The notes under the pieces are model-generated. The model saw nothing but the letters and a program-made list of their open reading frames with translations. It had not been told where the DNA came from and searched no databases. This document shows, piece by piece, positions 1 through 64,000 of a stretch of DNA of 64,000 bases. Location of the stretch: positions 64,792 to 128,791 of the forward strand of contig JBAZMQ010000001.1 in assembly GCA_041649675.1 (NCBI GenBank). The letters are read 5' to 3'. The translations under genes and the position numbers were made by a program. Each line of letters begins with the position of its first letter. Position 1 is the first letter of the stretch. Origin of the DNA: Patescibacteria group bacterium. GTDB lineage: Bacteria > Patescibacteriota > Patescibacteriia > Buchananbacterales > UBA6539.

Positions 1-2
1 CT

Positions 3-107
3 TATTTCCACGGTTTGCCGGGTGATGAGGTGGTAATTATTGTGCCGCAGGAAGGAAAAAGCAAATGGGCGGCCGTAGAGAATGTTATTAAAAACAGTAG
101 TCGTTAG
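3..107 (+). CDS. 3' end of an upstream gene (partial, frame 3, ...GLPGDEVVIIVPQEGKSKWAAVENVIKNSSR*)
   Basis: Open frame from the window edge to TAG at 105-107; no identification possible. Confidence 0.25.
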   Translation, partial: YFHGLPGDEVVIIVPQEGKSKWAAVENVIKNSSR

Positions 108-114
108 TTAGGCA

Positions 115-996
115 CTAGACATTAGGCCCTAGCTTTATAACTAAAATTCGGTTTAGTCCGGCTAAATCTTTTTTTATTTCTACCTGATAATTTGGCAGGT
201 ATTTTTTTAATAGTTTTTGTAGCTTAGTTTTTTGCCTTGGATCAAACTCAATAAAAATAAATTTTGGTTTTTGCTTTCGTTTGGCAATTTGTTCAAAGAG
301 TTGATGATAGAGATAAAGCCCATTTTCTTTGGCAAACAAAGCATTTTTTGGCTCAAATTTCAGAGCCGCTGTTTGCATTGAGCTATTATTTTTCCATTGT
401 GGCCAGCCATAAGGCAGGTTGGCAATCAGGATATCAATTTTTACGTTTTTAAGCGGTTTTAATAAATTGCCATGTAAGAATTTAATTTTAACTTGGTGAG
501 TTTTAGCATTAAGTTTAGCCACCTGCAGAGCTAGTTTAGAATTATCAGTAGCAAGGTAGCTTATAGCTTTTATCTTATAGCTTTTAGCGAGTGAAATGAT
601 TATACAGCCCGATCCGGTTCCGATATCCGCGACAGATAATCTTTCGTCTCTGATTCCTGATCTCTGATCTCTGATCTCTTTAATCACTTCTTCAACCAAT
701 AACTCCGTCTCCGGGCGGGGGATTAGGACGCGTTTATCAACCAAGAAACTTAGCCCAAAAAATTCTTTTTGTTTTACCAGATAGGCAATTGGTTCGCCTT
801 TAGTTCGTCTGGCTGCTAACTTACTTAGTTTTTTGAGTTGGAGCTTGGTCAGTTTAGCCTCTGAATGAGAATATAAAAACTCTTTTGGTTTTTTAATCAC
901 AAAAGACAACAAAACTTCCGCGTCTAAGGCTGCAGTTTTATTTTTTTTAGCCTGTAACTTTTTGGTAAATATTTTTAAAGCTTCTTGGATTGTCAT
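115..996 (-). CDS. prmC: Release-factor glutamine N5-methyltransferase (PrmC/HemK family)
   Basis: 293-aa ORF downstream of prfA, the conserved prfA-prmC neighbourhood. Rossmann SAM-binding stretch DIGTGSGCI and an NPPY-like motif (ANLPY). Confidence 0.75.
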   Translation of the reverse strand: MTIQEALKIFTKKLQAKKNKTAALDAEVLLSFVIKKPKEFLYSHSEAKLTKLQLKKLSKLAARRTKGEPIAYLVKQKEFFGLSFLVDKRVLIPRPETELLVEEVIKEIRDQRSGIRDERLSVADIGTGSGCIIISLAKSYKIKAISYLATDNSKLALQVAKLNAKTHQVKIKFLHGNLLKPLKNVKIDILIANLPYGWPQWKNNSSMQTAALKFEPKNALFAKENGLYLYHQLFEQIAKRKQKPKFIFIEFDPRQKTKLQKLLKKYLPNYQVEIKKDLAGLNRILVIKLGPNV

Positions 997-1007
997 ATTA
1001 CTTAATT

Positions 1008-1036
1008 TGACTAAGGAAAGAATAATTTCTAAACTG
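1008..1036 (+). promoter_or_regulatory. Candidate sigma70-like promoter TTGACT-17-TAAACT
   Basis: TTGACT at 1008-1013 and TAAACT 17 nt downstream, ahead of the GGAGG SD and ATG at 1082. Confidence 0.3.
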
Positions 1037-1081
1037 ATTAAAAGTCATTAACCGAAAGTAAGATTAACCGGAGGAAACGTT

Positions 1082-1444
1082 ATGTTAAAGAGGTTCTTTT
1101 TAGTGAAATGGTTTCTTGGTTGGTATAATGCCAGGTGTTGTGTTTGCGGCGGGTTTTCAATTTGGCCGTTTAATCGGCTAAGTCAAACCAATACGGCCAG
1201 CAAGTACAATCCGCGAGGGAAAGCAGTTTTAATTCATTCTGGCTGGTGCGCTTCTAGGCATCTGCGCTCAGCAAACCATGGTTTTTGCTGCGTTTGCGGC
1301 GGTGACCATGGTCGCTTGGGGTACGTTGATGGCAAGAATGAATACAACCCTGACGGGCAGTTGCGCTCGGTTCATGGTGGGTCCTGTCTTGTTCAGTACG
1401 TGGTCAGCTACTTTACCGGATTGGTTTTTTCCGACCGTTGGTAA
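1082..1444 (+). CDS. Orphan Cys/Trp-rich 120-aa ORF inside a GC-rich insert between prfA and prmC. It carries a duplicated CCVCGG motif and may instead be a structured ncRNA.
   Basis: Perfect SD (GGAGG, 7 nt spacing) before the ATG at 1082. Composition is far more GC-rich than the flanks. The ORF contains an extended -10 (TGGTATAAT, 1121-1129). The region ends in a strong intrinsic terminator (1483-1509). Confidence 0.3.
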   Translation: MLKRFFLVKWFLGWYNARCCVCGGFSIWPFNRLSQTNTASKYNPRGKAVLIHSGWCASRHLRSANHGFCCVCGGDHGRLGYVDGKNEYNPDGQLRSVHGGSCLVQYVVSYFTGLVFSDRW

Positions 1445-1482
1445 AAATTTTGGGCAAAAAGCCGTGTTTGTTCTCTAGTGCG

Positions 1483-1509
1483 AGGTGATTTTTGATCACC
1501 TCTTTTTTA
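1483..1509 (+). terminator. Rho-independent terminator (GAGGTGATttttGATCACCTC + T6)
   Basis: A 9-bp perfect stem followed by TTTTTTAT on the plus strand; the prfA stop codon (minus strand) overlaps the T-run. Confidence 0.7.
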
Positions 1510-2550
1510 TTGGTCTAATTCAGTGATTTTATCAATAATTGGTTGAATTTCTCCGTCCATAATGACAGCGATATTGTGCCAGCTTTCTTTAATCCGATGA
1601 TCCGTTACCCGGTCTTGAGGAAAATTATAAGTCCGGATTTTTTCGGATCGGTCGCCCGAACCAATTTGTGATTTTCTGGCATCGCGGCGTTCCTTGTCCT
1701 TTTTTTCTTGCTCCGAAGCCAGAAGGCGAGAACGCAAAATTTGCATCGCTTTATTTTTGTTCTTAATTTGTGATTTTTCATCTTGGCAGGTAACAACAGT
1801 GTTAGTCGGGATATGAGTAATCCGAACGGCTGAATCGGTGGTATTAACGCTTTGGCCGCCGTGGCCGCCGGAACGGAAAACGTCAATTCGTAAATCTTCG
1901 GGTTTTAATTCAATGTCAACTTCTTCGGCTTCAGGCAAAACAGCAACAGTTGAAGCCGAGGTATGAACCCGGCCGCTTTTTTCGGTTTCGGGTACGCGCT
2001 GGACTCGATGAACACCGCTTTCGTATTTTAAATTTTTAAACGCTTGGCGGCCAGAGATTTCAAAAATTATTTCTTTAAATCCGCCAATACCAATCCGACT
2101 AGCATTTAAGATGTTAGTTTTCCAGCCTTTTTTTTCGGCATAGCGCGAATACATCCGAAATAACTCAGCGGCAAACAAAGCGGCTTCGTCGCCACCAGTG
2201 CCGGCCCGGATTTCCATGATGATATTTTTTTGGTCCATCGGATCTTTGGGCTTTATATCCTGGTTAATTTCTTTTTCTAAATTAACCTTAAGATCAGTCA
2301 GGCTAGTAATTTCTTCTTGGGCAATTGAAACAAGCACATCATCAGAGTCATCTAATATTGCGCTTTGAGCTTGGGCTAATTGTCTTTCGGTTCTTTCTAG
2401 CTCATCAATTTTACTAATAATTGGTTCTAGTCGGCTGAATTCCTGCGAGGCAGTTTTTAATTTTTGGGTATCATTAACAATCTCGGGATTGGTTAAATCC
2501 AATCCGAGCTGAGTGTATTGTTTTTTTAAATCAATAAATTTTTGGTCCAT
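1507..2550 (-). CDS. prfA: Peptide chain release factor 1
   Basis: 347 aa with a GGQ motif ([22 protein letters not shown]). The RF1-type tripeptide region reads [15 protein letters not shown], i.e. PET where PAT/PVT is usual. Confidence 0.95.
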
Positions 2551-2652
2551 AAGTTTAGAGTTTAGGTTGCTAGGCCCTAGGCAGTTAGGTGGGCAATGCC
2601 TAATTTTGGCATAACAAAAACTCCCTTTTTGGGGAGCTTTGGTTATATTGAG

Positions 2653-2946
2653 CTACTCTTCGCTTGATTTTTTGGTTGATTTTTTCTTGGAGTCAGCTTT
2701 TTCCTTTTTTGCCTTTTTGCCTTTGCGAACACTGGAGACGGCTTCTTTTTTGGATAAGCGTTCCTTGAATTTTTCTACCCGTCTGGCTGAGTCAAGCAAC
2801 TTTTGTTTGCCGGTATAAAAAGGATGACACATTGAACAAATTTCAACATGAATTTCGGGCAAAGTTGAGCCAACATTAAAGGAGTTACCGCAAGCGCAGA
2901 TAATCTTAGCGTTTTGATGATATTGGGGATGAATTTCTTTTTTCAT
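2653..2946 (-). CDS. rpmE: 50S ribosomal protein L31 (zinc-ribbon form) with a Lys-rich C-terminal tail
   Basis: [10 protein letters not shown]...CACGNSF...[10 protein letters not shown] is the L31 signature with both Cys pairs. The likely true start is the internal Met at 2946, not the ORF-track start at 3027. Confidence 0.9.
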
Positions 2947-2957
2947 AGGATATAATA

Positions 2958-2995
2958 CTAATCTACGAATTAATGCTAATCTACGAATATTCGTA
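2958..2995. promoter_or_regulatory. Candidate operator upstream of rpmE: two direct repeats CTAATCTACGAAT, the second overlapping a perfect 14-bp palindrome TACGAATATTCGTA
   Basis: The repeats sit at 2958-2970 and 2976-2988 and the palindrome at 2982-2995. They lie immediately upstream of a TATTAT -10-like box that abuts the rpmE ATG (leaderless-like). Confidence 0.4.
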
Positions 2996-3065
2996 TGTGT
3001 AGCTTTGTGTCCACATACTATTGGCATATATTAGCATTATATCTTGATTTTGGCAAGAGTGGCTA

Positions 3066-3476
3066 CTAATTGTTATTATGCAGACCCTTGGATCGCTTGG
3101 TAATGATATAAACACCAACGACGCTGGTATAAACAACGGCTAATTCGCCGGGAATTTTGAATCTACCCTCGGATAATGGAGCCGTTACGGCAAAAAGTAT
3201 CACAATAACTGTCCAAACGATGACAAACCCTTCACCTAAAAATTTGGAGATAAAGTTATCTTTCCAGCGGGTAAATTCTTTTTCACCGGCATAAAGTCCT
3301 AGAATGGCCAAATAAATTATGCCAATGGTGGCGGCTGAGCTGTTGTAGCGGCCGCCGGAAAAGAAATCCAAGGAAAAGAGAAAAATTGTTACCACCGTCC
3401 AGACATTTAAAATTAGTTTAAATATTCGGCGGTTGGTATGATCAGCAAAATATCTTTGGTTATTATTTTTTTTCAT
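3066..3476 (-). CDS. Small integral membrane protein (3-4 TM), function unknown
   Basis: Hydrophobic segments and a basic N-terminus; no recognisable motif. Confidence 0.5.
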   Translation of the reverse strand: MKKNNNQRYFADHTNRRIFKLILNVWTVVTIFLFSLDFFSGGRYNSSAATIGIIYLAILGLYAGEKEFTRWKDNFISKFLGEGFVIVWTVIVILFAVTAPLSEGRFKIPGELAVVYTSVVGVYIITKRSKGLHNNN

Positions 3477-3671
3477 AAATTTTCCTTTTTTTATTGTAGC
3501 ATATTTTTTAAACTTACCAAATTGACAATCAGTATTTAAGCAATTATGCTGTTAAATAGAAAGGGACAAAAAATTGAACCTTAAAAATTAGTAAAATTAG
3601 CCATTAAGTTTAATTGGATAAGTGATTTGGTCAGAGTATAGCATGATATAATTGGTGAAAGGATCAATCGT

Positions 3672-4379
3672 ATGAATTATCACATGAAACGTTCAGAAGT
3701 GAATTGGGTAATTAAAGAAACATTGAATTGGTGGAAAGAGTCAGGCGTTGCTTTGCCGCCTTGGGCATTTTACAGTCCGGAGGTCTGGCGCAGGGAAGTT
3801 GATGCCGGACACGTGGACATTGATAAGATGATTAAACGCGGGCAGGGCTTGTACCTCTCCAACTTTCCAGTGTCCGGGGTGAGAATGAGTCCCAATTTTT
3901 CTCATCAGGGGACGTTATCGATTACAGTGGAAGATACGGGACTTAAATTCTTGTATCAACGGCAAAATCAGGCAATGCTGCTCCATAAGCACCTAAAAAA
4001 GGAAGAAACGGTTAGCGTTATTGGCAACAGTACAGTTGGTCGGTTGGTGGTACGTTTGTACCGCCCCAATGAATCCGATGGTTCGCCGAATTATGGCGGC
4101 GAAGCGCTTGTGAAAGTCAATAATCTTCCTCGTACGGTGAATTTTAAACAAAGAGTTTCGTTGGCGCCAGGCGAATCCATTACTTTTCCTGCCGGGGTTT
4201 GGCATCATTTTTACGCCAGTGCTGATGGTGTCTCTTTGCAGGCAGTATCATCTATCCATGAAGGTACTCCTGGTGATGACGACACCTTTATGAATCAGAC
4301 GGAAAAGTTTATAGCAATTGAGCCGGATGTGCCGCCGGAGTATTTGCTCGGCAATGAGCTCAAGCTGCTGGTCAGGTAG
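3672..4379 (+). CDS. Cupin-fold protein, D-lyxose/D-mannose ketol-isomerase-like (paralog 1)
   Basis: 235 aa with WHKH..E...G and PAGVWH motifs typical of cupin sugar isomerases; family assignment is from memory. Confidence 0.45.
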   Translation: MNYHMKRSEVNWVIKETLNWWKESGVALPPWAFYSPEVWRREVDAGHVDIDKMIKRGQGLYLSNFPVSGVRMSPNFSHQGTLSITVEDTGLKFLYQRQNQAMLLHKHLKKEETVSVIGNSTVGRLVVRLYRPNESDGSPNYGGEALVKVNNLPRTVNFKQRVSLAPGESITFPAGVWHHFYASADGVSLQAVSSIHEGTPGDDDTFMNQTEKFIAIEPDVPPEYLLGNELKLLVR

Positions 4380-4397
4380 GGAGGGAAACAAGCAATA

Positions 4398-4442
4398 AAC
4401 ACCTTTTTTAAGCAATTTGTTTTTAAAAGGTGTTATTTTTTG
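4398..4442 (+). terminator. Intrinsic terminator after cupin paralog 1
   Basis: AACACCTTTT...AAAAGGTGTT hairpin plus a T-run. Confidence 0.65.
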
Positions 4443-4607
4443 ATTTTTTATGTTGATTAATTAAATTTGACTTTTATTAGCCAATTTATTAAACTAGCAG
4501 ACAGAATGGAAGAAAGAGTCGAACCTTAACAAATAGGCGAAAAAAGTCATTAGGTTCGATTATCCAATGGTTTAGGCGTAGTATAACTGGTGAAAGGATG
4601 GATACAC

Positions 4608-5318
4608 ATGGAGCATCACATAAAACAATCAGAAGTAAATAGGTTGATTCAAGAAACCTTGGGGAGGTGGCAAAAGCTCAAAGTCAGCGTGCCGCCCTGG
4701 GCAGCCTACAGTCCGATGGACTGGCGAAGGCAAATTGAAGAAGGCAAAGAGGGTTTGGACATTTCCGAAATGGTCAAATGGGGTCAGGGTTTGGACATTT
4801 CCAACTTTCCAGCATTAGGAGTTAAGCCTGACTTCAGTCAATGTGGCCTGGTGCTGATCACGGTGGAGAATACTTCCGAATATTGCCATAAGCTGATGTT
4901 TCAGCGGCAAAACCAGGAAACACCCTGGCATAAGCACGTAAATAAAAATGAAACAATTGGCGTTGGGGCCAGCCGCTGGGGCAAGCTAGGCATCAGTTTG
5001 TACAATTCCAACGAGATTGATGGCTGTCCGGATTATATGAAATCGGTCCGAGTGAAAGTCAACGGTTGTTGGCGTACAGTGAAGGCTGATAATCCAGTTC
5101 AACTGCAGCCGGGTGAATTCATTACGCTACCAGCCGGAGTCTGGCATCGGTTTTTTGCCCTTTATGACGATGTCTCTTTGTGGGAAGTCTCGGCCCACAA
5201 TGACGACTTTGACGACAATAAGTTCTTGGTGCCTCGGGAGAGGTTTATGAAAATTGAGCCGGATGTGCTACCGGCATTTGTGCTTTGCAATGATCTGCAT
5301 AAGCTGTTACCCGTCTAG
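4608..5318 (+). CDS. Cupin-fold protein, D-lyxose isomerase-like (paralog 2, tandem duplicate)
   Basis: Collinear homolog of 3672-4379, including the same SD context (GGTGAAAGGAT) and terminator. A start at 4608 matches paralog 1 (MEHHIKQSEV vs MNYHMKRSEV); the ORF track starts at 4590. Confidence 0.45.
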   Translation: MEHHIKQSEVNRLIQETLGRWQKLKVSVPPWAAYSPMDWRRQIEEGKEGLDISEMVKWGQGLDISNFPALGVKPDFSQCGLVLITVENTSEYCHKLMFQRQNQETPWHKHVNKNETIGVGASRWGKLGISLYNSNEIDGCPDYMKSVRVKVNGCWRTVKADNPVQLQPGEFITLPAGVWHRFFALYDDVSLWEVSAHNDDFDDNKFLVPRERFMKIEPDVLPAFVLCNDLHKLLPV

Positions 5319-5334
5319 GGGAGGGAAGAGTTAA

Positions 5335-5382
5335 AAACACCTTTTTAAGCAAGATTTTCTTGGAAAAAGGTGTTATTTTTTT
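5335..5382 (+). terminator. Intrinsic terminator after cupin paralog 2
   Basis: AAACACCTTTT...AAAAGGTGTT hairpin plus T7; a duplicate of the 4398-4442 terminator. Confidence 0.65.
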
Positions 5383-5419
5383 ACCTCTTGACACCAATTT
5401 TTTTTATGGTATCATTAAA

Positions 5420-5446
5420 TTAGCACTCATTGCTAAGGAGTGCTAA
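5420..5446. promoter_or_regulatory. CIRCE operator (HrcA binding site) TTAGCACTC-N9-GAGTGCTAA
   Basis: A perfect match to the CIRCE consensus 10 nt upstream of the hrcA ATG; the hrcA SD (AAGGAG) overlaps the right arm. Confidence 0.9.
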
Positions 5447-5455
5447 TCCGAAATT

Positions 5456-6160
5456 ATGAACGAAAGACAGCAGGATTTACTGCAAATTATAATTTCTCAA
5501 TATATCAAAACCGCCCAGCCAGTCAGTTCTAATTTTATTACCCAGGCCGGCAGTTTTGATTTGTCGTCAGCCACGATTAGAAATGAAATGGCCGATTTGG
5601 AAGACCAGGGCTATATTTATCATCCGCACACTTCGGCTGGGCGGGTGCCAACGGAAAAAGGCTATCAGTTTTTTGTTAGTAATTTTTTAAGCGACAGTAA
5701 GTTAAGCAAAAAGCAGCAGGAGTTTTTGGATAAGTTAGTTGGTCAATATAAAACGTTTGAACCTTTGGCGCTTAAGGAGTTGGCTAAAGGAATTTCGGAG
5801 TTTTGCAACGGCGCGGTTTTTGTTGCGTTTTCTGACAATGATTTTTATTATACCGGTATTTCTAATTTGTTTTCTCAGCCCGAATTTGCCGAGCAAAAAG
5901 TCGTTTATAATTTAAGTCGAGTAATCGATCATTTAGACTTGGTAATTAATAAAATATTTGACGATATCGATTCGCAAGTTGAAGTTTTAGTTGGCAGCCA
6001 AAATCGGTTTGCCAAAGATTGCAGCTCAATTATGACAAAATACCAAGCCAAGAATGGCTCTGGTCTTTTGGGAATTTTAGGGCCATTGAGAATGGATTAT
6101 CAAAATAATTTTAGTTTAATTAAATATAGCCAGGGGCTGATTAATAGATTAGGAAATTAG
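5456..6160 (+). CDS. hrcA: Heat-inducible transcription repressor HrcA (short form)
   Basis: N-terminal wHTH region LSSATIRNEMADLEDQGYIYHPHTSAGRVPTEKGY is the HrcA signature; first gene of the dnaK operon and preceded by CIRCE. Confidence 0.85.
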   Translation: MNERQQDLLQIIISQYIKTAQPVSSNFITQAGSFDLSSATIRNEMADLEDQGYIYHPHTSAGRVPTEKGYQFFVSNFLSDSKLSKKQQEFLDKLVGQYKTFEPLALKELAKGISEFCNGAVFVAFSDNDFYYTGISNLFSQPEFAEQKVVYNLSRVIDHLDLVINKIFDDIDSQVEVLVGSQNRFAKDCSSIMTKYQAKNGSGLLGILGPLRMDYQNNFSLIKYSQGLINRLGN

Positions 6161-6224
6161 CTTGTAGCTTTTAGCTTGTAGGGCTCTGCCTAAAAGCTAT
6201 AAGCTAACAGCTAACAGCTATTAT
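6161..6224. repeat. AGCT-rich palindromic intercistronic element (copy 1), hrcA-grpE spacer
   Basis: tagcttgtAGCTTTTAGcttgtagggctctgccTAAAAGCTataagctaacagctaacagctatt; shares a ~35-nt right half with the 9620-9698 element. Confidence 0.5.
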
Positions 6225-6725
6225 ATGCAAGACCAAGCACAATCACAAAACAATGAAATTAATATTGAAGAATTAAAGGCTGAGCTAATCTTAGCCCAAA
6301 AAAAAGCTGAAGAGCATTTGGACGGTTGGCGCCGAGCAAAAGCTGATTATTTAAATTTGAAAAAGGAGAGTGAAAGCCGGCAGGGTGAATTGATCCAGTT
6401 TGCTAACGCGGCCTTAATTGCTCAGTTATTACCGATTTTTGATCATTTTAAGTTGGCTTGCCAGCACGTACCAAAAGATGATGCCAAAAAAGATTGGGTA
6501 GTTGGGTTTTTTCACATTAAAAAACAGTTTGAAGATTTTTTAAAAAATTTAGGCATTGAAGAAATTAAAACAGTCGGTGAGAAATTTAATCCGGAATTTC
6601 ACGAAGCAGTAGTTCACGAAAAAATGCAAGGTTTTGAAGCAGATGAAATTTTTGAAGAAGTAAAGTCCGGTTATCTGTTATATGGCAAAGTTGTAAATCC
6701 GGCAAAAGTGAAAGTGGCAAAATAA
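6225..6725 (+). CDS. grpE: Nucleotide exchange factor GrpE
   Basis: 166 aa; coiled-coil N-terminus plus a GrpE C-terminal domain; operon position. Confidence 0.85.
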   Translation: MQDQAQSQNNEINIEELKAELILAQKKAEEHLDGWRRAKADYLNLKKESESRQGELIQFANAALIAQLLPIFDHFKLACQHVPKDDAKKDWVVGFFHIKKQFEDFLKNLGIEEIKTVGEKFNPEFHEAVVHEKMQGFEADEIFEEVKSGYLLYGKVVNPAKVKVAK

Positions 6726-6732
6726 ATTTTAT

Positions 6733-6845
6733 TTTGTCATTCTGAGGCCAAGGGCCGAAGAATCTCATACGATATTCATTGGTGTGAGATTCTTCATCCC
6801 GACTACCTGACTTAAATAAAAATAGTCGGGATTCAGAATGACAGA
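6733..6845. other. ~110-bp multi-hairpin structured element (outer 11-bp stem TGTCATTCTGA/TCAGAATGACA enclosing three inner hairpins)
   Basis: Nested inverted repeats: GGCCaagGGCC; GAAGAATCTCA...TGAGATTCTTC; ATCCCGACT...AGTCGGGAT. The last stem recurs at 58420-58445. Confidence 0.5.
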
Positions 6846-6870
6846 TAGTATTTAACAAATTAATCCAGCT

Positions 6871-6900
6871 TGTCTCGGGGATTTCCGAGAAGCTGTCAAG
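6871..6900 (+). promoter_or_regulatory. Hairpin immediately upstream of the hsp20 SD (candidate RNA thermometer/attenuator)
   Basis: cagcttgtctcgg-ggattt-ccgagaagctg ends about 4 nt before the AGGGAG SD. Confidence 0.3.
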
Positions 6901-6913
6901 GGAGAATAAAATT

Positions 6914-7327
6914 ATGACCTTAATTAAATGGACTCCGTTGGTTGAACCGTTTGAAGATATGGAGCGGTTTGTCAATCGGTCAGTAATGAATGGCTTCACT
7001 CCAGCTATTGACGTTTATGAAACTAAAGACAACGTGGTGATTGAAACGCCGCTAGCGGGCATTGATCCAAAAGATGTAGAAATTGCCGTGGAAAATGATG
7101 TTTTGACGATTAAAGGTGAAACCAAGAAAGAATCAGAAGTTGATGAAAAAAATTATTATCGCAAAGAAGTGGCGCGCGGCAGTTTCTTTCGTTCCGTGGC
7201 CATGCCTTCGCGCGTGGTAGCGGACAAAGCCGATGCCTCGTTTGCCGATGGAATATTAAAGATTACCATTCCCAAAGCCGAAGAAGCCAAACCAAAAACC
7301 ATTACGGTTAAGGTCAATAAAAAATAA
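6914..7327 (+). CDS. Small heat-shock protein (Hsp20/alpha-crystallin family)
   Basis: Alpha-crystallin domain (IDVYETKDNVVIETPLAGIDPKDVEIAVENDVLTIKGE...GILKITIPK). Confidence 0.85.
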   Translation: MTLIKWTPLVEPFEDMERFVNRSVMNGFTPAIDVYETKDNVVIETPLAGIDPKDVEIAVENDVLTIKGETKKESEVDEKNYYRKEVARGSFFRSVAMPSRVVADKADASFADGILKITIPKAEEAKPKTITVKVNKK

Positions 7328-7360
7328 TAATTAATATATAATAAATAATCAAAAAATATT

Positions 7361-9247
7361 ATGCCAAAAATTTTAGGAATTGATTTAGGAACCACAAATT
7401 CCTGTATGGCCATTATTGAGGGTGGTGAGCCCAAGGTGTTGGAAAACGCCGAGGGAGCGAGAACCACGCCATCAGTGGTGGCAATTAATAAATCCGGCGA
7501 AAGATTGGTTGGCCAAATTGCCAAGCGCCAAGCCGTAACTAACCCGGAAAACACTTTGTATTCAATCAAGCGGTTAATTGGCCGCAGATGGGAAGAAGAG
7601 GAAGTCCAAAGAGATTTGAAATTGATGCCATTTAAAATTGTTAAAGCGGGCGATGGTGTTAAGGTTGTGTTAAATGGCAAAGAATCTACGCCTCAGGAAA
7701 TTTCGGCTATGGTTTTGCAAAAGTTGAAAGCAGACGCAGAAAGTCGTTTGGGTGAAAAAATCACTGAAGCGATAATTACTGTGCCGGCCTATTTTAACGA
7801 TGCTCAGCGCCGGGCAACCAAAGATGCCGGGGAAATTGCCGGTTTGAAAGTTAAACAGATTATCAATGAACCAACCGCCGCGGCTTTAGCCTATGGGTTT
7901 GAAAAGAAGAAAGGCCAAAAGATTGCGGTTTACGATTTGGGCGGCGGGACGTTTGATATTTCCATTTTGGAAATTTCTCAAGATACCGTTGAAGTTAAAT
8001 CAACCAACGGGGATACTCATTTGGGCGGCGATGATTTTGATCAAGTTTTGATTGAATGGATTATTGCTGAATTTAAAAAAGATCAAGGCATTGATTTAGC
8101 TAAAGACAATTTAGCTTTGCAACGGATTAAAGAATCAGCCGAAAAAGCCAAAATTGAACTTTCCACCGCTCAAGAAACGGAAATCAATCAGCCGTTTATT
8201 ACCACTGATGCCGGTGGGCCAAAACATTTGGTTTTGAAATTAACTCGTTCTAAATTGGAAGAGTTAGTTGGCGAATTGGTTGAAAAAACCTTAGAGCCAT
8301 GCCGTAAGGCAATTGCTGACGCTAAGCTGGACGTGAAGGATATTGAAGAAGTAGTGATGGTTGGCGGAATGACTCGTATGCCTTTGGTTTTAAAGACCGT
8401 AGAAAAATATTTCGGCAAAAAACCAAATATTTCGGTTAATCCCGATGAAGTTGTCGCTTTGGGCGCAGCGGTTCAAGCTGGCGTTTTGCAAGGTGATGTT
8501 AAAGATGTGTTATTGCTTGATGTTACGCCGTTAACTTTAGGCATTGAAACCATGGGCGCGGTGGCTACCCCTTTAATTGAAAGAAATACCACCATTCCAA
8601 CTTCTAAATCACAAGTCTTTTCAACCGCTTCCGATAGCCAGCCCTCAGTTGAGATTCATATTTTGCAAGGTGAACGGCCAATGGCTCATGATAATAAAAC
8701 TTTGGGTCGGTTTATGCTAGACGGTATTCCGCCTGCTCCCAGAGGTGTGCCGCAAATTGAAGTGACGTTTGATATTGATGCTAATGGTATTTTGAATGTC
8801 TCGGCCAAAGATCGCGGAACCGGTAAAGAACAAAAAATTACCATTACCGCTTCGTCCGGACTTTCCAAAGACGAGATAGAAAAAATGAAAAAGGAAGCCG
8901 AAATTCATGCCAGTGATGATCAAAAAAAGAAAGAATTGATTGAAGCAAGAAATATGGCTGATACTTTGATTTATTCAAGTGAAAAAGGTGTTCGCGATGC
9001 CGGTGATAAGATTACTGATGATATTAAAAAGGATATTGAATCTAAGGTTGAAGAATTAAAGAAAATCAAGGATAGCGAAGATTTAGAAAGTATTAAACGC
9101 CGGACTCAGGAATTGAATGATGCGGCTCAAAAAATCGGTGAAGCAATCTATAAAGCTCAGCAAGCAGCCCAACCAGGCCAGCCAACGGGCAGCGAAGCTA
9201 AGCCGGAAGAAGGCGAAGTAGTTGACGATAAAGGTGACAAAAAATAA
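7361..9247 (+). CDS. dnaK: Molecular chaperone DnaK (Hsp70)
   Basis: 628 aa with canonical Hsp70 motifs ([27 protein letters not shown]). Confidence 0.97.
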
Positions 9248-9254
9248 CTATAAT

Positions 9255-9325
9255 TGAATCAGGAATTATGAATAAGGAATCAGGATCGCAAAGTTCCTGA
9301 TTCCTATTTCCTGATTCATAATTCA
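9255..9325. repeat. GAATCAGGA-repeat hairpin cluster after dnaK (partial terminator/attenuator)
   Basis: GGAATCAGGA-tcgcaaagt-TCCTGATTCC perfect 10-bp stem nested in an outer gaattatgaat/attcataattc repeat. Followed by TATTT only, which allows read-through. Confidence 0.45.
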
Positions 9326-9331
9326 AAATTT

Positions 9332-9619
9332 ATGGATAAGCAATTACCGGAAAATCAAATTCAAATTCGTGATAGCTTTGCCGGTGGCGAATATGCCAAC
9401 GCCATGTATGTCAGTCACACCAAAGAAGAGTTTTTATTAACTTTTCTAAATATTGTGCAACCATCCGGTCGGGTAGTGGGAAAAATTATTGCCAGCCCCG
9501 GCCACTTGAAAAGAATTATTCGAGCGTTGGATGAAAGCTTGAAAAAATACGAAACAACGTTTGGCAAAGTTCAGGAAGCTGAAGCGCCAAAAAGTGAAAT
9601 TGGATTTAAAGCAGAATAA
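9332..9619 (+). CDS. Small conserved protein (DUF3467-like) inserted between dnaK and dnaJ
   Basis: 95 aa; family assignment from memory. Confidence 0.4.
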   Translation: MDKQLPENQIQIRDSFAGGEYANAMYVSHTKEEFLLTFLNIVQPSGRVVGKIIASPGHLKRIIRALDESLKKYETTFGKVQEAEAPKSEIGFKAE

Positions 9620-9698
9620 ATAAGCTTACAGCTGTTAGCTTATAGCTTTTAGTTAAAATCTTTCTAAAAGCTAACAGTTATAAGCTACAAGCTATTCT
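9620..9698. repeat. AGCT-rich palindromic intercistronic element (copy 2), before dnaJ
   Basis: taagcttacagctgttagcttatagcttttag...ctaaaagctaacagttataagctacaagctattct-ATG; related to 6161-6224. Confidence 0.5.
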
Positions 9699-10805
9699 AT
9701 GGCAAAAGACTACTACAAAATTCTTGGAGTACCCAAAAGTGCCTCAGCCGATGAAATTCGGAAGGCTTATTATAAATTGGCCCACCAGCATCATCCGCAC
9801 AAAGGCGGCGATGAGGCTAAAATGAAAGAAATCAATGAAGCTAACGCGGTTTTAGGTAATGCCGAAAAAAGAGCTCAGTATGATAAATATGGTCAGACCT
9901 TTGAGCAAGCCAAGTCTCAGGGCGGGGCAGGGTTTGGTGGCTTTGGTGATTTTTCCGATTTTGCTTCCGCTTTTGGCCAAAATCAAGGTCAGGGTGGAAG
10001 TTTTAATTTTGACTTTGGTGATATGGGTGATATTTTTGGTGATTTATTTGGAATGGGCGGCAGGCGATCAAATCGGTCAGGCGGCAGAAACGCTGGCGCT
10101 GATATTCAGGTTGAATTAACGATTGAATTTTTGCAGGCAGTTTTTGGTACCGAGACCAATATAAATTTAAATAAAGACGTTGTTTGCCAAAAATGCAGTG
10201 GCAGTGGCGCTGAACCCGGAACCAAAACTGTAACTTGCAAAACCTGTAGTGGGACCGGCCAAATTATTCGTAACGTTGGTTTTGGTATTGGCTTTCCCAG
10301 TGCTTGTACGGAATGCTTAGGCAGCGGTAAAAAGGCGGAAAAAGAATGCAGTCAATGTCGCGGTAAAGGTACAACCAAGGAAACCGAAAATATTTTAGTT
10401 AAAATTCCAGCCGGTATTGATGACGGCCAATCAATTCGGTTAAGCGGTAAGGGTCAGGCTGGCCAAAAAGGTGCTAGCGCTGGAGATTTATATTTGAGAA
10501 TTAAAGTCATCCCTGACTCAAGGTTTAAACGGAAAGGTTTTGATATAAAAACTAAAGCTGAGATATCTTTTGTCAAAGCGGCTTTGGGCGGTAAAGTTGA
10601 AATTGACACTTTAGATGGCAAAGTTGATTTAAAAATTCCCGAAGGGACGCAAAGCGGCAAAGTTTTTCAGCTTAAAGGCAGGGGAGTGCCCCATTTACAA
10701 GCCAGAGGCCGAGGTGATCAATTAGTTGAAGTAATTGTTAAAACGCCGACCAAATTAAACCGGCATCAGCGTGATATTTTGAAAGAGTTGGATAATGAAT
10801 TATAA
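9699..10805 (+). CDS. dnaJ: Molecular chaperone DnaJ (Hsp40, type I)
   Basis: J-domain with HPD (AHQHHPHKG...), a G/F-rich region and four CxxCxGxG zinc-finger repeats. Confidence 0.95.
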   Translation: MAKDYYKILGVPKSASADEIRKAYYKLAHQHHPHKGGDEAKMKEINEANAVLGNAEKRAQYDKYGQTFEQAKSQGGAGFGGFGDFSDFASAFGQNQGQGGSFNFDFGDMGDIFGDLFGMGGRRSNRSGGRNAGADIQVELTIEFLQAVFGTETNINLNKDVVCQKCSGSGAEPGTKTVTCKTCSGTGQIIRNVGFGIGFPSACTECLGSGKKAEKECSQCRGKGTTKETENILVKIPAGIDDGQSIRLSGKGQAGQKGASAGDLYLRIKVIPDSRFKRKGFDIKTKAEISFVKAALGGKVEIDTLDGKVDLKIPEGTQSGKVFQLKGRGVPHLQARGRGDQLVEVIVKTPTKLNRHQRDILKELDNEL

Positions 10806-10855
10806 TTACTGTGAGGGGTGAATAAAATTCTATTTTTGATTCATAAATTTAGTTT

Positions 10856-11503
10856 ATGGTAATCAACTCTGACTTTGCCACCGCCACGGCCTTGAATGTG
10901 ATTAATGTTTTTTCCAATCAAGTAGCCGATACGGCAAACCAGGCTGCCTTTTCGGGCAAAGATTTGTGGTTTAGCTTTTTAGGCATCAATTGGGTAACAC
11001 CAACTTGGGATTTGATTATTTTGCTTTTTTTAATCATTAGTGTTTTAATTTATAGCTTTACCTTAGGCCGCGATCGAATCGTGGCAATTTTAATCAGTAC
11101 TTACCTGGCTTTAGCCGTTACCACTAATTTGCCATTTATGGATAAATTGGCTGCCTGGTTAAATCAAACTCACATTTTTGGTTATCAAATATCAGCCTTT
11201 CTGATTGTTTTTGCAGTTTTGTTTTTAATGCTTTCGCGCAGTACTTTGACCCAAATGATTAGCAATTTGTCGGGCAGTTGGTGGCAGGTAATAATTTTAT
11301 CCTTACTTCAGGTCGGATTATTAATCAGTATAATTCTTTCGTTTTTGCCGCCCTCAGTTTCTAATTCGCTTTCCGATTTTACCAAAATTATTTTTACTAG
11401 TGAGCTAGGCAAGTTTTGTTGGATTGTTTTGCCAATCCTGGCGTTGGTATTTTTTCAGCGCCGGGCCAATAGGTTTGATTTTTCTAAATTTGACTTAGAT
11501 TGA
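10856..11503 (+). CDS. Integral membrane protein (about 5 TM; CvpA-like?)
   Basis: Hydrophobic profile only. Confidence 0.4.
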   Translation: MVINSDFATATALNVINVFSNQVADTANQAAFSGKDLWFSFLGINWVTPTWDLIILLFLIISVLIYSFTLGRDRIVAILISTYLALAVTTNLPFMDKLAAWLNQTHIFGYQISAFLIVFAVLFLMLSRSTLTQMISNLSGSWWQVIILSLLQVGLLISIILSFLPPSVSNSLSDFTKIIFTSELGKFCWIVLPILALVFFQRRANRFDFSKFDLD

Positions 11504-11526
11504 TTTTTTGTTTAAAGTGTTTAACT

Positions 11527-12096
11527 ATGAGTACAAACCAATTTGGTTTAGTTGATTTGGAGTCAGTTAATCCAAAGATAAAAATTGACATTCGTTACGC
11601 TAGCCAAGATAATTTCACAAAGAAAAAACTCTATTCTAGCGCCAGATGTTTTTTACAAAAATCAACGGCTCAAAAATTAAGTGATATCCAAAACAAGCTA
11701 GAAAAGCAAGGATTAGGTTTAAAAATTTGGGATGGCTATCGGCCGCTTTCAGTTCAAAAAGAATTATGGAAGATTATGCCTGACGAGCGTTATATTGCTA
11801 ATCCCCAAACTGGTTCGGATCACAATCGAGGGATTGCCGTTGATTTAACCTTGGTTGATTTGCAGGGCAAGGATTTACTGCTGCCAACGGAATTTGATAA
11901 TTTCAGTCCCAAGGCTCACCGAAATTGTTTTGATTTAACCGAAGAACAGATTAAGAATCGAAAAATTTTGGAAGATATTATGGTCAAAAGCGGTTTTATT
12001 CCTTTTCCGACTGAATGGTGGCATTTTGCCGATAGCGAAGGTAAGGATTTACCAGTTTTGGATATTGATTTTGTGGCCCTATCGTCTAGCGGCTAG
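11527..12096 (+). CDS. D-alanyl-D-alanine dipeptidase-like peptidase M15 (VanX/DdpX family)
   Basis: IDIRYASQDNF, DGYRP...LW, SDHNRGIAVDL and EWWHF motifs. Start taken at the internal Met (ORF track 11500). Confidence 0.7.
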   Translation: MSTNQFGLVDLESVNPKIKIDIRYASQDNFTKKKLYSSARCFLQKSTAQKLSDIQNKLEKQGLGLKIWDGYRPLSVQKELWKIMPDERYIANPQTGSDHNRGIAVDLTLVDLQGKDLLLPTEFDNFSPKAHRNCFDLTEEQIKNRKILEDIMVKSGFIPFPTEWWHFADSEGKDLPVLDIDFVALSSSG

Positions 12097-12149
12097 GACA
12101 TCAGGTTCTCATCCTGAAAACCGGGGTCCGATTCCCCGTGGGGCTACCA
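12075..12149 (+). tRNA. tRNA, Glu-like (anticodon CUC by manual fold), with encoded CCA
   Basis: Manual cloverleaf: acceptor GGCCCTA/TGGGGCT, D-arm TCGTCTAGCGGCTAGGACA (Glu-type), anticodon stem TCAGG/CCTGA with loop TTCTCAT, T-arm CGGGG-TCCGATT-CCCCG, then A + CCA. Two oddities: C at position 55, and the first 22 nt overlap the 3' end of the upstream CDS. Confidence 0.6.
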
Positions 12150-12153
12150 AAGG

Positions 12154-12188
12154 GAACTACTTAGTGAAAAAGTAGTTCTTTTTGTTTT
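12154..12188 (+). terminator. Intrinsic terminator after the tRNA
   Basis: GAACTACTT-agtgaaa-AAGTAGTTC followed by TTTTTGTTTT. Confidence 0.7.
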
Positions 12189-12311
12189 AGTTAAGAGAAG
12201 AAATCGAGTTTGCCACTTTAAAATCGTGGTGGTAAACTTAAAATTGATTAAAAACATTAAATTTGCAATAATTTAAACGATTTGAGTTGAGTTTGTCGCC
12301 AATGCCGGTCG

Positions 12312-13157
12312 ATGAACTATAAATATACTATGTCGGATTTAACTGCTATCGAAAAAAGAAAGCTTGAAAAACATTTTCAAATGGGAGGTGGGGTAGTTTG
12401 CAACTTTTCTAATAGAACTTTTGCAAATCAAGTTTTAGATTCTATTGGTTTAGATGTATATGTTGATAAATATAAAATTTTTGGTGAATCAAAGGCTAAT
12501 CGATTGAGGGCTCTCTGGAAGATCGAGAATAACTATACGATATCAAAACTTCTTATTGGCATTTTAGAATATTGGAAAGCAGAGCGGACTTTACTAAGTG
12601 TTGATGAAAGTATGTGGAGCGAAGCCTTTAACCCTGAGCTACATGAAGAATGTTTAAAAATAGCTGAGCGTTTAAAAAATAATACTGCGATGGGAGATTT
12701 AGATGCCTTAGAACAATATAATCTTGATGATAATTATGAATTATTAACTGATTCGATAAAGACAAGCATACTTAAAGATAAACCCGATCAAGCGATTGAT
12801 AGAATGCATACGTTTACAATAAAACGTATGCGCTTACTTTGTGACAAACACAATATTAAATATAGTAAGGATACTTTTCTCCATACTTTATTTGGTAACT
12901 ACGTGAAATTTTTGGAGGAAAATAAATTGATTCAATCAGAAATGTCATTAAGAATTTTGAAATCGTCAATTTCTATCTTGGACGCCTTTAACTCCGTAAG
13001 GAATAGCCATAGTTTAGCGCACGATAATGAAATTTTAAATAGAAATGAAAGTATACTAATTTTTAGTAATATTTTTAGTCTTATTAAATTTATTGATGCT
13101 ATAGAAGAGAGCTCTTCCAGCAACACAACTAATGAGATTGAGAATATCCCTTTTTAA
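12312..13157 (+). CDS. Abi-like protein with C-terminal HEPN-type motif (putative abortive-infection/toxin RNase)
   Basis: 281 aa, very AT-rich. C-terminal R-x6-H (VRNSHSLAHDN) resembles the HEPN Rx4-6H motif. Sits in the island next to the recombinase; its 3' end overlaps the recombinase 3' end by 29 nt. Confidence 0.45.
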   Translation: MNYKYTMSDLTAIEKRKLEKHFQMGGGVVCNFSNRTFANQVLDSIGLDVYVDKYKIFGESKANRLRALWKIENNYTISKLLIGILEYWKAERTLLSVDESMWSEAFNPELHEECLKIAERLKNNTAMGDLDALEQYNLDDNYELLTDSIKTSILKDKPDQAIDRMHTFTIKRMRLLCDKHNIKYSKDTFLHTLFGNYVKFLEENKLIQSEMSLRILKSSISILDAFNSVRNSHSLAHDNEILNRNESILIFSNIFSLIKFIDAIEESSSSNTTNEIENIPF

Positions 13158-14553
13158 TAAATTGTAGTTCGTCATCATAATCAACTCCATCAGGCGTAAC
13201 CCTGATGTTTTTTAATAGACTATCTATCAGCCTGCGCTTTTGTTCTCCGTTGGCTTGCTGGTAAGCGTGAACGGGATCACCCAGCAGACTGGCTAATTCT
13301 AATTTATGATTTAACCCACCGTCATCATTTGGATTAATTCTTTGCAACTCACTTTCAAGCTCAGCTATATTCTTGGCGTACTCGGCCCGCTTCAGGTCAA
13401 ACATATCTCTGGGAATCTCGCCATCTATATTTTTATCAATCAGCTTGCTTAGCCTTAATCTGGCTTGCCCGATTTGAAGAACAATTGATTCCTTCTTTTG
13501 AATCATGGCCAAGGCTAATGATTTTTTGGTTTTATGAGCTTGCTCAATCATCTCATCGACTTGGTCGGGCGTGAACCGTATCTTTGTTAATTCGTCTAAT
13601 ATCCAAGTCTCAACCAACTCTTCCTTTATAGGCTTCATGCTGCACAATTTATTACGGCAGTAGTAATAGTGGTATTTATGCTTTGATGTCGTTGACCGCA
13701 AGCGCTTTCCACAGAGACCGCAACTCAGAATATGGACAAATTTGTATTCGTTGACTTGCAACTTAGGTATTGCATGCCGTTTTTTGACGGCCTGTACTTT
13801 GCTATAAAGTTCTTCCGAGACTAATGGCTGATGTTGCCCTTGAAAGATCTGCCCCTTTACCGTGACAAAGCCCAGGTAATATTTATTATTCAAAAGCGTG
13901 CAGAGCTTTGTATATCTCATTTTATTGCCGAAACTACTCCGTAAGCCTTTGTTAAACATAATGGTCTCTAAATCAAGCAGTGAATATTCGCCAGTGGCAT
14001 ACAGTTTGAAACATTCCGAAATAAGCGGACCCATAATCGGATCCACTACACGTATGCTCTTGCCGCCCTTTACATAACCTGTCGGCACATTGCCGAATGG
14101 CGAATAACCCTGACTCAGCCGTTTGTACATGCCCTCTTTTACCCTGGTACTCAAAACACGAGTGTCATTTACCGCCATGACCGCTTTAACGTCAGCCATC
14201 AGCCTATCGCCGTTACTTTTGAGCTGAATGTTTTCCCGGCTTAGATGGATTTCCAAACCCTCGTCCATCAAATTACTGATTATCGCCCAGTCACGAAAGT
14301 TCCGACTGCTTCGGTCGACATCGTGAAAAATAATACCGGCAATATCATTCCGTGATTCAAGGTCGCCGATCATCTCGTAGAATTTTTTGCGTTTGGCAAT
14401 TTTTGATGCGCTCTGAACTTCCCGAAATTCTTTGGCAATGACAAGACTGTGACTATTCGCGTATGCGACAATAGCTTCACGTTGGGCATCCAAGGATACA
14501 CCGTCCCTTTCCTGCCCCTTTGAACTGACTCGATAATAGCTGAAATATTTCAT
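13129..14553 (-). CDS. Large serine recombinase (resolvase/invertase N-domain plus recombinase and zinc-ribbon/coiled-coil C-terminal domains)
   Basis: N-terminus YYRVSSKGQ..DGVSLDAQ with catalytic Ser and conserved R/D; 474-aa length; Cys cluster (CGLCGKRL...YYCRNKLC) typical of LSR zinc ribbon. Confidence 0.85.
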   Translation of the reverse strand: MKYFSYYRVSSKGQERDGVSLDAQREAIVAYANSHSLVIAKEFREVQSASKIAKRKKFYEMIGDLESRNDIAGIIFHDVDRSSRNFRDWAIISNLMDEGLEIHLSRENIQLKSNGDRLMADVKAVMAVNDTRVLSTRVKEGMYKRLSQGYSPFGNVPTGYVKGGKSIRVVDPIMGPLISECFKLYATGEYSLLDLETIMFNKGLRSSFGNKMRYTKLCTLLNNKYYLGFVTVKGQIFQGQHQPLVSEELYSKVQAVKKRHAIPKLQVNEYKFVHILSCGLCGKRLRSTTSKHKYHYYYCRNKLCSMKPIKEELVETWILDELTKIRFTPDQVDEMIEQAHKTKKSLALAMIQKKESIVLQIGQARLRLSKLIDKNIDGEIPRDMFDLKRAEYAKNIAELESELQRINPNDDGGLNHKLELASLLGDPVHAYQQANGEQKRRLIDSLLKNIRVTPDGVDYDDELQFIKKGYSQSH

Positions 14554-14634
14554 CGTCGTTGTAATTTGATTATATGAGACAAGCGTTTGATTTCGAATGA
14601 TTTCTGACTATTTCCTGTATGTTGACCGATATTC

Positions 14635-14685
14635 TCTGCATCTCAGTTTCCCGTAACCTTTAGGTTACGGAAACTGAGATGCAGA
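14635..14685. repeat. 51-bp near-perfect palindrome (24-nt arms around TTTA) immediately upstream of the serine recombinase gene
   Basis: TCTGCATCTCAGTTTCCCGTAACC-ttta-GGTTACGGAAACTGAGATGCAGA; single 1-nt bulge. Confidence 0.8.
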
Positions 14686-14697
14686 ATTAGATTACGG

Positions 14698-15639
14698 CTA
14701 CGTTAGCCGATAAAAATGTTTTCCCTTGACCCCGACTTCCTTCTCAAGTTTTTTATCCTTAACCATCCGATCAAGCAATTCATCTGTAGCCGACTCGCCA
14801 ATTAAACTTTTTACAGATTCAACTAAATCCTGTCTTGATTTGATCCCGTTATCTTTTATCTCTTCGATAATTTTTGTCCAAGCCATGTCATTCTTGTCTT
14901 CCTCCTGCTTTGTCGTTCCTGCATAACTAAATTTTACCGATTTGTCAGATTTATCAATTTTTAACTGGAACGTATCCATCTCTTCGGCGATTCTTAATTT
15001 GCCCTGAGTAACTTCGATAATGGTTTTTTTATTACGTGCGGCAACCATTAAATGACAATCCACAGCAGCCAAAATATCCGACGACCCTCTTAGGTTAATA
15101 TTTGATTGACCACGTTCGTTACCCTTTCTTAAATGGTGGGTAATTATTACAGTAACTCCTAAGTTTGTAATCTTGTTAAACAGCGAAAAAACATCCGACA
15201 CCTGTCCCGCAATATTCTCATCTTTGCCGTGGATTCTAACAAAGCTGTCAATACATACGAGCCTAATTTTTTTAGCTTTTATGAACCTTAGTAAGTCTTC
15301 TTCGTCTTCAAGTTTATCAATCCGAAACCCATGTTTACTGGAGATGTGAATCACTCCCTTATTTGTCATGTTGACTAACTTGAACCGTTCCTTCATAAAA
15401 CTTAAATTATTTTCCTCATCGATTATCAGCACCTTCCCTTTTAAACAGTCAAATTGGTCAAATAGTTTTTCACCAAGTGAAACAGATTTTGCAATTTCGA
15501 TCAGTATCCAGGTTTTAAAGTTTCCAGGATGGCCAGACAGAATTGTGATTCCTTGGGCAGGAATTAAATCCTTAATTAACCATTTCGGTGCTTTTAGATT
15601 TTTGCGCAATAATTTTGCGACTGCTATAGTATGTAACAT
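14698..15639 (-). CDS. RecA-like/AAA_25-type ATPase (RepA-like replication/primase-helicase loader of mobile elements)
   Basis: Walker A-like GHPGNFKT, Walker B VLIIDEEN, and a C-terminal winged-helix-like tail; family assignment from memory. Confidence 0.55.
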   Translation of the reverse strand: MLHTIAVAKLLRKNLKAPKWLIKDLIPAQGITILSGHPGNFKTWILIEIAKSVSLGEKLFDQFDCLKGKVLIIDEENNLSFMKERFKLVNMTNKGVIHISSKHGFRIDKLEDEEDLLRFIKAKKIRLVCIDSFVRIHGKDENIAGQVSDVFSLFNKITNLGVTVIITHHLRKGNERGQSNINLRGSSDILAAVDCHLMVAARNKKTIIEVTQGKLRIAEEMDTFQLKIDKSDKSVKFSYAGTTKQEEDKNDMAWTKIIEEIKDNGIKSRQDLVESVKSLIGESATDELLDRMVKDKKLEKEVGVKGKHFYRLT

Positions 15640-15981
15640 ACAAGTTTAGATTATTGAGATTAATTAGAACGACTAAAACTAAAACTAGCCAGGCCCATCT
15701 CGGCAATTAAAAAACATCTCGTCATAAATTTCTAAAATAACGTCTATATATTCATATGATATTTTTTGCTGTTGCTTGTATTGCATAAAAAATAAACAAA
15801 AAAAGCCCGCAACAGCATATGAACTAAGTGTTCACACACTATTGCGGGCTCCTTACCGCTTCTGACCATCACTCGCGATGGATTTTCCTACAAAAATGTA
15901 GTACCGTCTTTAATTTTTAATATTCAATTTAGTCACCTTACACCTTATTTTAAAAAAAGTCAAGACTAAGCCTGTGTATAA

Positions 15982-16476
15982 TTATTTTAATTTTAATAAA
16001 AAATCTACAATAAATTTTACAAAAGGCTCACTTTTTTCCTGGGCAAATTTTTTGGCTTTACGCTCATCTTCAATAAAAAGGGAATCTCGTTCTATTGGAG
16101 GTTGTCCAGTTTTTTTATCAATAATTAATTGATTGAATCGATCAATCTCATCGGCATAATCATAAATACCGTCTACGGCTATACTGTTATATGTTCCACA
16201 TTCACAGATGGCAGCCATCTCTTCATATTTAACAACTAATGTGGTTTTATTCCCAACTTTCATTTTTGCTCGACTACCGTGTATATCTGCAACAATCATT
16301 TTTTTGCAATTAGAACAAACCCAAGTTTCAATTCCAGCCTCAGGGTTAATCTGTATTCTACCGTTTGTTATAATTTCATTTGTAGGCCTTGCCTTATTCG
16401 CCTCTTCAAGTGATCCAAAAATTTTGATTTTTTCTTGGTTGATAGAATCTAGTAATTTTTTATTCATGTAAGTCAT
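15982..16476 (-). CDS. Hypothetical protein with Cys4 zinc-ribbon-like motif (CSNC...CECG)
   Basis: 164 aa; no family recognised. Confidence 0.4.
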   Translation of the reverse strand: MTYMNKKLLDSINQEKIKIFGSLEEANKARPTNEIITNGRIQINPEAGIETWVCSNCKKMIVADIHGSRAKMKVGNKTTLVVKYEEMAAICECGTYNSIAVDGIYDYADEIDRFNQLIIDKKTGQPPIERDSLFIEDERKAKKFAQEKSEPFVKFIVDFLLKLK

Positions 16477-16848
16477 ACAGTTTAAATTAAATCTACCTTT
16501 ATTTTACACAAAAAAATACCGTTTTGTCCAAACGGAGTCAAATTCAGTCGTATTTTACAAGTTTACCCCTTGGCGATAGGGTAATTCTTTTTTTACTATA
16601 TGCGGCTCTAAATCGTCCGTTTTAACATCCTAGCGCCGTGATTAAACTCGAACTGGCTGTCAATAACGCTAGCCTAAAGCGATCTGAAATTATGAGTTTA
16701 AATACATATAGAGCTTGCCCCGAAATAGCATAGAGAGAATTTAAAGAATATTTTGATCAATTTTTGAGGCTGCAACTGCTATGCTTCGAATGATTTGATT
16801 TAAAATAATCGACAATTTCAGACGTAAAGTATTTGAAGGCAAGTAGTT

Positions 16849-17061
16849 TTACTTTGGCTGAATCATTTCCCAAAGATACTGTTTCTCTAGCTCCAGCGAT
16901 TTTATTTTTGCGTCATGCAGCATTTCCTGATTTTTGATTTCAACATCAATAGCTTCTAGTCGTGCCATTACCTCCAAAAATTTATCCGGATTAACCCCTT
17001 TCTTCGCTCGCTTCTTTCTAAGATGTTTAACGTCCGCTCCTTGAACTTTTTTATTTGTCAT
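16849..17061 (-). CDS. Small basic coiled-coil protein (70 aa), unknown
   Basis: Lys/Arg-rich N-terminus and heptad-like C-terminus; could be a DNA-binding regulator. Confidence 0.3.
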   Translation of the reverse strand: MTNKKVQGADVKHLRKKRAKKGVNPDKFLEVMARLEAIDVEIKNQEMLHDAKIKSLELEKQYLWEMIQPK

Positions 17062-17072
17062 ATTGTGTTCGA

Positions 17073-17591
17073 TTATTTATATTTTCTTATACAGTCTACT
17101 TTACAGACACTTCTTTGGGTACCAGTTAAATTATTATCACTGCATTCATTTATGCAATCTTCGTATTTTGATTGAACCGATATATATTTTTGTCTTGATA
17201 TATATTTAATCGAGTAAACAATGCCGATCAATAATGTTACTACGACTATAGGCACAAATATACCAATAATAAATTGTTTATTAATCGAAGTAGTTTTTAT
17301 ATTACCTAACTGCGGTCTACTTTGTTTAGTCGCTTTCCATATCGATTTAATTATAAAATATAATCCTAAAATATTCAGGGCAAAGGCGATAAATGATGCA
17401 CCACCCCCGACCAGATATCCAACGTAATTACAAACAATAATTAACCCAAAACCAATAGCTAATGATAACAAAAGATTGTCGGTTGTTTTTTCGACAAATT
17501 TTGGTTCTTTCATAGAGTTAGTTTTAAAAAAATAATTAATATTGTTGTAATCAAAAAACCCACCGCTAGGGCGGTAGCTTGCGCTACCCAT
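17073..17591 (-). CDS. Membrane protein (3 TM) with Cys-rich C-terminal tail (CINECSDN...CKVDCIRKYK)
   Basis: Hydrophobic profile; the likely start is the internal Met (MKEPKF). Confidence 0.4.
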   Translation of the reverse strand: MGSASYRPSGGFFDYNNINYFFKTNSMKEPKFVEKTTDNLLLSLAIGFGLIIVCNYVGYLVGGGASFIAFALNILGLYFIIKSIWKATKQSRPQLGNIKTTSINKQFIIGIFVPIVVVTLLIGIVYSIKYISRQKYISVQSKYEDCINECSDNNLTGTQRSVCKVDCIRKYK

Positions 17592-17609
17592 ACTCCTTTC
17601 GGAATATGA

Positions 17610-17657
17610 CCTGGTTAAGGGATACCCTAAACGATGGGATCTATGTCCTTAACCAGG
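17610..17657. repeat. Inverted repeat CCTGGTTAAGGGA...TCCTTAACCAGG (13-bp arms, ~23-bp spacer)
   Basis: Located between the divergent membrane gene and gajA. Confidence 0.6.
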
Positions 17658-17810
17658 ATTTTCAGCCATGCCCCACAAATGCAAGGTTTAGGCTGGTTTG
17701 ATTGTACCCATTAATATTAATCTTTTTGCTAAATTTTGTAAATATTCGCTTGATTTTTGGCGTAAAAGGAGCTAATGTAAATTTAAAGCTATAAAAAATA
17801 ACCAATAAAT

Positions 17811-19724
17811 ATGAAGATTAAAAGACTAAAAATTGAAAATTTCCGATCAATTAAATCCTTGGACATTGAATTGGATGACACTTCGGTTTTTATCGGCGCT
17901 AATAATGCTGGTAAGTCTTCAATACTGGAAGCAGTACGAATTGCTTTATCTCGAAGATGGGGTCAACAAGGGACTGGGTTTACTGAGGATGATATTCATT
18001 TAGTTAACGATAAGATAGATCCTCGGAATGCGCCACCAGTAAAAATTCGTTTTGAGTTTGAAGAAGGATCATCGGGAGAATGGCCTACGGACATGGTGGC
18101 TGAACTTGAACAAATAATGACTCTTACGCCCACAAATTTAAATAAAGTTACGTTTACGATATCTTATATATGGAATCCCGAAAAGGAGTTGTTTGAAACA
18201 ACCTGGCAATTCCTGAATTCATCGGGAGATCCATTCCCGTCGGCTAGTAGATCAGTTAACTTCTCTGGATTTTTTAATTATATAATTTTTCTTTGGGTAG
18301 GTGCTTTACGAGATGCAGATGATGAGTTTACATCACATTCACGTAATTGGGGTGGTCTTTTGAAATCCATTAAAATTCCAAAAGAAATCGAAGAGGAGAT
18401 AAAAAATGATCTCGATGTTCTTGATGAAAAATTACTTCGGGCTGATCCCAAATTTTTGCAGATATCAGAAACCATTGGAAAAGCAACTGAAATTACTATT
18501 GAAAATGGTCCTGGTTCTGCAAAAATTCGTATGCTGCCAATAAATGTTTGGGATATGATTACACGAGCTGGTATAATTCTTAAAAATGAAGACTTGCGCC
18601 CCTGGCTTCCGCTTAATCATCATGGTCAAGGCCTTCAAAGTTTATCAATTATTTTTCTGTGCCATGCTGCAGCGGCTCAAAAACTTGTTGAGAATAATTT
18701 TGGTGCTGAACCCATATACGCAATTGAAGAGCCGGAAGTTCATCTACATCCTCAGGCTGCTCGTACTTTATGGTCCAAGATGACTGAAATTGCTGGGCAA
18801 AAATTAATAACAACTCATTCGCCTTATTTTGTTCAGAACGTGCCACTCCATAGCCTTAGAGTTGTTCGTTTGCAGGATGATTCTACTTCAATTTCATTTT
18901 TACCAAAAAAGATTGAGTCTGATATACCGTGGACAGAAGACGTTGAAAATTTTGTTAAAGGAGCAGGCAGAAATTATTTTAAATTGAATAAGCTAACCAA
19001 CTCAATTGATGCCATTCAAAGTTTTGATGAAAATATTATGAATGATTTAGTACATTGCTGGAAAGTAGATAATGACGACCTAATATCGAATAAAATAAAA
19101 GAATTACGACGTAAGTCTAGCGTACTTGTCTCAGAAGAAGAAGAAAGAAATTTATCTTTTCAAGGAAGACGTATTCGTGGAGAAATATTTTTTGCACGTT
19201 TTTGGGTTTTGGCGGAAGGGGTATCTGAATATTTGTTACTCAAAGCCATTGGTGATGCTTATGAATTTGATTTAGATCAATATGGTGTAGCAATTATTGA
19301 TTTTCAGAATAATGGAAGGCCAGATATCTATGCAGCTTTAGCAGAGGCTTTTAAAATCCCGTGGTTTATGATTACTGACGGCGATGGTGCTGGAGAAGCC
19401 ATGAGAAAGCAACTATCAAAAAGAGGATTTGATGCTAAATATCTTCAAGAACATTCTGATTTTTTGCAATCGCCAAATACTCTTGAGGCTCAGCTACTTG
19501 CTGATGGAAATGGACCTCTACTTAGAAAAATTATTGCAGACACTGGTGATACTAGTGCATTGACATGCTCAGTTGATGATTTTAAAAATAAACTTAGCAA
19601 TAAAAAAACTCCCTGTATGAGTCGTCTCGCTTCATTAGTCTCAAGAGATATAACTCTCGCAAAGAAAATGCCAGAAAAATTTATTTCAATAATTGAAAGA
19701 ATTAAATCTGACCATCAATTATGA
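17811..19724 (+). CDS. gajA: Gabija GajA-like OLD-family protein: N-terminal ABC-type ATPase plus C-terminal Toprim nuclease
   Basis: N-terminus KIENFRSIKSLDIEL..VFIGANNAGKSSILEAV (OLD/AAA_15-like P-loop). C-terminus Toprim_OLD-like (VLAEGVSEYLLLKAIG...IIDFQNNG...ITDGDGAG with E and DxD). The TGA stop overlaps the ATG of the downstream helicase (ATGA). Confidence 0.75.
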   Translation: MKIKRLKIENFRSIKSLDIELDDTSVFIGANNAGKSSILEAVRIALSRRWGQQGTGFTEDDIHLVNDKIDPRNAPPVKIRFEFEEGSSGEWPTDMVAELEQIMTLTPTNLNKVTFTISYIWNPEKELFETTWQFLNSSGDPFPSASRSVNFSGFFNYIIFLWVGALRDADDEFTSHSRNWGGLLKSIKIPKEIEEEIKNDLDVLDEKLLRADPKFLQISETIGKATEITIENGPGSAKIRMLPINVWDMITRAGIILKNEDLRPWLPLNHHGQGLQSLSIIFLCHAAAAQKLVENNFGAEPIYAIEEPEVHLHPQAARTLWSKMTEIAGQKLITTHSPYFVQNVPLHSLRVVRLQDDSTSISFLPKKIESDIPWTEDVENFVKGAGRNYFKLNKLTNSIDAIQSFDENIMNDLVHCWKVDNDDLISNKIKELRRKSSVLVSEEEERNLSFQGRRIRGEIFFARFWVLAEGVSEYLLLKAIGDAYEFDLDQYGVAIIDFQNNGRPDIYAALAEAFKIPWFMITDGDGAGEAMRKQLSKRGFDAKYLQEHSDFLQSPNTLEAQLLADGNGPLLRKIIADTGDTSALTCSVDDFKNKLSNKKTPCMSRLASLVSRDITLAKKMPEKFISIIERIKSDHQL

Positions 19725-21616
19725 CTTCGAATTTTGATGAATCGTTTATTGAACTTAGTCCAATTCAACGTGATGCCGTTAACTGGGGTGATGGCGCTCT
19801 TTTAGTTCTTGCTGGCCCCGGCGCAGGGAAAACAAGAGTTCTTACTACCCGCATTGCCAAATTAATTTCTGATAATCCTGAACGAAAATTTAAGATCTTA
19901 GCATTAACATTTACCACCAAAGCTGCATCCGAAATGCATGATCGCGTAGAGACGCTAATACCTGGAGTTGTTGATAATAGAACATTTATCGGAACATTCC
20001 ATGCTTATTGCACTCAAATTTTACGGCAGCATGGTTCTCATATCAACATTCATCCTGATTTTAGCATATTTTCCCAAAGAGAAGATCAGGAAGCTCTTCT
20101 GCTTGATGCAATTAATTATTCAATAAAGCAAGGGAAAAAATTCTCAATTGATGACGTAAAATTGCTGGACACAATAAAAATTTTGAAATCTCGTTTAATT
20201 GTTCCTGAGAAAACATTACTAAATATTAACAACCCACATCTCAAGGAGGTATACGAACTATATGAGCAAGCATTGAAGAGTGAAAATGGAATAGATTTTG
20301 AAGGGCTCATCTTGGAAACTTGCAGATTACTCGCAAAGATGCCCGCAATTTCAGCCAGAATAAGACAATCATATCCCTATTGGCTGATTGATGAATTTCA
20401 GGACACCTCACCATCTCAGTATTGGCTCTTACATTATCTTGCCGGCGATCAATTTAAAAATATTTTCGTCGTTGCCGATGACGATCAGATAATTTATCAT
20501 TGGGCAGGTGCTAGTTATAGGCAGATAGAAAAATTTAGGGAAGAATATAAACCAGAGCTTATCCAACTTGTCGAGAATCATCGATGTCCACCTGAAATTG
20601 TTGATATGGCAAATCAATTAGTTGCTTATAATACCCAAAGAACACCTGACAAAAAACCCACAACTCCTGGAAGAGATATTCCTTTAGACGCCGTGCAAGT
20701 GAAAATTTTCGGCAATGATAGGGATGAATATGCGTCAATCTCCAATGCTATTTATTTACAAGGGGAGGGATCCTGGGGAAAGACAATAATTTTAGGCAGG
20801 ACAAAATCATTACTTGAATCTATGATAGAAAGTCTCAAATTAAAAGGTGTAAGGGCGGTGATATCACAAAGGAGAGACAATTTTATCTCACCGCAATTTA
20901 TTTGGTTGCAAGCAATGATTGATCAAATAATCCATCCTACCAATAAACGTATTTTTAATATTTTTGCATATGCGGCCAATAGGGTATGTGGCCTAGAATT
21001 CGACCCAATACTATTAATTGCCGAAGCAGAATCGGTGAGCAAAAATTACATTGAACATTGGTCAGAGATAGTCATGTCGTCCGATAATGATGTGGCAAAA
21101 AAATTGGGATCTTTAATTCAACAGCTCATCCAATCTAGGCAAAGTTGGAAAAAAATAGTCAAGGATGCTATAAGTACCTTACTTGAAACTGGTCGAGTTA
21201 CACAGGATGCCGTCAGTGACGCGGATGATGATTATAGAGCTTGGACCGCATGTTTAAGAGAAATTCAATCTGAAATTGGTCAAGACTTAGATCTTTCAGA
21301 TGTTGTTCAGGGAATAGCTCTCCGTTCAAAAGAACCTCCAATTGTACCTAATACGGTGACGCTCATGACAATACATGCAGCCAAAGGGCTTGAATTTGAA
21401 ATTGTGTATATCATCGGACTCGCAGAAGGAGAAATGCCATCCTGGCAAAGTTGTAAAAAGGGAGATACCTCACCTGAAATGGAGGAGGAGCGTAGAAATT
21501 GTTTTGTTGCAATTACCCGGACACAAGAAAAACTTGTGTTATCTTCTTCTGGGGTTTATAGGGGATTTGAAAAAAAATCATCCCGTTTTTTAAAAGAGAT
21601 GAAATTAATCTCATAG
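19721..21616 (+). CDS. gajB: Gabija GajB-like UvrD/PcrA/Rep-family SF1 helicase
   Basis: Walker A AGPGAGKTRVLT, motif II DEFQDTSPSQY, and a C-terminal helicase domain (TIHAAKGLEF...). Translationally coupled to gajA. Confidence 0.75.
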   Translation: MTSNFDESFIELSPIQRDAVNWGDGALLVLAGPGAGKTRVLTTRIAKLISDNPERKFKILALTFTTKAASEMHDRVETLIPGVVDNRTFIGTFHAYCTQILRQHGSHINIHPDFSIFSQREDQEALLLDAINYSIKQGKKFSIDDVKLLDTIKILKSRLIVPEKTLLNINNPHLKEVYELYEQALKSENGIDFEGLILETCRLLAKMPAISARIRQSYPYWLIDEFQDTSPSQYWLLHYLAGDQFKNIFVVADDDQIIYHWAGASYRQIEKFREEYKPELIQLVENHRCPPEIVDMANQLVAYNTQRTPDKKPTTPGRDIPLDAVQVKIFGNDRDEYASISNAIYLQGEGSWGKTIILGRTKSLLESMIESLKLKGVRAVISQRRDNFISPQFIWLQAMIDQIIHPTNKRIFNIFAYAANRVCGLEFDPILLIAEAESVSKNYIEHWSEIVMSSDNDVAKKLGSLIQQLIQSRQSWKKIVKDAISTLLETGRVTQDAVSDADDDYRAWTACLREIQSEIGQDLDLSDVVQGIALRSKEPPIVPNTVTLMTIHAAKGLEFEIVYIIGLAEGEMPSWQSCKKGDTSPEMEEERRNCFVAITRTQEKLVLSSSGVYRGFEKKSSRFLKEMKLIS

Positions 21617-21686
21617 ATAATAATGATTTATTGTAAAAATTAAAATTTCGGCCAATTAACAAATGATTTATAAGGTTCAATTTATA

Positions 21687-21715
21687 AGTTTGCCACTCAT
21701 TACGACAAGCTCTAC
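21687..21715 (+). repeat. Direct repeat A (AGTTTGCCACTCATTACGACAAGCTCTAC)
   Basis: About 25/30 identical to 25466-25495. Confidence 0.6.
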
Positions 21716-21877
21716 TTTAGTGATTGTGAGGTAGAGGCACGCTTTCTCCTTAGTTTACTCCAACCGAGGAGTAAACTGACCTACACATAAGAGTAGGAAT
21801 TTAAAGTATATTAGTATTTTTTTCTTAATTTACCAATCGCAATTTATAGGTCGCTTACCAGGCGATTTTTTAGTTTA

Positions 21878-21921
21878 ATAAAAAAATCCCTGCAGTCTTG
21901 TTTGGTACAAATCTGTAGGGA
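21878..21921 (-). terminator. Intrinsic terminator of the GH16 lipoprotein gene
   Basis: On the minus strand: TCCCTACAG...CTGCAGGGA followed by T7. Confidence 0.6.
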
Positions 21922-21941
21922 AAATATAATCAAAGGAACGG

Positions 21942-24218
21942 CTAGTTGACTGCCGGCGGTTTAATGAAGAACTGCTGGCCGATCGGGTCACGGCTATTTC
22001 CTAGGAAATAGGTTTTGACAAACGACAGTTCTTTGGTGTCACTGTCATAGCGCAAGACTTCTATTCCCTGGTGATCGAGGCTGCCATTATTGTAGTTGTA
22101 GGCGCTGCGAGCATAGACCAGACCGTCAGGTCCGACCTTGACGTAGTAGGCGCCGTACTGGGCATAACGGCTGACAACCGCATTGTCGGCAAAGCTATAG
22201 ACGGCAATTTCACCTTTACCATAGTAGGGATTGCCACCAGCTCCAATAAAGGCAAGGCTGCTGTCTGGCAAGAAATCAACTGCACCGGCAAAATCACCTA
22301 GGCCGGAGTAACCGAACTGGTGTTGGAAATTATGCAGGTCATAGACGCTGACCGAACCCCGTGCAGAGGAGTAGCTGGTTTGGAAGAAATAGTTGCCTAA
22401 CGGGTCAGTCAGGGCGAGGTGATGTCCATAGCTAACCGGCATAACCGAGGCATTCAGCGTATCCGTGGATAGATCCACCAGATTCCAGCTACCGTTTTCC
22501 ACTTGAGATAGTGTGCCATTATTCAAGCGGACGGTGTTGTAGCCGCCATCCACGTTAATAGGGAAGTTGCTATCCACAAGTGTTCGGGTCGTAATGTCGT
22601 ACTTGTTGTTTTCTAAGTAGCAGAACCGACTATCGGCCGAAAACAACGGCAGGTAATACGAGGTAGTCTCGTCTGATGCATAATACAAATCATTAGTGCT
22701 GATGGATGCGGGGAAAGGCAGAGGATCGCCGTTTAGCGTGTGATCCGAAGTCTGATAGACATTCCCTTTGACGTCAACAACATATTGCCCGTCAGGTGTT
22801 CCGGCTAGCATTATCACTTCGGGCAAAGCACCCCAGATCACGCTCTTAGTTAGATTAACCACCAGTGTGGCCGACAGGTCCTCGGTGGGCATATAAAGCA
22901 GCTCATCTTGGGTTGTGGTTAAACTTTGATCACAGGTGATTTTGTAAGTGATTGAATTACCCACCTTGTTGCCGGAATCATCTTGCCCTTGCAAAACGAA
23001 CTCATTGGTTCCGGGTTGTAGGGTGGCTAAGTAGAGAATCTTGCCGTAGAGGTCGGTTTTATCAGTAGGGATGACTTGGTCGCCAATTTGTACTTGGGTA
23101 ACCCGCCAGTCAAATACGGTTGTCAAGGGATAGCTGGTCAGATTGGTCGTCACCTTGATTTCGTCGGGCCAATCGGGTGGAGTTGGCTGAAAAGCAAACC
23201 CCGAAATCAGAACTGCCTGGGTCGCACCATTGCTTGGCGGCTTACCTTCAAACTGCCACAAGTTCAAGTGGACTCTTTCCTCGCCGGGCGTTGGCACAAG
23301 CGGACCTTCATATGACCATTTTTTAATCAAGGTGTCGGGATCTGTGGGCGGACTATCAAGATATTTACCTTGATAAGTGCGCATTTCCACTTTGCCCGGA
23401 CTCCAGATCAGGTAAGTGGTGATGTCGGCGTTTATGTCCTGGTGGAACCGATTACAGTTATCCATACCTACGAGACATTGGCCACAGGGTGGAACGGCGT
23501 ATTGGCAGTTGTTTTCGTCTGCGGCGTTGCCAAACTGACTGAATTCAAAGAAATCAATTTCCCGGTTGTTTGGGTCGGTGTCAGTATCATCCCACAGGAA
23601 AATACCGAAAACCAAATAAGAATCAGACGCCAGGGCGGGGTAGTGTTTCTTAAGTTGAACAATATACACGCCGTAGCCAAACGATTGGTCAAGAATTACT
23701 TCACTTGACTGCCATTTGCCGTCCTGTTCTTTGACTGCCAAATGAAGAACGCCGCTATCATCAACCCAGGCATTCTTTGGACTATACGAATTTGGTCCAG
23801 GACCAACCGGCGAAGGGTAACACTTTTTGGTCCACGGCAATCCGGAAAAATCAAACGCTAGGTTTTCGCTTTCGCATTCGTCTTCGCCCTCGCCTTCACC
23901 GCTTGGGATAACCATCAGCGTGGCTACGTTAGAATAGACACAGCCGGCTGAATTTTTGGCAAATGCCCGGTATTGTCCCGCATCATTTTCAGTGACAACG
24001 GGAAGTGATAGAATTTCTCCACCGGCATCGGCAACTATGATGTCATCTTTCAACCAGCCGATTGTTTCGGCGTTTTCAACTCCGACGCTAAACTGAACAT
24101 TCGCGCCGACGCTGACCGTCTGTGATACTGGCTGCTCGATGATTTTTGGCAGTTGAGGACAACCGGCCAAAAGTATCATTGCCGCTACAATCACAATCAC
24201 ATTCCATTTGCTTTTCAT
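21942..24218 (-). CDS. Secreted lipoprotein with glycoside hydrolase family 16 (beta-glucanase/laminarinase-like) domain plus Ig-like and beta-propeller-like regions
   Basis: Lipobox LLAGC; GH16 catalytic motif E-I-D-F-F-E (REIDFFEFSQ); (GE)n linker PSGEGEGEDECESE. Gene is markedly GC-rich relative to its neighbours. Confidence 0.55.
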   Translation of the reverse strand: MKSKWNVIVIVAAMILLAGCPQLPKIIEQPVSQTVSVGANVQFSVGVENAETIGWLKDDIIVADAGGEILSLPVVTENDAGQYRAFAKNSAGCVYSNVATLMVIPSGEGEGEDECESENLAFDFSGLPWTKKCYPSPVGPGPNSYSPKNAWVDDSGVLHLAVKEQDGKWQSSEVILDQSFGYGVYIVQLKKHYPALASDSYLVFGIFLWDDTDTDPNNREIDFFEFSQFGNAADENNCQYAVPPCGQCLVGMDNCNRFHQDINADITTYLIWSPGKVEMRTYQGKYLDSPPTDPDTLIKKWSYEGPLVPTPGEERVHLNLWQFEGKPPSNGATQAVLISGFAFQPTPPDWPDEIKVTTNLTSYPLTTVFDWRVTQVQIGDQVIPTDKTDLYGKILYLATLQPGTNEFVLQGQDDSGNKVGNSITYKITCDQSLTTTQDELLYMPTEDLSATLVVNLTKSVIWGALPEVIMLAGTPDGQYVVDVKGNVYQTSDHTLNGDPLPFPASISTNDLYYASDETTSYYLPLFSADSRFCYLENNKYDITTRTLVDSNFPINVDGGYNTVRLNNGTLSQVENGSWNLVDLSTDTLNASVMPVSYGHHLALTDPLGNYFFQTSYSSARGSVSVYDLHNFQHQFGYSGLGDFAGAVDFLPDSSLAFIGAGGNPYYGKGEIAVYSFADNAVVSRYAQYGAYYVKVGPDGLVYARSAYNYNNGSLDHQGIEVLRYDSDTKELSFVKTYFLGNSRDPIGQQFFIKPPAVN

Positions 24219-24474
24219 GACTCAACTCCTTGTTTTTGAGATCCTATTACAACCAAACCATCAGTCTAAGCCCAGTGCCTAGCTGATGTTTTAATTTTCT
24301 ATGAAAGGTAGCTAATTTTCAAAGAGCCACCTCCAATAATTTAGCTTATTCTTACGGCTAAAATCTGTCAAATTACAAAATTCATGACATAATTATTCTA
24401 AAAATCAGGAGGTTTAAATAATCTAGAGGATATAGGTGCCAGCACCATTATTAGTATTATGATTAGAATCAGAA

Positions 24475-24501
24475 AAATCCCAGCTTATCTGGGGATTTTT
24501 T
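24475..24501. terminator. Bidirectional hairpin (AAATCCCAG-cttat-CTGGGGATTT) flanked by A- and T-runs between divergent genes
   Basis: Seen directly; no annotated gene ends here. Confidence 0.5.
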
Positions 24502-24695
24502 ATTAAAATTTTATTGTGGTTTTTGTTTTTTTAAAGAAAATGTTATAATATGAAAAATAATGTAATAAATGACCGTGAAACAAACACCTTGCTCAATTTT
24601 TATAAAGACTACTGGTTTAGTTTTTTTTATTTTTACTTATTGCTAGCAATCATCCAATAGCAGCTCAGGCGACTGGCGGGGTATAATAATAGCAT

Positions 24696-25454
24696 ATGAC
24701 ATACGCTAAAAAAGTTTTGCCAATAATTAGATCAGCGGGCAAAGAATTATTGAAATATTACGGTAAGATTAAAATTTCTAGACAAAAAGGGAAATTAGCT
24801 CATACGGTTGTCACCAAGCTTGATTTAAAAACGGAAAAGTATCTTGCCGCCAACTTGCACAAAATTTATCCGACCATTGATTTTTTTGGTGAAGAATTTG
24901 GCGGGAAAAAGAAGGCTAAAAGATTTTGGGTTGTTGATCCAATTGATGGCACAGCGCATTTTATACGCGGTGTTCCTTTTTGTACTACCATGATTGCCCT
25001 TATTGATTCGGGCAAAGTAATTTTTTCTATAATCAATAATTTTGTGACCGGTGAAATTTTTTGGGCTGAAGTTGGCGAAGGCGCTAAGCTAAACAACAAG
25101 CCAATTCATGTAAGTAGCCGTCAATTGGTTGATGGCTATTTGACCTATGAAATAAACCTTGATAAAAAAGAAAATCTTGATTTATTTCTTGATTTGAAGA
25201 AAAAAACCATGCTTTTTAAAACGGTTACTTGCGGTTATGAGTTTGGTTTGATTGCTAGTGGTAAAATTGAAGGCCGCATTGCCTTGGATCCATATGGTGA
25301 TGATTGGGACTATGCGGCTGGGTCATTGCTGGTAAGCGAAGCCGGTGGCCAAGTAGTCAATATTGGTAAAAATTCTTATAGCTACACAGACCATAATTTT
25401 ATCATGGGTAACCCCACTGTCTGTAAAGAGATAAAAAAACTTTATCATATTTAA
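24696..25454 (+). CDS. Inositol monophosphatase family protein (SuhB/IMPase-like)
   Basis: WVVDPIDGT metal-binding motif and WDYAAG; TATAAT 8 nt upstream of the ATG with no SD (leaderless-like). Confidence 0.8.
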   Translation: MTYAKKVLPIIRSAGKELLKYYGKIKISRQKGKLAHTVVTKLDLKTEKYLAANLHKIYPTIDFFGEEFGGKKKAKRFWVVDPIDGTAHFIRGVPFCTTMIALIDSGKVIFSIINNFVTGEIFWAEVGEGAKLNNKPIHVSSRQLVDGYLTYEINLDKKENLDLFLDLKKKTMLFKTVTCGYEFGLIASGKIEGRIALDPYGDDWDYAAGSLLVSEAGGQVVNIGKNSYSYTDHNFIMGNPTVCKEIKKLYHI

Positions 25455-25465
25455 TTGTAACTTTT

Positions 25466-25495
25466 AGTTTGCCACTCATTGCCACAAAGTTCTAC
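25466..25495 (+). repeat. Direct repeat B (AGTTTGCCACTCATTGCCACAAAGTTCTAC)
   Basis: Matches repeat A at 21687-21715. Confidence 0.6.
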
Positions 25496-25537
25496 CATCA
25501 AATAATCTAAACATTGAATATTAAGTAAGCAATTCTA

Positions 25538-25720
25538 GTGCCAATTTACATTGATAAAAATAAATGTCCGCAAAATCATGCTTGTCCGGCCATAAAGGTA
25601 TGCCCGGAAAAAGCTTTGTCGCAAAAAGGTTTTAACGCACCCCAAGTTGATAGGGAAAAATGCCGGGAGTGCGGAATTTGTTCAAATCTTTGTCCCAAGG
25701 GCGCTTTGCAGCTTCGGTGA
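25538..25720 (+). CDS. Small 4Fe-4S ferredoxin-like protein (GTG start)
   Basis: Two Cys clusters, CxxxCxxxCP and CxxCxxCxxxCP. Confidence 0.55.
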   Translation: MPIYIDKNKCPQNHACPAIKVCPEKALSQKGFNAPQVDREKCRECGICSNLCPKGALQLR

Positions 25721-25796
25721 TTAGCGCATTAAAAAGGTATTACAATTTTGTCGTTTGAATCGCCTAAGCGGCGGTTTTTTGGTATACTAAAATCAT

Positions 25797-26879
25797 ATGA
25801 AAATTATTACTAACCCCATTGAATTGGCAAAAAAATTAGTCAGTATTAAATCAGAAAGCGGCAATGAAGAGGCGGTGACCAAGTTTATATTTAATTATTT
25901 AGCAAGCATTGGTTTAAAACCTAAATTGCAAAAAATTGAAAAGAATAGAAACAATGTTTTTGTAGTCGGCCAGGGACCAGTGCTATTTAATTGCCATATT
26001 GATACCATTCCAATTGGCCAAAAAACTAGCTGGCAGCATAACCCGCTGGGCGAAATTAAGACGGGTAAATTATTTGGCCGCGGTAGCTGCGACACAAAAG
26101 GTAATGCGGCTTGTATTTTGTCAGCCTTAGCAAAAAATCCGAGCCGAAATGTAAGTTGCTCGTTTACAGTGGGCGAAGAAAATACCATGGTTGGCGTTAG
26201 GCAATTAATGAAATTAAGAAGAACTAACTTAAAGCAGATTAAATATTGCGTTAACCTTGAGCCAACCGAATTAAAAATTATCAGCGCACACAAGGGCAGG
26301 ATGTTTTTTACGGTTTTAGCCAGCGGAAAAGCAGCACACGGTTCCGTACCCAGCCAGGGTGATAATGCCATTGTAAAATTAGCCAATGTTACTTTATCAA
26401 TAAATAAATTTGCTACCAGCTTGAAAAAAATAAAACATCCAATTCTGGGAAATCCAACTTTGAATATCGGAGTAATTAAAGGGGGAGTAATGGCTAATAT
26501 TGTACCGGACAAAGCGGAAATTGAAGTTGATGTTAGAATTTTACCGAATCAAGGAATTAAGCAATTTATTGCCAATTTTACTAAGGCCGCCAAACCAGCC
26601 AAGGTAGAATTAATTTCTTATCTTGATCCCGTGGAATTAAAAATCAATTCCGATATTATTGAAAAGATGAAATTAATCCTTAAAGAATTAGGCTTAGAAT
26701 CTAAGTCGCAGGGGATATTTTATACCACTGAATTCAGTGAACTAAAAAAACATAATATTCAAGGTCTGATTTTTGGCGCCGGCAGTATTAATCAAGCCCA
26801 TATGATTGATGAATATGTCAAAATTAAGGAATTGCAACTCTGCCATCAGGCGCTGGGTAAACTAATTAAAATTGTTTAA
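25797..26879 (+). CDS. M20 family metallopeptidase (ArgE/DapE/CPG2-like deacylase)
   Basis: HIDTIP and GRGSCDTKG motifs with a dimerisation-domain insert. Confidence 0.7.
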   Translation: MKIITNPIELAKKLVSIKSESGNEEAVTKFIFNYLASIGLKPKLQKIEKNRNNVFVVGQGPVLFNCHIDTIPIGQKTSWQHNPLGEIKTGKLFGRGSCDTKGNAACILSALAKNPSRNVSCSFTVGEENTMVGVRQLMKLRRTNLKQIKYCVNLEPTELKIISAHKGRMFFTVLASGKAAHGSVPSQGDNAIVKLANVTLSINKFATSLKKIKHPILGNPTLNIGVIKGGVMANIVPDKAEIEVDVRILPNQGIKQFIANFTKAAKPAKVELISYLDPVELKINSDIIEKMKLILKELGLESKSQGIFYTTEFSELKKHNIQGLIFGAGSINQAHMIDEYVKIKELQLCHQALGKLIKIV

Positions 26880-26906
26880 CATTTCACTTAGATTTATTAA
26901 ATAATT

Positions 26907-27545
26907 ATGGCGGCCAAAGAACTAATTCAAAAATTACTTGACTTGCAAAGCGCTTACGCCAGTACTTATCGCAGCGCTGCCACGGCCGAAAGAATGAAGC
27001 ACGTTTTGTCTCACTTCAAAGACGTTGATTTTTTGGCAGAAAAAAATCGTGAGCCATTGATTGAACATGTTGGTCATTTGCCAATAATTGCCAGTTTTCT
27101 TTATCCGTATATTGAACACAAAAAAGAAATCAATCTCGGCCGGGTATTAATTATGTTGGCGATTCACGATATTGGCGAAACAGTAACTGGGGATATTCTT
27201 ACGTTTAAAAAAGAAAAAGCGCATAATTTGAAAGAAAGCAAGGTGGCCAAAAAAATACTGCCAAAAGAGTATCTGCCTTACTATGAAGAATTTGAGTTAA
27301 GAGAAAGTTTTGACGCCAAATTTGCCAAAGCGATTGATGCCCTGGCGCCGGATTTGCACGAACTGTCAATTCCTAAAGTTTCCAAAGCCAGATTTAAAGC
27401 CCTGGGTTTTAACAGTGAAATAATTGAAAAAAAGAAAACCATATATTTTGTCTGGGATAAAACTTTAGCTGAAATTTTTAAAGTGATAATTAAGGCGCAT
27501 CAAAATATTGAGCTTGGTAAACCGACTGGATTTAAAACAAATTAA
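26907..27545 (+). CDS. HD-domain phosphohydrolase (YfbR-like 5'-deoxynucleotidase family)
   Basis: H...LAIHDIGETVTGDI motif. Confidence 0.6.
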   Translation: MAAKELIQKLLDLQSAYASTYRSAATAERMKHVLSHFKDVDFLAEKNREPLIEHVGHLPIIASFLYPYIEHKKEINLGRVLIMLAIHDIGETVTGDILTFKKEKAHNLKESKVAKKILPKEYLPYYEEFELRESFDAKFAKAIDALAPDLHELSIPKVSKARFKALGFNSEIIEKKKTIYFVWDKTLAEIFKVIIKAHQNIELGKPTGFKTN

Positions 27546-27642
27546 TTTATTAGTCATTTTGAGTTTAAAAAAACTCCAATTTATTAATTTCCAATTTATT
27601 GGAGGGTTTTTAATAAAAATAAGTGGAAGTTTTTTGTTCCAC

Positions 27643-28332
27643 TTATATAGATCCAATAATCGGCAAAAGATCGGCCATGTTTGAAATAATAGGGAAATGC
27701 GGCCCCCGTCCTGACGCCGCCATTCTAAGACGCCGCTTGGAATAGTAACCGCCGCTAATGGCTACTGTTTTCATGCCTAGCTGCCAGCCAATTTCAGTTT
27801 CCTCCGGGCTGTCTCCGACGATGAAACATTTCGCAGGATTATATCTGCCGTCAGCAAGGAACGCAGACATCTTTTCCAGCTTATTTCTTTGCACCATTGA
27901 AGTCTGGCCGGCGGTATTAGCCAGGACAGCGGAAAAAGAATGTTGCAGCCGCCACCTCTTAAGCTGTGCTTCAATACCCCATTTGGTGTGATTGCTCAGA
28001 ATTATAGCGGGTATTGATTCTGTTTCAAGGTAGGAAAGAACTTGACGGACGCCCTTTCTGGTTCGCAGTTTGCAAACTCTGGGTTCATAGAATCCGTGAA
28101 AAACCTCACCCATTCTTTCCGGCTCAGATTCGAGTTGTTGCCTATTACAGCCATGAAGTCTGTAAAATTCTACGGCCGGAATAATAATCGTTCGACGGTA
28201 CTCTGAGAGTGAAGGCGGATTGCCTCCAAAGGCAGTGATAACAGCGTCATCCGCTTCCTTGCAGGCCTGCGTATCGGCTATAATCGTTCCATTAAAGTCA
28301 AAAGCAACTAATTGAACCTTGTTATCTGTCAT
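27643..28332 (-). CDS. HAD-superfamily hydrolase
   Basis: LVAFDFNGT (DxDGT-like motif I) and a C-terminal GDSPEE-like motif IV; GC-rich gene. Confidence 0.6.
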   Translation of the reverse strand: MTDNKVQLVAFDFNGTIIADTQACKEADDAVITAFGGNPPSLSEYRRTIIIPAVEFYRLHGCNRQQLESEPERMGEVFHGFYEPRVCKLRTRKGVRQVLSYLETESIPAIILSNHTKWGIEAQLKRWRLQHSFSAVLANTAGQTSMVQRNKLEKMSAFLADGRYNPAKCFIVGDSPEETEIGWQLGMKTVAISGGYYSKRRLRMAASGRGPHFPIISNMADLLPIIGSI

Positions 28333-28508
28333 CGGACAGCCTCCTTATAGACAATTTGTTCAAACAACAAAATCAATATAAAATATTAACATAGTTTTTT
28401 AATATCGTCAATCGGAATCCGTAAGGCAAGTTTTATCACTCATTAAGACAAGCTTTAAGTAAAAAATCCCCAGACTTATTTTGGAGATTTTTTATATAAA
28501 ATATTTAG

Positions 28509-29204
28509 TTATTCAGTTTTAGCGGTTTGAAGCAATAAGGCTTTGGTCCGTGGGCCAACTGTGCCGTAGCCAGTACTTGATTCGCTGCCTTGGCAAACAA
28601 TTTTTTTGGCGCACTGAAAGCGTTGTAAGGCTTTTTTAGTCATTGAACCAAAGGTAGTTGATTCTTTACCGGCAGAACCAGGGCCGGATTTGGCAACAGT
28701 AAAACCGGCGTTATTAAGAATTTGTTGCAGGGTTTTTACTTGCGAATTAGTATCGCCCAGTTTCAAATTAAGCGTCAGGACCGGGTTAGTATTTTTAACA
28801 CAACCAGCCCAGGGTTTGGTTCCTGAGTTATCGTATAAATTTTTAGCGTAAGCTAAGTTGCCATCAAGGGTGTAGATATCCATGCCTAAGCTGCTGGCAA
28901 AATCAGCATGAATATTTTCGTCAATTTGAAAGACGCCGACATATTGGTGATTGTGTAGCGGCGTGCCGTTGCTAGTATATTGGCGAAAACCGGATTCACA
29001 TTTGGCAATGGAGATCATGGCCGGTATTTGGGCAAAATATGAGCGCACAGCAGCTTCGGTTTGGACTAATGTGGGCAGGGTAGTTGTGGCTGTGGTCGTT
29101 GATGTATCGTCTTGAGCCATGGCTTGGGTGGACAAAATTGTAAATAAAAAAATAGCACTTAATAAGGTGCACCAATTGGTAATATTTTTATTTGTTCCTT
29201 TCAT
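28509..29204 (-). CDS. Secreted cell-wall hydrolase-like protein (transglycosylase/lysozyme-like N-domain plus C-terminal peptidoglycan-binding domain)
   Basis: Signal peptide; IAKCESGFRQ...GVFQI (Rpf/transglycosylase-like) and a PG_binding_1-like C-terminus (TLQQILNNAGFTV...KKALQRFQ). Confidence 0.45.
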   Translation of the reverse strand: MKGTNKNITNWCTLLSAIFLFTILSTQAMAQDDTSTTTATTTLPTLVQTEAAVRSYFAQIPAMISIAKCESGFRQYTSNGTPLHNHQYVGVFQIDENIHADFASSLGMDIYTLDGNLAYAKNLYDNSGTKPWAGCVKNTNPVLTLNLKLGDTNSQVKTLQQILNNAGFTVAKSGPGSAGKESTTFGSMTKKALQRFQCAKKIVCQGSESSTGYGTVGPRTKALLLQTAKTE

Positions 29205-29296
29205 GTTTAAATTTTACCTAAAATATATCAATTTAGCAATCACTTGCTTGGTAATTATTTTGCTTCCAAGTCTTTAGTGAGGTATAATAATTTGGT

Positions 29297-30115
29297 ATGA
29301 ATTTATTTAAAACCAACAATTTAAGCGAGATTAATAATCTGCAGCAAGAGATTATTGATGAATTCAGTTCGGAATTAACCCAGGATAAATATTTGGAAAT
29401 TGGCCAAAAAGGTTTGTGGCAAAGCGAGGAAATTTTAATTGATAAATATTTTGCCAAAAATTCCAGCGTTTTGGATGTTGGCTGCGGCAGTGGCCGGACA
29501 ACGCTGCCTTTGTTTCAAAAAGGCTATCAAGTGATTGGCGTTGATCTAACGCCTAAAATGATTGAGTCGGCCAAAAAAATTATTACTGCCAAAAATCTGA
29601 ATATTGATTATCAAATCGGGGATGCAACGAAATTAGAGTTTAAAGACAATTTTTTTGACAATGCGATTTTTGCCAATAACGGCTGGACGCAAATTCCCAG
29701 TCAAGCAAAAAGACAAAAAGCCTTAGACGAAATTTACCGGGTCTTAAAGCCGAGTGGTTATTTTATTTTTACCACTCACAAAAGAAATTATTCCCTTTCC
29801 CGGTCAATATTTTGGGTCGGCCAATGGATAAAAGTCTATATTTTAAAACCTTTAGGTTATAATATTAAAGAGATTGAATTTGGTGACCTCTTTTTCCAAA
29901 GAAATGTGAGTGGTAAAAATTTAGACCAAAAGCAGTTTATTCATATACCTAGTGTTGGTGAAGTTAAAAGACAAATTAAGCGGTCTGGGTTTAAATTAAT
30001 TGAAACTGTATTGATGGGTGAACTTTCGTCCAGTGATGCCGCCAGTCGGAGAAGTACGTTGACTAAAAGTGATGATGCTAATAAATCACCGGTCTTTTAT
30101 GTTTGCCAAAAATAA
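29297..30115 (+). CDS. Class I SAM-dependent methyltransferase
   Basis: VLDVGCGSGRTT motif I and motif II DLTP. Confidence 0.7.
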   Translation: MNLFKTNNLSEINNLQQEIIDEFSSELTQDKYLEIGQKGLWQSEEILIDKYFAKNSSVLDVGCGSGRTTLPLFQKGYQVIGVDLTPKMIESAKKIITAKNLNIDYQIGDATKLEFKDNFFDNAIFANNGWTQIPSQAKRQKALDEIYRVLKPSGYFIFTTHKRNYSLSRSIFWVGQWIKVYILKPLGYNIKEIEFGDLFFQRNVSGKNLDQKQFIHIPSVGEVKRQIKRSGFKLIETVLMGELSSSDAASRRSTLTKSDDANKSPVFYVCQK

Positions 30116-30678
30116 TTATGTCAATTTTTAATATATTGCTTATTGCTTTTTCTTTATCGTTTGATGCCGTTGCGGTGGCCATGGCCAATGGCGCCAAGCA
30201 CATTAAAATGCCTTTGGCTAAAGCATTAAAAATTGCCTTTTTCTTTGGCCTTTTTCAGTTTTTGATGCCTATTATTGGCTGGTTTATTGGTGTTAATTTG
30301 CTAGCTTTAATTTCTGGAATTGATCACTGGGTGGCTTTTTTACTTTTAGCCGGCATTGGTGTTAAGATGTTGTTTGAATCGTTTAAACCCGTTGAAGAAA
30401 GACAGATTGATATTCATGGCTGGAATATTTTAATCTTGCTTTCCATCGCCACCAGTGTTGACGCTTTAGCCATAGGAATCACTTTTGCCATTTTGCCAGT
30501 CAATATTTGGTTGGCCGTGACCCTGATTGGGCTAGTAACTTTTATCATGTCAATTTTGGCAATTTACATTGGCAAAAGATGCGGTGAAATTTGGGGGAAA
30601 AAATCAGAAATTGTTGGCGGCTTGATTTTAATTGCTATTGGTTTTAAAATTTTATTAAGTCACATATTAATCAATTAA
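30103..30678 (+). CDS. mntP: Putative manganese efflux pump MntP (DUF204 x2)
   Basis: 191 aa, 6 TM, two DUF204 repeats (SLSFDAVAVA / SVDALAIGITFA). Confidence 0.65.
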   Translation: MPKIIMSIFNILLIAFSLSFDAVAVAMANGAKHIKMPLAKALKIAFFFGLFQFLMPIIGWFIGVNLLALISGIDHWVAFLLLAGIGVKMLFESFKPVEERQIDIHGWNILILLSIATSVDALAIGITFAILPVNIWLAVTLIGLVTFIMSILAIYIGKRCGEIWGKKSEIVGGLILIAIGFKILLSHILIN

Positions 30679-30685
30679 TCTATCT

Positions 30686-31348
30686 ATGAAGAAATTAATT
30701 ATTTTATCAGTCCTTGGTTTAGCCTTGGTTGGTTGTCAAAAAAATACAAATTTAACTCAAGAAATTAACACTAATCAATCTGTCTTGAATCAAAATCAGG
30801 CAGTTAATCAAAATGTCACTATGCCGTCAACTCAAACTAGTCCGACTCCAGATAAAGATTTAAGCAATATTACTAAAGCCATTATTAAAACCAATTTAGG
30901 CAATATCACGGTTGAATTCTTTAATCAAGACGCACCCAAAACTGTGGCTAACTTCGTTAAACTAGCTAGTGCTGGATTTTATGACGGGACAAAATTTCAT
31001 CGAGTAATAAAGGATTTCATGATCCAAGGTGGCGATCCGTTAACTAAAGATGATAGTTTAAAAAATAGTTGGGGAACGGGCGGGCCAGATTATCGGTTTG
31101 CCGATGAAATTAACAGTCATAAATTAGTCAGAGGGTCGCTAGCCATGGCTAATTCCGGACCGGATACCAATGGCTGCCAATTTTTTATCGTTACCGCTGA
31201 ATCTACGCCTTGGCTGGACGGTAAGCACACCAATTTTGGTCAGGTGGTGGCGGGTCTGGATGTAGTTGATAAAATTGAAAATATAAAAACCCAAGGCCCG
31301 GATCGGCCAATTAGTAATGTAATAATTGAGAGTGTTGAACTTAAATAA
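30686..31348 (+). CDS. Cyclophilin-type peptidyl-prolyl cis-trans isomerase (lipoprotein)
   Basis: FHRVIKDFMIQGGDP and MANSGPDTNGCQFFI signatures; lipobox LVGC. Confidence 0.9.
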   Translation: MKKLIILSVLGLALVGCQKNTNLTQEINTNQSVLNQNQAVNQNVTMPSTQTSPTPDKDLSNITKAIIKTNLGNITVEFFNQDAPKTVANFVKLASAGFYDGTKFHRVIKDFMIQGGDPLTKDDSLKNSWGTGGPDYRFADEINSHKLVRGSLAMANSGPDTNGCQFFIVTAESTPWLDGKHTNFGQVVAGLDVVDKIENIKTQGPDRPISNVIIESVELK

Positions 31349-31423
31349 ATAATGGCAATCGCCTAGCAGAAAAGAAGAAAAAGGTGTATAATTTATTGGT
31401 AACAGTCAATAATTAATTAGCAA

Positions 31424-32209
31424 ATGATTGAAGTAAAAAATTTAAGCAAAAAATTTGGTAATTTCACGGCAGTTGATAATATCTCATTTAACGTTAATAA
31501 AGGAGATATTTTTGCTTTTTTGGGTCCAAACGGGGCAGGCAAAACCACCACTATTAAAATGCTTACCACGTTGCTTTTGCCAACCAGTGGCCAGATTCTA
31601 ATTAACGGTCATGATCCGGTTAAAGATCAAAATGCCGTACGCCATTCTTTTGGCATAGTTTTTCAAGACCCGAGTTTGGATGACGAGCTAACAACTTGGG
31701 AAAATATGGAATTTCACGGGGTTTTATACAATGTACCCAAGAAAATCAGACGAAAGAGAATTGAAGAAATGTTGAAATTTGTTGAACTTTGGGACCGCAA
31801 GGACGAACTAGTCAAGAGATTTTCCGGCGGGATGAAGCGACGCTTGGAAATTGCCAGGGGCTTAATCCATCACCCGGCAATTTTATTTTTAGACGAACCG
31901 ACTTTAGGGTTAGATCCGCAAACCAGAAATCATATTTGGAATTATATTAAGGAATTGAATAAGACAGAAGGCATGACGGTATTTTTTACGACTCATTATA
32001 TGGAAGAAGCTGACAAGTCAGCCGGCCAAGTAGCAATTATTGATCACGGTAAAATTATTGCTCTGGGTAGTCCAAATCAGCTAAAGGAAAAAACTAAAAA
32101 ACCATCGCTGGAAGATGCATTTTTGGATTTGACCGGCAAAAGTATTCGGACCGAAGAGGTATCAACTCAAGATCGGATGAGAGTAAACCAAAAAATTTGG
32201 AGGAGATAA
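31424..32209 (+). CDS. ABC transporter ATP-binding protein (ABC-2 type)
   Basis: Walker A GPNGAGKTT, signature FSGGMKRRL, Walker B ILFLDEPT. Confidence 0.85.
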   Translation: MIEVKNLSKKFGNFTAVDNISFNVNKGDIFAFLGPNGAGKTTTIKMLTTLLLPTSGQILINGHDPVKDQNAVRHSFGIVFQDPSLDDELTTWENMEFHGVLYNVPKKIRRKRIEEMLKFVELWDRKDELVKRFSGGMKRRLEIARGLIHHPAILFLDEPTLGLDPQTRNHIWNYIKELNKTEGMTVFFTTHYMEEADKSAGQVAIIDHGKIIALGSPNQLKEKTKKPSLEDAFLDLTGKSIRTEEVSTQDRMRVNQKIWRR

Positions 32210-32213
32210 TTAT

Positions 32214-32960
32214 ATGAATACAATATATATTCTTTGGTTAAGACAACTTAAAAGATATTTTCGATCAAAAGCCAGAATGATTGGATCGCTTGGCCAGCCG
32301 CTTTTATTTTTATTAGCTTTGGGATTTGGTTTTGGACCAATTTATCAAAAAGCCGGGCAGGGGAGTTATTTGCAGTTTATTGGTCCGGGCGTAATTGCCA
32401 TGGCAATAATTTTTACGGCAATTTTTATGGGGATTGAAATAATTTGGGACCGGCAGTTTGGCTTTTTAAAAGAAACTTTGGTCGCGCCAGCTTCCCGGTT
32501 TGAAATTATGATTGGCCGAACTTTGGGTGGCGCTACGGTGGCTGGTTTGCAGGGGGTAATTGTTTTTTTATTGACTTTGGTTGTTGGTTTTCGCCCAATC
32601 AGTTTGGCCTTGCTGCCTTTGGCGTTGGTTTTTGTAATTTTGATTGCTTTGGTTTTTACCGCTTTTGGCACGGCCATTGCCACTCAGCTGCAAGACATGC
32701 AAGCCTTTCCAATCATTATGAATTTTTTAATCATGCCGATATTTTTCTTGTCCGGAGCCTTATTTCCAATTGAAGGTTTTCCCGAACCAGTGGTAGCCGT
32801 AATGCGGCTTAACCCTTTGCTTTATGGCGTTGATGGTCTTCGCGGGGCGCTGATTAACGGAGCCCATATTGGTTTAGTAACTGATTTTTCAATTTTAGCC
32901 GTTATTACTGTCCTTCTTTTAGGTCTTGGTGCTTATCTTTTTTCAAAAATTCAGGTCTAG
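32214..32960 (+). CDS. ABC-2 family transporter permease
   Basis: 6 TM; adjacent to the ABC ATPase. Confidence 0.65.
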   Translation: MNTIYILWLRQLKRYFRSKARMIGSLGQPLLFLLALGFGFGPIYQKAGQGSYLQFIGPGVIAMAIIFTAIFMGIEIIWDRQFGFLKETLVAPASRFEIMIGRTLGGATVAGLQGVIVFLLTLVVGFRPISLALLPLALVFVILIALVFTAFGTAIATQLQDMQAFPIIMNFLIMPIFFLSGALFPIEGFPEPVVAVMRLNPLLYGVDGLRGALINGAHIGLVTDFSILAVITVLLLGLGAYLFSKIQV

Positions 32961-33144
32961 TTAGCTAAAATTTTTTATTATTTTTTACCAATTTCTATTA
33001 TCAGGAAATTGGTTTTTTAAAATTTTTGACCATTGACAAACATTCAAAAATCTGTTAAGAATAGCGTACGAGTTGAACCTTGACAACTAAGCTAAATTTC
33101 GCAAAAGGCGATTATTAGCTTTGTTAATAAAACAGGAAACCAAA

Positions 33145-33178
33145 AAAAAGAAAAAGAAAGAAAAGAAAGGAAGGAGGT
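33145..33178 (+). repeat. Polypurine (A/G) tract
   Basis: aaaaaaaagaaaaagaaagaaaagaaaggaaggagg, upstream of the giant surface protein gene. Confidence 0.9.
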
Positions 33179-33298
33179 GGACCGACACCAAAATCGGTTT
33201 TTTTGTGATGTTGTAATGTGTTAGTCATAGGCTTCAATATTAGGTTGGGGCTTTGGTTTAAAATTGGCAGATCTCAAATAAAGGAAAGGTATTGTGCC

Positions 33299-36200
33299 AT
33301 GAAGAATCGAGTATTGTTGACACTGTTGGTGCTGGCGGTTGTTTTATTGGGCGTTGGTTGCCCTAATTCGGAACCAGAGTTCTCCGTGCCCCGTTACGAC
33401 GCGGCCGGAAACTACCTTGGAACAATGGCACTGTCCAGCTTGGACGTTGTCCAGGATCCACAGGTGGTTTTAAATCCGCCAGACAACCAGATTATCCTGA
33501 CGGCAAAAAACTTCGCGCTGGAGCGAGCGTATGGAGAATTTACCATTTGGGTTAGTAAAGAATACCCAGAGGTGGAACTTTCCTTACAGCTCTTTGGCCC
33601 TAAGAAGGCGGAAGAAGCGGAAAAAAATCTGAGCCATGAGCAGTTGGCAGCATTATCAATATTTGCCAATGCGATTGGGATGGGCCAGCATTTTTCAAGC
33701 TGGACTGATTTTATTCAGGTCCGCAATGGTACAGTCACCGCGACTATACCATTTCCCGAGTTGGTTGTCCGGATGACGGTTATCCGACTTGAATCGGCCT
33801 CAGCTACCAATAGTGATGCTGCCTTTGTCTTTTCCAACCCCTTGCCGTTTGATGAAGGGGAAGGTGAAGAAGGTGAAGGCGAAGGTGAGATTGAAGGCCA
33901 AAATGAAGGCGAAGGTGGAACCGAAGGTGAGATTGAAGGTGAAACACCGGATAATTGCGGCGGCGGAGTCGCCACCATTTCAGTGACGTTCAAACCGAAT
34001 GTCGCACTTTTCAATCTGACCTCACCCACTCCAGCCACAAGCGTGATTGAGTTTGATGTGGCTGGTATGATCGGCGCCAATCTCGCTGCGGCCAGCTACG
34101 TTATTGGTGCAGACACCTTGGTTTACGGACCAAAAGATCTGCAGCCGATTGTTAACTGTTCGGCAAAACTTTTGGTCTGTGATAACCAGAATGATGCAAA
34201 TCAAATTGCAAGTATTATCGTTATATACGACAAGACCAAAGTGCCGACGCCGGCTGGTGGTTTGCCTTCTCTTGGACAGTTGTCGGGCGAAGTCAAACGT
34301 TTGACAGTTGCTTATACCACCAGTAAGTCAATCACCATTGATAAGGCGCCTGGGATTGATGACGCGGACGGAATTGTCTGCGGCAGTGTTTCAGGAGCTA
34401 TTCCTGCGGGTGCCAAAGTGGCAGTACGAACCAAAATCAATGGCAACTGGAAACCATTTCCGCCGTTTGTGGAAGTCGTGAATGGCAAGTGGTGCCACAA
34501 TATCTATGTCGCGACAGGCGACAACCGGTACAGCGAGATCGAAGCCTGGCTAATGGCAGCGGACGCGGACTTTCCGTGGACCGATGCCAAAGCCGACGAT
34601 GTGCCATTGGCGACAACCGTTTACAAGCGGGTGCCGTCAATCAGCATCACTTCATTTCCGCGACCCGGCACCGGCGATCCCGAAATTGTGCGCGTGGATA
34701 CAATCGTATCCGACGCCAGTAAGTACAAATGCGTGATCGAGGCGTTGACAATCGTGGATGGCCACCAGCAATGGGTGATTCAACTCACCAGCGGACAACC
34801 GTTATTGTCGCTTGACGCTTTCAGCCAAGCCGCCGGGACTGTTTCCACTTACCGCGTGCTCAAGTATTGGGCCTGGTTGGTGGAGTATCCGTTGCCCGGG
34901 GCAATTCCTCAGTGTACGGATATCGGTATTGATTGTCTGGGTGAAACGCCGCCATCGGTTCCCGGCTGGGTAGCCTGGAACTGGGTTGGTCTTAACCCGG
35001 CTATTGATACCACGCCACCGGTTATAACCCTCTTGGGTGACAATCCGGCAATCGTTGACGTGTTTACGCCGTGGGTTGACCCGGGCGTTACGATCACGGA
35101 TCCTGATGACGGAGACCTGACAGCAAACCTGGTTGTGACCGGCGCCGTTAACACGTCTGTTCTGGGAACCTACATGGTTCATTACAACGTTTCAGACGCA
35201 TCAGGCAATCCGGCAACGGAAGTGATTCGGACAGTCGTGGTCGTTGATCGCGGTTTTCCGGTGATTACGTTGCCCGTTAGCAGCCCGCAAAGCTGGGACG
35301 TTGGTGTGACATACGTTGCTTCTGTGGCAACGGTTACGGACAACTACGACACCGGCCTTACGGCTCAAGTGGTAGTCAGCGTTGATACGACCAAGCCGGG
35401 ATCAGGCAGTGTAACCTACACGGCCATTGATTCCAGCGGTAATACGACCACGGTTATTTTGGTCGTCAATGTCGTAGACAATACACCGCCAGTGATTGAG
35501 CCAATCGCCGACATAACCATGCACCAATGGGATTTCCAAACAGTGCAGTTGACGGCCACGGACAATATCCCAACCGGGTTGGTTTGGAAGTCGGTCGTTT
35601 CGTCTGACCCGTTGTTGGAACTCGACTTCACGCAAGACGGCTTGGTGCGCTTGTATACACATGATGTCGCTGGTGTTGCTACGGTTACGGTGACCCTGGC
35701 TGATGCCTCGGGTCTGGAAACCATTGCGATATTCCAAGTCACGGTTTGTGAGTGTCAGGGCCCGTTGATTGAGGTTCTCCAGTCGCCGTCATATGGCACT
35801 TGGGACAACCTGCTGGTTAAAGTGACTTGCTACAATCCGAATGACCTGGTGCTTTTCACGCAAGTTAGCGTGCCCAGTGACCTGGAAGCAATATTGCCTC
35901 CCAAACCCGCCGGCCCTTGGTGGCCCAAAGATAATTGGGGCCTTGCCGGTCTTAAGGTGATCGATCCGATCACTAAAGAGGCAAATATTCAGGTGGCCAC
36001 CGGTGGGTTTGACAACACTGCCAACGCAATCAGTGTGGCGGCGGTTCAGGCGGTTGTTAATGGTGTTCCTTTGGCGGCAAGCGATTTGCCACCGGGTAAC
36101 GACTTGCAGCAGGCGTACATTGGTATCGAGCCGTTCCAAATCCGCGGCACATTGAATTCCTTGTTTATAGACAAGACCCCGAAGATCGTTCCGCTTTTCG

Positions 36201-36841
36201 TTTCGCCATACGGTGATCCGGAAGGTCGGGTGGACTTCGCGGTTACGTCGATTGACCCGGAGCTGTTTGACATCGTCGTTGATGTTTGGGCTGATGGCTT
36301 GGCTGAAGAGTCCTGGGGATTTGGTTGGCGCGCGAAGCCGAGCTTTGATATGCCAATCACCCAAATCGATTCCAGTAACCAAGGAACCGTGGATATCACT
36401 ACGGGTCCGGGTGATGTTTCTGCCACCGCGGTAAGCATTACCTTGAGATGGAAAACCGATTTCTTCCCGCCTTTGTATGGCCAAGTCGGTATTGATGGCT
36501 CTGATCCTTCCGGGCCGTTTATCCCTGGTGCAGTCGTTCAGAAGTTGATTTGTCTGGACCTGGACGGAAGCGGCACGTTTACCGGACCAGCCTACACCTT
36601 GACCATGGACGTTGTCGGCCAAGGTACGGTTGAACCCGGTTATGGTGATCACCATTATCCGGAAGTTATTCCCGCGGGTCAATTTGGTACCAATATCCTG
36701 GTTCGGGCAATACCTGACCCTGGATGGTATTTATTACGCTGGGAAGGTGCAACAGCGAGTGAAACGGATCTAACCTCCGTTGCGCTCGTTAATGAGCCAA
36801 CTCAAACGATAAGAGCGGTGTTTGCGGAGGAGACACCGTAA
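33299..36841 (+). CDS. Giant secreted/lipoprotein surface protein with repeated Ig-like (DUF5011-type) domains and a (GE)n acidic linker
   Basis: Start taken at the internal Met with lipobox LLGVGC (ORF track 33218). Repeats of the type P.ITLLGDNP..V......DPG.T..D..DG.L (DUF5011-like). Strongly GC-rich relative to the genome, giving many antisense phantom ORFs. Confidence 0.55.
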   Translation: MKNRVLLTLLVLAVVLLGVGCPNSEPEFSVPRYDAAGNYLGTMALSSLDVVQDPQVVLNPPDNQIILTAKNFALERAYGEFTIWVSKEYPEVELSLQLFGPKKAEEAEKNLSHEQLAALSIFANAIGMGQHFSSWTDFIQVRNGTVTATIPFPELVVRMTVIRLESASATNSDAAFVFSNPLPFDEGEGEEGEGEGEIEGQNEGEGGTEGEIEGETPDNCGGGVATISVTFKPNVALFNLTSPTPATSVIEFDVAGMIGANLAAASYVIGADTLVYGPKDLQPIVNCSAKLLVCDNQNDANQIASIIVIYDKTKVPTPAGGLPSLGQLSGEVKRLTVAYTTSKSITIDKAPGIDDADGIVCGSVSGAIPAGAKVAVRTKINGNWKPFPPFVEVVNGKWCHNIYVATGDNRYSEIEAWLMAADADFPWTDAKADDVPLATTVYKRVPSISITSFPRPGTGDPEIVRVDTIVSDASKYKCVIEALTIVDGHQQWVIQLTSGQPLLSLDAFSQAAGTVSTYRVLKYWAWLVEYPLPGAIPQCTDIGIDCLGETPPSVPGWVAWNWVGLNPAIDTTPPVITLLGDNPAIVDVFTPWVDPGVTITDPDDGDLTANLVVTGAVNTSVLGTYMVHYNVSDASGNPATEVIRTVVVVDRGFPVITLPVSSPQSWDVGVTYVASVATVTDNYDTGLTAQVVVSVDTTKPGSGSVTYTAIDSSGNTTTVILVVNVVDNTPPVIEPIADITMHQWDFQTVQLTATDNIPTGLVWKSVVSSDPLLELDFTQDGLVRLYTHDVAGVATVTVTLADASGLETIAIFQVTVCECQGPLIEVLQSPSYGTWDNLLVKVTCYNPNDLVLFTQVSVPSDLEAILPPKPAGPWWPKDNWGLAGLKVIDPITKEANIQVATGGFDNTANAISVAAVQAVVNGVPLAASDLPPGNDLQQAYIGIEPFQIRGTLNSLFIDKTPKIVPLFVSPYGDPEGRVDFAVTSIDPELFDIVVDVWADGLAEESWGFGWRAKPSFDMPITQIDSSNQGTVDITTGPGDVSATAVSITLRWKTDFFPPLYGQVGIDGSDPSGPFIPGAVVQKLICLDLDGSGTFTGPAYTLTMDVVGQGTVEPGYGDHHYPEVIPAGQFGTNILVRAIPDPGWYLLRWEGATASETDLTSVALVNEPTQTIRAVFAEETP

Positions 36842-36982
36842 TTGCTATTTGTGTTCAGCCCTTAGATTGTTTAATCTGAGGGCTTCTTTTTTTACTTAAT
36901 AAACCTAAAGAGGGCATTTTTGTTGTTTAATTTGACAAAGTATTCAAAATATGATATAAATTAGATAGCTTAAAACTTAGCT

Positions 36983-38821
36983 ATGAAACAGCGCAAAAAG
37001 GACAAAAAAATAAAATACGTTGACTTGCGCCAGATTGATACTGATCATGATGGTCTTTCTGATTATGACGAAATCAATGTCTATGGCAGTGATCCAAATA
37101 ATTCCGATACGGATAATGATGGAATTGATGACGGTGATGATGTTAAGCAGGGTTTCAATCCTCGGACGGAAAATATAAAAAATCTTTTTATACCTAGACG
37201 GAGCAATAAATATCAGCCGCAGATTTTAAGACCAAAGCGTTTGGTTTTTTATAGTTTCAGCGCGGTTTTAATGAAATTGATTATTATTGCTTTTGTTTTT
37301 TTCGTTCCCATTACCGCTTTTTTAACGCCAGATATTTTAAGCCAGGAAAGTAAAAAAGTAATTGAATTGACAAATAAAATTCGGGCGTCGTTATCAATTT
37401 CTATTTTGAAAGAAAATAGCACTTTGGACCAGGCAGCAATTAATAAAGCTCAAGATATGTTATTGCAGCAGTATTTTGCTCATGTCGGCCCAGATAAAAA
37501 GAATTTAACAGATTGGTTAAGTTTAGTCGGTTACAGCTATGACATTGCTGGTGAAAATTTAGCCTTGGGTTTTGCTAATGCTTCTGATGTGGTTAATGCT
37601 TGGGCTAAAAGTAAAACTCACTATGCCAATATGATTGATCCGGATTTTTCGGAAGTCGGGGTGGGCATGGTTAGCGGTACTTACACTGGCCATGATACGA
37701 CCTTGGCCGCTCAATATTTTGGTGCGCCAAGAGCCAGCGCGCAAAATAATACCGTGACTAAAGCCACTGCTACTCCAAGTCCGGCCCCAAAACCGGCAAC
37801 TCCAGTGGCAGTTAAACCAGCGTCAACTACTCAGCCAGCTTCAGTAGTAACCAAGACTGAGGGGGATAAGAAAGTTGCTTTAGCAAAAATTGATAATACA
37901 CCAAAAAAATTGATTCCCACTCCGGTTGTGGCAGTTGCCCCAAAACCTCAAGGAGTAGTAGTGGCTGCGCCAACGGTTGCCACCTCTACGTCGGCGGTGG
38001 TAGAAAAGAAAATAGCTTTGGCTGTTCCGGTTTTGATAACGCCAGCTAATAACGCCTTAGTTAATCAAAAAGAAGTTCAGTTAGAAATTTCGGCCCAGCA
38101 GGCGCAAAAAGTTTTGGTTTATAATAATTCCTTAGAAATTGCAGCCAGCAATGCTTTAAATAATGGAATTATTAATTTGGCCGTTCAATTAAACGAAGGT
38201 GAAAATAAAATTAATATTAAATCTTTTCGCGGCTTGGAATTTAAGGTCTCGCCCCAATACAACATTAGCGTTGATACGGTTTTGCCGTCAGTTGATATAG
38301 AAAAAAGCAAAGTGATAGTTTCTGAGCCAACAGTTGGTGATGAAAGAGTGGTAAAAGTAACAGCCTATGTTAGCTCGGATGTAAAAAAAGCTTATGCTAC
38401 CCTGGCTGATTATAAAATTGATTTACAGCTGACTAAAGATGATTTAGGAAAAGATGTTTGGAGCGGGCAAACGATTATATTTAATTACAGTGATAGCAAA
38501 CTTTTTAATACAGTAGTTTTACCAAATATCACGATTGAAGATCAGGCGGGTAATATTTCTACTTATGATATCTCTTGGGATAAAATTATACCAGTTAATC
38601 CATCTCTTTTAAAACAATACTTTTTTATCAAAGACTACCCCTTAAGTAAAAATGTTAATCTATTATTTGATATTTCAGGTTGGTTTTATAAATTTATTTT
38701 GACCGTAGCAATTATTTCTTTGCTACTTAACATATTCATTCAAATTAGACGGCAGTATCCTAGAGTTATACTTTCAACCTTGGGTTTTATCTTGCTGTTA
38801 GGTATTTTAATAGTCGTTTAA
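36983..38821 (+). CDS. Surface protein with N-terminal Asp-rich Ca-binding-like repeats, a CAP/SCP (PR-1-like) domain, a Pro/Ala/Thr-rich linker and a C-terminal TM anchor
   Basis: DTDHDGLSDYDE / DTDNDGIDDGDD repeats; the CAP domain segment HYANMIDPDFSEVGVGMV. Confidence 0.55.
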   Translation: MKQRKKDKKIKYVDLRQIDTDHDGLSDYDEINVYGSDPNNSDTDNDGIDDGDDVKQGFNPRTENIKNLFIPRRSNKYQPQILRPKRLVFYSFSAVLMKLIIIAFVFFVPITAFLTPDILSQESKKVIELTNKIRASLSISILKENSTLDQAAINKAQDMLLQQYFAHVGPDKKNLTDWLSLVGYSYDIAGENLALGFANASDVVNAWAKSKTHYANMIDPDFSEVGVGMVSGTYTGHDTTLAAQYFGAPRASAQNNTVTKATATPSPAPKPATPVAVKPASTTQPASVVTKTEGDKKVALAKIDNTPKKLIPTPVVAVAPKPQGVVVAAPTVATSTSAVVEKKIALAVPVLITPANNALVNQKEVQLEISAQQAQKVLVYNNSLEIAASNALNNGIINLAVQLNEGENKINIKSFRGLEFKVSPQYNISVDTVLPSVDIEKSKVIVSEPTVGDERVVKVTAYVSSDVKKAYATLADYKIDLQLTKDDLGKDVWSGQTIIFNYSDSKLFNTVVLPNITIEDQAGNISTYDISWDKIIPVNPSLLKQYFFIKDYPLSKNVNLLFDISGWFYKFILTVAIISLLLNIFIQIRRQYPRVILSTLGFILLLGILIVV

Positions 38822-39040
38822 ATTTCAATAAGGGGAGGGGAAAATGCATTCAGCTAAAACTCATACTTTTAAATATTAGTCCCAGCTTTTATGGCTGGGT
38901 TTTTAGATAAATTGTTAGTCTTGACTTTTTCGTTAATTAATGATAGAGTATAATGATTTAATAAAGTAAATAATTTTGCTTTATTAAGCTAAAATTTTAT
39001 TATATTCAAGCTATATTTAATTTAAATTTATATTAATTTT

Positions 39041-39994
39041 ATGGCAAAACTGATTTCAATTATTATTCCGGTTTATAACGAACAAGATAATATTTTTTTA
39101 ATTTATCAAGCGTTGGTTGAGCAGTTCAAAAAATTAGGTAGTCAGTATGATTACGAAATTATTTTTGTGAATGACGGCAGTACGGATAAGAGTTTGGAGC
39201 AGATTAATCAATTGTCGCAAAGGGACTTAAAAATAAAGTATTTGGAATTTTCCCGTAATTTTGGTAAAGAGTTTGCCACCAGCGCTGGTTTAAAGTATTG
39301 TCTTGGCGGTGCCGCTATTCTGATTGATGCTGATTTGCAGCACCCGCCAGAAATTTTGTCACAATTTATTACTAGGTGGCAGGCTGGGGCAGACATGGTC
39401 ATCGGAGTTAGAAAAAAATACCAAAGCGCTAATTTATTTAAGCGTTTAACCTCAAGCTTATTTTACCGGATCATGAATTTTATTAGTGGCACTAAAATTA
39501 CGGCTAAAGCGACTGATTATCGTTTAATTGATCGTAAGGTAATTGATGAATTTAATCGTTTGACCGAGCATAACCGAATCACTCGGGGGTTGTTGGATTG
39601 GCTGGGCTTTAAAAGGGATTATGTTTATTTTACCGCCGGCAAAAGGATTAATGGTAAAATTTCTTATAACAAAGTTAAGCTTTTCAAGCTGGCGGTATCA
39701 GCTTTAGTTACCCATAGTTTATTGCCACTAAAAGTTGCTGGCTATCTGGGGCTGATTATTATTGTATTTTCCGGGCCACTGGGATTTTTCATTTTTATTG
39801 ATAAATACATGATCAATGATCCCTTTGGTTTTGCTTTTTCCGGACCAGCAATTTTGGCAGTTATTAATTTGTTTTTAGTTGGAATTACTCTAAGTTGTTT
39901 GGGGTTGATTGCTTTGTATATTGGTAATATTCAAACCGAAGTGATGAATCGGCCACTTTATATTATTAGGGATAAAAAGAACATCACTAAATAA
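39041..39994 (+). CDS. GT2 polyprenyl-phosphate glycosyltransferase (GtrB/ArnC/DPM1-like, C-terminal TM helices)
   Basis: IIIPVYNEQDNI, DGSTD and DADLQHPPE motifs plus two C-terminal TM segments. Confidence 0.8.
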   Translation: MAKLISIIIPVYNEQDNIFLIYQALVEQFKKLGSQYDYEIIFVNDGSTDKSLEQINQLSQRDLKIKYLEFSRNFGKEFATSAGLKYCLGGAAILIDADLQHPPEILSQFITRWQAGADMVIGVRKKYQSANLFKRLTSSLFYRIMNFISGTKITAKATDYRLIDRKVIDEFNRLTEHNRITRGLLDWLGFKRDYVYFTAGKRINGKISYNKVKLFKLAVSALVTHSLLPLKVAGYLGLIIIVFSGPLGFFIFIDKYMINDPFGFAFSGPAILAVINLFLVGITLSCLGLIALYIGNIQTEVMNRPLYIIRDKKNITK

Positions 39995-40833
39995 TGAATG
40001 AACAATCCTTAAAACCTAAAGTTTCCGTTCTCCTGACTGCCTATAACAATCAGGCTTATATCAAACAAGCAATTGAAAGTATTTTAAATCAAACATTTTC
40101 TGAATTTGAATTTATTATTATTGACGACGCTTCAACTGACAACACTTGGGCAATAATCAGTGACTATGCCGCAAAAGATTTGCGAATCAGGATATACAAA
40201 AACGGTTTGAACTTAGGTATAAGTAAAAATCGAAATAGGCTTATTAGTTTGGCTCGAGGTGAATATATTGTTTGGCAAGATGCCGATGATATTTCTTTGC
40301 CCAACCGTTTAGCCAATCAAGTTAGCTTTATGCAGAGCCAGCCTGAAGTTGCTATCAGTGGTGGTTACCTTCAATTTTTTAATGAAACTCAAGGTAATTT
40401 AAGCATCAGAAAATATGCTGTTGCTGATAAGGAGCTACGGGCAAAAATTTTTCGTTATTCGCCCCTAGCTCAACCCTCAGCAATTGTTCGCAAAGACGCC
40501 TTGGTAAAAATTGGTGGCTATGATGAAACTTTAGCCGTAGCCGAAGATTTGGATGTTGTTTTTCGGATTGGCCAAGATTATAAATTTGCTAATCTAGCCC
40601 AAGTCCTAGTTTTGTATCGTCAGCAATCACAGTCAATCACTTTCAAAAAACTTAAAATTTTGGAATTAAATACTCTGAAAATTAGGTTTCATTTCGTGAG
40701 GAATAAAAGCTATAAGCCTAATTTTTTTGATATTTTGTACAATTTGGGCCAATTTTTAACGCTTTATTTATTGCCGGCCAAATTCAGAGTTAAAATTTTT
40801 GATCGTTTCAGGAATCAAAAAATTTATGGATAA
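39994..40833 (+). CDS. Glycosyltransferase family 2
   Basis: VSVLLTAYNNQAYIKQAIESILNQTF, DDASTD and a DxD motif. Confidence 0.8.
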   Translation: MNEQSLKPKVSVLLTAYNNQAYIKQAIESILNQTFSEFEFIIIDDASTDNTWAIISDYAAKDLRIRIYKNGLNLGISKNRNRLISLARGEYIVWQDADDISLPNRLANQVSFMQSQPEVAISGGYLQFFNETQGNLSIRKYAVADKELRAKIFRYSPLAQPSAIVRKDALVKIGGYDETLAVAEDLDVVFRIGQDYKFANLAQVLVLYRQQSQSITFKKLKILELNTLKIRFHFVRNKSYKPNFFDILYNLGQFLTLYLLPAKFRVKIFDRFRNQKIYG

Positions 40834-41659
40834 AATTTTGCCAAAAATTTCAGTTATCATGCCGTTTTATAATGCTAAAGATTTTTTGGCCCAAGCGGTT
40901 GAAAGCATTTTGAACCAGACCTTTGCCGATTTTGAGCTGATAATTATCAATGACGCTTCAACTGATAACTCCGAGCAAATTATTCAGCCATTTTTAGCCG
41001 ACAAAAGGATTGTTTACGTAAAAAATGATAAAAATCAGGGTATTGTTAATAATTTAAATTATGGTTTAAAAATTGCTAAAGCGGAAATCATTGCTCGGAT
41101 GGACGGCGATGATGTTTCTTTACCCACTCGGCTAGAGGAACAATTTCAGTTTTTATTGGAAAATCATAATATTGCCGCGGTTGGGTCATTTGTCAAAATT
41201 ATTGATGAAAATAGCCAAGAAATTGATCAGCGGACAAAACCAATTGATCCCCAAGTTATAAAAAATAATTTAATAATTTATTCACCACTGGTTCATCCGG
41301 CCACCATGTTTCGTAAATCAATCATTTTGCAGGTTGGGGGATATAGAAATCAGTATTTATATGTTGAAGACATTGATTTATGGTATCGGCTTGTTTATTC
41401 TGGATTTAAAATTTCCAATGTTAGTAAATTTTTATTGGGCTATCGTTATCACAAAAACTCTACGGCCAATCAGGCAAAAGCCAATGCTAAGAGAGCCTTC
41501 AAATTAAGAATGGAAACTATTAAACGGTTCAGATTAAAGATAAGTTTTAAACAGTATTTATTAATTTATGCTCAGTTAATCGCCGGACTTATTCTTTCTG
41601 GTCGCCAGCGGCAACACTTAGAAGGCATATACAAAAAGATTGTTTATCATGATAAATAG
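40826..41659 (+). CDS. Glycosyltransferase family 2
   Basis: ISVIMPFYNAKDFLAQAVESILNQTF, NDASTD. Start taken at the internal Met MDKIL (ORF track 40799). Confidence 0.8.
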   Translation: MDKILPKISVIMPFYNAKDFLAQAVESILNQTFADFELIIINDASTDNSEQIIQPFLADKRIVYVKNDKNQGIVNNLNYGLKIAKAEIIARMDGDDVSLPTRLEEQFQFLLENHNIAAVGSFVKIIDENSQEIDQRTKPIDPQVIKNNLIIYSPLVHPATMFRKSIILQVGGYRNQYLYVEDIDLWYRLVYSGFKISNVSKFLLGYRYHKNSTANQAKANAKRAFKLRMETIKRFRLKISFKQYLLIYAQLIAGLILSGRQRQHLEGIYKKIVYHDK

Positions 41660-44072
41660 AAAACAAAATTTTATTTTTCGCAACTGGCATTGGCTGGTAT
41701 TTTTATTTTTGGCTTTTATCTGCCTTGCCTTTTTGCTATTTCAGCGAGGCATTTGGGCTTTTGCCGATAGCGGTTTTTATTACCAAAATATTTTAGAAGC
41801 CAAAAAAATTGCTTTTGCCAAACTGGGACAATTTGCCAATACTGATGGTTTTTATTTGGGGTTTGATAACTCAGCTCAAAGTTTTTCCCATTTAATTATT
41901 TCTTTTTATCAAGTTTTTTTAACCTCAATTTTTGGTTCTGACTTAGGCCAAATAATTTATTATTTTGTTTATTATTTCCTCTGTTTTTATTTTGGTCAAA
42001 AATTATTGAAGAAATTATTTTTTGAGCTAAAACCAAACCAGATCAGGCTCGGGGCTTTGTTTTTGACTTTTAATCCTTTTTCGCTTTTGCTTACCACTTT
42101 ATTTACCATTAGCTATATCTATCCATTATTTATTATCTTTTTTTATGCTTTATTAAACTACCTGGATAAGGGTAAAACTTTGAATCTGCTCTTGGCGGTA
42201 TTTTGCAGTCTTTATCTGTTTTCTTATTTACGTTTAATTCCGATTGTTGGTTTAACTTTTTTATTCCTGGTTTGGATATTTTACGACCGAATTAATTTTA
42301 ATTTAAAACGGCTTTTGATTTTGGCTATTGTTGTATTTTTATGTATTAGCCCGTTTCTGGTTGGCAATTTTCAATTCTTTGGTAATTCAAGCGATGTAGT
42401 GAGCAATTACAAAGATTCGTTTAGCAAATATCAACCGGCCAATTATAATTTTAAACAGTCTTTTGTCAATTCTTTAACTAATCCTGGCGGTTTTACCCCT
42501 TCAGCTCTCAGTTTTTTTTATAATAATCGGGGTATTCCTGGGTTTGCCGATAATTACGCGCAAAATAATACTTTTGAATTTTATAAATTTATTCAATTGC
42601 TGTTTAACGTTTTGTTGTTAATTGCAGTTTTGTTCTTTTTGAAAGACAGAAGGAGTCTAAAAATTTTTATTACCCTTTGTTTTGTATTATTTTTAAATAC
42701 CTTGGGTAATTTTTTTAGCTTAGATTTTTTTAATGAAGCTAATAAAACGGTTTTAATTTTTTTGTATAACGACTATGGCTTTTTACAATTTGTTCAAAGT
42801 TTTTTATTAGCCTTTCTTCTAGTAATTTTGTTTCACTCTTTCCAAAAAAAATCAATTAATCATTATTTCAATGGCTTGATTTATTTTATAGTCATTAGCT
42901 ATTTAGTTATCAATGCTTTGCCATTTTTGAGTAATCATTATGGTTTTAAAAAGATTAATTATATTCCCAATGATTACAAACAAGAACTTTTTACCGACAC
43001 TGACTATGATTTTTCTGAGGCAACAATTTTTGCGCCTTATCATTGGCTGCACTTTAAATGGTCGCCATACTTTTTAGATTTGAATACGGCTACTTACTCA
43101 AAGTACAAAAGTTTATTGGTTCCTAATCTAAGATTTATTAATGGTGATTTAGCTAAATTTTACAACCAAATCTATAATAATTTTGACAAGGATCAATTTC
43201 AAAATCTAGCCATTTTTAATGTCAAAAGTATTTTTGTCTTCAATGATGTTTTAGATGCCAATAAAAATATTGATACTTATGAAGTTATTAATATTGAAAA
43301 TGCTGCCAAAAATCTTGAGCTGGCGCTTAGAAGTCGCAGTGATGTTTACCTGGCCAATGATTATTCAAATTTTAGTCATTTTAGATTTAACAGTGCTGAT
43401 GATTATGACTTTTTTATTTATTCGCCTAAAAAATTATTTAATCTAAATTTTGATAATTTTTATAATACAAAATTAGATTTATCCGTTCGGCCCCTGGTTT
43501 TTAATCAATCAAATTTCAATGTGGTAAATTTAATTGACGAAGGTGTTTGGTTAAACAACAGTCCAACAATTGATATTAAGGCATTTAGCAACAATCCAAA
43601 CAAGTACTATCTAAAATTGACTAACTTAAATAAAAATTTGCCGTTCTTGGTCCAATTTAACCAAATGTTTTCGCCGGCCTGGCGAGTCTATTTTACCGAT
43701 CAAAAAGAATGGGATAGTCAAAATTGTCAATCGGGATTTAAAACTTTCAAGCTGACTGGCAATAGCCGTTGCTTGGTTGACGGTTTGGCCGCAGATTATG
43801 ATGATTTAAAATTAATTAATAAAAAATATCTAAAACCCCAGAATCATTTTGTCGGCAATTTGGTTGGCAATGCCTTCCTTTTTGAACCCCAAGATATTAG
43901 CAGCCAAACTAATAAAACCGGCGAAATTTATTTGGTTATTTATTTTCAAAAGCAACTCTATTATCTTATTTGTTTAACCATTTCTGGCTTAACATTTTTC
44001 GTCTTAATTGTTTTGAGTTTATTTCAAGTTTTTAGACAAAAGAAAATCGGTAAACATTATGAAAAGAAATAA
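41640..44072 (+). CDS. Large polytopic membrane protein (about 13 TM plus a large C-terminal extracytoplasmic domain), GT-C-fold glycosyltransferase-like
   Basis: Topology only; sits in the glycosylation locus downstream of a GtrB-like gene. Confidence 0.4.
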   Translation: MFIMINRKQNFIFRNWHWLVFLFLAFICLAFLLFQRGIWAFADSGFYYQNILEAKKIAFAKLGQFANTDGFYLGFDNSAQSFSHLIISFYQVFLTSIFGSDLGQIIYYFVYYFLCFYFGQKLLKKLFFELKPNQIRLGALFLTFNPFSLLLTTLFTISYIYPLFIIFFYALLNYLDKGKTLNLLLAVFCSLYLFSYLRLIPIVGLTFLFLVWIFYDRINFNLKRLLILAIVVFLCISPFLVGNFQFFGNSSDVVSNYKDSFSKYQPANYNFKQSFVNSLTNPGGFTPSALSFFYNNRGIPGFADNYAQNNTFEFYKFIQLLFNVLLLIAVLFFLKDRRSLKIFITLCFVLFLNTLGNFFSLDFFNEANKTVLIFLYNDYGFLQFVQSFLLAFLLVILFHSFQKKSINHYFNGLIYFIVISYLVINALPFLSNHYGFKKINYIPNDYKQELFTDTDYDFSEATIFAPYHWLHFKWSPYFLDLNTATYSKYKSLLVPNLRFINGDLAKFYNQIYNNFDKDQFQNLAIFNVKSIFVFNDVLDANKNIDTYEVINIENAAKNLELALRSRSDVYLANDYSNFSHFRFNSADDYDFFIYSPKKLFNLNFDNFYNTKLDLSVRPLVFNQSNFNVVNLIDEGVWLNNSPTIDIKAFSNNPNKYYLKLTNLNKNLPFLVQFNQMFSPAWRVYFTDQKEWDSQNCQSGFKTFKLTGNSRCLVDGLAADYDDLKLINKKYLKPQNHFVGNLVGNAFLFEPQDISSQTNKTGEIYLVIYFQKQLYYLICLTISGLTFFVLIVLSLFQVFRQKKIGKHYEKK

Positions 44073-46248
44073 ACGAAAAATTTATTTTAAATTAGTAATT
44101 GCTTTATTGGTGCTTACTTTTTTGGCGTACCTAGTTTTTTTATTGGCCGCTAAACAAATAAATTTTTCCGATCAGGCTTATGTTGCTAGAAATATTTCCC
44201 TAGTTTTTACCGACCAAAATGTATCAGCCCAAGAGCCAAAATTGGATTTTTTAATTGCTGATTTAAAAAATATCAGCAAAACCGTTTCAAATTCAGTGGT
44301 GGTTCAAGTCAATCCCTTTGACCAAAGTAAACTGATCAATCTTTTATTGTCACAGGCTAATAATATTTATATAGACATATTTACTAATAAAATTGCCAAT
44401 AATCTAAGCCAAGCAACTTTTACCAATAAATTTAATATTACTTTGCCCTTTGAAGTAAGGTCTTATTTAACAAAAGATAATGACCTTAAAATTATTTACA
44501 ACAGGGAAACTAGGTTAGTTAAATTAATTTTGGCTGGACAAAATTTTCAGATTAATGATTCAATTCTTAAGCTTAATGATTTGACGGTTTTTCAGATTGA
44601 TAATATTGATCGTGATTCTATCATCCAGATTGGCGATTTATTTATAGATTTAAGCAGCTACAAAAATAATTTAGCAACATCAATTGCCAACTTGCTTAAT
44701 GGCAATGTTAAAAATTACAAAGTTGATAGCCTTAATTTATTGGCTAAAAATAATTTTTCTTTTGAAACTGGCGCTTGGACTAGCCAAGTAGCTGATTGTA
44801 GCGCTTACCTCGGCGGACAGCCAGCAATTAATATGTCACTGGAGAATGATGCGACGAATGGCAAAAAATCACTGGCCCTGACTGCGCAAAATCATTTTGC
44901 CTGCAGCTATTTTACTTTTCCTGTTAATTTAAATAAAAATAAAATTTACAAACTTTCTTTTGATTACAAAACCTTGAAGGGTAATAAGATTCAGTATTAT
45001 TATAATCTAAAAAATACTGTTAATTTAGTGCAGGAAAAATTTGGCTCAATAAAAACTCTTGATAGCAGCTGGCATAATTTGGTAACTTTTATCAAACCAG
45101 AAATTGATTTGGCCAATCGCTTCAGCCTTTATTTTTATGCACCATCTGATGGTTCAGAGACTTTAACTGATTTGTATGACAATGTTGCCCTTGATTCCTA
45201 TGGGTTGGTAAAAGAAATTCCGGTTTCTGGCTTAAACTTTCCTAAGAATTACGGCTTGGCAAATTGGTTAGTTTTAGCGCCTGGCCAAAATAGTCTTAGC
45301 TATCTAAGCTTAAGCACAAATCTATTAAACAATTTTAATTATTCATTTGAGCAAGGTTTTTGGACAAAACAAGTTCAGGATTGCAGTAATTATTTGCCCG
45401 GGCAGGCGAGTATTGGCATGTCTCTAAAAAATAATGGTACGAATGGCAAAAAATCACTAGCTCTGGCTTCACAAAATCATTTTGCCTGCAGCTATTTTAC
45501 TTTTCCTGTCAGCCTGCAGCGCGACAAGCTTTACGTACTCTCATTTGATTATAAGACTGTAGCTGGCAACAAGATTCAATATTACTATAATTTGCAAAAT
45601 GATTTATGGCAGCAGCAAGAAAAATTTGAATCAGTTGAAAGCTCAAATGACAGCTGGAATAAGTTTGAAACCATAATTAATCCTCAAATTGAAAACAGCA
45701 ATAGTTTCAGTCTTTATTTTTATGCGCCGTCTGACGGTTCAAAAACTTTGATTAATCAATATGATAATGTGAGACTGCAAGAGTTTGCCCCAAAAGAAAT
45801 TTATTCCTACTATTTGTATGCTCAACAAAACCTGGCCAAGCCTTTTAGCTTAAAGTCAATTGAGACAATCCAGCTTAACCGTTGGCAAAGCCGAATTAAG
45901 TTAACTGCGGCCAAAGGTTCGCTACTGCTAGTTTGGCCGCCGGCATATAATTTGAGCGCCAAGCTTTATCTTGTTCAAAATCAACAGGCTAATTGGTTAA
46001 ATCAGTTGGCTAATCTAACTAAACAATCAATTAATGACAATCTGCATTTTCAGGTTCAAACTGACAGTAATGGTTGGTTGCTAAATATTGATTCTTTGTG
46101 CCAAAACTCAAAGGTTTGCCAGAAAAATTTAGACGGAACTTACGATGTTTCTTTGCTAGTGCAAAATGATTTTTATAAGTTTAGCTATTTATTTTTTTGG
46201 CTCACGCTAACAATTTTAGTTCTGGCCGCAATTTATTTTAATTTATGA
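44059..46248 (+). CDS. Membrane-anchored protein with two tandem carbohydrate-binding-module-like domains (CBM4/9/22-like)
   Basis: Two ~150-aa repeats (FSFETGAWTSQVADCSAYLGGQ... / YSFEQGFWTKQVQDCSNYLPGQ...) with stretches of near-identical DNA. Confidence 0.45.
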   Translation: MKRNKRKIYFKLVIALLVLTFLAYLVFLLAAKQINFSDQAYVARNISLVFTDQNVSAQEPKLDFLIADLKNISKTVSNSVVVQVNPFDQSKLINLLLSQANNIYIDIFTNKIANNLSQATFTNKFNITLPFEVRSYLTKDNDLKIIYNRETRLVKLILAGQNFQINDSILKLNDLTVFQIDNIDRDSIIQIGDLFIDLSSYKNNLATSIANLLNGNVKNYKVDSLNLLAKNNFSFETGAWTSQVADCSAYLGGQPAINMSLENDATNGKKSLALTAQNHFACSYFTFPVNLNKNKIYKLSFDYKTLKGNKIQYYYNLKNTVNLVQEKFGSIKTLDSSWHNLVTFIKPEIDLANRFSLYFYAPSDGSETLTDLYDNVALDSYGLVKEIPVSGLNFPKNYGLANWLVLAPGQNSLSYLSLSTNLLNNFNYSFEQGFWTKQVQDCSNYLPGQASIGMSLKNNGTNGKKSLALASQNHFACSYFTFPVSLQRDKLYVLSFDYKTVAGNKIQYYYNLQNDLWQQQEKFESVESSNDSWNKFETIINPQIENSNSFSLYFYAPSDGSKTLINQYDNVRLQEFAPKEIYSYYLYAQQNLAKPFSLKSIETIQLNRWQSRIKLTAAKGSLLLVWPPAYNLSAKLYLVQNQQANWLNQLANLTKQSINDNLHFQVQTDSNGWLLNIDSLCQNSKVCQKNLDGTYDVSLLVQNDFYKFSYLFFWLTLTILVLAAIYFNL

Positions 46249-47096
46249 TAAAAACAGTGGAAAAAATAATTGATACTTTAGTCAGCGGCTTGGTAAAGTC
46301 TAAAAAAGATATTTTAAGTCGCAAGTGGTTTTTGTTTCTGGTTTTGGCTTTATTCATTGTTTTGTTTCTCAGTTTCGGCTTTGATTTAGCCTTGGTTTTG
46401 GTGTTGATTTTGATTTTTTGGTTTTACCAATGGGATAGCAGAATTTTACTTTTTCCCGCTGGGATTTTTTTGGCGGTTGGTTTGATTTCTATGGTTTATC
46501 AACAAGACGATTTAGCCCGTTTGGCGGCTAGCTATATTTATTACTTCTTTTTGGCAGTTGGTGTTTTACAAATTCAAAAATTGAAAGAGCCTAGAGAAAA
46601 ATTTTTGAAGGCAAACGATCAGATTGACGATTTATTAATTCCCTTGGCCAATCAAGCCAATTTAGCCAAAAGAACTAAAAAAATGTTTTGGTCTTACAAC
46701 CAAGATGGTCTGCTAATCTCCGGGGTAAATATTTTAATAATTTGCGGCTATTTGCTATTTTTTGGCGCTAATTGGCCAAACCAACAAAACTATTATCAAT
46801 TTATCGTACTATTGTTAATCCTTTTGATTGTCAATTCGTATCTTTTCTTTGAAAAGCAGGATAGTAAAACCAAATGGTTAAGCAAAAAAGCAATATTGAA
46901 ATTTTTTGAAAATAGAAACAATGTTTTATTACTTTTGATTAATGTTTCAATTATCAGTATCTATCTGTTGTTATTTGGTTTTACCTGGCCCAGAAGCGGC
47001 AATTATGGCCGCTTTTTGGGTTTGGGTTTTTTCTTGCTAGTGATTAATGTTATTGCCCTTTTGGATATTTCCAATGAAGATAAAAAATATGATTAA
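46245..47096 (+). CDS. Integral membrane protein, unknown
   Basis: Multiple TM segments. Confidence 0.4.
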   Translation: MIKTVEKIIDTLVSGLVKSKKDILSRKWFLFLVLALFIVLFLSFGFDLALVLVLILIFWFYQWDSRILLFPAGIFLAVGLISMVYQQDDLARLAASYIYYFFLAVGVLQIQKLKEPREKFLKANDQIDDLLIPLANQANLAKRTKKMFWSYNQDGLLISGVNILIICGYLLFFGANWPNQQNYYQFIVLLLILLIVNSYLFFEKQDSKTKWLSKKAILKFFENRNNVLLLLINVSIISIYLLLFGFTWPRSGNYGRFLGLGFFLLVINVIALLDISNEDKKYD

Positions 47097-48771
47097 AACA
47101 ATAAAAGAAAACAGCTTAGCAATTTTGTTTTTCTTTATCGCTGCGGCTTTGATAATCTGGCAGCTGTTTTTACCCGGTTACGTTTTAACTTTGGATATGG
47201 TTTTTACGCCAAAAATAAAAATATTTTTGGCTAGTGGTGAGTTTTATAATAGCCTACCTTTTAAGTATTTGTTGGCCGCTGTCAATTATTTATTGCCCGG
47301 CTGGGTTATCCAAAAAATTGTTTTTCTTTCATTATTTTTTTCAATTGGCTATTTGGCTTATTATTATTTACCGCTGCCAAAAAAGAATTTTGCTCCGTAC
47401 TGGGCTGGCCTGTTTTTTTTGGCCAATCCTTTTGTCTATGAAAGATTTTTGGCCGGAAATTGGCTGTTACTTTTTGGTTATGCCGGCTTGCCATTTTTTA
47501 TCTATTATTTGCTGAAATTTTTTCAGCAGCCAAATTGGCCAAATAGTCTTGGGCTAGTTTTTAGCTTACTGCTAATTGGGCTTTTTTCTTTGCATCTGTT
47601 TACCATGGCAATCATTTTATTTTTTGGTTTGACAATTTATAAATTAATCAAAGCCGGGGTGGCTAAAAAAATTGATTTGGTCAAAAAAATATTTGTAAAA
47701 CTATTAATTGTTGGCATCTTAACTTTTTTGTTTAGTAGTTACTGGTTAGTACCATATTTTTTAAACGCCCAACAGTCAGTTATTAATAATTTTAATCAAG
47801 AACAATGGACAGTATTTAAAACGGCAACAAATTCCAGTTTAGGAACGACCTTAAATGTTTTGAGCCTTTACGGTTATTGGGGGGAAAACCAACCCTGGGC
47901 AAATTATTTTTTGTGGCCAAGGGCCAATTTTATTCCTTGGTTAATAATTGCAATCTTACTTTTTTGCCTGGTAGTTATCGGTTTTTGCCAAGGGCGAAAA
48001 AGTAAAAACAGGGAAGTCACTGTCATTTTTTTGGTTGTTGGTTTGATGGGTTTTATTTTTTCCTGTGGGCTTAGCGATACTATTTTTAAAAGTTTAAATT
48101 TATGGCTTTTTAAACATATCTGGTTTTGGCAAGGATTCCGTGATAGTCAAAAATGGACCGCTTTTTTAGTTTTAAGTTACGTATTTTTTGGCGCCCTGGG
48201 GGTTGATGCCATCTTAGATTTTGCAAAAAGAAAAATAAAACCAGCGGTAAAAATTATTTTGATTATATTGTTTACCATTCCGGTTTTATACACTTATACA
48301 ATTTGGGGCGGCTTTGGCCGGCAGCTACAGCCAGTTTGGTATCCCAATAGTTGGTCTGAGGTGAACAAAATTTTAAATCAGGATCGGGCCGGGGATTATC
48401 AGGTCTTGTTTTTACCCTGGCATCAATATTTATCTTTTAAATTTAATCAGTATTTAATCATTCAAAATCCGGCTAAAGATTATTTTGATCAACCAATAAT
48501 TCAAGGAGAAAATATGGAATTAGGCGGCGTTTGGGGTCAGGGCCAAAATTTATTAGTTCAAAAAATTGAAGACATTTTAAGGCAAAGCAGTGATGAATCT
48601 CAGCCGGAAACACTAAGAAAGCTGGCTTTGGAGGGGGTAAAGTACATTATTGTAAGCCATGACTTAGAAGGAATGAAACAGGCCATTAATTTTATTCCTG
48701 TTGAGTCAGCTGAACTAAGGCAAGTTTTTGATGCTGAGGACTTGACTTTGTATCAAATTATGTTAAGATAA
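47047..48771 (+). CDS. Polytopic membrane protein (about 12 TM plus C-terminal domain), second GT-C-like candidate
   Basis: Topology only; alternative starts at 47074 or 47089. Confidence 0.4.
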   Translation: MLLPFWIFPMKIKNMIKTIKENSLAILFFFIAAALIIWQLFLPGYVLTLDMVFTPKIKIFLASGEFYNSLPFKYLLAAVNYLLPGWVIQKIVFLSLFFSIGYLAYYYLPLPKKNFAPYWAGLFFLANPFVYERFLAGNWLLLFGYAGLPFFIYYLLKFFQQPNWPNSLGLVFSLLLIGLFSLHLFTMAIILFFGLTIYKLIKAGVAKKIDLVKKIFVKLLIVGILTFLFSSYWLVPYFLNAQQSVINNFNQEQWTVFKTATNSSLGTTLNVLSLYGYWGENQPWANYFLWPRANFIPWLIIAILLFCLVVIGFCQGRKSKNREVTVIFLVVGLMGFIFSCGLSDTIFKSLNLWLFKHIWFWQGFRDSQKWTAFLVLSYVFFGALGVDAILDFAKRKIKPAVKIILIILFTIPVLYTYTIWGGFGRQLQPVWYPNSWSEVNKILNQDRAGDYQVLFLPWHQYLSFKFNQYLIIQNPAKDYFDQPIIQGENMELGGVWGQGQNLLVQKIEDILRQSSDESQPETLRKLALEGVKYIIVSHDLEGMKQAINFIPVESAELRQVFDAEDLTLYQIMLR

Positions 48772-48846
48772 TAAACTAATTTAGACTATTAATAAATTGG
48801 CTTGAATTCCTAAGAAATGAGCTAAATCATTGATTTCTTTATCTTT

Positions 48847-50643
48847 ATGTTTAAAATTATTAAAAAAGCAAAAACTAATATTATTTTGAGTATCTGTGCT
48901 ATCGTCTGTATTGTTTATCTTTCAGGCCATTTAGGCTTAGGGCAATTTTTACGCAATCACTTAGCTTTTGGCTATGGTGGTGGCGGCGGGGCTGTGATTC
49001 TGCCAGAGATTGTTGCTATCAACAAACCTCTATATATTCCAACCGAATTTCGTGGTGGCAGGCAGTTTAGACAGCTTGATGGCGTGTCGGTTACCCTGGA
49101 AGTTCCACCATTAGTGACTTCTGGCTATACCATGTTTGATACCGAAATTACTTCAGTTAACTCCAGTAACAGGCCTTGTGTTGAAGGAAACTTTGTGTTG
49201 GCCGATAAAGTATTTACCATTATTGCTAATGATGTTGACGGACACGAGGTCACCAGTTTTCCTCGCGGCTTAACTGTTTCTCTAACTCTGGCTAATTTAC
49301 CAGCCGATACGTCTAACGTTGGTATCTATTATTTGAATAATAACAGCCAGTGGGTTTTAGGCCAAAAAGCCATTTTTGATAATGTTAACAATCGGACATC
49401 ATTTCAAATTAAAGACTTGGGCGTGATTGCCTTAATCAATGCCCCGGGCTTACCCCGGGTAATTGAAGCCGGTAGTCAATGTTCAGTTAGGCCTCAAGTT
49501 TTGGGTATTAAGCAATATTCTGAAGGCACGCCGCTAAGAACTTGTGACGGTGAAACCTATATAGTTTCAGGGACAAAAATTATTAAGCAAGTAAAAAAAC
49601 CGCCTTTAACGGCAAAAACCTTTGAAGGCAAAACAATTTATGATGTTGACTTTTCCGTGATTGTTGAGCTCAGCGGCCAAAGGTATGATGGCAAAAATTA
49701 TAAGAATGGCGATCTTTTAAGGACTTGCGATTGGAAAATTTACCGAGTGGAAAATCAAAAATTACGTCATATTGGCACCTGGCAAGAATTACATGAAAAA
49801 TATGAAGGTCAAAAAATTAATAACGTTGACTATTGGGTAATTGCCGATTATCAACAATTACCGGTTTTAAGTCCTAGTCAGCAAGTTTTGGGGGTTAAAC
49901 AGTATGCTGACGGTTCGTTGATTAGGACCAGTGACGGCCGAATTTATATTATTGAAAATCAATCAGCCAGATACATTAGCAGTCTTGATGAGCTTAAAAA
50001 GTATGCAAATCAAAAAATTTATAATGTTACAAGTGATGTTGTAATCCAATACAACCAGCCGAATGTTGAATATAATTCAAATAAGGTATTGGGAGTTAAA
50101 TTTTATGCTGATGGTACATACTTAAGAACTCGGGACTGGAAGGTGTACGTAGTGGAAAATCAAAAAGCCCGGCAAGTGGCCACCATGATTGCTGGTTCTC
50201 AGGATTACTATTTGGGCCAAAAAATCTATGATGTTGATTATGGCGTTATTGCTCAATATACAACTCAGCAATCTTCAGTCGCTACTCAACAGGTCTTGGG
50301 GGCAAAAAGTTATGCCAACGGTACACTTTTGAGAACTGCCGACGGTAAAGTTTACATCGTGGATAATCAAAAAATTAGACCGGCTGATCAAGCTGATTTA
50401 CAAAATCGGGGTAACAGCAAATTATATGATGTCAATTACGATACGATTACTAATTATGGTGGACAGTCAGTTTTAGGGGTTAAGCTTTATGCCGATGGCA
50501 CTTATCTTAAAACCCCAGATTGGCGCTTATATGTAATTGAAAACCAAAAGGCAAGATATATTGATACGATTGCTGCCAGTCAAATATCATATAATGGCCA
50601 ACCGGTGTATAACGTTGATTACGGAGTTTTGACACAGTATTAA
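48847..50643 (+). CDS. Secreted repeat protein with about 7-8 tandem ~55-aa repeats (VLGVKxYADGTLLRTxDGKVYVVENQKARxI)
   Basis: N-terminal TM/signal; repeats are visible directly in the translation; family not recognised. Confidence 0.5.
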   Translation: MFKIIKKAKTNIILSICAIVCIVYLSGHLGLGQFLRNHLAFGYGGGGGAVILPEIVAINKPLYIPTEFRGGRQFRQLDGVSVTLEVPPLVTSGYTMFDTEITSVNSSNRPCVEGNFVLADKVFTIIANDVDGHEVTSFPRGLTVSLTLANLPADTSNVGIYYLNNNSQWVLGQKAIFDNVNNRTSFQIKDLGVIALINAPGLPRVIEAGSQCSVRPQVLGIKQYSEGTPLRTCDGETYIVSGTKIIKQVKKPPLTAKTFEGKTIYDVDFSVIVELSGQRYDGKNYKNGDLLRTCDWKIYRVENQKLRHIGTWQELHEKYEGQKINNVDYWVIADYQQLPVLSPSQQVLGVKQYADGSLIRTSDGRIYIIENQSARYISSLDELKKYANQKIYNVTSDVVIQYNQPNVEYNSNKVLGVKFYADGTYLRTRDWKVYVVENQKARQVATMIAGSQDYYLGQKIYDVDYGVIAQYTTQQSSVATQQVLGAKSYANGTLLRTADGKVYIVDNQKIRPADQADLQNRGNSKLYDVNYDTITNYGGQSVLGVKLYADGTYLKTPDWRLYVIENQKARYIDTIAASQISYNGQPVYNVDYGVLTQY

Positions 50644-50761
50644 ACTTTTAGATAGTAAAATGACGTCACTCTAACCGGTGACGTCATTTTTTGTTTTTAA
50701 CATTGAATTTTTTATAGAAAAATGCTATAATTAAGTTATAACTATTAAAAATGTTTTTGTT

Positions 50762-52465
50762 ATGAAAAAAGTTATAAAATCAAAGATATTCTGGGCAATA
50801 ATTATTATTTTGCTCGTTGTTGGCGGCTTGGCTTTCCAATTCTTAGGCAAAGGTAAAGAGGTTAAATATGACACGCAATTGGTTAAATTAGGTGATGTAG
50901 CTCAAACGGTTACGGCCACCGGCCAAGTCAAATCAGCTTCAGAAATTGAATTAAATTTCAAAAATTCCGGGCAAATTAGCGCCATTAACGTTAAAGTTGG
51001 CGATGCCGTAAAAGCCGGGCAAATTTTAGCTACTCAAAAAGCTGCCGCCTTGCAAATTAATATCACTAAATATAGCAATGAATTGGCTCGGGCCAAGGCA
51101 AATTTAGCTAAAGTAAAGACCGGTGCTACTAAAGAAGATATTGCCGTTTATCAGGCCGCCCTTGAACGTAGCCAAGCTGATTTAGCTAGCGCTCAAACCA
51201 ATTTGGAAAATACCAAATCCACTTATCAACAAGCTTTAGATAACGGCAAGCAAAATATAATTATTGATGTCAGTAATTCAATCAGCAAGGCTAATATCTC
51301 TCTGCAGCGAATTAATGACACTTTAAATTACAAGGGTAGTTCTAGTAATTTAATCACTTACAATTCTACTTTGCGCGATCAAGTTAATAATGAATATACA
51401 ATTGCCACCAGCCGGGTTGGTCAAGCTCTGACGGCTTATAATGCCATTGGTACTAGTAATGATGATGCTAAAATTGATTCAGCCGTTGACCTTATTTTAG
51501 CTACTTTGATTCAAGTAGATGCCGCGGTAAATGATCTTGGGCAATTACTAAATTATGCTGTTGTTAATTCAACTTTAACTCAAGCTGAATTGGATGCTTT
51601 AAAAACCGCGGTGAATACTGACAGGGCAACGGCTGATAGTAATGTTAGCGCCATGCAGGACTCAAAACATGATTTGGAAGTCGCGAGACTAAATTATCAA
51701 ACTGAAGTGGCTGATGCCCAGGATGCGGTTAGAACAGCGGAAAAAAATTTGGCCAAAGCCGAAGCTGATTTGCAATTCAAAACTGCACCAGCTAGGCCCG
51801 AAGATATTACATTATATGAAGCCGCTGCGAGAAATGCCCAAGCCGATTTAGAGTTAGCAATTGATAATTACAATGATACTATTATTAAAGCGCCAATTGA
51901 TGGCGTAATTACCGAGGTTAATTACGAAGTTGGCGAGCAGGCCGGGTTCAGTCAAACTGTTTCCGGAAATGCAGTAATCAAAATGTTGGCTAATCAAAAT
52001 TATGAAATTGAAGTTAATATTCCCGAATCTGATATTGCTAAATTAAATTTAGGTGATAGTGTTGATATTACCCTGGATGCTTTTTCCCAAGATGATATCT
52101 TTGCTGGCAATGTGACGGTAATCGAACCAGCCCAAACCAAGATTCAAGATGTAGTCTATTATAAAGTTACAGTTATATTTTCTGGTGAGCAAGCAGAGAA
52201 TGTTAAAAGTTTGATGGCCAAAATTAAGCCAGGAATGACGGCAAATGTTACTATTAAAACGGCTAAGGTTTCTAATGTTTTAGTTATTCCTTTGCGGGCG
52301 GTAAAGGAACAAGATGGTAAAAAAACAGTCCAGATTTTAGAAAATAGTTTACCAAAAACAGTTGAAGTCCAATTGGGCTTAAAAGGTGATGAAGGGCTAG
52401 TTGAGGTTAAAACCGGTTTAGTCCAAGGACAAAGTGTAATTACCTATACGCCCGGAGCTAAATAA
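50762..52465 (+). CDS. HlyD-family periplasmic adaptor / membrane-fusion protein
   Basis: N-terminal TM, long coiled coil and a beta-barrel/lipoyl-like C-terminus. Confidence 0.55.
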   Translation: MKKVIKSKIFWAIIIILLVVGGLAFQFLGKGKEVKYDTQLVKLGDVAQTVTATGQVKSASEIELNFKNSGQISAINVKVGDAVKAGQILATQKAAALQINITKYSNELARAKANLAKVKTGATKEDIAVYQAALERSQADLASAQTNLENTKSTYQQALDNGKQNIIIDVSNSISKANISLQRINDTLNYKGSSSNLITYNSTLRDQVNNEYTIATSRVGQALTAYNAIGTSNDDAKIDSAVDLILATLIQVDAAVNDLGQLLNYAVVNSTLTQAELDALKTAVNTDRATADSNVSAMQDSKHDLEVARLNYQTEVADAQDAVRTAEKNLAKAEADLQFKTAPARPEDITLYEAAARNAQADLELAIDNYNDTIIKAPIDGVITEVNYEVGEQAGFSQTVSGNAVIKMLANQNYEIEVNIPESDIAKLNLGDSVDITLDAFSQDDIFAGNVTVIEPAQTKIQDVVYYKVTVIFSGEQAENVKSLMAKIKPGMTANVTIKTAKVSNVLVIPLRAVKEQDGKKTVQILENSLPKTVEVQLGLKGDEGLVEVKTGLVQGQSVITYTPGAK

Positions 52466-52470
52466 GGTTT

Positions 52471-53574
52471 ATGCCATTTAAAAAGTACTTCTTCGGCTTA
52501 AAGAATTTTGATTGGCTGTTATTTGGTTCGGTTTTGTTATTAATCTGTTTTGGCTTGGCGGCAATATATAGTATTGCCATTAGTTCAGATAAACCCGATT
52601 TTGTTAATTTTAATAAGCAAGTAACCTTTGCCATCTTAGGCTTATTTATTTTATTTTTTCTTAGTTTTTTAAACTATCGGTTGTGGCAAGACTTTAGTTA
52701 TTTAGCTTATACTTTTACGGCAATTTTATTAGTGGCCGTAGTTTTTTTTGGTAAAACTATCAGAGGCACTACCGGCTGGTTTTCTGTTTTAGGTTTTAAT
52801 TTTCAGCCAGTTGAATTGGCAAAAGTTGCCTTGATTATGTTTCTGGCCTGGTTTTTGTCACAGAAAGGAGAATCAATCAAAGAGCTAAAGAATTTTTTTA
52901 TCGCCGGTGGGATTGCCGGTTTTTATTGTCTCTTAGTTTTAATGCAACCGGATTTTGGTTCAGCCGTAATTCTGTTTTTAATTTGGTTATTAATGATGAT
53001 TTTTGCCCAAGCGGACAAAAAACATTTGGTGGCCTTATTCATTTTGTTAATTTTAGCCGGTGTGATGGCCTGGTTTTTCTTTTTGCAACCTTATCAAAAA
53101 GATAGAATTTTAACTTTTTTAAGTCCTCAAGCCGATCCTTACGGTCGGGGTTATCATGTTAGACAAGCTATGACTGCCGTTGGCGCCGGTGGCTTATTAG
53201 GTCAGGGTTTAGGCTTTGGCTCTCAAAGCCAGTTGAAATTTTTGCCGGCCAGCCAAACCGATTTTATTTTTGCCGTTATTGCCGAAGAACTTGGATTTTT
53301 TGGGGTTGGTTTAGTTTTCTTTTTTTGGTCAATAATTTTATATCGTTTAGTTAAAGCGGCAAAATCGGTTAAAGACAGCTTTGCTTTATTTTTTATTTTG
53401 GGTGTTTCGGCAATGTTTTTTTGCCAAATCATTATCAATATTGGTATGAATATTGGTATCGTTCCGGTAACTGGTATTTCTTTGCCGTTTTTAAGTTACG
53501 GCGGCAGTTTTTTAGTTTCTAGCCTAGCTTTAATTGGAATTGTTGAAAGTATGATAACAAAAAACCAAAATTAA
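52471..53574 (+). CDS. SEDS-family peptidoglycan polymerase (FtsW/RodA)
   Basis: PVELAKVALIMFLA, LQPDFGSA and FIFAVIAEELGF motifs. Confidence 0.85.
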   Translation: MPFKKYFFGLKNFDWLLFGSVLLLICFGLAAIYSIAISSDKPDFVNFNKQVTFAILGLFILFFLSFLNYRLWQDFSYLAYTFTAILLVAVVFFGKTIRGTTGWFSVLGFNFQPVELAKVALIMFLAWFLSQKGESIKELKNFFIAGGIAGFYCLLVLMQPDFGSAVILFLIWLLMMIFAQADKKHLVALFILLILAGVMAWFFFLQPYQKDRILTFLSPQADPYGRGYHVRQAMTAVGAGGLLGQGLGFGSQSQLKFLPASQTDFIFAVIAEELGFFGVGLVFFFWSIILYRLVKAAKSVKDSFALFFILGVSAMFFCQIIINIGMNIGIVPVTGISLPFLSYGGSFLVSSLALIGIVESMITKNQN

Positions 53575-53630
53575 TAATTGCAGCTAGATTTGACAAAAAA
53601 TGGATAATTAGCTATATTAGAGTATAACTT

Positions 53631-53966
53631 ATGGAGGAAAAAATCTTTAATTTATTTAATAATACACCGACTTTGATTACCCACTGTCCAGTTTGCAATG
53701 TGCGTTATAACCCTCTGGAAGCTAAAGTTTTGGAAGAAGGGGATAATGCTCATTTGATTTATATCAAGTGTAAGGTTTGTCGGGCAGCGATTTTGGCCTT
53801 AATTATTACCAATAGTTTGGGTGTTAGTTCGCTAGGCTTGATTACGGATTTAGATACTGATGATGTTTTGAAATTCAGATCAGCTAAACCAATCAGTTGT
53901 GATGATGTAATTGAAATTCATCAACTTCTCAGTAAACAAAAAGTATTAATTGATTGTTTTGAATAA
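53631..53966 (+). CDS. Small zinc-ribbon protein (CPVC...CKVC), unknown
   Basis: Cys4 arrangement. Confidence 0.35.
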   Translation: MEEKIFNLFNNTPTLITHCPVCNVRYNPLEAKVLEEGDNAHLIYIKCKVCRAAILALIITNSLGVSSLGLITDLDTDDVLKFRSAKPISCDDVIEIHQLLSKQKVLIDCFE

Positions 53967-53990
53967 ATTTAATAATTAAATAAATCTAAA

Positions 53991-54644
53991 ATGACTTTAA
54001 CTTTAAATGTAAAAACCAGAGTTCAAAAAGCTAAAGCGGTTGCCCAGCTAAGAAAAGCGGATAAAATTCCGGCGGTTTTATATGGTCACAAAATTAAACC
54101 TTTGAATTTATCTATTGCTTACTCTGATTTTGAAAAACTCTACCGCCAGGCTGGTGAAAGTACTTTGGTTGATTTGATTGTTGATGACGGTAAACCGGTC
54201 AAAGTTTTAATTCAAGATTATCAGCTTGAACCAAAAACTAATCGTTTTATTCATGTTGACTTTCACCAAGTGAGAATGGACGAAAAAATTCACACTGAAA
54301 TTGGACTTAAATTTATAGGTGAAGCCCCGGTGATTAAAGAAAAAGGCGGAATGATGGTAACTAATATTCATGCCGTTGAAGTCACTTGTTTGCCCCAAGA
54401 TTTAGTTCATGAAATTGAAGTTAATATTTCGGGCTTAAAAACTTTTGACGACGCAATTCATGTGGCCGATATTATTGTGCCAAAAGGCATAACCATTCTT
54501 AATGTCCCAAATGACGTTGTAGTCTTGATCCAAGCCCCGAGAACCGAAAAAGAATTGGCCGACTTGGAATCTAAACCGGAAGTTAAGGCCCCGATTGAAA
54601 CCGAAGCCGTTGCCGAGGGTGGTGAATCAGAAAAGTCGGAATAA
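53991..54644 (+). CDS. rplY: 50S ribosomal protein L25 (general stress protein Ctc form)
   Basis: LNVKTRVQ...IPAVLYGHK...FIHVDFHQV; long Ctc-type C-terminal domain. Confidence 0.85.
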   Translation: MTLTLNVKTRVQKAKAVAQLRKADKIPAVLYGHKIKPLNLSIAYSDFEKLYRQAGESTLVDLIVDDGKPVKVLIQDYQLEPKTNRFIHVDFHQVRMDEKIHTEIGLKFIGEAPVIKEKGGMMVTNIHAVEVTCLPQDLVHEIEVNISGLKTFDDAIHVADIIVPKGITILNVPNDVVVLIQAPRTEKELADLESKPEVKAPIETEAVAEGGESEKSE

Positions 54645-54790
54645 GCTAAGAAATTTTTGTCACTATTAGACCCCGATTTAACCGGGGTCTTTATATTTAT
54701 TAAGTATTAGTCAAGGGGCAAATTTAAAGCCATTTTTTTGGCCCAGATCATCTTGCCTAAACGGTAAAAATGAGTTAATATTTAGTTACT

Positions 54791-56407
54791 ATGTCCTTAA
54801 CTTTATATCGAAAATATCGGCCCCAAAGCTTTAAAGAAGTGGTTGGCCAAAATCACATCAAAACTACTATCCAAAGCGAGTTGGAAACCGGCAATATTGC
54901 CCATGCTTACTTATTTTCCGGACCCCGGGGTTTAGGTAAAACCACAACGGCCCGGCTTTTGGCTAAAGCGGTAAATTGTTTAAAGCGAAAAGAGGGAACC
55001 AGCGAACCTTGTAATGCCTGTGATTCTTGCAATGAATTAATTGAAGGTCGGTCTTTGGATATCATTGAAATTGATGCTGCTTCCAACACTGGCGTTGATA
55101 ATGTCAGAGAAAATATTGTCAATAATTCCCGCTTTACGCCAACTAGCCGCAAATACAAAGTATTCATTATTGATGAGGTTCACATGCTTTCAATTTCGGC
55201 TTTTAATGCTTTGCTTAAAACGCTAGAAGAACCGCCGGCTCATGCCATTTTTATTTTAGCCACCACCGAAATCCATAAAGTCCCGCAAACAATAATTTCG
55301 CGCTGCCAGCATTTTGATTTTCGTAAAGTTTCTCAGCAGGAAATTGTCGGTCGCTTGGGTTTTATTGTTGGCCAGGAAGGCCGGATTGTTGACAAGTCAA
55401 TTTTGGAAAACGTCGCTTACTATTCCGAAGGTTGCATTCGTGATGCTGAAAGTCTTTTGGGACAATTGTTATCTTTAAGTGATAAAGAAATTACCGTAGA
55501 GCAAGCAGAATTAGTTTTACCACGCTCTCATTTTGGTTTAGTTTTAGAACTGATTGAAAATTTAAATAAAAAAGACGTAACCGCTTGTCTGACTTTGATT
55601 AATCATTTGGTTTCTGAGGGAATTGATTTGGAAAGATTTGCCGCTGATTTAATTGAAGTTTTAAGAAAAATTCTTTTGATTAAAGTCAGCAGCCAGCTTG
55701 GCCAATTTAGCAGTGGTTTAAGCAAAGATTTGGAAAAAAGAGTAACTGAGCTTTCCGGCCAAATTTCTTTAGAACTTTTGATTAAAACGATTGAAATAAT
55801 GTTGGCCAAGAAACAAGAGTTAAAGTATTCGGATATTTCCCAGCTGCCGTTAGAATTGGCAGTTTTAGAAATTATAAAAAACCAGCCAGAAATCAAAAAG
55901 GATGACAATAATGATTTAGGCGGGTGGGGGAATCAAAGTCAAACCGGTGAAACTAAAGAAAAGCCAAAAGAAACAAGCCGACCGATTTTAGCTGACAAAA
56001 CTGATAAAGCCCAAGAAACCAAGCCAAAAAAAAATTTGGCCAAGGTAAAAATTACAATTGAGCAGATTCAGGATAAATGGCAAGATATTTTGGTTTGTTT
56101 AAAGAAATATAATCAAAGTCTGGCTTCAACTTTAAAAATTTCTCAGCCTTCAACGGTTGGCGAAGACGGAGTATTGGAAATTTGTTTTAGGCACAAATTT
56201 CACCAGCAACGGATTAATGATTTAAAAAATAAGCAAATTTTAGAAAAAGTTTTAGCCGAAGTTTTGGGTCAGGATTTAATCATTAAGACAATAGTGGTTA
56301 AAGATTTGCCTAATCAGCAACGAGAAATCCAAACTTTAGGGCAACCAGAAGTTGATAATTCTTTGGATGATATTTTGAGTAATTTCGGCGGGCAGGTAGT
56401 TGATTAA
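54791..56407 (+). CDS. dnaX: DNA polymerase III subunit gamma/tau
   Basis: AYLFSGPRGLGKTTTAR, Cys4 zinc module (CNACDSC), DEVHML, SRCQHFDF. Confidence 0.9.
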   Translation: MSLTLYRKYRPQSFKEVVGQNHIKTTIQSELETGNIAHAYLFSGPRGLGKTTTARLLAKAVNCLKRKEGTSEPCNACDSCNELIEGRSLDIIEIDAASNTGVDNVRENIVNNSRFTPTSRKYKVFIIDEVHMLSISAFNALLKTLEEPPAHAIFILATTEIHKVPQTIISRCQHFDFRKVSQQEIVGRLGFIVGQEGRIVDKSILENVAYYSEGCIRDAESLLGQLLSLSDKEITVEQAELVLPRSHFGLVLELIENLNKKDVTACLTLINHLVSEGIDLERFAADLIEVLRKILLIKVSSQLGQFSSGLSKDLEKRVTELSGQISLELLIKTIEIMLAKKQELKYSDISQLPLELAVLEIIKNQPEIKKDDNNDLGGWGNQSQTGETKEKPKETSRPILADKTDKAQETKPKKNLAKVKITIEQIQDKWQDILVCLKKYNQSLASTLKISQPSTVGEDGVLEICFRHKFHQQRINDLKNKQILEKVLAEVLGQDLIIKTIVVKDLPNQQREIQTLGQPEVDNSLDDILSNFGGQVVD

Positions 56408-56429
56408 ATTTTAGATTTTATTCGGCCTC

Positions 56430-56520
56430 AGAGCTCGGGGATCGCCCGCCTACGCCTGCGGCTTCGGCGGGCAGGTCTAACTTGACCTGCTGTAGATTGG
56501 AAGGGTGGGGAAGTGTTTAA
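56430..56520 (+). other. GC-rich structured intergenic element (two stable hairpins) whose 5' part duplicates the first 11 nt of the adjacent tRNA
   Basis: CTCGGGGATCG (also the start of tRNA-Gln); GCCCGCC...GGCGGGC stem; GCAGGTC-taactt-GACCTGC hairpin. Confidence 0.4.
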
Positions 56521-56546
56521 AAAATTTATATCTCTTGTGTCCACTT

Positions 56547-64000: not shown

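Follow-up and report, generated by a model that had tools for sequence, protein, structure and literature searches.

A TGTC-tagged palindromic repeat between grpE and hsp20 in a Patescibacteria genome: probable membership in the CGTC-tagged REP superfamily and a possible link to Slx1-like GIY-YIG nucleases

The 109-bp palindrome between grpE and hsp20 of this Patescibacteria bacterium is probably a non-coding selfish repeat, namely a head-to-head dimer of the CGTC-tagged REP superfamily that was inserted after grpE. Judged by its sequence, the repeat would be a new family within this superfamily. For the locus itself this result is deflationary, as the structure upstream of hsp20 would be a repeat that was inserted there. 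Heat-shock control is more plausibly ascribed to the CIRCE/HrcA operator and perhaps to a small conserved leader hairpin. At the same time, CGTC-type REPs are extended to reduced Patescibacteria genomes and to phage contigs. All coordinates refer to the window, i.e. the whole stretch of 64,000 nucleotides analyzed here (Table 1).

Structure of the element

Folded as single-stranded RNA or DNA, the element forms a perfect four-way junction with zero unpaired junction bases. Its outer inverted repeat, TGTCATTCTGA (6735-6745) / TCAGAATGACA (6833-6843), is complementary at 11/11 positions and encloses the three hairpins P2, P3 and P4. The initial annotation had described a 110-bp multi-branched palindrome with such an 11-bp repeat around three inner hairpins. 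Our computed fold agrees with this branched architecture (z = -8), but the length has to be corrected to 109 bp. The element consists of one unit present twice in inverted orientation, GTCA-NNNN-GA-[variable hairpin]-GA-N'N'N'N'-TC, with the TGTC tags outermost. Folded alone, unit A is a hairpin of -11.2 kcal/mol whose internal loop is a tandem G.A, and the two ends of the inter-unit spacer can pair with each other (TCATAC / GTGTGA; one U.G wobble on the plus strand). The element by itself reaches -55.2 kcal/mol as RNA and -31.7 as DNA. For the whole grpE-hsp20 spacer as RNA we obtained a dG of -73.8 kcal/mol (z = -8.0 compared to 200 dinucleotide shuffles), and the minus strand of the spacer also folds (z = -8.2). 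Logan SRR8542065 and ENA ERZ27247363, assemblies made independently of each other, both contain the element, which is therefore no assembly artefact.

Table 1. Positions of the repeat, of its parts and of neighbouring features in the window
Feature	Position	Strand	Sequence or description
Sigma-70-like promoter and perfect CIRCE upstream of hrcA	5388..5446	+	TTGACA-16-TATCAT, with TG, then TTAGCACTC-N9-GAGTGCTAA
Complete element	6735..6843	.	TGTC-tagged REP head-to-head dimer, tags outside
Unit A	6735..6764	+	T-GTCA-TTCT-GA-[GGCC AAG GGCC]-GA-AGAA-TC
Hairpin P2	6747-6757		GGCC-AAG-GGCC
Hairpin P3	6756-6769 / 6782-6795		GAAGAATCTCATAC / GTGTGAGATTCTTC
Inter-unit spacer	6765..6787	.	23 nt
Unit B	6788..6843	-	T-GTCA-TTCT-GA-[ATCCCGACTA..17 nt..TAGTCGGGAT]-GA-AGAA-TC, as read on the minus strand
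Hairpin P4	6796-6805 / 6823-6832		ATCCCGACTA / TAGTCGGGAT
Inner hairpin of unit B	6796..6832	+	stem ATCCCGAC/GTCGGGAT
hsp20 leader hairpin, separate from the repeat	6866..6895	+	CAGCU-UG-UCUCGGG-GAUU-UCCGAGA-AGCUG
hsp20 SD and start codon	6899..6916	+	SD AGGGAGAA; ATG at 6914
Related fragment in a convergent spacer	58402..58436	+	GCC-AAG-GGC hairpin and (aGTt)ATCCCGAC-GTAAA-GTCGGGAT-CCC

Rfam contained nothing relevant, either for the whole window at gathering thresholds or for two regions at E <= 10. A weak chrB-a match (E = 4.8) reflects only the GAGGC..GCCGAAGAAUC module. Literature searches with sequence strings returned chance primer matches only. A likeness of CUGA..GAAG to the hammerhead or hairpin ribozyme was rejected upon inspection, since the nucleotides of the core are not there and P1 has no unpaired positions.

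Orthologous grpE-hsp20 loci

The gene order hrcA-grpE-hsp20-dnaK is kept in Patescibacteria relatives. In the relative L122, whose GrpE is 82% identical, the grpE-hsp20 spacer comprises 78 nt and the element is absent. The spacers of L125 and L127 contain inserts unrelated to the element, and L249 likewise has no 109-bp element upstream of hsp20. L123 carries another member of the family, whose inner hairpins differ and which is located 10 nt after the grpE stop codon and in place of the hsp20 leader hairpin. This relative has 5 units in 8.5 kb, and an 80-aa ORF adjoining the cluster had no Pfam match. Moreover, REP units abut the hsp20 SD in L259, L276 and L288. Loci of close relatives are thus polymorphic for the insertion. 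Since the orthologous spacers either lack the element or hold a different member of its family, it is to be regarded as an insertion and not as a conserved regulator. From this comparison of spacers the insertion appears to have taken place in a single Patescibacteria lineage, at a distance of 9 nt from the grpE stop codon; the spacers of the window and of L122 are too diverged for exact junctions to be placed by comparing the filled with the empty site.

Control of hsp20 expression

With several hairpins in the leader of a small heat-shock gene, the locus resembles the ROSE, fourU and cyanobacterial hsp17 thermometers. In thermometers the SD and/or the AUG is paired in a weak, mismatch-containing hairpin, which is conserved upstream of orthologues. 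At this locus, by contrast, very stable structures leave the SD free, conservation of the large element is lacking, and none of the Rfam models gives a match. Covariance models of thermometer families including ROSE gave no score in 6650-6950 (E <= 10), and the pairing of SD or AUG in the 3'-most hairpin, which in ROSE involves a U(U/C)GCU anti-SD with a bulged G, was not seen at the hsp20 leader. In the predicted leader fold the SD (6899-6906) is unpaired and lies outside the leader hairpin. The element is predicted to stay folded throughout 10-70 C, and the predicted pairing of element, leader hairpin and SD is flat across 10-50 C. Together with the absence of the element upstream of the orthologous small heat-shock genes in L122, L125, L127 and L249, these results do not support the ROSE-type reading offered by the initial annotation, and the folding across temperatures that it had proposed likewise gave no predicted melting.

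The leader hairpin ends 4 nt ahead of GGGAG (6900-6904), and its position is kept in L122, L125, L249 and L127 with compensatory changes. This conserved hairpin would be the genuine hsp20 leader element. The initial annotation had recognized it as a fourth hairpin 4 nt before the SD, which is correct, although it spans 6866-6895 and not 6871-6900. This hairpin leaves the SD free in the predicted fold, so that it, too, does not qualify as a thermometer of the ROSE or fourU type.

Nevertheless, some observations agree with a multi-hairpin leader in which the 109-bp element and the SD-proximal hairpin melt on heat shock and free hsp20 for translation. The site precedes a small heat-shock gene, the operon is a heat-shock operon, and the end of a stable hairpin lies shortly before the SD. 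The hsp20 leaders of 46 CPR relatives are rich in stable hairpins (mean z -1.49, compared to -0.42 for 34 other window genes). SD-like purines are located in the 3' arm in some distant relatives (L251, L253, L254, L282), and in the window GGAG (6901-6904) could pair with CUCC of the coding region (6933-6936), a pairing which is predicted to be context-dependent and temperature-insensitive. However, the element is missing at the orthologous spacers, its family occurs in all kinds of gene context, and no thermometer model scores. The SD lies beyond the leader hairpin, and its occlusion is inconsistent among the closest relatives (P = 0.15-0.5 in L122, L125 and L249). Besides, a promoter combined with a perfect CIRCE is already present in the operon. 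We therefore regard a thermometer at this site as highly improbable.

The promoter and CIRCE upstream of hrcA are likely the heat-shock control point of the hrcA-grpE-hsp20-dnaK operon. In the grpE-hsp20 spacer no acceptable sigma-70 promoter was detected, the sole match (TTGTCA-18-AAGAAT) being located inside unit A and probably due to chance. A spacer promoter that would make the leader hairpin a 5'-terminal stem-loop was rejected for lack of an acceptable sigma-70 match. On the plus strand no terminator-like site was found in 6726-6913, and the stems lack a U-tract, being followed by GATAGT and TCAAGG. The element would be co-transcribed inside the CIRCE/HrcA-controlled mRNA, where its very stable structure may at most impede decay or serve as a site of processing between grpE and hsp20. 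Being a REP close to the stop codon, it might also dampen the translation of grpE. Such a role in the operon mRNA, which would not be that of a temperature sensor, is conceivable but unlikely.

Another reading is that the element, whatever its origin, has been exapted and selected at this site as an intra-operon attenuator, terminator or mRNA stabiliser. Its arms are perfectly complementary, so that this copy is either maintained or young. The distance to the grpE stop codon is 9 nt here and 10 nt for the different family member of L123, where the dimer takes the place of the leader hairpin. The units abutting the hsp20 SD in three relatives, the U.G wobble that favours the plus strand and the preference of family sites for the 3' sides of genes fit such a role as well. 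In contrast, the lack of a U-tract means that no intrinsic terminator can be called, the closest relatives keep the same operon without the element, and the orientation is uninformative because the dimer is nearly symmetric. Hence, we consider exaptation improbable.

Assignment to the CGTC-tagged REP superfamily

The CGTC-tagged REPs, to which dRS3 of Neisseria as well as RPE-4 and RPE-6 of Rickettsia belong, were described in 2013 by Di Nocera, De Gregorio and Rocco (BMC Genomics 14:522; PMC3733652). They carry an unpaired terminal CGTC, often TGTC or CCTC, which abuts the stem, and occur mostly as head-to-head dimers with spacers of 20-100 bp (PMC3733652). Several stem variants and many dispersed copies are present per genome, which are intergenic and lie mostly between unidirectional or convergent ORFs; no transposase is associated with them (PMC3733652). 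In the window, TGTC is present in both units (6735-6738 on the plus strand, 6843-6840 on the minus strand). As in the published repeats, A-T and T-A form the first two pairs of the stem (ATTCT.../...AGAAT in both units), and the common variants of the family all begin with A followed by T or C. The two units are arranged head-to-head with a 23-nt spacer, and the dimer lies between the co-directional genes grpE and hsp20.

However, the published families have uninterrupted stems of 8-9 bp, loops of 4-5 nt and mostly CCA tails (PMC3733652), whereas the element has a 5-bp stem, a tandem G.A/A.G interruption and a CTC tail. The inner hairpin is variable and sometimes nested, with loops of 3-17 nt; its stem has 4 bp and a loop of 3 in unit A and 10 bp and a loop of 17 in unit B. 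Related ATTCCCGC and ATCCCCGC units beside GIY-YIG genes do end in CCA. Moreover, CGTC REPs were known from five phyla in 2013, whereas the present family is found in Patescibacteria, in phage contigs and in more than 20 phyla. It is low-copy in the host. The present comparison links the family to a GIY-YIG gene, which was not looked for in the 2013 study.

The exact framework occurs in at least 120 viral contigs (matches to CATTCTGAG-N4-20-CGAAGAATC) and at least 120 genome contigs (matches to GTCATTCTGAG-N4-20-CGAAGAATC) from more than 20 phyla. The genome matches listed include Nitrospirae, Chloroflexi, four CPR lineages, Bacteroidota, Acidobacteria, Proteobacteria, Firmicutes, Verrucomicrobia, Planctomycetes, Melainabacteria and others. 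This distribution bears out the earlier leaning towards a dispersed repeat family. The stems vary in a compensatory manner (TTCT/AGAA, TCCT/AGGA, TTGC/GCAA, TTCC, TCCC), and the base preceding GTCA is T or C in 236/254 units (T 194, C 42). The commonest form is ATTCT-GA-GC-GNA-GC-GA-AGAAT, and ...TC is most often followed by TCA, TCT or TCG. We counted 69 head-to-head, 19 tail-to-tail and 18 head-to-tail dimers besides 79 single units. The spacers of 111 non-redundant head-to-head dimers have a median length of 23 nt, which equals that in the window. The sites are over-represented between convergent genes and under-represented between divergent genes (unidirectional 59, convergent 29 and divergent 12, compared to a background of 61%, 17% and 22%). 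In the viral contigs, clustering of the neighbouring genes yielded phage structural genes only.

A miniature mobile element had also been considered in the initial annotation. The dispersed family supports this in part, but the element is REP-like, i.e. a tagged, self-palindromic inverted dimer, and not a classical MITE with terminal inverted repeats and target-site duplications. A length of about 110 bp, the intergenic location, the absence of coding capacity, inverted ends and polymorphism among relatives would all agree with a deletion derivative of a DDE-transposase IS that moves by cut-and-paste via its terminal repeats. Bacterial MITEs such as Correia/NEMIS, RUP, ERIC and Nezha have a similar size of about 100-150 bp, are intergenic and co-transcribed and form strong RNA structures, which can alter mRNA stability. 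In contrast to their IS-derived ends, the ends of the present element are autonomous palindromic units which also occur singly, tail-to-tail or in tandem. Flanking k-mer identity of the 111 dimers equals the permutation expectation for k = 2-5, so that there is no target-site duplication. Among the genes next to the units, neither the viral nor the genome contigs showed enrichment of any transposase family. A classical MITE is thus hardly probable at all.

The same architecture of two inverted REPs forming a long hairpin is that of REPINs (PMC3116915, PMC3337134), which for GTAG-type REPs are moved by a RAYT, an IS200/IS605-like Y1 transposase. The REPINs and BIMEs of Pseudomonas and Enterobacteria are likewise inverted doublets of imperfect palindromes that fold into one long hairpin or two. 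They are non-autonomous, and their proposed mobiliser is a single small nuclease gene bracketed by repeats ('REPtron'). The inner mini-hairpins of the present family are mostly GCGNAGC, a motif known to form very stable ssDNA hairpins. However, its tag is (T/C)GTC and not GTAG/GTGG, and no cluster of Y1 transposases, the HUH enzymes of the REPIN systems, was found among the ORFs near the units (120 viral and 120 genome loci). In CGTC-positive species none of the RAYT genes was found to be flanked by CGTC units (Di Nocera et al., PMC3733652). RAYT systems are also lineage-specific in sequence, whereas the framework described here is nearly base-for-base the same across phyla, which calls for a shared, horizontally moving agent. 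Of all the explanations considered, mobilization by a RAYT is the least credible.

Copies within the host

About 80 kb of the host genome (the window together with L375 and L377) contain a single dimer besides one degenerate fragment. Within this range the host is thus poor in such repeats and gives no sign of recent mobility, which we counted against the explanation as a mobile repeat. The initial annotation had noted that stem and motif recur near 58403-58445, and this recurrence was found at 58402-58436. In the window, ATCCCGAC-N-GTCGGGAT occurs at 6796-6832 and 58416-58436 only, with a chance expectation of 0.00, and GCCAAGGGC (58402-58410) stands 5 nt upstream of the second site. The fragment looks like a degenerate ATCCCGAC-type REP unit without the GTCATTCTGA/GAAGAATC framework. 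Elsewhere the ATCCCGAC/GTCGGGAT stem is a REP stem type, with a canonical TGTC-ATCCCGAC..GTCGGGAT-CC unit in the relative L253, and it is also present in four viral contigs. Two more GCCAAGGGC matches at 47916 and 47987 lie within a coding ORF and look like chance.

Association with Slx1-like GIY-YIG nucleases

Small PF01541 ORFs recur beside the units; in two cases the end of the ORF lies within a unit. The genes bracketed by repeats belong to the bacterial Slx1-like family UPF0213 (YhbQ-like; nearest structures PDB 1ZG2 and 1YWL), a placement which is supported by PMC1564403. We found them in Azospirillum, Neisseria, Sinorhizobium, Novosphingobium, Planktothrix, Spirosoma, CPR bacteria and phage contigs. 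In 6/6 annotated records inspected (A. lipoferum, N. gonorrhoeae, S. meliloti, N. aromaticivorans, P. agardhii and S. oryzicola) cognate CGTC/CCTC/TGTC units are located on both sides of the gene. The proteins of A. lipoferum and N. aromaticivorans are WP_014249537.1 and WP_041550427.1, respectively. In 32 viral contigs picked by GIY-YIG protein similarity alone, several of which are near-duplicates and not independent, the 250-nt flanks contain tagged palindromes at about 13x the density of other regions. The typical viral arrangement comprises a plus-strand unit upstream of the gene and a minus-strand unit downstream. A loose detector of tagged palindromes was dropped as a statistic since 46% of the control windows were positive; instead, we relied on a strict detector, 50-kb backgrounds and direct reading of the flanks. 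In the host, tblastn and profile searches of six-frame translations of the window and 16 kb of flank (about 80 kb) revealed no GIY-YIG ORF. The association between nuclease and repeats is a correlation.

The same left and right units bracket a gene of 90-110 aa in what may be an element of about 350-500 bp, and the dimers would be its miniature, ORF-less derivatives. They could be moved or copied in trans by the structure-specific nuclease, which may act on an extruded hairpin or cruciform beside the (C/T)GTC tag. The substrates of eukaryotic Slx1 are branched DNAs, among them stem-loops and Holliday junctions, and a REP dimer can extrude shapes of this kind. Whether the dimers are such derivatives mobilized by the nuclease of the parent element is, in our judgement of the sequence comparisons, close to an even question on which doubt slightly prevails. 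With the same reserve, CGTC/TGTC/CCTC-tagged REPs in general, including those of the Neisseria dRS3 type and the dimer of the window, may be the ends of unrecognised minimal mobile elements whose sole gene is the Slx1-like nuclease and whose dimers are moved in trans as the nuclease nicks an extruded hairpin or four-way junction at the tag.

Bacterial Slx1-like proteins are regarded as vertically inherited repair factors, and our literature search returned no report tying them to repeats or to structure-specific activity on REPs. If the proposal is true, it would supply the 'missing transposase' of the CGTC REPs, give these proteins a function and explain a framework common to more than 20 phyla and their phages. 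Both the spreader of CGTC REPs and the role of UPF0213 are directly testable in a few cultured strains, with Azospirillum lipoferum 4B, Novosphingobium aromaticivorans, Sinorhizobium meliloti and Neisseria as candidates.

Alternatively, the GIY-YIG gene could be a free-standing homing endonuclease that targets REP dimers, the repeats being spread by another process. IS110-family elements and Nf phages use REPs or dRS3 as insertion target. In N. aromaticivorans, L133 and L238 the gene lies exactly in the spacer of a head-to-head pair, and most repeat copies have no nuclease gene nearby (5/120 repeat-selected genome loci have one). GIY-YIG enzymes are classical homing endonucleases (PMC1564403), and the lack of a transposase associated with CGTC REPs (Di Nocera et al., PMC3733652) is compatible with this alternative, too. 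Nevertheless, three observations make it rather unlikely. On the A. lipoferum plasmid the only units within 50 kb are those flanking the gene, and in close Azospirillum relatives the whole block of REPs and gene is missing between sufB and sufC. Since the repeats occur nowhere else in these 50 kb and the relatives lack both repeats and gene, they arrived together; the filled and empty sufB-sufC spacers are too diverged to locate the junctions. Furthermore, the right-hand unit supplies the stop codon of several GIY-YIG genes. Finally, gene-containing copies have a left unit of the TTCT type and a right unit of the TCCT/CTCT/CCCT type, and this asymmetry is that of the commonest combination among the miniature dimers, TTCT/TCCT.

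The grpE-hsp20 element

The 109-bp palindromic element between grpE and hsp20 is very probably a TGTC-tagged REP head-to-head dimer that was acquired by insertion, and not an hsp20 thermometer. It lies in a 188-nt spacer, where an outer inverted repeat with 11 of 11 matching positions surrounds three hairpins. The single-stranded element is predicted to form a four-way junction (helices P1-P4) with zero unpaired junction bases. The predicted free energy of the full spacer was -73.8 kcal/mol (z = -8.0) and the complementary strand folded comparably (z = -8.2), while the element by itself reached -55.2 kcal/mol with RNA and -31.7 kcal/mol with DNA parameters. The element consists of two inverted copies of one unit, separated by 23 nt. 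A lone unit is predicted to fold into a 5-bp stem, a tandem G.A/A.G pair and an inner hairpin (-11.2 kcal/mol for unit A, -17.9 kcal/mol for unit B). Alternatively, the two units would pair mutually and thereby form P1 and P3; the variable part of the element comprises the inner hairpins P2 and P4. Independent assemblies of this organism also contain the element.

Features of the chaperone operon and of the related fragment
Feature	Position	Strand	Remark
Promoter and CIRCE	5388-5446		upstream of hrcA; sigma-70-like promoter TTGACA-16-TATCAT (TG-extended), then perfect CIRCE TTAGCACTC-N9-GAGTGCTAA
hrcA	5456-6160	+
grpE	6225-6725	+
Outer repeat, left arm	6735-6745		TGTCATTCTGA
Unit A	6736-6764	+	GTCA-TTCT-GA-(inner hairpin)-GA-AGAA-TC, preceded by T
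Unit B	6788-6842	-	GTCA-TTCT-GA-(inner hairpin)-GA-AGAA-TC, preceded by T
Outer repeat, right arm	6833-6843		TCAGAATGACA
Hairpin 4	6866-6895		hsp20 leader hairpin
hsp20	6914-7327	+
dnaK	7361-9247	+
AT-rich palindrome, ~75 nt	9252-9326		dnaK/DUF3467 spacer
AT-rich palindrome, ~75 nt	9621-9695		DUF3467/dnaJ spacer
Related fragment	58402-58436		both inner hairpins in common with the element, but without the framework

The recurrence claimed in the initial annotation was confirmed, since the window has ATCCCGAC..GTCGGGAT at 6796-6832 and 58416-58436 and nowhere else (expected 0.00), with GCCAAGGGC just 5' at the second site. ATCCCGAC/GTCGGGAT also serves as a REP stem in its own right, canonically TGTC-tagged, in the relative L253 and in four viral contigs, which makes unit B look like one REP nested inside another. 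The convergent spacer at 58383-58638 contains, after the REP-like fragment, a row of small GC-rich hairpins (GCGG-CAAGC-CCGC, GGCGC-TTA-GCGCC) and, near 58586-58610, a bidirectional terminator-like stem GGCCATTC..GAATGGCC. This spacer has no Rfam match.

A dispersed family of CGTC-type REPs

The initial annotation had favoured a dispersed repeat family. The framework (GTCA-NNNN-GA, a variable inner hairpin, GA-N'N'N'N'-TC) was carried by at least 120 loci when viral contigs were scanned for CATTCTGAG-N4-20-CGAAGAATC and by at least 120 contigs when one genome per species was scanned for GTCATTCTGAG-N4-20-CGAAGAATC. The genome contigs listed include Nitrospirae, Chloroflexi, Paceibacterota, Saccharibacteria, Gracilibacteria, Komeilibacteria, Bacteroidota, Acidobacteria, alpha-, gamma-, delta- and epsilon-proteobacteria, Ignavibacteria, Omnitrophota, Verrucomicrobia, Firmicutes, Melainabacteria, Planctomycetes, Fibrobacter and others. 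Among the matches listed, the 4-nt stem segment covaries with its partner (TTCT/AGAA, TCCT/AGGA, TTGC/GCAA, TTCC, TCCC, CCCT). Conservation therefore lies in the hairpin of the unit itself. The base 5' of GTCA is T in 194 and C in 42 of 254 units, and the commonest inner hairpin is GCGNAGC. Inverted pairs whose tags face outwards (69) outnumber the other arrangements (19 and 18). The 111 non-redundant dimers of this type have a median spacer of 23 nt, as in the window, and show no target-site duplication. Intergenic sites of the family are over-represented between convergent and under-represented between divergent genes.

CGTC-tagged REPs were described by Di Nocera, De Gregorio and Rocco in five phyla, including dRS3 of Neisseria and RPE-4 and RPE-6 of Rickettsia. 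They carry a terminal CGTC, often replaced by TGTC or CCTC, A-T pairs open the stem, and they mostly form head-to-head dimers, a term used there for tags on the outside, with 20-100 bp spacers between unidirectional or convergent ORFs and "apparently lack a dedicated transposase" (PMC3733652). The window family resembles them in its (T/C)GTC tag, tags-outside dimers, spacer length and bias towards convergent sites (PMC3733652). However, unlike in the four described CGTC families, its stem is interrupted by tandem G.A, its inner hairpin is variable and sometimes nested, and its tail is CTC instead of CCA. Because of these differences we filed it as a putative new family or member of the CGTC-tagged superfamily and not as a described one. 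Two recent REP/MITE surveys do not mention Patescibacteria or a GIY-YIG link (PMC12306157, PMC11602168).

Insertion among relatives

Judged by its GrpE homologues, the host belongs to Patescibacteria, close to Candidatus Buchananbacteria. The gene order hrcA-grpE-hsp20-dnaK is shared by four sets of relatives, which differ in the grpE-hsp20 spacer. In L122 (GrpE 82% identical) it measures 78 nt and holds the SD-proximal hairpin only; L125 has unrelated AT-rich repeats and this hairpin, and L127 a different insert of ~300 bp, with 25-nt inverted repeats at its ends (CCAAATTCCAAATCTCAAATTCC / GGAATTTGAGATTTGGAATTT), and a hairpin of other sequence. In L123 another family member with identical framework, wholly different inner hairpins and almost no spacer between its units begins 10 nt past the grpE stop, in place of the leader hairpin. 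These comparisons indicate that the element is an insertion and not a conserved regulator. As for the genome-wide copy count raised in the initial annotation, a degenerate relative exists at 58402-58436, but no second complete copy was found in ~80 kb of host DNA (window, L375 and L377), which is repeat-poor.

Other palindromic inserts occur in the same spacers of relatives (L127 4475-4877, L127 5301-5453, L125 4478-4656), and the grpE-hsp20-dnaK spacers appear to be a recurrent landing site for palindromic elements. Moreover, REP units of the same superfamily lie directly 5' of hsp20 in four CPR relatives, at L259 1411-1482, L276 36-79, L288 1456-1483 and L123 4512-4596, which could reflect a preferred insertion site or functional substitution. 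The AT-rich palindromes in the other chaperone-operon spacers consist of short reiterated motifs and are not related to the REP family.

Thermometer reading and the hsp20 leader hairpin

The ROSE-type thermometer considered in the initial annotation is not supported, on several grounds. Neither a thermometer nor any other Rfam family matched the element region even at E <= 10, and the element is not conserved. In partition-function folding, the melting check that had been suggested, the element and hairpin 4 kept their pairing from 10 to 70 C and the state of the SD was constant across 10-50 C. Besides, the SD lies outside hairpin 4; its sole predicted pairing, with CUCC in codons 7-8, is context-dependent (P = 0.6-0.99) and not common to the closest relatives.

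The separate SD-proximal hairpin does exist, 4 nt short of the SD GGGAG, but had been placed 5 nt too far right. Hairpin 4 is a real, conserved feature. It is kept in position in L122, L125, L249 and L127, where both partners of three pairs have changed, and 82% of alignment cells are paired versus 35-41% in slid controls. The hsp20 leaders of 46 relatives had a mean z of -1.49, compared with -0.42 for the leaders of 34 other window genes (z below -1.5 in 50% versus 21%). Hairpin 4 may serve in stabilisation or processing, or may be a non-canonical thermosensor. A stable hairpin just 5' of the hsp20 SD recurs with differing sequences in the window and in the CPR relatives L122, L125, L127 and L249-L294, and is a possible clade-specific leader element of hsp20. 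SD-like purines lie inside it in a few relatives (L251, L253, L254, L282).

The element is most likely transcribed as part of an HrcA-controlled polycistron, as a strong sigma-70-like promoter and CIRCE precede hrcA and the grpE-hsp20 spacer has no promoter or U-tract terminator. By analogy with REP behaviour known from other bacteria, it might act locally as a 3'-exonuclease barrier, as a processing site or by interfering with grpE termination. The last is proposed because the structure begins 9 nt past the grpE stop codon, and follows work on stop-proximal REPs in E. coli.

A GIY-YIG nuclease gene beside the units

A small GIY-YIG protein (PF01541) is repeatedly encoded close to units in the genome contigs, and two of its ORFs end within a unit (...DSSLRSE-stop and ...DPSLRSG-stop, translated from GATTCTTCGCTTCGCTCAGAATGA). 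In a second sample, picked by this protein alone, 32 viral contigs had a homologue. Nearly all have a (C/T)GTC-tagged palindrome 20-100 nt past the stop codon, and in many a further one precedes the start. With the upstream unit on the plus and the downstream unit on the minus strand, the gene lies inside a head-to-head pair. A strict detector counted 32 units across 16 kb of flanking sequence versus 22 in the other 143 kb.

A tblastn search of annotated plasmids and chromids gave 35 records, mostly from Azospirillum, Sinorhizobium, Novosphingobium, Sphingobium, Neisseria and Rhizobium, genera with described CGTC REPs. In all six records inspected, cognate units stood on both sides of a "GIY-YIG nuclease family protein" gene: CGTCATCCCCGC..GCGGGGATCCAG dimers in A. 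lipoferum, dRS3 in N. gonorrhoeae, CCTCATCCCTGTG..CACAGGGATCCAG dimers in S. meliloti, CGTCGCCCCGTG..CACGGGGC in N. aromaticivorans, TGTCATTCTGAG..CGAAGAATCTC, the window's own framework, in Planktothrix, and TGTCATCCCGAGG.. in Spirosoma. The 50 kb around the A. lipoferum gene contain no such units other than the flanking ones, and the close relatives A. ramasamyi, A. oryzae and strain B510, with flanks 95-98% identical, have no trace of the REP and GIY-YIG block in their sufB-sufC spacer. In A. lipoferum 4B this block occupies L367 25376-25992; the same spacer of Shinella sp. PSBB067 (NZ_CP069303.1 1538663-1539756) holds a different GIY-YIG gene, 45% identical.

A TTCT-type left unit is combined with a TCCT, CTCT or CCCT-type right unit, which often provides the GIY-YIG stop codon, in Saccharibacteria, Gracilibacteria and two other MAGs; TTCT/TCCT is also the commonest type among miniature dimers. 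We suggest that such dimers may well be ORF-less derivatives of a GIY-YIG-bearing element, on whose nuclease they would depend. Chief among the alternatives is that the nuclease gene simply homes into REP dimers. The ~80 kb of host DNA searched yielded no GIY-YIG nuclease gene. We found no published link between GIY-YIG and REPs in the literature searched, with most subscription journals outside its reach.

The protein belongs to the bacterial Slx1-like / UPF0213 group (nearest structures 1ZG2 and 1YWL), a minimal stand-alone GIY-YIG domain with a presumed repair function (Dunin-Horkawicz et al., PMC1564403). Bracketed genes of this group (90-110 aa; L361-L366, L329-L360, L133, L156, L238, L245) have cognate CGTC/TGTC/CCTC-tagged units and occur in alpha- and beta-proteobacteria, cyanobacteria, Bacteroidota, CPR and phage contigs. 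On plasmid p1 of Planktothrix agardhii (L368), the gene lies between MmeI and drmA of a DISARM defence operon; all 24 GTCAT[TC]CTGA tags of 50 kb fall within 4 kb (15405-17273, 18544-19380), 11 of them inside the annotated MmeI coding sequence. Elsewhere in the window, LOOT RNA (RF03000) has a full-length match at 17573-17694 on the minus strand (93.6 bits, E = 1.3e-16).

Follow-up and report, generated by a model that had tools for sequence, protein, structure and literature searches.

In the 64,000-nucleotide stretch of DNA analysed here (the window), which comes from a tiny uncultured bacterium, the region from about 12.15/12.18 to 21.69 kb is probably an integrated member of a family of CPR mobile elements, inserted by its large serine recombinase (LSR) immediately 3′ of a tRNA-Glu(CTC) gene. 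The block is most likely a plasmid-like or satellite-like integrative element carrying defence genes, and it belongs to a recurring, apparently undescribed family of CPR elements. Four markers make this element type recognisable: a conserved end at tRNA flanks, the LSR, an AAA_25 ATPase and a LOOT RNA.

The block (12150-21700, ~9.5 kb) lies directly 3′ of the tRNA-Glu(CTC) gene (12075-12149, plus strand; ARAGORN; 56 bits with Rfam), a host gene that marks the insertion point. All the genes listed in the initial annotation were present there: the Abi gene, the 474-aa LSR, AAA_25, three small unknowns and the GajA/GajB pair. The best matches of the DnaJ encoded in the window were from Ca. Buchananbacteria and Patescibacteria MAGs, so the host, already suspected to be CPR-like, is a CPR bacterium near Ca. 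Buchananbacteria. The three nearest relatives (L022, L023 and L024) are other species, with DnaJ identities of 69-77%. They keep the order DnaK-p95-DnaJ-membrane protein-tRNA-Glu, with the tRNA-Glu ortholog 3′ of the same membrane-protein gene, and then diverge. In the nearest, L022, an ortholog of window positions 21686-21715 follows within 0.7 kb of tRNA-Glu, and then come Fdx and IMPase. Conserved synteny of the block among relatives was looked for, and the block was absent from all three. None of its nine genes adjoins tRNA-Glu there, which agrees with the earlier proposals of an integrated element and of a gene set without housekeeping functions.

Beyond the island, the locus is rearranged relative to these three genomes, with differences in VanX, a 758-aa lipoprotein and the order of IMPase and Fdx. 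Exact-protein look-ups for the LSR, IMPase, VanX and the membrane protein, made for strain variants with or without the island, returned only the same sample or no match. Every other contig with these proteins was identical, and no excised form, empty site or strain polymorphism was seen among them. Defence islands had been said to be rarely described in CPR bacteria, which is no longer so: CPR defence systems have been catalogued, with a high defence density (PMC12259885).

Related elements share a common plan, in the order tRNA gene, conserved end, optional cargo, convergent LSR gene, hairpin, AAA_25 gene, small ORFs, LOOT RNA and variable defence cargo. The LSR gene faces the 3′ end of a convergent tRNA gene (Glu, His, Ala or Ser). 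Its 3′ end abuts or overlaps the tRNA gene in elements L107 (Ala) and L113, L115, L117 and L143 (His), and a convergent tRNA gene is also found in L102 (tRNA-Glu(TTC)) and L002 (tRNA-Ser). In several family elements, the recombinase reading frame would cross the junction into the tRNA. Homologues of AAA_25 and the LSR lie side by side in L102, L105, L107, L115, L117 and L143; L113 has the LSR and lacks AAA_25. The defence cargo varies among Gabija/OLD, R-M, HEPN and other genes. For example, the distal cargo (in Pfam names) is an OLD/GajA-like nuclease in L115, MT-A70, MunI and DUF4238 in L105, and SMEK_N/CTD10, MC6 and DUF2326 in L117. This conserved architecture and the LOOT RNA had been missed in the initial annotation.

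The LSR gene (13129-14553, minus strand; 474 aa) is convergent with the tRNA gene and encodes Pfam Resolvase, Recombinase and Zn_ribbon_recom domains. Its catalytic domain (PF00239, 3.3e-22, residues 4-149) contains a readable YYRVSSKGQ. PF07508 and PF13408, both above their cut-offs, lie C-terminal to this resolvase domain with its Ser nucleophile, the arrangement that identifies an LSR. The protein also matched the PHROG 95 integrase (3.6e-76). As noted earlier, the LSR and Abi genes converge with a 29-nt 3′ overlap (13129-13157). The window LSR is 62% identical to that of L102 and 41-48% identical to those of the tRNA-His group. No close relatives were found in IMG/VR, and a scan of metagenomes with the LSR alignment gave relatives only 23-33% identical among the matches listed. 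Against deposited phages and plasmids, identity was at most 28% for the LSR and at most 28% for AAA_25.

The AAA_25 gene (14698-15639, minus strand; PF13481, 8.9e-26) encodes a RecA/RepA-like ATPase, a putative replication helicase, with readable Walker A (GHPGNFKTW) and Walker B (VLIIDEE) motifs of a RecA-fold ATPase. Its PHROG matches are to phage primases and primase-polymerases, within their ATPase portion. The match is that of a generic RecA-like ATPase, and the replication role, read from sequence, is only putative. A near-perfect long palindrome (14635-14685; ~23 bp per arm and a 4-nt loop, by eye) separates the AAA_25 stop from the LSR promoter. A long hairpin follows the AAA_25 gene in most family elements: an inverted repeat is found just 3′ of the AAA_25 stop in L102, L105, L115, L117 and L107, with arms of 17-22 nt in four members and a longer, imperfect copy in L107.

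Three small genes on the minus strand follow the LOOT RNA in the direction of its transcription. The first encodes a membrane protein with a Cys-rich tail (p146; 17073-17513, gene call). This Cys-tailed protein had been annotated at 172 aa; it is present, and its real length is 146 aa because the longer ORF enters the RNA gene, which sets the start at 17513. It has weak similarity to a 71-aa ORF in L113. The 70-aa basic helical protein (p70; 16849-17061) and the zinc-ribbon protein (p164; 15982-16476; 161-164 aa, with four conserved Cys in the 164-aa form) were both present as annotated. In Pfam, PHROGs, NCBIfam and PADLOC, p70, p146 and p164 had no matches except sub-threshold coiled-coil matches of p70. 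The spacer between p164 and AAA_25 contains a 20-bp hairpin terminator (15804-15850, minus strand; terminator scan).

The LOOT RNA gene (17553-17742, minus strand) comprises a promoter, TTTACA-17-TAATAT (17742-17714), the RNA itself (17694-17573) and a terminator hairpin (17577-17560) with a U-run. The RNA matched Rfam RF03000 with 93.6 bits (gathering score 46.4) over model positions 1-121, the full length of the model. In L105, the LOOT promoter shares 87.5% identity with this one over 56 nt. Rfam matches at or above the gathering score were found in the window, L105, L107 and L115, and LOOT-like RNAs in L113 (45.2 bits) and L143 (nhmmer, 3.5e-7), so that six of the seven family elements carry a LOOT or LOOT-like RNA; none was found in L117. 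All four IMG/VR contigs retrieved by LOOT alone had an LSR. The invariant LOOT motif was absent from 80 DnaJ-anchored loci, mostly from CPR MAGs (~1.2 Mb in total), and a second pattern scan gave 25 DNA stretches, one of which was a true LOOT by nhmmer. A role for LOOT as a junction guide was considered and rejected: its k-mer identity and complementarity to the tRNA junction were no higher than in shuffled controls.

At the left junction, a hairpin with a T-run, a candidate terminator, directly follows the tRNA (12148-12184, plus strand; terminator scan), and L102, L113, L115, L117 and L143 each have a hairpin at this place too. The family-conserved element-end sequence, TTCTTTTTGTTTTAGTTAAGAGAAGAAATCGAGTTTGCCACT (12176-12217, plus strand), is identical to that of L102 at 42 of 43 nt (97.7%), while the tRNAs and terminators of the two loci differ. 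Common to five elements are the terminator and TTTTTGTTTTAGTTAAG-N12-GTTTGCCACT, 57-60 nt 3′ of the tRNA; in L113, L115, L117 and L143, TTTTTGTTTTAGTTAAG-N12-GTTTGCCA(C/G)T sits 57-60 nt 3′ of tRNA-His. In the window and in L102 the end sequence is non-coding, but in the tRNA-His group it falls within the LSR reading frame. A scan of 117 loci for the end pattern returned the family element ends, a second copy in the window and two coding-sequence sites (L105/L106 and L079). The matches in L079 and inside L105 (at 9692) were read as chance, both being within coding sequence. In IMG/VR, the strict pattern had no matches, and the loose pattern had 11 unrelated coding matches without tRNA, LSR or LOOT.

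What had been called direct repeat A is the exact 11-mer AGTTTGCCACT at 12207 and 21687, with a third copy at 25466; by simple arithmetic, any given 11-mer should turn up ~0.03 times on the two strands of 64 kb. The repeat is real, but its reading as an att duplication was not supported: the left copy (12207-12217) belongs to the element end and the right copy to host-orthologous DNA. Serine recombinases join attP and attB at a short (2-bp) crossover and require no target duplication, and the absence of a tRNA-derived repeat here is compatible with this. A promoter-like site, TTGCCA-17-TAAACT (12210-12238, plus strand; promoter scan), overlaps the left copy and points towards the Abi cargo slot. 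L102 has the two hexamers at the same 17-nt spacing, as does the sequence 5′ of a MunI-type cargo gene in L105, and all three copies of the 11-mer fit TTGCCA-17/18-TAnnnT.

The right junction (21617-21715, plus strand) consists of a 70-nt AT-rich spacer, the second copy of the 11-mer (21687-21697) and then host DNA. Window positions 21686-21715 are 90% identical to positions 3262-3291 of L022, a segment 5′ of Fdx in this relative without the island. At the distal end of the block, no long direct repeats or tRNA-Glu 3′ remnant were found, nor a distal-end sequence common to family members, and the inclusion of Gabija in the element therefore rests on position and analogy.

Two cargo slots are filled in the window. 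Slot 1, from the element end to the LSR gene, holds an Abi_C/HEPN-type abortive-infection gene (12312-13157, plus strand; gene-caller start at 12330, giving 275 aa). Pfam PF14355 (5.6e-9; 36.4 bits, cut-off 24) and a readable VRNSHSLAH, an R-x6-H motif within the R-x4-6-H pattern of HEPN/Abi_C proteins, bear out the HEPN-type motif reported for this Abi-like protein. NCBI names it an abortive infection family protein, and it matched no PADLOC model. Over the N-terminal 81 aa, the protein shares 44% identity with a Hypoth_Ymh (HEPN) cargo protein of L002. In L102, slot 1 holds different genes, HNH_5 and one for a 301-aa protein.

Slot 2 holds a Gabija pair on the plus strand. GajA (17811-19724), an OLD-family protein with an ABC ATPase and a Toprim nuclease, matched PADLOC PDLC00062 (7e-217) over positions 1-632 of 639. 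It has the Pfam domains AAA_15 and OLD-like_TOPRIM, with readable GANNAGKSS, IEEPEVHLHP, LAEG and DGDG, and its best PDB match was the OLD-family nuclease 6p74. GajB (19721-21616; PADLOC PDLC00114, 3e-223; Pfam UvrD-helicase and UvrD_C) is the adjacent UvrD/PcrA-type helicase. The two genes overlap by 4 nt (19721-19724), and both are full length. The anti-phage cargo of the initial annotation is thus recovered, as a prediction from sequence, with PADLOC for Gabija and Pfam for Abi_C.

These features suggest how the element could work. The LSR would excise it as a circle, with re-integration at tRNA flanks. The RepA-like AAA_25, with a C-terminal winged-helix-like tail, might replicate the circle together with the adjacent palindrome; such a replicating circle would be an integrative plasmid, or a satellite if packaged by a helper. 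LOOT, with its own putative promoter and terminator, would stand at the head of an operon running to the rep and LSR genes. By analogy to the immunity RNAs P4 CI and P1 c4, it might be an element-encoded regulatory RNA that controls this operon, which is the weakest step of the scheme. The Abi_C/HEPN gene and the Gabija pair in the two cargo slots may guard the host cell against phages, and a protected host would protect the element too.

It is also possible that the block is a composite island, although we consider this unlikely. The mobile element would then span only ~12.18-17.75 kb, from Abi to LOOT, and Gabija would have arrived separately in a neighbouring variable hotspot, by at least two independent insertions in all. 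LOOT always borders the conserved core, the family elements have no distal-end sequence in common, the region past the island is also rearranged relative to L022, and GC3 is uneven across the block (0.46 in the LSR gene, 0.24 in GajA, 0.24-0.30 over GajA/GajB), all of which would fit separate arrivals. However, defence cargo lies just past LOOT in L105, L115 and L117 too, host-orthologous DNA is back only 70 nt after GajB, and exactly where host DNA resumes, the 11-mer known from the conserved left end is found again.

We regard it as improbable, too, that the element is a phage satellite without plasmid replication of its own, induced and packaged by a helper phage like P4 and PICI. LOOT together with an LSR of related type also occurs on IMG/VR contigs (L002, L020 and L134) that encode a large terminase, an HTH protein and a ParB-methylase; these contigs could be helpers or packaging-competent relatives, but their LSRs are just 27-30% identical to the window LSR. 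The layout resembles P4 in its integrase at the att end, helicase-type replication protein, small RNA heading an operon and defence hotspots, yet no capsid, terminase, packaging-site or helper-interference genes are recognisable in the window element. Still less likely is a decayed, immobile remnant, a fixed tRNA-hotspot island with an inactive recombinase, whose 11-nt repeat would be a common promoter −35 box. The promoter fit of all the 11-mer copies, the same box driving a cargo gene within L105 and the lack of observed polymorphism would be expected from such a remnant. Against it, no core ORF is broken or truncated relative to its profile, and LOOT covers the full Rfam model. The end sequence, moreover, is 97.7% identical to that of L102 while the proteins are 45-62% identical, suggesting selection on the end sequence. 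We keep an integrated copy of a mobile family as the preferred reading.

A wider proposal is tentative, and we rate it as somewhat short of probable: LOOT would be a functional, family-defining part of undescribed CPR elements that use LSRs at tRNA (Glu, His, Ala, Ser) 3′ flanks via a conserved ~45-nt end; the elements would act as exchangeable anti-phage carriers, and LOOT would be an RNA for immunity or copy control, or a different RNA cofactor in the life cycle. CPR bacteria are a large share of bacterial diversity, but descriptions of their mobile elements are few; this element type appears to move defence genes (Gabija, OLD nucleases, R-M, HEPN) between CPR genomes. LOOT, until now an orphan RNA, is tied to a host lineage and to a genetic context in which its function can be tested. 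The recombinases with their short conserved ends could yield new tools for site-specific integration.

Among known element classes, the block fits neither a prophage nor an integrative conjugative or mobilisable element: no capsid, tail, terminase or lysis genes were found in the nine ORFs with Pfam, PHROGs and NCBIfam, and no relaxase, coupling-protein or T4SS genes with Pfam and NCBIfam. The AICE-type integrative plasmids pSAM2 and SLP1 use tyrosine integrases with long tRNA-derived direct repeats. Like these and other tRNA islands, the element is small and lies 3′ of a tRNA, with a recombinase at the att end, its own putative replication ATPase and accessory cargo; it differs in its LSR, in having neither a tRNA duplication nor a detected transfer gene, and in its CPR host. 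P4 has a tyrosine integrase, the CI immunity RNA and defence hotspots. P4-like satellites share with the element an integrase-proximal anti-phage hotspot, a helicase-type replication protein and a small structured RNA with its own terminator heading the replication operon, but there is no sequence relation, capsid-size and helper-control genes are absent here, and LOOT is unrelated to CI RNA.

The window LSR has the same three-domain architecture as Bxb1, phiC31, SCCmec Ccr and XisF; its NCBIfam matches to CcrB and XisF are weak and far below the cut-offs, and no deposited phage integrase exceeds 28% identity to it. Serine integrases of this family lie consistently at tRNA flanks, opposite to the pattern reported for mycobacteriophages. 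The Gabija pair has the same order as Gabija of B. cereus VD045 and as OLD nuclease/UvrD-helicase pairs, an ABC-ATPase and Toprim nuclease and then, in an overlapping gene, a UvrD-type helicase. Its relation to the solved B. cereus chains is remote rather than close (GajA 2.6e-6, N-terminus only; GajB 1e-12), and the 631-aa GajB resembles PcrA/UvrD (1e-68) more closely than it does the ~495-aa GajB of B. cereus. This Gabija is a distant subfamily, and mechanistic details may thus differ from those in B. cereus. LOOT is a known motif (RF03000), matched here at full length and far above the gathering score. In the literature searched, it appears solely as a metagenome-derived sRNA motif without organism or function (PMC7779021, PMC7657543, PMC11701678), whereas the present matches put it in CPR genomes, within mobile elements that carry an LSR.

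Compared with its nearest genomes, the genome studied here carries an inserted block immediately 3′ of tRNA-Glu(CTC). In a DnaJ-anchored scan limited to one genome per species, the closest matches to this genome, which is labelled a Patescibacteria group MAG at NCBI, were Ca. Buchananbacteria / Patescibacteria MAGs (L022, 77%; L023, 72%; L024, 69%). All three relatives keep the order GrpE/DnaK-p95-DnaJ-215-aa membrane protein-tRNA-Glu(CTC) and diverge past the tRNA, and none of the nine island genes is present at the locus in any of them. The order past the tRNA in L022 is a small membrane ORF, AAGTTTGCCAGTCATTAAGGCAAGCTCTAC, Fdx and IMPase. Window positions 21686–21715 are 90% identical to this 30-mer, so host-type DNA extends back to 70 nt past the GajB stop. 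The empty locus and the resumption of host DNA together place the island at about 12.15/12.18–21.69 kb, and the comparison bears out the initial annotation, which had read the block as an integrated element.

On the other side of the tRNA, a D-Ala-D-Ala dipeptidase (VanX-like) gene at 11500–12096 (+) separates the membrane-protein gene from tRNA-Glu, overlapping the tRNA by 22 nt at its 3′ end; it is absent from the three relatives. An independent Logan contig from the same sample covers 12098–25945, and its start implies a contig break 2 nt past the VanX stop.

All ORFs, domains and coordinates listed in the initial annotation were found in the window, with one length to be corrected and one RNA gene to be added. 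After tRNA-Glu(CTC) (12075–12149) comes a gene for an Abi_C protein (12312–13157, +; Pfam 36.4 bits against a cut-off of 24), convergent with and overlapping by 29 nt the gene for a 474-aa large serine recombinase, or LSR (13129–14553, −), with Resolvase, Recombinase and Zn_ribbon_recom domains. An AAA_25 ATPase gene follows (14698–15639, −). Three ORFs without a family had been listed at 164, 70 and 172 aa. The last gene is present, but its start is at 17513 and its product has 146 aa, matching the public gene call, because the upstream portion is the overlooked RNA gene. The 164-aa protein is one of a very small group of 4-Cys zinc-ribbon proteins (9 homologues in 1.84 billion representatives), and its predicted model (pLDDT 75.5) gave no structural match; no family was found for the 70-aa and 146-aa proteins. 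GajA (17811–19724) and GajB (19721–21616) matched the PADLOC Gabija models at full length (7e-217 and 3e-223), which confirmed the Gabija assignment. No prophage structural genes (Pfam, PHROGs, NCBIfam) and no conjugation genes were found in the island.

The spacers between the AAA_25 and 164-aa genes (15797–15940, −) and between the 164-aa and 70-aa genes (16510–16560, −) each combine promoter-like boxes with a strong hairpin and T-run. They had no Rfam match and are not conserved in other family members; additional small transcripts are possible there.

When homologues of the AAA_25 protein (≤47% identity, many in Patescibacteria) and of the LSR (about 62–63% in L102, then 41–48%) were traced back to their contigs, the same gene plan recurred. 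The LSR gene is the last gene of the element and is convergent with the 3′ end of a tRNA gene: tRNA-Glu(TTC) in L102, tRNA-His(GTG) in L113, L115, L117 and L143, tRNA-Ala in L107, and tRNA-Ser in the IMG/VR contig L002. The LSR reading frame extends into the tRNA gene in L107, L115, L117 and L143. Only in L105 was no tRNA found beside the LSR. In the tRNA-His group, a second, short (247–266 aa) Resolvase+Recombinase gene, absent from the window element, lies directly upstream of the LSR (L113 8047–8790; L117 9188–9931; L143 9189–9989).

Every AAA_25-bearing member tested has a long near-perfect inverted repeat just 3′ of the AAA_25 stop (window 14635–14685; L102 1748–1794; L105 10955–11004; L115 9804–9851; L117 9020–9077). 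Its position is kept while its sequence differs, and it may act as terminator, operator or origin.

The end of the element is also conserved. Past the tRNA, the family shows a hairpin terminator and then TTTTTGTTTTAGTTAAG-N12-GTTTGCCA(C/G)T, with the GTTTGCCA box 57–60 nt from the tRNA end in the window, L102, L113, L115, L117 and L143. Between the window and L102, this end is 97.7% identical over 43 nt, while the tRNAs and terminators differ and the proteins are 45–62% identical. The end lies within the LSR coding region in the tRNA-His group but is non-coding in the window and L102, where cargo genes separate it from the LSR; it thus behaves as a cis-acting element end sequence. Among 117 loci, TAAG-N6-16-GTTTGCCA was found at the family ends, at a second copy in the window and at two sites within coding sequence (L105/L106 and L079), which we read as chance matches.

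Direct repeat A of the initial annotation consists of two identical 11-mers, AGTTTGCCACT, at 12207 and 21687, and the sequence recurs once more at 25466. The repetition is genuine rather than accidental. Its left copy falls within the conserved end of the element and may be an attP/attB core shared with the right copy. Serine recombinases leave no target duplication, and no tRNA-derived duplication was found at the island. The 11-mer also forms the −35 box of a promoter-like site, TTGCCA-17-TAAACT, that is conserved at the left end of the window element, in L102 and inside the cargo of L105. The right and third copies lie in host DNA upstream of Fdx or in a paralogue of that region, and the orthologous position of the right copy in L022 reads GTTTGCCAGT. 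The repeat may reflect promoter similarity, or it may be a scar left by an older element of the family.

The overlooked gene encodes a full-length LOOT RNA (RF03000; 17573–17694, −; 93.6 bits, gathering score 46.4), located between Gabija and the small ORFs that run leftward. It has its own promoter-like site (TTTACA-17-TAATAT) and its own hairpin-plus-U-run terminator. LOOT heads the core block in the window, L105, L107 and L115 by Rfam matches, scores 45.2 bits in L113, is divergent in L143 (nhmmer 3.5e-7) and is missing from L117. All four IMG/VR contigs reached through LOOT alone (L002, L004/L018, L020, L134) carry an LSR; a ParB-methylase and an HTH gene are also present in L002, L020 and L134, and a large terminase, confirmed by Pfam, in L002 and L134. 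In all nine copies examined, LOOT is directly 5′ of the first gene, on the same strand, in a block of small genes that are unrelated. The invariant motif was absent from 80 DnaJ-anchored loci, taken mostly from CPR MAGs and totalling about 1.2 Mb.

Copies in the window, L002, L004, L018, L020, L105, L107, L113 and L115 share invariant CCUAAAC...GCAUGG and a conserved CCGAAAGG loop. We infer that the former is a variant 11-nt GAAA-tetraloop receptor docking the latter; the DNA pattern also retrieved group I introns. Every copy has an extra G-rich tail plus U-run past the 3′ end of the Rfam model, and in the window the tail hairpin overlaps the final LOOT helix. One 40.7-kb IMG/VR contig has two distinct copies, L004 2421–2538 and L018 7852–7981 (75.2 and 68.8 bits), one adjoining a terminase-like gene, with an LSR on the same contig. 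A guide RNA role found no support: identity or complementarity to the tRNA junction did not exceed shuffled controls.

Cargo occupies two slots. Beyond LOOT are Gabija in the window, an OLD/GajA-like nuclease in L115, MT-A70, MunI and DUF4238 in L105, and SMEK_N/CTD10, MC6 and DUF2326 in L117. Between the conserved end and the LSR are Abi_C in the window and HNH_5 with a 301-aa protein in L102. Over its N-terminal ~80 aa (12312–12560), the Abi_C protein shares 44% identity with the N-terminus of a cargo protein in L002 (8367–9119) whose C-terminus is of another HEPN family, Hypoth_Ymh, which suggests a common unnamed N-terminal module on two HEPN effectors.

The host DNA beyond the island has features of its own. 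A promoter-like box (TTGCCA-17-TACTTT) at 21691 precedes a well-folding 165-nt stretch (21716–21880, +; z = −3.98) ending in a weak hairpin plus T-run (21848–21875). It has no ORF or Rfam match and may represent either a small RNA or the leader, now stranded, of the ancestral Fdx promoter. Segments of ~30 nt at 21686–21716 and 25465–25495, about 80% alike and both resembling L022 3262–3291, flank a 758-aa lipoprotein gene (minus strand) and IMPase, and IMPase and Fdx come in the reverse of their order in L022. This points to a second rearrangement or insertion adjoining the island. Genes for two large putative lipoproteins without mutual similarity (21942–24218, −; 33218–36841, +) have GC of 0.49–0.52 and GC3 of 0.54–0.55 against about 0.34 in neighbours, and were probably acquired recently from a donor of higher GC. 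The 758-aa lipoprotein had only sub-threshold Ig-domain matches in Pfam and none in NCBIfam or PADLOC.

A mechanism can be proposed from the gene content. The LSR would integrate and excise the element at tRNA flanks, and the RepA-like ATPase would replicate the excised circle, possibly via the adjacent palindrome. Both cargo slots would hold defence genes to the benefit of host and element. By analogy with the immunity RNAs P4 CI and P1 c4, LOOT may regulate the operon it heads, as its own promoter and terminator and its constant position would suggest.

The absence of the block in relatives and the Gabija and Abi_C domain matches support an integrated element with anti-phage cargo. The island itself is of an ordinary kind, most likely a small integrative element that carries defence genes. 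A catalogue of CPR defence systems already exists (PMC12259885), so the remark that defence islands are rarely described there no longer holds. No deposited phage integrase was >28% identical to the window LSR, nor any PLSDB plasmid protein to the window AAA_25 protein. Gabija membership holds on architecture and PADLOC profiles, although GajA and GajB resemble the solved B. cereus Gabija proteins only remotely and GajB is closer to PcrA/UvrD than to the B. cereus GajB. In the literature searched, LOOT appears just as a metagenome-derived sRNA motif with strong covariation, without organism or function, and we found no prior description of the element family or of the LOOT context. The recombinase has the domains of an LSR, and, in contrast to mycobacteriophage serine integrases, which reportedly make no use of tRNA genes (PMC9262239), this family does use tRNA flanks. 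What goes beyond prior knowledge is this tRNA-flank serine recombinase, the end sequence that the family shares and, most of all, the consistent occurrence of an orphan RNA, LOOT.

Follow-up and report, generated by a model that had tools for sequence, protein, structure and literature searches.

SaPI Rep proteins have AAA+-type cores. SaPI origins lie immediately 3' of rep, consist of opposed iterons flanking an AT-rich region, and are recognised by a winged-helix domain within the C-terminal domain of the helicase (PMC9371898). For the helicase core considered here, the best match in both structure and sequence is RepA of the IncQ plasmid RSF1010. RSF1010 RepA is not known to carry a C-terminal domain for DNA binding; a separate initiator, RepC, recruits it at iterons together with the primase RepB'. 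The IncQ oriV contains palindromic single-strand initiation sites. In SV40 and the papillomaviruses, two helicase assemblies, of large T antigen and E1 respectively, load head-to-head on an inverted-repeat core origin. These serve as an analogy only; the SF3 proteins and their hosts are unrelated to those described below.

Two further systems bear on the recombinase side of the locus. SCCmec targets the rlmH gene, not a tRNA. As outlined in PMC7581432, SCCmec elements carry the CcrAB large serine recombinases together with a helicase-primase operon. For large serine integrases, the general properties of attP given in PMC12286644 are imperfect inverted half-sites and a central asymmetric dinucleotide.

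The locus described here is a chromosomal island in a CPR (Patescibacteria) bacterium whose closest relative among reference genomes is a Candidatus Saccharibacteria MAG. Judged by the SCCmec outline, it is a comparable arrangement, a chromosomal island with integration by a large serine recombinase (LSR) and a replicative helicase module of its own, but the helicase family and the operon differ. A long palindrome lies between the helicase gene and the recombinase gene. Palindrome and helicase most likely resemble a known rep-ori cassette, situated in a modular tRNA-integrated island of Patescibacteria that is borne by a serine recombinase. A limited check of the literature found no description of these elements, and megablast of 12000-22000 against phage and plasmid collections gave no match.

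The palindrome and its neighbours

The window, that is, the whole 64-kb stretch of DNA analysed, contains the features listed in Table 1. The palindrome reads TCTGCATCTCAGTTTCC-C-GTAACCT-TT-AGGTTAC-GGAAACTGAGATGCAGA and is near-perfect over its 51 bp. Its outer arms of 17 nt are 100% complementary, the inner arms measure 7 nt, and with an unpaired C at 14652 in the left arm the two arms come to 24 and 25 nt. The centre is TT, giving a TTTA loop once folded; the central segment of this copy, GTAACCTTTAGGTTAC, is only moderately AT-rich. Palindromes were ranked by a gapped palindrome score, a scheme of this analysis, on which the site reaches 22 as compared to 17 for the runner-up in the window and 11-12.5 in six block-shuffled windows. 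As single-stranded DNA, the two strands fold with -24.3 and -24.5 kcal/mol (z about -13). Sequence, palindrome score and folding confirm the near-perfect palindrome described in the sequence-only reading, and it far exceeds chance expectation. Within the window, the arm has exact matches only in the palindrome itself, one for each arm; one further match, at position 61879, carries 3 mismatches. A REP/MITE-like dispersed repeat was ruled out because the arm has no other exact copy in the window. An Rfam scan of 12000-18000 gave for the palindrome only a chance miRNA-like match (RF04125, 27.5 bits, below the cutoff of 90).

The palindrome lies 12 nt 3' of the AAA_25 stop codon TAG (14698-14700). 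It had been placed directly upstream of the recombinase start. The upstream position holds, but the two do not adjoin: 82 nt separate the palindrome edge from the LSR ATG (14553), with a promoter-like site in between. On the left of these two genes are dnaK, dnaJ, a D-Ala-D-Ala dipeptidase gene, the tRNA-Glu gene and the Abi_C gene; on the right follow three small ORFs, the LOOT RNA and the Gabija system. The LOOT RNA was found too in related elements (L003, L033 and L039). The C-terminus of the window LSR deviates from the family consensus in that FEWQTPF is missing.

Table 1. Features of the island within the window
Feature	Position	Strand	Basis
Palindrome, candidate origin / cognate helicase site	14635..14685	.	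symmetry, fold, ten related loci, arm covariation
AAA_25 gene: RepA-like hexameric helicase core as modelled (residues 1 to about 245) and C-terminal domain (249-313)	14698..15639	-	Pfam AAA_25 E=9e-26, PHROGs, profile, AF2, Foldseek
Large serine recombinase (LSR), 474 aa	13129..14553	-	Pfam Resolvase, Recombinase, Zn_ribbon_recom; family P0001-P0035
Promoter-like site of LSR, TCGAAA-N16-TATAAT, GTCTCA before -10	14569..14596	-	sequence scan; -10 block conserved in both locus classes
Small hairpin CGGCTA-cgt-TAGCCG across the AAA_25 stop codon	14695..14709	-	sequence / fold
Canonical long hairpin with T-run, terminator-like, upstream of the AAA_25 gene	15805..15849	-	sequence
164-aa ORF of the element, no family match	15982..16476	-	ORF list, Pfam, PHROGs
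70-aa ORF of the element, no family match	16849..17061	-	ORF list, Pfam
172-aa ORF directly 3' of LOOT RNA	17073..17591	-	ORF list
LOOT RNA (Rfam RF03000), heads leftward gene set	17573..17694	-	93.6 bits
Gabija defence cargo, complete: GajA 17811-19724 and GajB 19721-21616	17811..21616	+	PADLOC GajA 720 bits, GajB 741 bits
Abi_C-domain gene between LSR and tRNA-side border	12312..13157	+	Pfam
LSR 3'-tail remnant (KWQTRFLLLTKTK...W*) abutting the tRNA; LSR-side border marker	12150..12217	-	DNA-level homology
tRNA-Glu(CTC), integration-side neighbour	12075..12149	+	tRNA scan / Rfam

The AAA_25 protein models as a hexameric replicative helicase of the RSF1010 RepA type. It falls in phage primase/helicase families of PHROGs, and many homologues carry fusions to Prim-Pol and PriCT_1. 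A profile built from seven family members matches RSF1010 RepA (1g8y, E=1.6e-6). When the AF2 (AlphaFold) model (pLDDT 92, pTM 0.83) was compared with the PDB by Foldseek, the best matches were again to RepA (1nlf/1olo/1g8y, E about 5e-13, target TM 0.75-0.77), followed by DnaB, RadA, KaiC and Twinkle. In the model, two helices and a beta hairpin make up residues 249-313, with pLDDT about 95. Winged-helix profile matches are weak (2mh2, E=0.008; 4ldz, E=0.03) and a WHD_TBPIP match is faint in one homologue (P0048); this C-terminal domain is a probable winged-helix DNA-binding domain. Pfam and PHROGs searches of the element revealed no homologue of RepC or RepB'.

Conservation in related loci

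Loci were fetched around homologues of the LSR (41-63% identity) and of the AAA_25 protein and were scanned for gapped palindromes. A homologous palindrome of 46-57 bp was present in ten of them (L002, L003, L011, L013, L014, L016, L021 (= L017), L033, L042 and L043). In loci that include the upstream gene, its start falls anywhere from 24 nt before to 17 nt after the stop codon of AAA_25; the range excludes L021, in which the upstream gene is cut off. The distance to the next gene varies among loci from 48 to 253 nt. That next gene is the LSR in some loci and elsewhere a 247-266-aa protein with Resolvase/Recombinase domains, followed by the LSR; a small recombinase gene of this kind lies between palindrome and LSR in five loci. 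About 190 kb of fetched loci contained roughly ten distinct palindromes with a score of at least 18, seven of them at this position.

The arms are diverged homologues, with the right-arm consensus AAAAARCTAAWAASCAGA. In an alignment of eight palindromes, 14 of the 24 pairs have changes in both arms, and pairing is retained in 80.6% of cells; none of 500 shuffles reached the observed values, and slid controls gave 39-59%. Five pairs are invariant, and the flanks are unconserved. Covarying arms together with invariant pairs indicate that the symmetry and part of the sequence of the palindrome are under selection. Covariation alone does not discriminate a symmetric DNA site from a hairpin RNA. 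The orientation of centre and bulge relative to the genes is flipped between the window and L002; this is compatible with a DNA-level site, but given a symmetric site it carries no information.

In the relatives, each arm is made up of two tandem 8-bp units, YTTTTTAR. The units are identical at 6-8 of 8 positions in five of seven relatives and at 4-6 of 8 in L014 and L021, and the centres are very AT-rich (for example ATATCTAAAGATAT). The sub-repeats of the window copy are degenerate, with 2-3 of 8 positions identical, and this, like its only moderately AT-rich centre, counts against reading it as an origin. The long palindrome was not present in all AAA_25 loci. In L035 and L039 an additional small ORF is followed by short hairpins only, and the scan of L040, a Prim-Pol-fused relative, gave no palindrome. 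The palindrome therefore marks one clade of stand-alone AAA_25 helicases. Among distant AAA_25 primase-helicase genes in viral contigs, palindromes or iterons were observed within 12-70 nt after the gene in 5 of 8 cases.

Two unrelated gene classes occur directly upstream of the recombinase module. Class A is the AAA_25 gene (window, L002, L003, L011, L013, L014, L016, L033, L035 and L039). Class B encodes a P-loop protein of 330-480 aa with Walker A GTGKT and Walker B DEAD (L005, L007, L009, L015, L020 and L022), for which searches of Pfam, PHROGs and PDB profiles gave no significant match beyond the Walker A/B P-loop. Class B loci have no palindrome. In its stead, 2-3 tandem GTTAAC repeats with a period of about 9-10 bp lie 10-40 nt after the class B stop codon. 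In a neighbour-joining tree of the LSRs, class A and class B loci are interleaved; the LSR of L015 (class B) nests among those of L003, L011, L013 and L016 (class A), yet its locus lacks the palindrome. The interleaved tree, with site type divided by upstream class, indicates that the palindrome follows the AAA_25 gene and not the LSR. A promoter-like block, TTAGAY-N17-(GTCTYA)TATAAT, precedes the recombinase genes and is common to both classes. Since it lies 3' of either type of site, a module boundary can be placed between site and promoter. By this comparison of sequences, the palindrome belongs with the AAA_25 gene, and the LSR appears as a separate module with its own promoter-like block.

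Terminators, too, are located just 3' of stop codons, and at the end of the AAA_25 mRNA the palindrome could form a hairpin that serves either as a terminator without a U-tract or as a 3' stabiliser that also insulates the recombinase from read-through. The genes on its two sides are transcribed in the same direction, a separate promoter for the recombinase lies further downstream, and the stem is kept by covariation. The RNA fold of a 206-nt region containing the palindrome is very stable, at -55 kcal/mol (z -5.8). However, no T-run (U-run in the RNA) follows the palindrome on either strand and a terminator scan gave no match there, so that the site fails as an intrinsic terminator; the sequence-only reading, which had noted the missing T-run for the minus strand, was right in this. 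It was also right that the stem is far longer than a terminator needs. Canonical terminators with a hairpin and a T-run are used elsewhere in the same genome (12148-12184, after tRNA-Glu; 15849-15805; 50657-50690), and the 24-bp stem goes far beyond what these need. The stems of the relatives are almost pure A/T, with 2-3 G-C pairs of 25 in L013, and the DNA dG of L003 is only -8.8 kcal/mol. Particular stem positions are invariant. Stem mismatches comprise 3 G-T and 5 A-C with no strand bias, that is, no G-U bias for the sense strand. Taken with the equal folding of both strands, this speaks more for a site in duplex or cruciform DNA than for an RNA made from the sense strand. At the equivalent place class B has direct GTTAAC repeats and no hairpin, and termination is therefore not a conserved requirement in that class. 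An RNA hairpin is accordingly considered an unlikely account of the palindrome.

The recombinase border

The recombinase side of the elements was analysed through the ends of the LSR genes. A convergent tRNA gene overlaps or abuts the LSR 3' end in 11 of the 14 loci scanned with Rfam (L003, L005, L007, L011, L013, L015, L016, L020, L022, L035 and L039). The LSR ORFs end in peptides such as ...GNRT..., which correspond to tRNA T-arms translated in antisense. From tRNA-Glu to 12217, the window encodes KWQT...W* on the minus strand, and the DNA of this stretch has homologues in the LSR ends of L005 and L022, which adjoin other tRNAs. The Abi_C gene lies between this tail remnant and the present LSR. 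The LSR 3' ends at tRNA genes and the tail remnant of the window together place the recombinase-side border of the element at the tRNA. The palindrome is about 1.5 kb from the tRNA-side border in typical members and 2.4 kb in the window. With the LSR 3' end at the tRNA, the att site would lie at that end, and the palindrome would be internal to the integrated elements.

These results do not support the claim that the palindrome is an attP or other recombination site of the neighbouring LSR. Its geometry is that of an attP: like sites of the phiC31/Bxb1 type, it is about 50 bp long (51 bp), has inverted half-sites, about 24 bp each, on either side of a TT dinucleotide that is not palindromic, and lies in intergenic DNA beside, and upstream of, the integrase gene. 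Tn3/gamma-delta resolvases, moreover, autoregulate from res sites upstream of tnpR, so that an LSR dimer might bind here at an attP-like, pseudo-att or res-like site or an operator. An intact attP would be split into attL and attR once integrated, and attP identity was rejected on this ground, the palindrome being intact in eleven independent contexts, the window and ten loci. It differs further from phiC31/Bxb1-type sites in lying at the wrong end of the integrase gene, the 3' and not the 5' end being at the tRNA border, and in not covarying with the integrase. It is also far more perfectly symmetric than natural attP sites. The site type goes with the upstream gene: in L015, L005, L007, L009 and L022 the LSRs are related, but a palindrome of this kind is missing. 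The LSR promoter lies at varying distances from the palindrome (about 25 to >200 nt), and the small recombinase gene intervenes in five loci. Any role as a site for the LSR is judged highly improbable.

Arm-like sequences near the tRNA junction or the LSR end did not exceed background level. A half-site search of metagenome and viral contigs with TCTGCATCTCAGTTTCCN{0,1}GTAACCT gave 0 matches; this search is uninformative on its own, as the intact palindrome was equally absent from those contigs. In the sole other sample with this exact element (L001), both arms are found together. No LSR relatives were found in viral contigs, and no fetched contig had the terminal overlaps of a circular form. 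Exact-protein look-ups of the flanking dipeptidase and DnaJ for empty sites returned no record, with start-codon choice the probable cause. Copies of AGTTTGCCACT at 12207, 21687 and 25466 were considered as att cores and rejected; the copy at 12207 is part of the LSR-tail remnant. The related loci have a single AGTTTGCCACT copy only, as compared to three in the window.

A candidate replication origin

The sequence-only reading had offered, as its alternative, that the RepA-like ATPase upstream could act at the palindrome as an origin. This alternative is the one that the comparative evidence favours. The element contains a hexameric-helicase-type ATPase with a cis site immediately after its ORF and, in the relatives, an AT-rich centre between repeats of opposite orientation; the window copy has these sub-repeats in degenerate form. 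Because a helicase, an adjoining cis site and opposed repeats are combined as in SaPIs, the palindrome is proposed as the origin of the island. The likeness to the SaPI Rep-ori cassette extends to an integrated island, to a helicase with a C-terminal domain of winged-helix type (probable here), and to a site that varies with helicase type. There are also differences. The helicase core is RecA-type and RepA/DnaB-like (AAA_25), and in place of the 6-12 penta- or hexanucleotide iterons of SaPIs there is one compact 50-bp palindrome with 2+2 eight-bp units. The large serine recombinase at a tRNA gene and the Patescibacteria host also set this system apart. The element has no recognisable primase and no circular contig was found, both of which count against the origin reading. 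On balance, the palindrome is held, with moderate confidence, to be the replication origin of the upstream RepA-like self-loading helicase; DNA binding by the helicase, melting and replication at the palindrome are steps that we infer.

Binding of the palindrome by the helicase C-terminal domain, or by another protein of the element, could instead serve regulation only, in recombinase coupling, partition or packaging. The association with the AAA_25 class and the symmetric, conserved arms would be the same in that case, and the location between two modules suits a regulatory role. However, the palindrome overlaps no promoter and lies at no fixed distance from that of the recombinase. We know of no precedent for a replicative helicase that acts solely as a regulator, which weighs against this explanation. 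The layout of rep followed by ori, on the other hand, has direct precedent (PMC9371898). A purely regulatory site is therefore regarded as quite unlikely, and some other explanation of the palindrome as very unlikely.

If the palindrome is an origin, the helicase would bind it via the C-terminal winged-helix-like domain, with one protein assembly per arm in opposite orientations. The central AT-rich or cruciform-prone segment would then open, possibly helped by cruciform extrusion, and helicase rings would load bidirectionally after excision of the island. The LSR would be a separate module with its own promoter, acting at the other end of its gene, at the tRNA gene. A RepA-like helicase with a C-terminal DNA-binding domain and a 50-bp palindrome may, as a tentative proposal, constitute a minimal self-loading replicon with which a tRNA-integrated defence island, borne by a serine recombinase, could replicate on its own once excised in Saccharibacteria/Patescibacteria. 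If this were true, the LOOT RNA would be one of the regulatory components of these elements. LOOT, an orphan motif, gains a genomic home, as it recurs in this family.

The locus also indicates that a long perfect palindrome can lie beside a serine recombinase without being an att site; the neighbour with which it covaries decides. To our knowledge, no native replicon for plasmid vectors has been described in Patescibacteria (CPR, including Saccharibacteria/TM7). If the origin reading is true, Patescibacteria would gain, in the palindrome and the helicase, their first defined native origin-initiator pair, along with a serine integrase to match that targets tRNA genes. A compact helicase-plus-origin cassette and its cognate tRNA-targeting serine integrase would then be direct candidates for genetic tools in these bacteria. 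Within these tiny genomes, the defence genes of the Gabija and Abi types are carried by a modular island composed of replication, recombinase and cargo modules.

Expression signals and recombinase gene arrangement

Related loci fetched for comparison (L-numbered, each with its own coordinates) were considered in two classes: class A, carrying the RepA-like helicase gene AAA_25 upstream of the recombinase module, and class B, with an unrelated P-loop gene in its place. A promoter-like block, TTAGAY-N17-TATAAT with GTCTYA directly preceding the -10 element, is kept before the recombinase genes in both classes. A 20-pair hairpin followed by TTTTTTTGTT forms a canonical terminator upstream of AAA_25, implying a separate promoter for the helicase gene. 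Many family members encode a short protein with Resolvase and Recombinase domains, without a zinc ribbon, immediately upstream of the full-length large serine recombinase (LSR), and this is a two-recombinase arrangement. In the distant relative L033, AAGTTTGCCAC (L033:6026-6035) is also found, 22 nt past that locus's own palindrome and before the LSR.

Two of the three long imperfect palindromes that flank dnaK and dnaJ, the heat-shock genes elsewhere in the window, have TAGCTTRTAGCTTTTAG-type repeats in common. Candidate roles for the three are as CIRCE-like heat-shock operators or as terminators.

Features of the window and of related loci (L-numbered)
Feature	Position	Strand	Remark
Promoter-like block	window 14569-14580; equivalent positions in L002-L043	-	before recombinase genes
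20-pair hairpin, then TTTTTTTGTT	window 15805-15849	-	between 164-aa ORF and AAA_25 gene
Resolvase + Recombinase-domain protein, 247-266 aa	L005:7261-8004; L011:3179-3922; L013:3180-3980; L016:3182-3925; L042:5325-6122; L043:5336-6079		
AGTTTGCCACT, 11 nt, three copies	window 12207-12217; 21687-21697; 25466-25476	+	
758-aa ORF	window 21942-24218	-	only weak Ig-domain matches
Abi_C-domain gene	window 12312-13157	+	between LSR and remnant LSR tail
Gabija system (GajA, GajB)	window 17811-21616	+	
LOOT RNA (Rfam RF03000)	window 17573-17694	-	93.6 bits
LOOT RNA, related AAA_25 + LSR elements	L003:3306-3407; L033:2275-2398; L039:4022-4145		
GTTAAC repeats, class B	L005:7150-7187; L007:1636-1657; L009:345-368; L015:3033-3056; L020:1280-1307; L022:3850-3868		
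Three long imperfect palindromes	window 6157-6214; 9254-9326; 9619-9696		flank heat-shock genes
Heat-shock genes	window dnaK 7361-9247; dnaJ 9699-10805		

The LSR 3' end, tRNA genes and island borders

The window LSR lacks FEWQTPF, the C-terminal motif of its family, and its stop codon is overlapped by 29 nt by an Abi_C-domain gene (LSR 3' region 13129-13200, minus strand). The position and overlap of this gene, together with the missing motif, suggest that the original LSR 3' end was replaced by the Abi gene. Such a replacement may affect recombinase activity.

The LSR 3' end overlaps or abuts a convergent tRNA gene in L003, L005, L007, L011, L013, L015, L016, L020, L022, L035 and L039. In the window (12075-12217) the tRNA at the LSR-side border is tRNA-Glu, and it is the remnant LSR tail that abuts it. 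By eye, the tRNA genes look like tRNA-His in L005 and tRNA-Arg in L022. Many LSR ORFs of the family read the tRNA T-arm antisense (...GNRT...). To our knowledge, tRNA genes are unusual targets for large serine recombinases.

Three copies of AGTTTGCCACT lie on one strand, where chance would give about 0.03 for an 11-mer. Read on the minus strand, AGTTTGCCACT codes for the LSR C-terminal (E)WQT motif, and the first copy belongs to the remnant LSR tail. Besides a similar flank, the second and third copies have 15 nt in common (minus strand AATGAGTGGCAAACT); they could mark the far border of the island or older insertions. Between them sits the 758-aa ORF, which is possibly foreign; its G+C content is about 49%, compared to about 37% in its surroundings.

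Cargo, LOOT RNA and the class-B loci

The island cargo includes a complete Gabija system in a Patescibacteria genome. LOOT RNA is present in the window island and in three of its AAA_25 + LSR relatives (L003, L033 and L039). In every case it directly precedes the opening ORF of a gene set and lies beside divergent cargo, which in the window and L003 is an OLD/GajA-type ATPase. No LOOT RNA was found in the class-B loci scanned. LOOT appears to be a component of the AAA_25 + LSR element family.

The class-B P-loop protein, with Walker A GTGKT and Walker B DEAD, is unrelated to AAA_25 and has no Pfam family assignment. Right after its gene, these elements lacking AAA_25 carry two to three GTTAAC repeats with a period of about 9-10 bp. 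The repeats are probably the counterpart of the palindrome, as the cis site of another replication module that is as yet uncharacterised.

Follow-up and report, generated by a model that had tools for sequence, protein, structure and literature searches.

LOOT RNA at the head of an apparent cargo slot in a probable Patescibacteria serine-recombinase element

Temperate phages of Gram-positive bacteria carry superinfection-exclusion and lysogenic-conversion genes in their lysogeny module, e.g. ltp in Streptococcus phage TP-J34 and sie2009 in lactococcal phages. Such Sie-type genes encode small membrane proteins or lipoproteins, lie near the integrase or the regulatory region, differ from one related phage to another and are expressed in the lysogen; to our knowledge, modules of the Ltp/Sie type have no conserved structured RNA ahead of them. 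P2/P4-like phages and satellites carry hotspots of accessory and defence genes, and phages carry "morons". In type III toxin-antitoxin loci, e.g. ToxIN, an RNA gene is followed by a terminator and then by a protein gene. The LOOT motif, Rfam RF03000, comes from Weinberg et al. 2017 (PMC5737381), and the Rfam 14 paper presents LOOT as a metagenome-based RNA (PMC7779021). The available parts of these two papers, the 2017 supplement aside, contain neither a long-range helix with a U-run in LOOT, nor an assignment of LOOT to Patescibacteria mobile elements, nor a link to downstream genes for membrane or secreted proteins, and they give LOOT neither a host nor a function. A literature search turned up neither a functional study of LOOT nor any paper on serine-recombinase prophages of CPR bacteria.

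The locus described here comes from the MAG of a Patescibacteria group bacterium and was analysed within a stretch of 64,000 nucleotides, referred to as the window. A preliminary description had proposed that three co-oriented genes form a novel accessory or defence module, and three minus-strand open reading frames do exist at 15982-16476 (ORF1, 164 aa), 16849-17061 (ORF2, 70 aa) and 17073-17591 (ORF3, 172 aa). Pfam and PADLOC place them, as had been said, between an AAA_25 ATPase gene (14698-15639, minus strand) and gajA/gajB. The best explanation, which we hold to be probable as a whole, is that the region is the accessory arm of a serine-recombinase integrative element of roughly 9.5 kb (a prophage remnant or satellite-like) adjoining tRNA-Glu; the arm would be headed by a LOOT RNA, with ORF3 and ORF2 as its cargo and ORF1 as a separate backbone unit.

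Compared with the Ltp/Sie modules, ORF3 encodes a 3-TM protein in an equivalent slot, and genes downstream of other LOOTs match Lipoprotein_Ltp and DUF4352. The position and membrane topology of ORF3 are compatible with an Ltp/Sie-like exclusion protein, although neither ORF3 nor ORF2 has sequence similarity to any known Sie protein. As in the P2/P4-like hotspots, a conserved flank (LOOT) is followed by rapidly exchanged cargo, including restriction-modification methylases, nucleases and other defence genes. Here, however, the flank is an RNA gene instead of a core protein gene, the cargo consists mainly of membrane and secreted proteins as opposed to classical defence, and the hosts are CPR. 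The layout of promoter, structured RNA, helix plus U-run and same-strand gene within about 34 nt recalls attenuators, riboswitches and type III toxin-antitoxin loci. It departs from these in that the downstream genes are mutually unrelated, so that no metabolite logic applies, few junction nucleotides are conserved, and the terminator-like helix forms a pseudoknot.

The LOOT RNA and its long-range helix

LOOT occupies 17553-17694 of the minus strand, where 17694-17573 corresponds to the Rfam model and 17572-17553 is an extra tail. With cmscan it scores 93.6 bits against a gathering score of 46.4 (E = 1.3e-16) and covers model positions 1-121 of 121; no other Rfam match reaches its gathering score in 15500-17900. 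It is a full-length member of RF03000 in which no model helix is missing and both the CCUAAAC/GCAUGG internal loop and the GAAA loop occur. In cmscan and alignment A4, hairpin 1 carries the CCUAAAC/GCAUGG loop, hairpin 2 is long, a further hairpin bears the invariant CCGAAAGG loop, and a GNRA hairpin stands at the end. In the window, 17610-17620 and 17647-17657 form the lower stem of hairpin 2 as an 11-bp inverted repeat free of mismatches.

The 3' tail and U-run both lie outside the Rfam model and were defined by comparison with 60 other LOOTs. A long-range helix joins the apex of hairpin 2 to this tail, which ends in the U-run. In the window the 5' strand of the helix is AUCCCAUCGUU (17630-17640, minus strand) and the 3' strand is AGCGGUGGGUU (17557-17567, minus strand), which continues into the U-run at 17558-17553; 10 of 11 positions are paired (17640-17630 with 17567-17557) and are followed by U6. 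A terminator-like hairpin with a T-run is also detected after LOOT at 17577-17560 on the minus strand. The 5' strand of the long-range helix sits some 75 nt farther upstream, within the loop of another hairpin, which results in a pseudoknot. Columns 71-81 of alignment A4 pair with columns 158-168, compensatory changes occur at 11 of 11 pairs, and 93% of the cells are paired versus 35-49% with the partner slid. The apex/tail duplex has a mean of -21.7 kcal/mol for cognate versus -12.4 kcal/mol for non-cognate combinations, and the median stability of the helix is -22.8 kcal/mol versus -7.4 kcal/mol for the hairpin 2 apical stem of the Rfam model, a stem for which a MAFFT alignment gave no clear covariation.

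Across the family, the CCUAAAC/GCAUGG internal-loop hairpin, the invariant GAAA loop, the GNRA loop and the 11-bp long-range helix are kept, and we take the internal loop to be a variant of the 11-nt GAAA-tetraloop receptor. What is conserved is mostly structure (receptor-like internal loop, tetraloops and helices), and only a few junction bases are constant. The LOOT pattern also matched group I introns of viral contigs; their P8 bears CCUAAAC...GCAUGG and they contain GAAA loops. LOOT, however, has no P3-P7 and no J8/7, and the introns reach only 27-28 bits on the LOOT model. LOOT was rejected as a group I intron fragment because only this motif and the GAAA loops are in common, and the likeness to P8/L9 is a resemblance, not membership.

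The likely -10 box of the LOOT promoter is TACAAT at 17701-17706 (minus strand). This assignment draws on an enrichment of the ACAAY motif 6-26 nt upstream of LOOTs, found at 101 of 179 unique loci versus 7 of 179 in a control window (among the matches listed). An alternative promoter-like site, TTTACA-17-TAATAT, is found at 17742-17714. LOOT overlaps the 5' 78 nt (26 codons) of the 172-aa reading frame (17073-17591). The preliminary description overlooked this RNA and took part of it for coding sequence; the public gene call WC508_00455 starts at ATG 17513, and the corrected ORF3 (17073-17513, minus strand) encodes 146 aa. The lesson for annotation is that the N-terminus of a called ORF was in reality an RNA gene.

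LOOT loci and the genes that follow them

Other LOOT loci, at least about 200, were collected with a strict sequence pattern, which makes the set a biased one. Of 20 pattern loci picked at random, 18 reach the Rfam gathering score. Among the matches listed, the hosts of L006-L244 are almost all Patescibacteria (CPR) MAGs, the label that the window's own proteins bear too, and a serine recombinase (cluster c0) is found in 104 of 245 loci and in 72 of the 120 (60%) that have at least 2.5 kb of upstream flank. Clusters resembling tyrosine integrases, terL, terS and ParB-methylases also recur near the LOOTs listed, and of the recurrent cluster names only ParB_N/methylase and recombinase were verified against Pfam. 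Genes for tRNA or tmRNA occur near other LOOT elements too, e.g. the recombinase of L050 adjoins a tmRNA gene. Defence-type families flanking other LOOTs are scattered among the matches listed, with AAA_14, nSTAND and PIN in at most two loci each and, by eye, one 4-locus flanking cluster with an AAA_15/OLD-like N-terminus. CBASS is present in element L245 and Gabija in the element of the window.

A same-strand ORF follows LOOT in 174 of 177 loci (98%) at a median gap of 34 nt, and the 129 unique first downstream genes group into 90 clusters by BLAST and 79 families by Pfam (among the matches listed). Again among these matches, a hydrophobic membrane or signal segment is present in 94 of the 129 first genes (73%) versus 197 of 1162 background ORFs (17%; Fisher p = 1.7e-38) and 13 of 125 upstream-divergent genes (Fisher p = 1.3e-25). 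Genes in the slot include DNA methylases, nucleases, an Ltp-type lipoprotein, DUF4352 proteins and many Zn-ribbon or membrane proteins; the Pfam matches listed comprise Lipoprotein_Ltp (n=1) and DUF4352 (n=4).

A possible, though not the favoured, reading is that LOOT is a stand-alone trans-acting sRNA and that its adjacency to ORF3 is incidental and due to a shared recombination hotspot. Rfam classes LOOT as sRNA, the RNA has its own promoter-like motif, and its 3' helix with the U-run is just as compatible with an RNA that stands alone. In some loci a clear TTGACA-17-TAATAT promoter and a Shine-Dalgarno sequence lie between LOOT and the next gene, so co-transcription of the two is not universal; the mostly structural conservation, with few junction bases, argues against a ligand-sensing leader. 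On the other hand, the 98% same-strand arrangement and 34-nt median gap mean that a promoter would not fit in most loci listed, including that of the window, where no promoter-like site was found between LOOT and ORF3. The strong bias towards proteins with hydrophobic segments points to a functional link. In 11% of the loci (among the matches listed), 13-24 nt before the downstream start codon copy the locus's own hairpin-2 5' strand, which links LOOT physically to the translation start region. This repeat before the start codon is absent from the window. A trans target of the LOOT apex was likewise found on neither strand of the window at up to 3 mismatches, the sole copy being LOOT itself.

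The element and its three reading frames

The island runs in the order tRNA-Glu, Abi_C, large serine recombinase, AAA_25 ATPase, ORF1, ORF2, ORF3, LOOT and Gabija. The tRNA-Glu(CUC) gene (12075-12149, plus strand) is a likely integration flank and is followed by a gene with a Pfam Abi_C domain (12312-13157, plus strand). The large serine recombinase (13129-14553, minus strand) has the Pfam domains Resolvase, Recombinase and Zn_ribbon_recom and belongs to cluster c0. The RepA/DnaB-like ATPase (Pfam AAA_25 8.9e-26; PHROGs primase/helicase families) is the replication module of the element, and its cluster also adjoins the serine recombinase in LOOT loci L144 and L223. A 23-bp palindrome lies at 14635-14685. 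Gabija (17811-21616, plus strand) is divergent from LOOT and is complete as a two-gene system, with gajA at 17811-19724 (PADLOC GajA 720 bits) and gajB at 19721-21616 (PADLOC GajB 741 bits) on the plus strand, both also recognised by Pfam. Of the marks of an integrative element, the recombinase, the ATPase and the tRNA-Glu are present; att-like direct repeats were sought around the island and not found, a second boundary was likewise not found, and no structural phage genes lie within the island.

ORF3 starts 39 nt past the LOOT U-run as the first gene of the LOOT-downstream slot. Its earlier depiction as a 3-TM protein with a Cys-rich tail agrees with three hydrophobic segments and a C-terminal CX3C...CX3C tail. 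ORF2 (minus strand, public gene call WC508_00450) begins 11 nt after ORF3 and has a basic N-terminus and a helical, K/E-rich C-terminus. Relatives of either were sought with a word-indexed search (less sensitive than exhaustive HMMER), which returned self-hits only among 5.8 billion protein clusters, and with Pfam, PHROGs, PADLOC and local phmmer. None of the three ORFs has a Pfam match above the cut-off (the best is DUF6487, 16.5 bits against 24), none matches PHROGs, and PADLOC-DB 2.0 has no match to ORF1 or ORF3; the coiled-coil match of ORF2 to Ppl in PADLOC (E = 1e-3) was discounted. The statement that the trio has no recognisable domains stands. Functional labels for ORF2 and ORF3 are by analogy only because no relatives of theirs are detectable, their codon scores are weak and they lack a Shine-Dalgarno sequence. 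By analogy with the other loci, ORF3 and ORF2 fill the LOOT-downstream cargo slot and appear to be lineage-specific cargo, for which an accessory, exclusion-type role is plausible.

We consider it improbable that ORF2, and possibly ORF3, are chance ORFs in non-coding or decaying DNA. The self-hits are one point in favour of this, and both ORFs start with no Shine-Dalgarno sequence. For codon usage, only the annotated frame has positive log-odds (0.21, 0.13 and 0.11 bits/codon for ORF1, ORF2 and ORF3), where long genes score 0.275 +/- 0.08 and shadow ORFs -0.05 +/- 0.12; the values of 0.11-0.13 are lower than that of any long gene in the window (the lowest being 0.168), and 4%-6.5% of shadow ORFs score as high. 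A 70-codon ORF is by itself not significant, as such ORFs are expected by chance several times over (about 15 estimated in the window), and ORF2 is a putative gene mainly by its position and codon score. In contrast, an open frame of 146 or 164 codons is very improbable by chance in 33% GC DNA, the three TM segments of ORF3 are well formed and its CX3C...CX3C is regular, and the off-frame codon scores are strongly negative. Furthermore, ORF2 and ORF3 are both in the independent public gene calls, and the position of ORF3 holds a same-strand gene at 174 of 177 LOOT loci, 73% with a hydrophobic segment (among the matches listed).

ORF1 (15982-16476, minus strand; 161 aa if started from ATG 16467) is a Cys4 Zn-ribbon protein with the C-terminal motif DYLLKLK. 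A word-indexed search with it returned self-hits only and a scan of viral contigs with its family found nothing, whereas an exhaustive HMMER search of 1.84 billion representatives yielded nine distant homologs. The Cys4 noted earlier corresponds to C54, C57, C91 and C93, which are invariant in the 10 sequences of alignment A1 as W-x-C-x2-C ... C-x-C. In the AF2 model (pLDDT 75.5) the four Cys are arranged around a six-strand beta core, with the two conserved pairs on beta-hairpin knuckles as expected of a Zn-ribbon. The fold search that had been recommended, run on this model, gave no fold match. A weak PDB sequence-profile match to HDAC6 ZnF-UBP (E = 0.004) was taken as Cys-spacing similarity only.

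The homologs of ORF1 with known context adjoin LOOT upstream of a serine recombinase, and ORF1 therefore looks like element backbone, of a family that heads an operon ending in the recombinase in other elements. In L245 the order is LOOT, ORF1 homolog, three genes and recombinase, and L249 shares this order. L233 has an order as in the window, i.e. LOOT, TM proteins, a helical protein, a Zn-ribbon-wHTH protein, a P-loop protein and the recombinase, and its Zn-ribbon-wHTH protein aligns to the Zn-ribbon core of ORF1 with an hhalign probability of 80% (E = 1.4e-5). Sequence and context suggest that ORF1 is most likely a nucleic-acid-binding regulator or a replication/recombination accessory factor, and neither cargo nor defence.

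Seven terminator-like sites were found in the region versus 1.6 expected. One hairpin (16535-16519, plus T7; 16510-16535, minus strand) ends the ORF3-ORF2 unit, and a promoter-like site for ORF1, TGGACA-18-TAAAAT (16530-16501), overlaps it. A strong one with a 20-bp stem (15849-15805) plus a T-run follows ORF1 at 15797-15850 on the minus strand. A sub-threshold, mir-268-like Rfam match at 15783-15867 overlaps the latter. The trio had been called tightly packed, which is accurate for ORF3 and ORF2 (11 nt) but not for ORF2 and ORF1 (372 nt) or for ORF1 and the ATPase (342 nt). A structured RNA in the 372-nt spacer was rejected, as no excess structure is present (z = 0.28). An inversion of the LOOT-ORF3-ORF2 segment was considered as the source of the gene order. 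An 18-nt imperfect inverted repeat reaches the 5' end of LOOT, but apart from this the spacer resembles LOOT no more than shuffled sequence does. Among the matches listed, 12 unique loci including the window are of Class B, in which the recombinase lies downstream and on the same strand. The co-directional order thus recurs in 11 other unique loci, and an inversion need not be invoked.

It is very unlikely that ORF1-ORF3 are one new three-gene anti-phage or anti-defence system, perhaps acting with Gabija, even though they are co-oriented and without known function, the element also has Gabija and Abi_C, and L233 shows a similar order downstream of LOOT. The terminator-like hairpins and the gaps of 372 and 342 nt indicate separate units; the nine ORF1 homologs occur without relatives of ORF2 or ORF3, and those with known context head a recombinase-ward operon; and PADLOC, PHROGs and Pfam gave no credible matches. 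Nothing like the three ORFs is found in the 244 pattern loci except two weak ORF1-profile matches, one of which is the L233 Zn-ribbon protein (phmmer E <= 1 and ORF1 profile, among the matches listed). Gabija is complete on the opposite strand, and the ORFs are divergent from gajA instead of sharing its orientation. Because ORF2 and ORF3 have only self-hits, no co-occurrence of the trio elsewhere can be demonstrated, which, for the searches run, comes close to the outcome that the preliminary description had named as its refutation, the three never together elsewhere. Its single module is not borne out, and the three ORFs appear to differ in origin, one being backbone and two apparent cargo. 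The accessory location it proposed fits ORF3 and ORF2, which lie in a hypervariable slot of a mobile element with defence genes, but not the backbone-like ORF1. Least likely is that ORF3 is a small membrane toxin with LOOT or ORF2 as antitoxin (a toxin-antitoxin or abortive-infection pair): the order of RNA gene, terminator and protein gene recalls type III loci, toxins are often small TM proteins and the setting is a mobile element, but LOOT is neither antisense to ORF3 nor a carrier of tandem repeats, the window holds neither a second apex copy nor a hairpin-2 repeat before the start, and LOOT precedes about 90 unrelated protein families, a breadth that no specific toxin-antitoxin pairing explains.

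Proposed expression of the slot and its significance

In the accessory-arm explanation, LOOT would be transcribed from its own promoter (TACAAT as -10), and the long-range helix with its U-run could terminate transcription partially or conditionally, or could form a stable structure at the 5' end. Transcripts that read through would express ORF3 and ORF2 and would end at the terminator at 16535-16519. ORF3 would be a 3-TM protein whose twin-CX3C tail is probably outward-facing, and ORF2 a small basic helical protein; by position and analogy, the two may be element-specific accessory genes of the kind expressed in lysogeny. A superinfection-exclusion or envelope-modifying role is the most likely one for them, at somewhat less than even odds. 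ORF1 would form a separate unit with its own promoter-like site and its own strong terminator. More speculative is the proposal that LOOT is a cis-acting leader (a conditional terminator or pseudoknot switch) and not a free sRNA, gating inserted envelope or defence cargo in CPR mobile elements. It would then be a portable head of an expression cassette, in some elements able to pair with the translation start region of the cargo, and ORF3/ORF2 would exemplify this cargo and have a new exclusion-type function.

Three things are added here. LOOT is placed in recombinase-bearing Patescibacteria mobile elements, the addition of the long-range helix to its structure is well supported, and its link to downstream genes for membrane and secreted proteins is very strong. 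Together, the links to host, structure and cargo make LOOT a testable system. CPR bacteria are a large, mostly uncultured group that live attached to other cells and rely on surface proteins. If the proposal is true, an RNA-headed, fast-exchanging slot for envelope proteins would matter for attachment to hosts, for the exclusion of phages and for gene flow in CPR.

Gene order and predicted transcriptional units around the trio

The genes around the trio are ordered as tRNA-Glu (12075-12149, plus strand), an Abi_C-domain gene (12312-13157, plus; Pfam, 5.6e-09), a large serine recombinase (13129-14553, minus), an AAA_25 ATPase (14698-15639, minus), ORF1 (15982-16476, minus; 164 aa), ORF2 (16849-17061, minus; 70 aa), ORF3 (first read as 17073-17591, minus; 172 aa), the structured RNA LOOT (Rfam RF03000, full length; 17694-17573, minus) and a complete Gabija pair, GajA (17811-19724, plus; 720 bits) and GajB (19721-21616, plus; 741 bits). 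The preliminary description had placed three minus-strand ORFs between a replication ATPase and Gabija, and they are indeed found there, with the AAA_25 ATPase on one side and GajA/GajB on the other. GC content from tRNA-Glu to Gabija is approximately 33-42%, near that of most of the window. No att repeats bounding the island were found in the search. The Abi_C gene, whose 3' end overlaps that of the serine recombinase, is the second defence-type gene of the island besides Gabija. Between the genes for the AAA_25 ATPase and the serine recombinase (14635-14685) there is a perfect 23-bp palindrome (TCTGCATCTCAGTTTCCGTAACC / GGTTACGGGAAACTGAGATGCAGA) whose loop is TAAA; it is not followed by a T-run and could be an operator, processing site, origin or recombination site. 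Three stretches elsewhere (22001-24000, 34001-37000 and 59001-60000) have 49-54% GC, compared with about 36% in the rest of the window; they coincide with large ORFs, e.g. 758 aa at 21942-24218 and 1207 aa at 33218-36841, and contain neither rRNA nor any other Rfam family.

Codon-usage log-odds of 0.21 (ORF1), 0.13 (ORF2) and 0.11 (ORF3) bits per codon are positive in the annotated frames only, lying under typical long genes (0.275 +/- 0.08) and over most shadow ORFs. It is clear that ORF1 and ORF3 are real ORFs, and ORF2 is plausible as a gene, mainly from its position. The 172-aa extent of ORF3 has to be given up, as its ATG at 17591 falls within LOOT; the public gene call starts at ATG 17513 and yields 146 aa. 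Tight packing, as had been described for the trio, is seen for ORF3 and ORF2 (11 nt apart) but not for ORF2 and ORF1 (372 nt) or ORF1 and the ATPase (342 nt), which are separated by terminator-like hairpins. Such hairpins with T-runs follow LOOT (17577-17560), ORF2 (16535-16519) and ORF1 (15849-15805; 20-bp stem), and seven terminator-like sites are seen in the region where 1.6 are expected. The suggestion that the three genes make up one defence module finds no support here.

Structure and putative promoter of LOOT

The LOOT of the window scores 93.6 bits (Rfam gathering score, 46.4) and lies on the same strand as the ORFs. An alignment of 61 LOOTs reaching beyond the end of the Rfam model (A4) contains a long-range helix, found by RNAalifold and by direct counting, in which columns 71-81, on the 5' side of the hairpin-2 apex, are paired with columns 158-168 in the 3' tail, immediately before a U-rich run. 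Compensatory changes occur at 11/11 pairs, 93% of cells are paired compared with 35-49% when the partner is slid, and 0/500 shuffles match the observed values. U-G pairs are frequent, and the helix is therefore strand-specific, as RNA would be. In an alignment-free check, cognate apex/tail duplexes have a mean of -21.7 kcal/mol, compared with -12.4 for non-cognate ones. The two strands in the window are 17640-17630 and 17567-17557 (minus), followed by U6. The helix and the hairpin-2 lower stem form a pseudoknot; the hairpin-2 apical stem of the Rfam model is weak and without clear covariation in our alignment. In hairpin 1, the conserved internal loop CCUAAAC/GCAUGG resembles an 11-nt GAAA-tetraloop receptor, a reading that agrees with the same motif in P8 of group I introns matched by the locus search. 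The GAAA loop of hairpin 3 is invariant, suggestive of a compact fold.

An ACAAY motif is located 6-26 nt upstream of LOOT in 101/179 loci among the matches listed and in 7/179 controls, and TACAAT at 17706-17701 is probably the -10 box of the window LOOT. An imperfect 18-nt inverted repeat (16661-16678 and 17687-17704; CAAT-N6-AGCCTAAA on either arm), one arm of which spans the LOOT 5' end and the putative -10 box, is probably due to chance, since the remainder of the spacer resembles LOOT no more than shuffled sequence does.

LOOT elements and the genes behind them

Loci for comparison were collected by exact match to a pattern from the most conserved LOOT parts (CCTAAACC N8-16 GGCATGG N40-70 CCGAAAG), giving a pattern-biased sample of at least 119 loci in species-representative genomes and at least 120 in metagenomes; loci were oriented on LOOT, and ORFs were called and then clustered. 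The Rfam gathering score is exceeded by 18/20 randomly sampled loci. Only five loci were matched in viral contigs, one being a true LOOT beside an apparent terminase gene (labelled by eye) and three being group I introns with the CCUAAAC/GCAUGG motif and GAAA loops. These introns (L001, L004 and L005, IMG/VR contigs; 83 bits) bear the LOOT hairpin 1 motif in their P8 hairpin and were matched because this motif and GAAA loops are common to LOOT.

Among the matches listed, genome matches are nearly all to Patescibacteria (CPR) lineages, and the most frequent neighbour of LOOT is a large serine recombinase (104/245 loci; 72 of the 120 whose upstream flank is 2.5 kb or longer). The recombinase is mostly upstream and divergent, lying downstream on the LOOT strand in 12 unique loci including the window. 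Tyrosine-integrase-, terL- and terS-like and ParB-methylase clusters also recur, with the ParB_N/methylase label confirmed by Pfam, and several elements have tRNA or tmRNA genes close by. Given these neighbours and hosts, LOOT is a component of integrative, phage-like elements in CPR bacteria. The 3' part of a tmRNA adjoins the serine recombinase of one LOOT element (L050, 1-195), and tRNA genes lie close to three others (L220, L194 and L047), which suggests integration beside tRNA/tmRNA genes; tRNA-Glu in the window is a parallel case.

A same-strand ORF follows LOOT in 174/177 listed matches with sufficient sequence, with a median of 34 nt from U-run to start codon; the distance in the window is 39 nt, and no promoter-like site is present there between LOOT and ORF3. 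The 129 unique first genes among these matches comprise 90 BLAST clusters and 79 Pfam families, including Zn-ribbon, N6/N4 methylases, DUF4352, trypsin-like proteases, bPH, Ltp lipoprotein, DUF2726 and DUF559, and the majority have no Pfam family match. A hydrophobic TM or signal segment is found in 94/129 of them (73%; 67/90 clusters), compared with 13/125 first upstream divergent genes (10%) and 197/1162 background ORFs at distances above 1.5 kb (17%; odds ratio of downstream set to background 13, p = 1.7e-38). With its three TM segments and CX3C...CX3C tail, ORF3 is an exact fit to this membrane-rich slot. Relatives of ORF2 and ORF3 were found neither in 244 loci nor in a word-indexed search of 5.8 billion clusters; the self-hits in that search bear the NCBI label 'MAG: Patescibacteria group bacterium' and belong to a contig of 173,776 bp.

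At 20/183 unique loci (L028, L204, L073, L124, L090, L215 and 14 others, the window not among them), the 13-24 nt immediately before the downstream start codon copy the locus's own LOOT linker and hairpin-2 5' strand; the first downstream gene mostly seems to be a DNA methyltransferase. The copied sequence agrees within each locus despite varying between loci, which would allow the hairpin-2 3' strand to base-pair with the region where translation starts. These copies are evidence that LOOT can couple to the downstream gene, whereas some loci, at which LOOT is followed by a clear promoter and a Shine-Dalgarno sequence, argue against universal coupling.

The ORF1 family and a model of the locus

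Nine distant ORF1 homologs (137-166 aa, 30-44% identity) were recovered by exhaustive search. The family alignment (A1) has invariant W-x-C-x2-C, INGxRA, EMAAxCxC and C-terminal DYLLKLK motifs, and the AF2 model (pLDDT 75.5) has N-terminal helices, a six-strand beta core carrying four Cys and three C-terminal helices, in agreement with the Cys4 protein initially proposed. The model matched no solved fold. Each of the ten members of the family has ...LLK/GLK at its C-terminus (consensus DYLLKLK), an invariant ending suggestive of a tag or interaction peptide. The HDAC6 ZnF-UBP domain, which binds free C-termini, was matched weakly in a PDB profile search (E = 0.004); the match is probably a similarity of Cys spacing only.

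At locus L245, LOOT is divergent from an ORF1 homolog about 200 nt away, which is followed by three small genes, a serine recombinase and, further on, CBASS and a second LOOT; on the opposite side are a restriction-modification system and an S24 repressor. The two LOOT copies (GCA_030700065.1, 7690-7804 and 15124-15237), in opposite orientation, flank the ORF1 homolog, the recombinase and the four-gene CBASS operon, and the second is divergent from CBASS as the window LOOT is from Gabija. The L245 order is repeated at L249 with a fragmented recombinase. A 50-aa ORF follows the ORF1 homolog at L247 and L248, and at L247 this ORF is in turn followed by a 460-aa protein whose match to AAA-lid is weak. 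The co-directional order of the window is repeated at L233, namely LOOT, two TM proteins, a K/E-rich helical protein, a Zn-ribbon and winged-helix protein, a P-loop protein and a recombinase; its Zn-ribbon core aligns to the ORF1 family (80% probability, E = 1.4e-5). From this conservation and these contexts, which are unlike those of cargo, we infer that ORF1 is a conserved backbone gene, probably for a regulator that binds nucleic acids or for an accessory factor in replication/recombination.

What is established of the mechanism comprises the components and the order in which they come, the structure of the RNA, and the statistical associations. As predicted from sequence, LOOT would be transcribed from its own promoter, and the long-range helix and U-run would either halt part of the transcripts or make a stable 5' structure. 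The remaining transcripts would run on through ORF3-ORF2 to the terminator at 16535-16519, and ORF1 would be transcribed as a separate unit. By analogy with membrane proteins of temperate-phage lysogeny modules, ORF3/ORF2 most likely have an element-specific envelope or exclusion function, a reading held with modest confidence.

LOOT is a known Rfam family, presented in the consulted parts of its published descriptions as a metagenome-derived RNA with no function given (PMC5737381; PMC7779021). Relative to those parts, three points are, to our knowledge, new: the assignment to hosts and elements, the long-range helix, and the association with genes for membrane or secreted proteins. The locus keeps a moderate interest as a cargo slot headed by an RNA in mobile elements of CPR bacteria.
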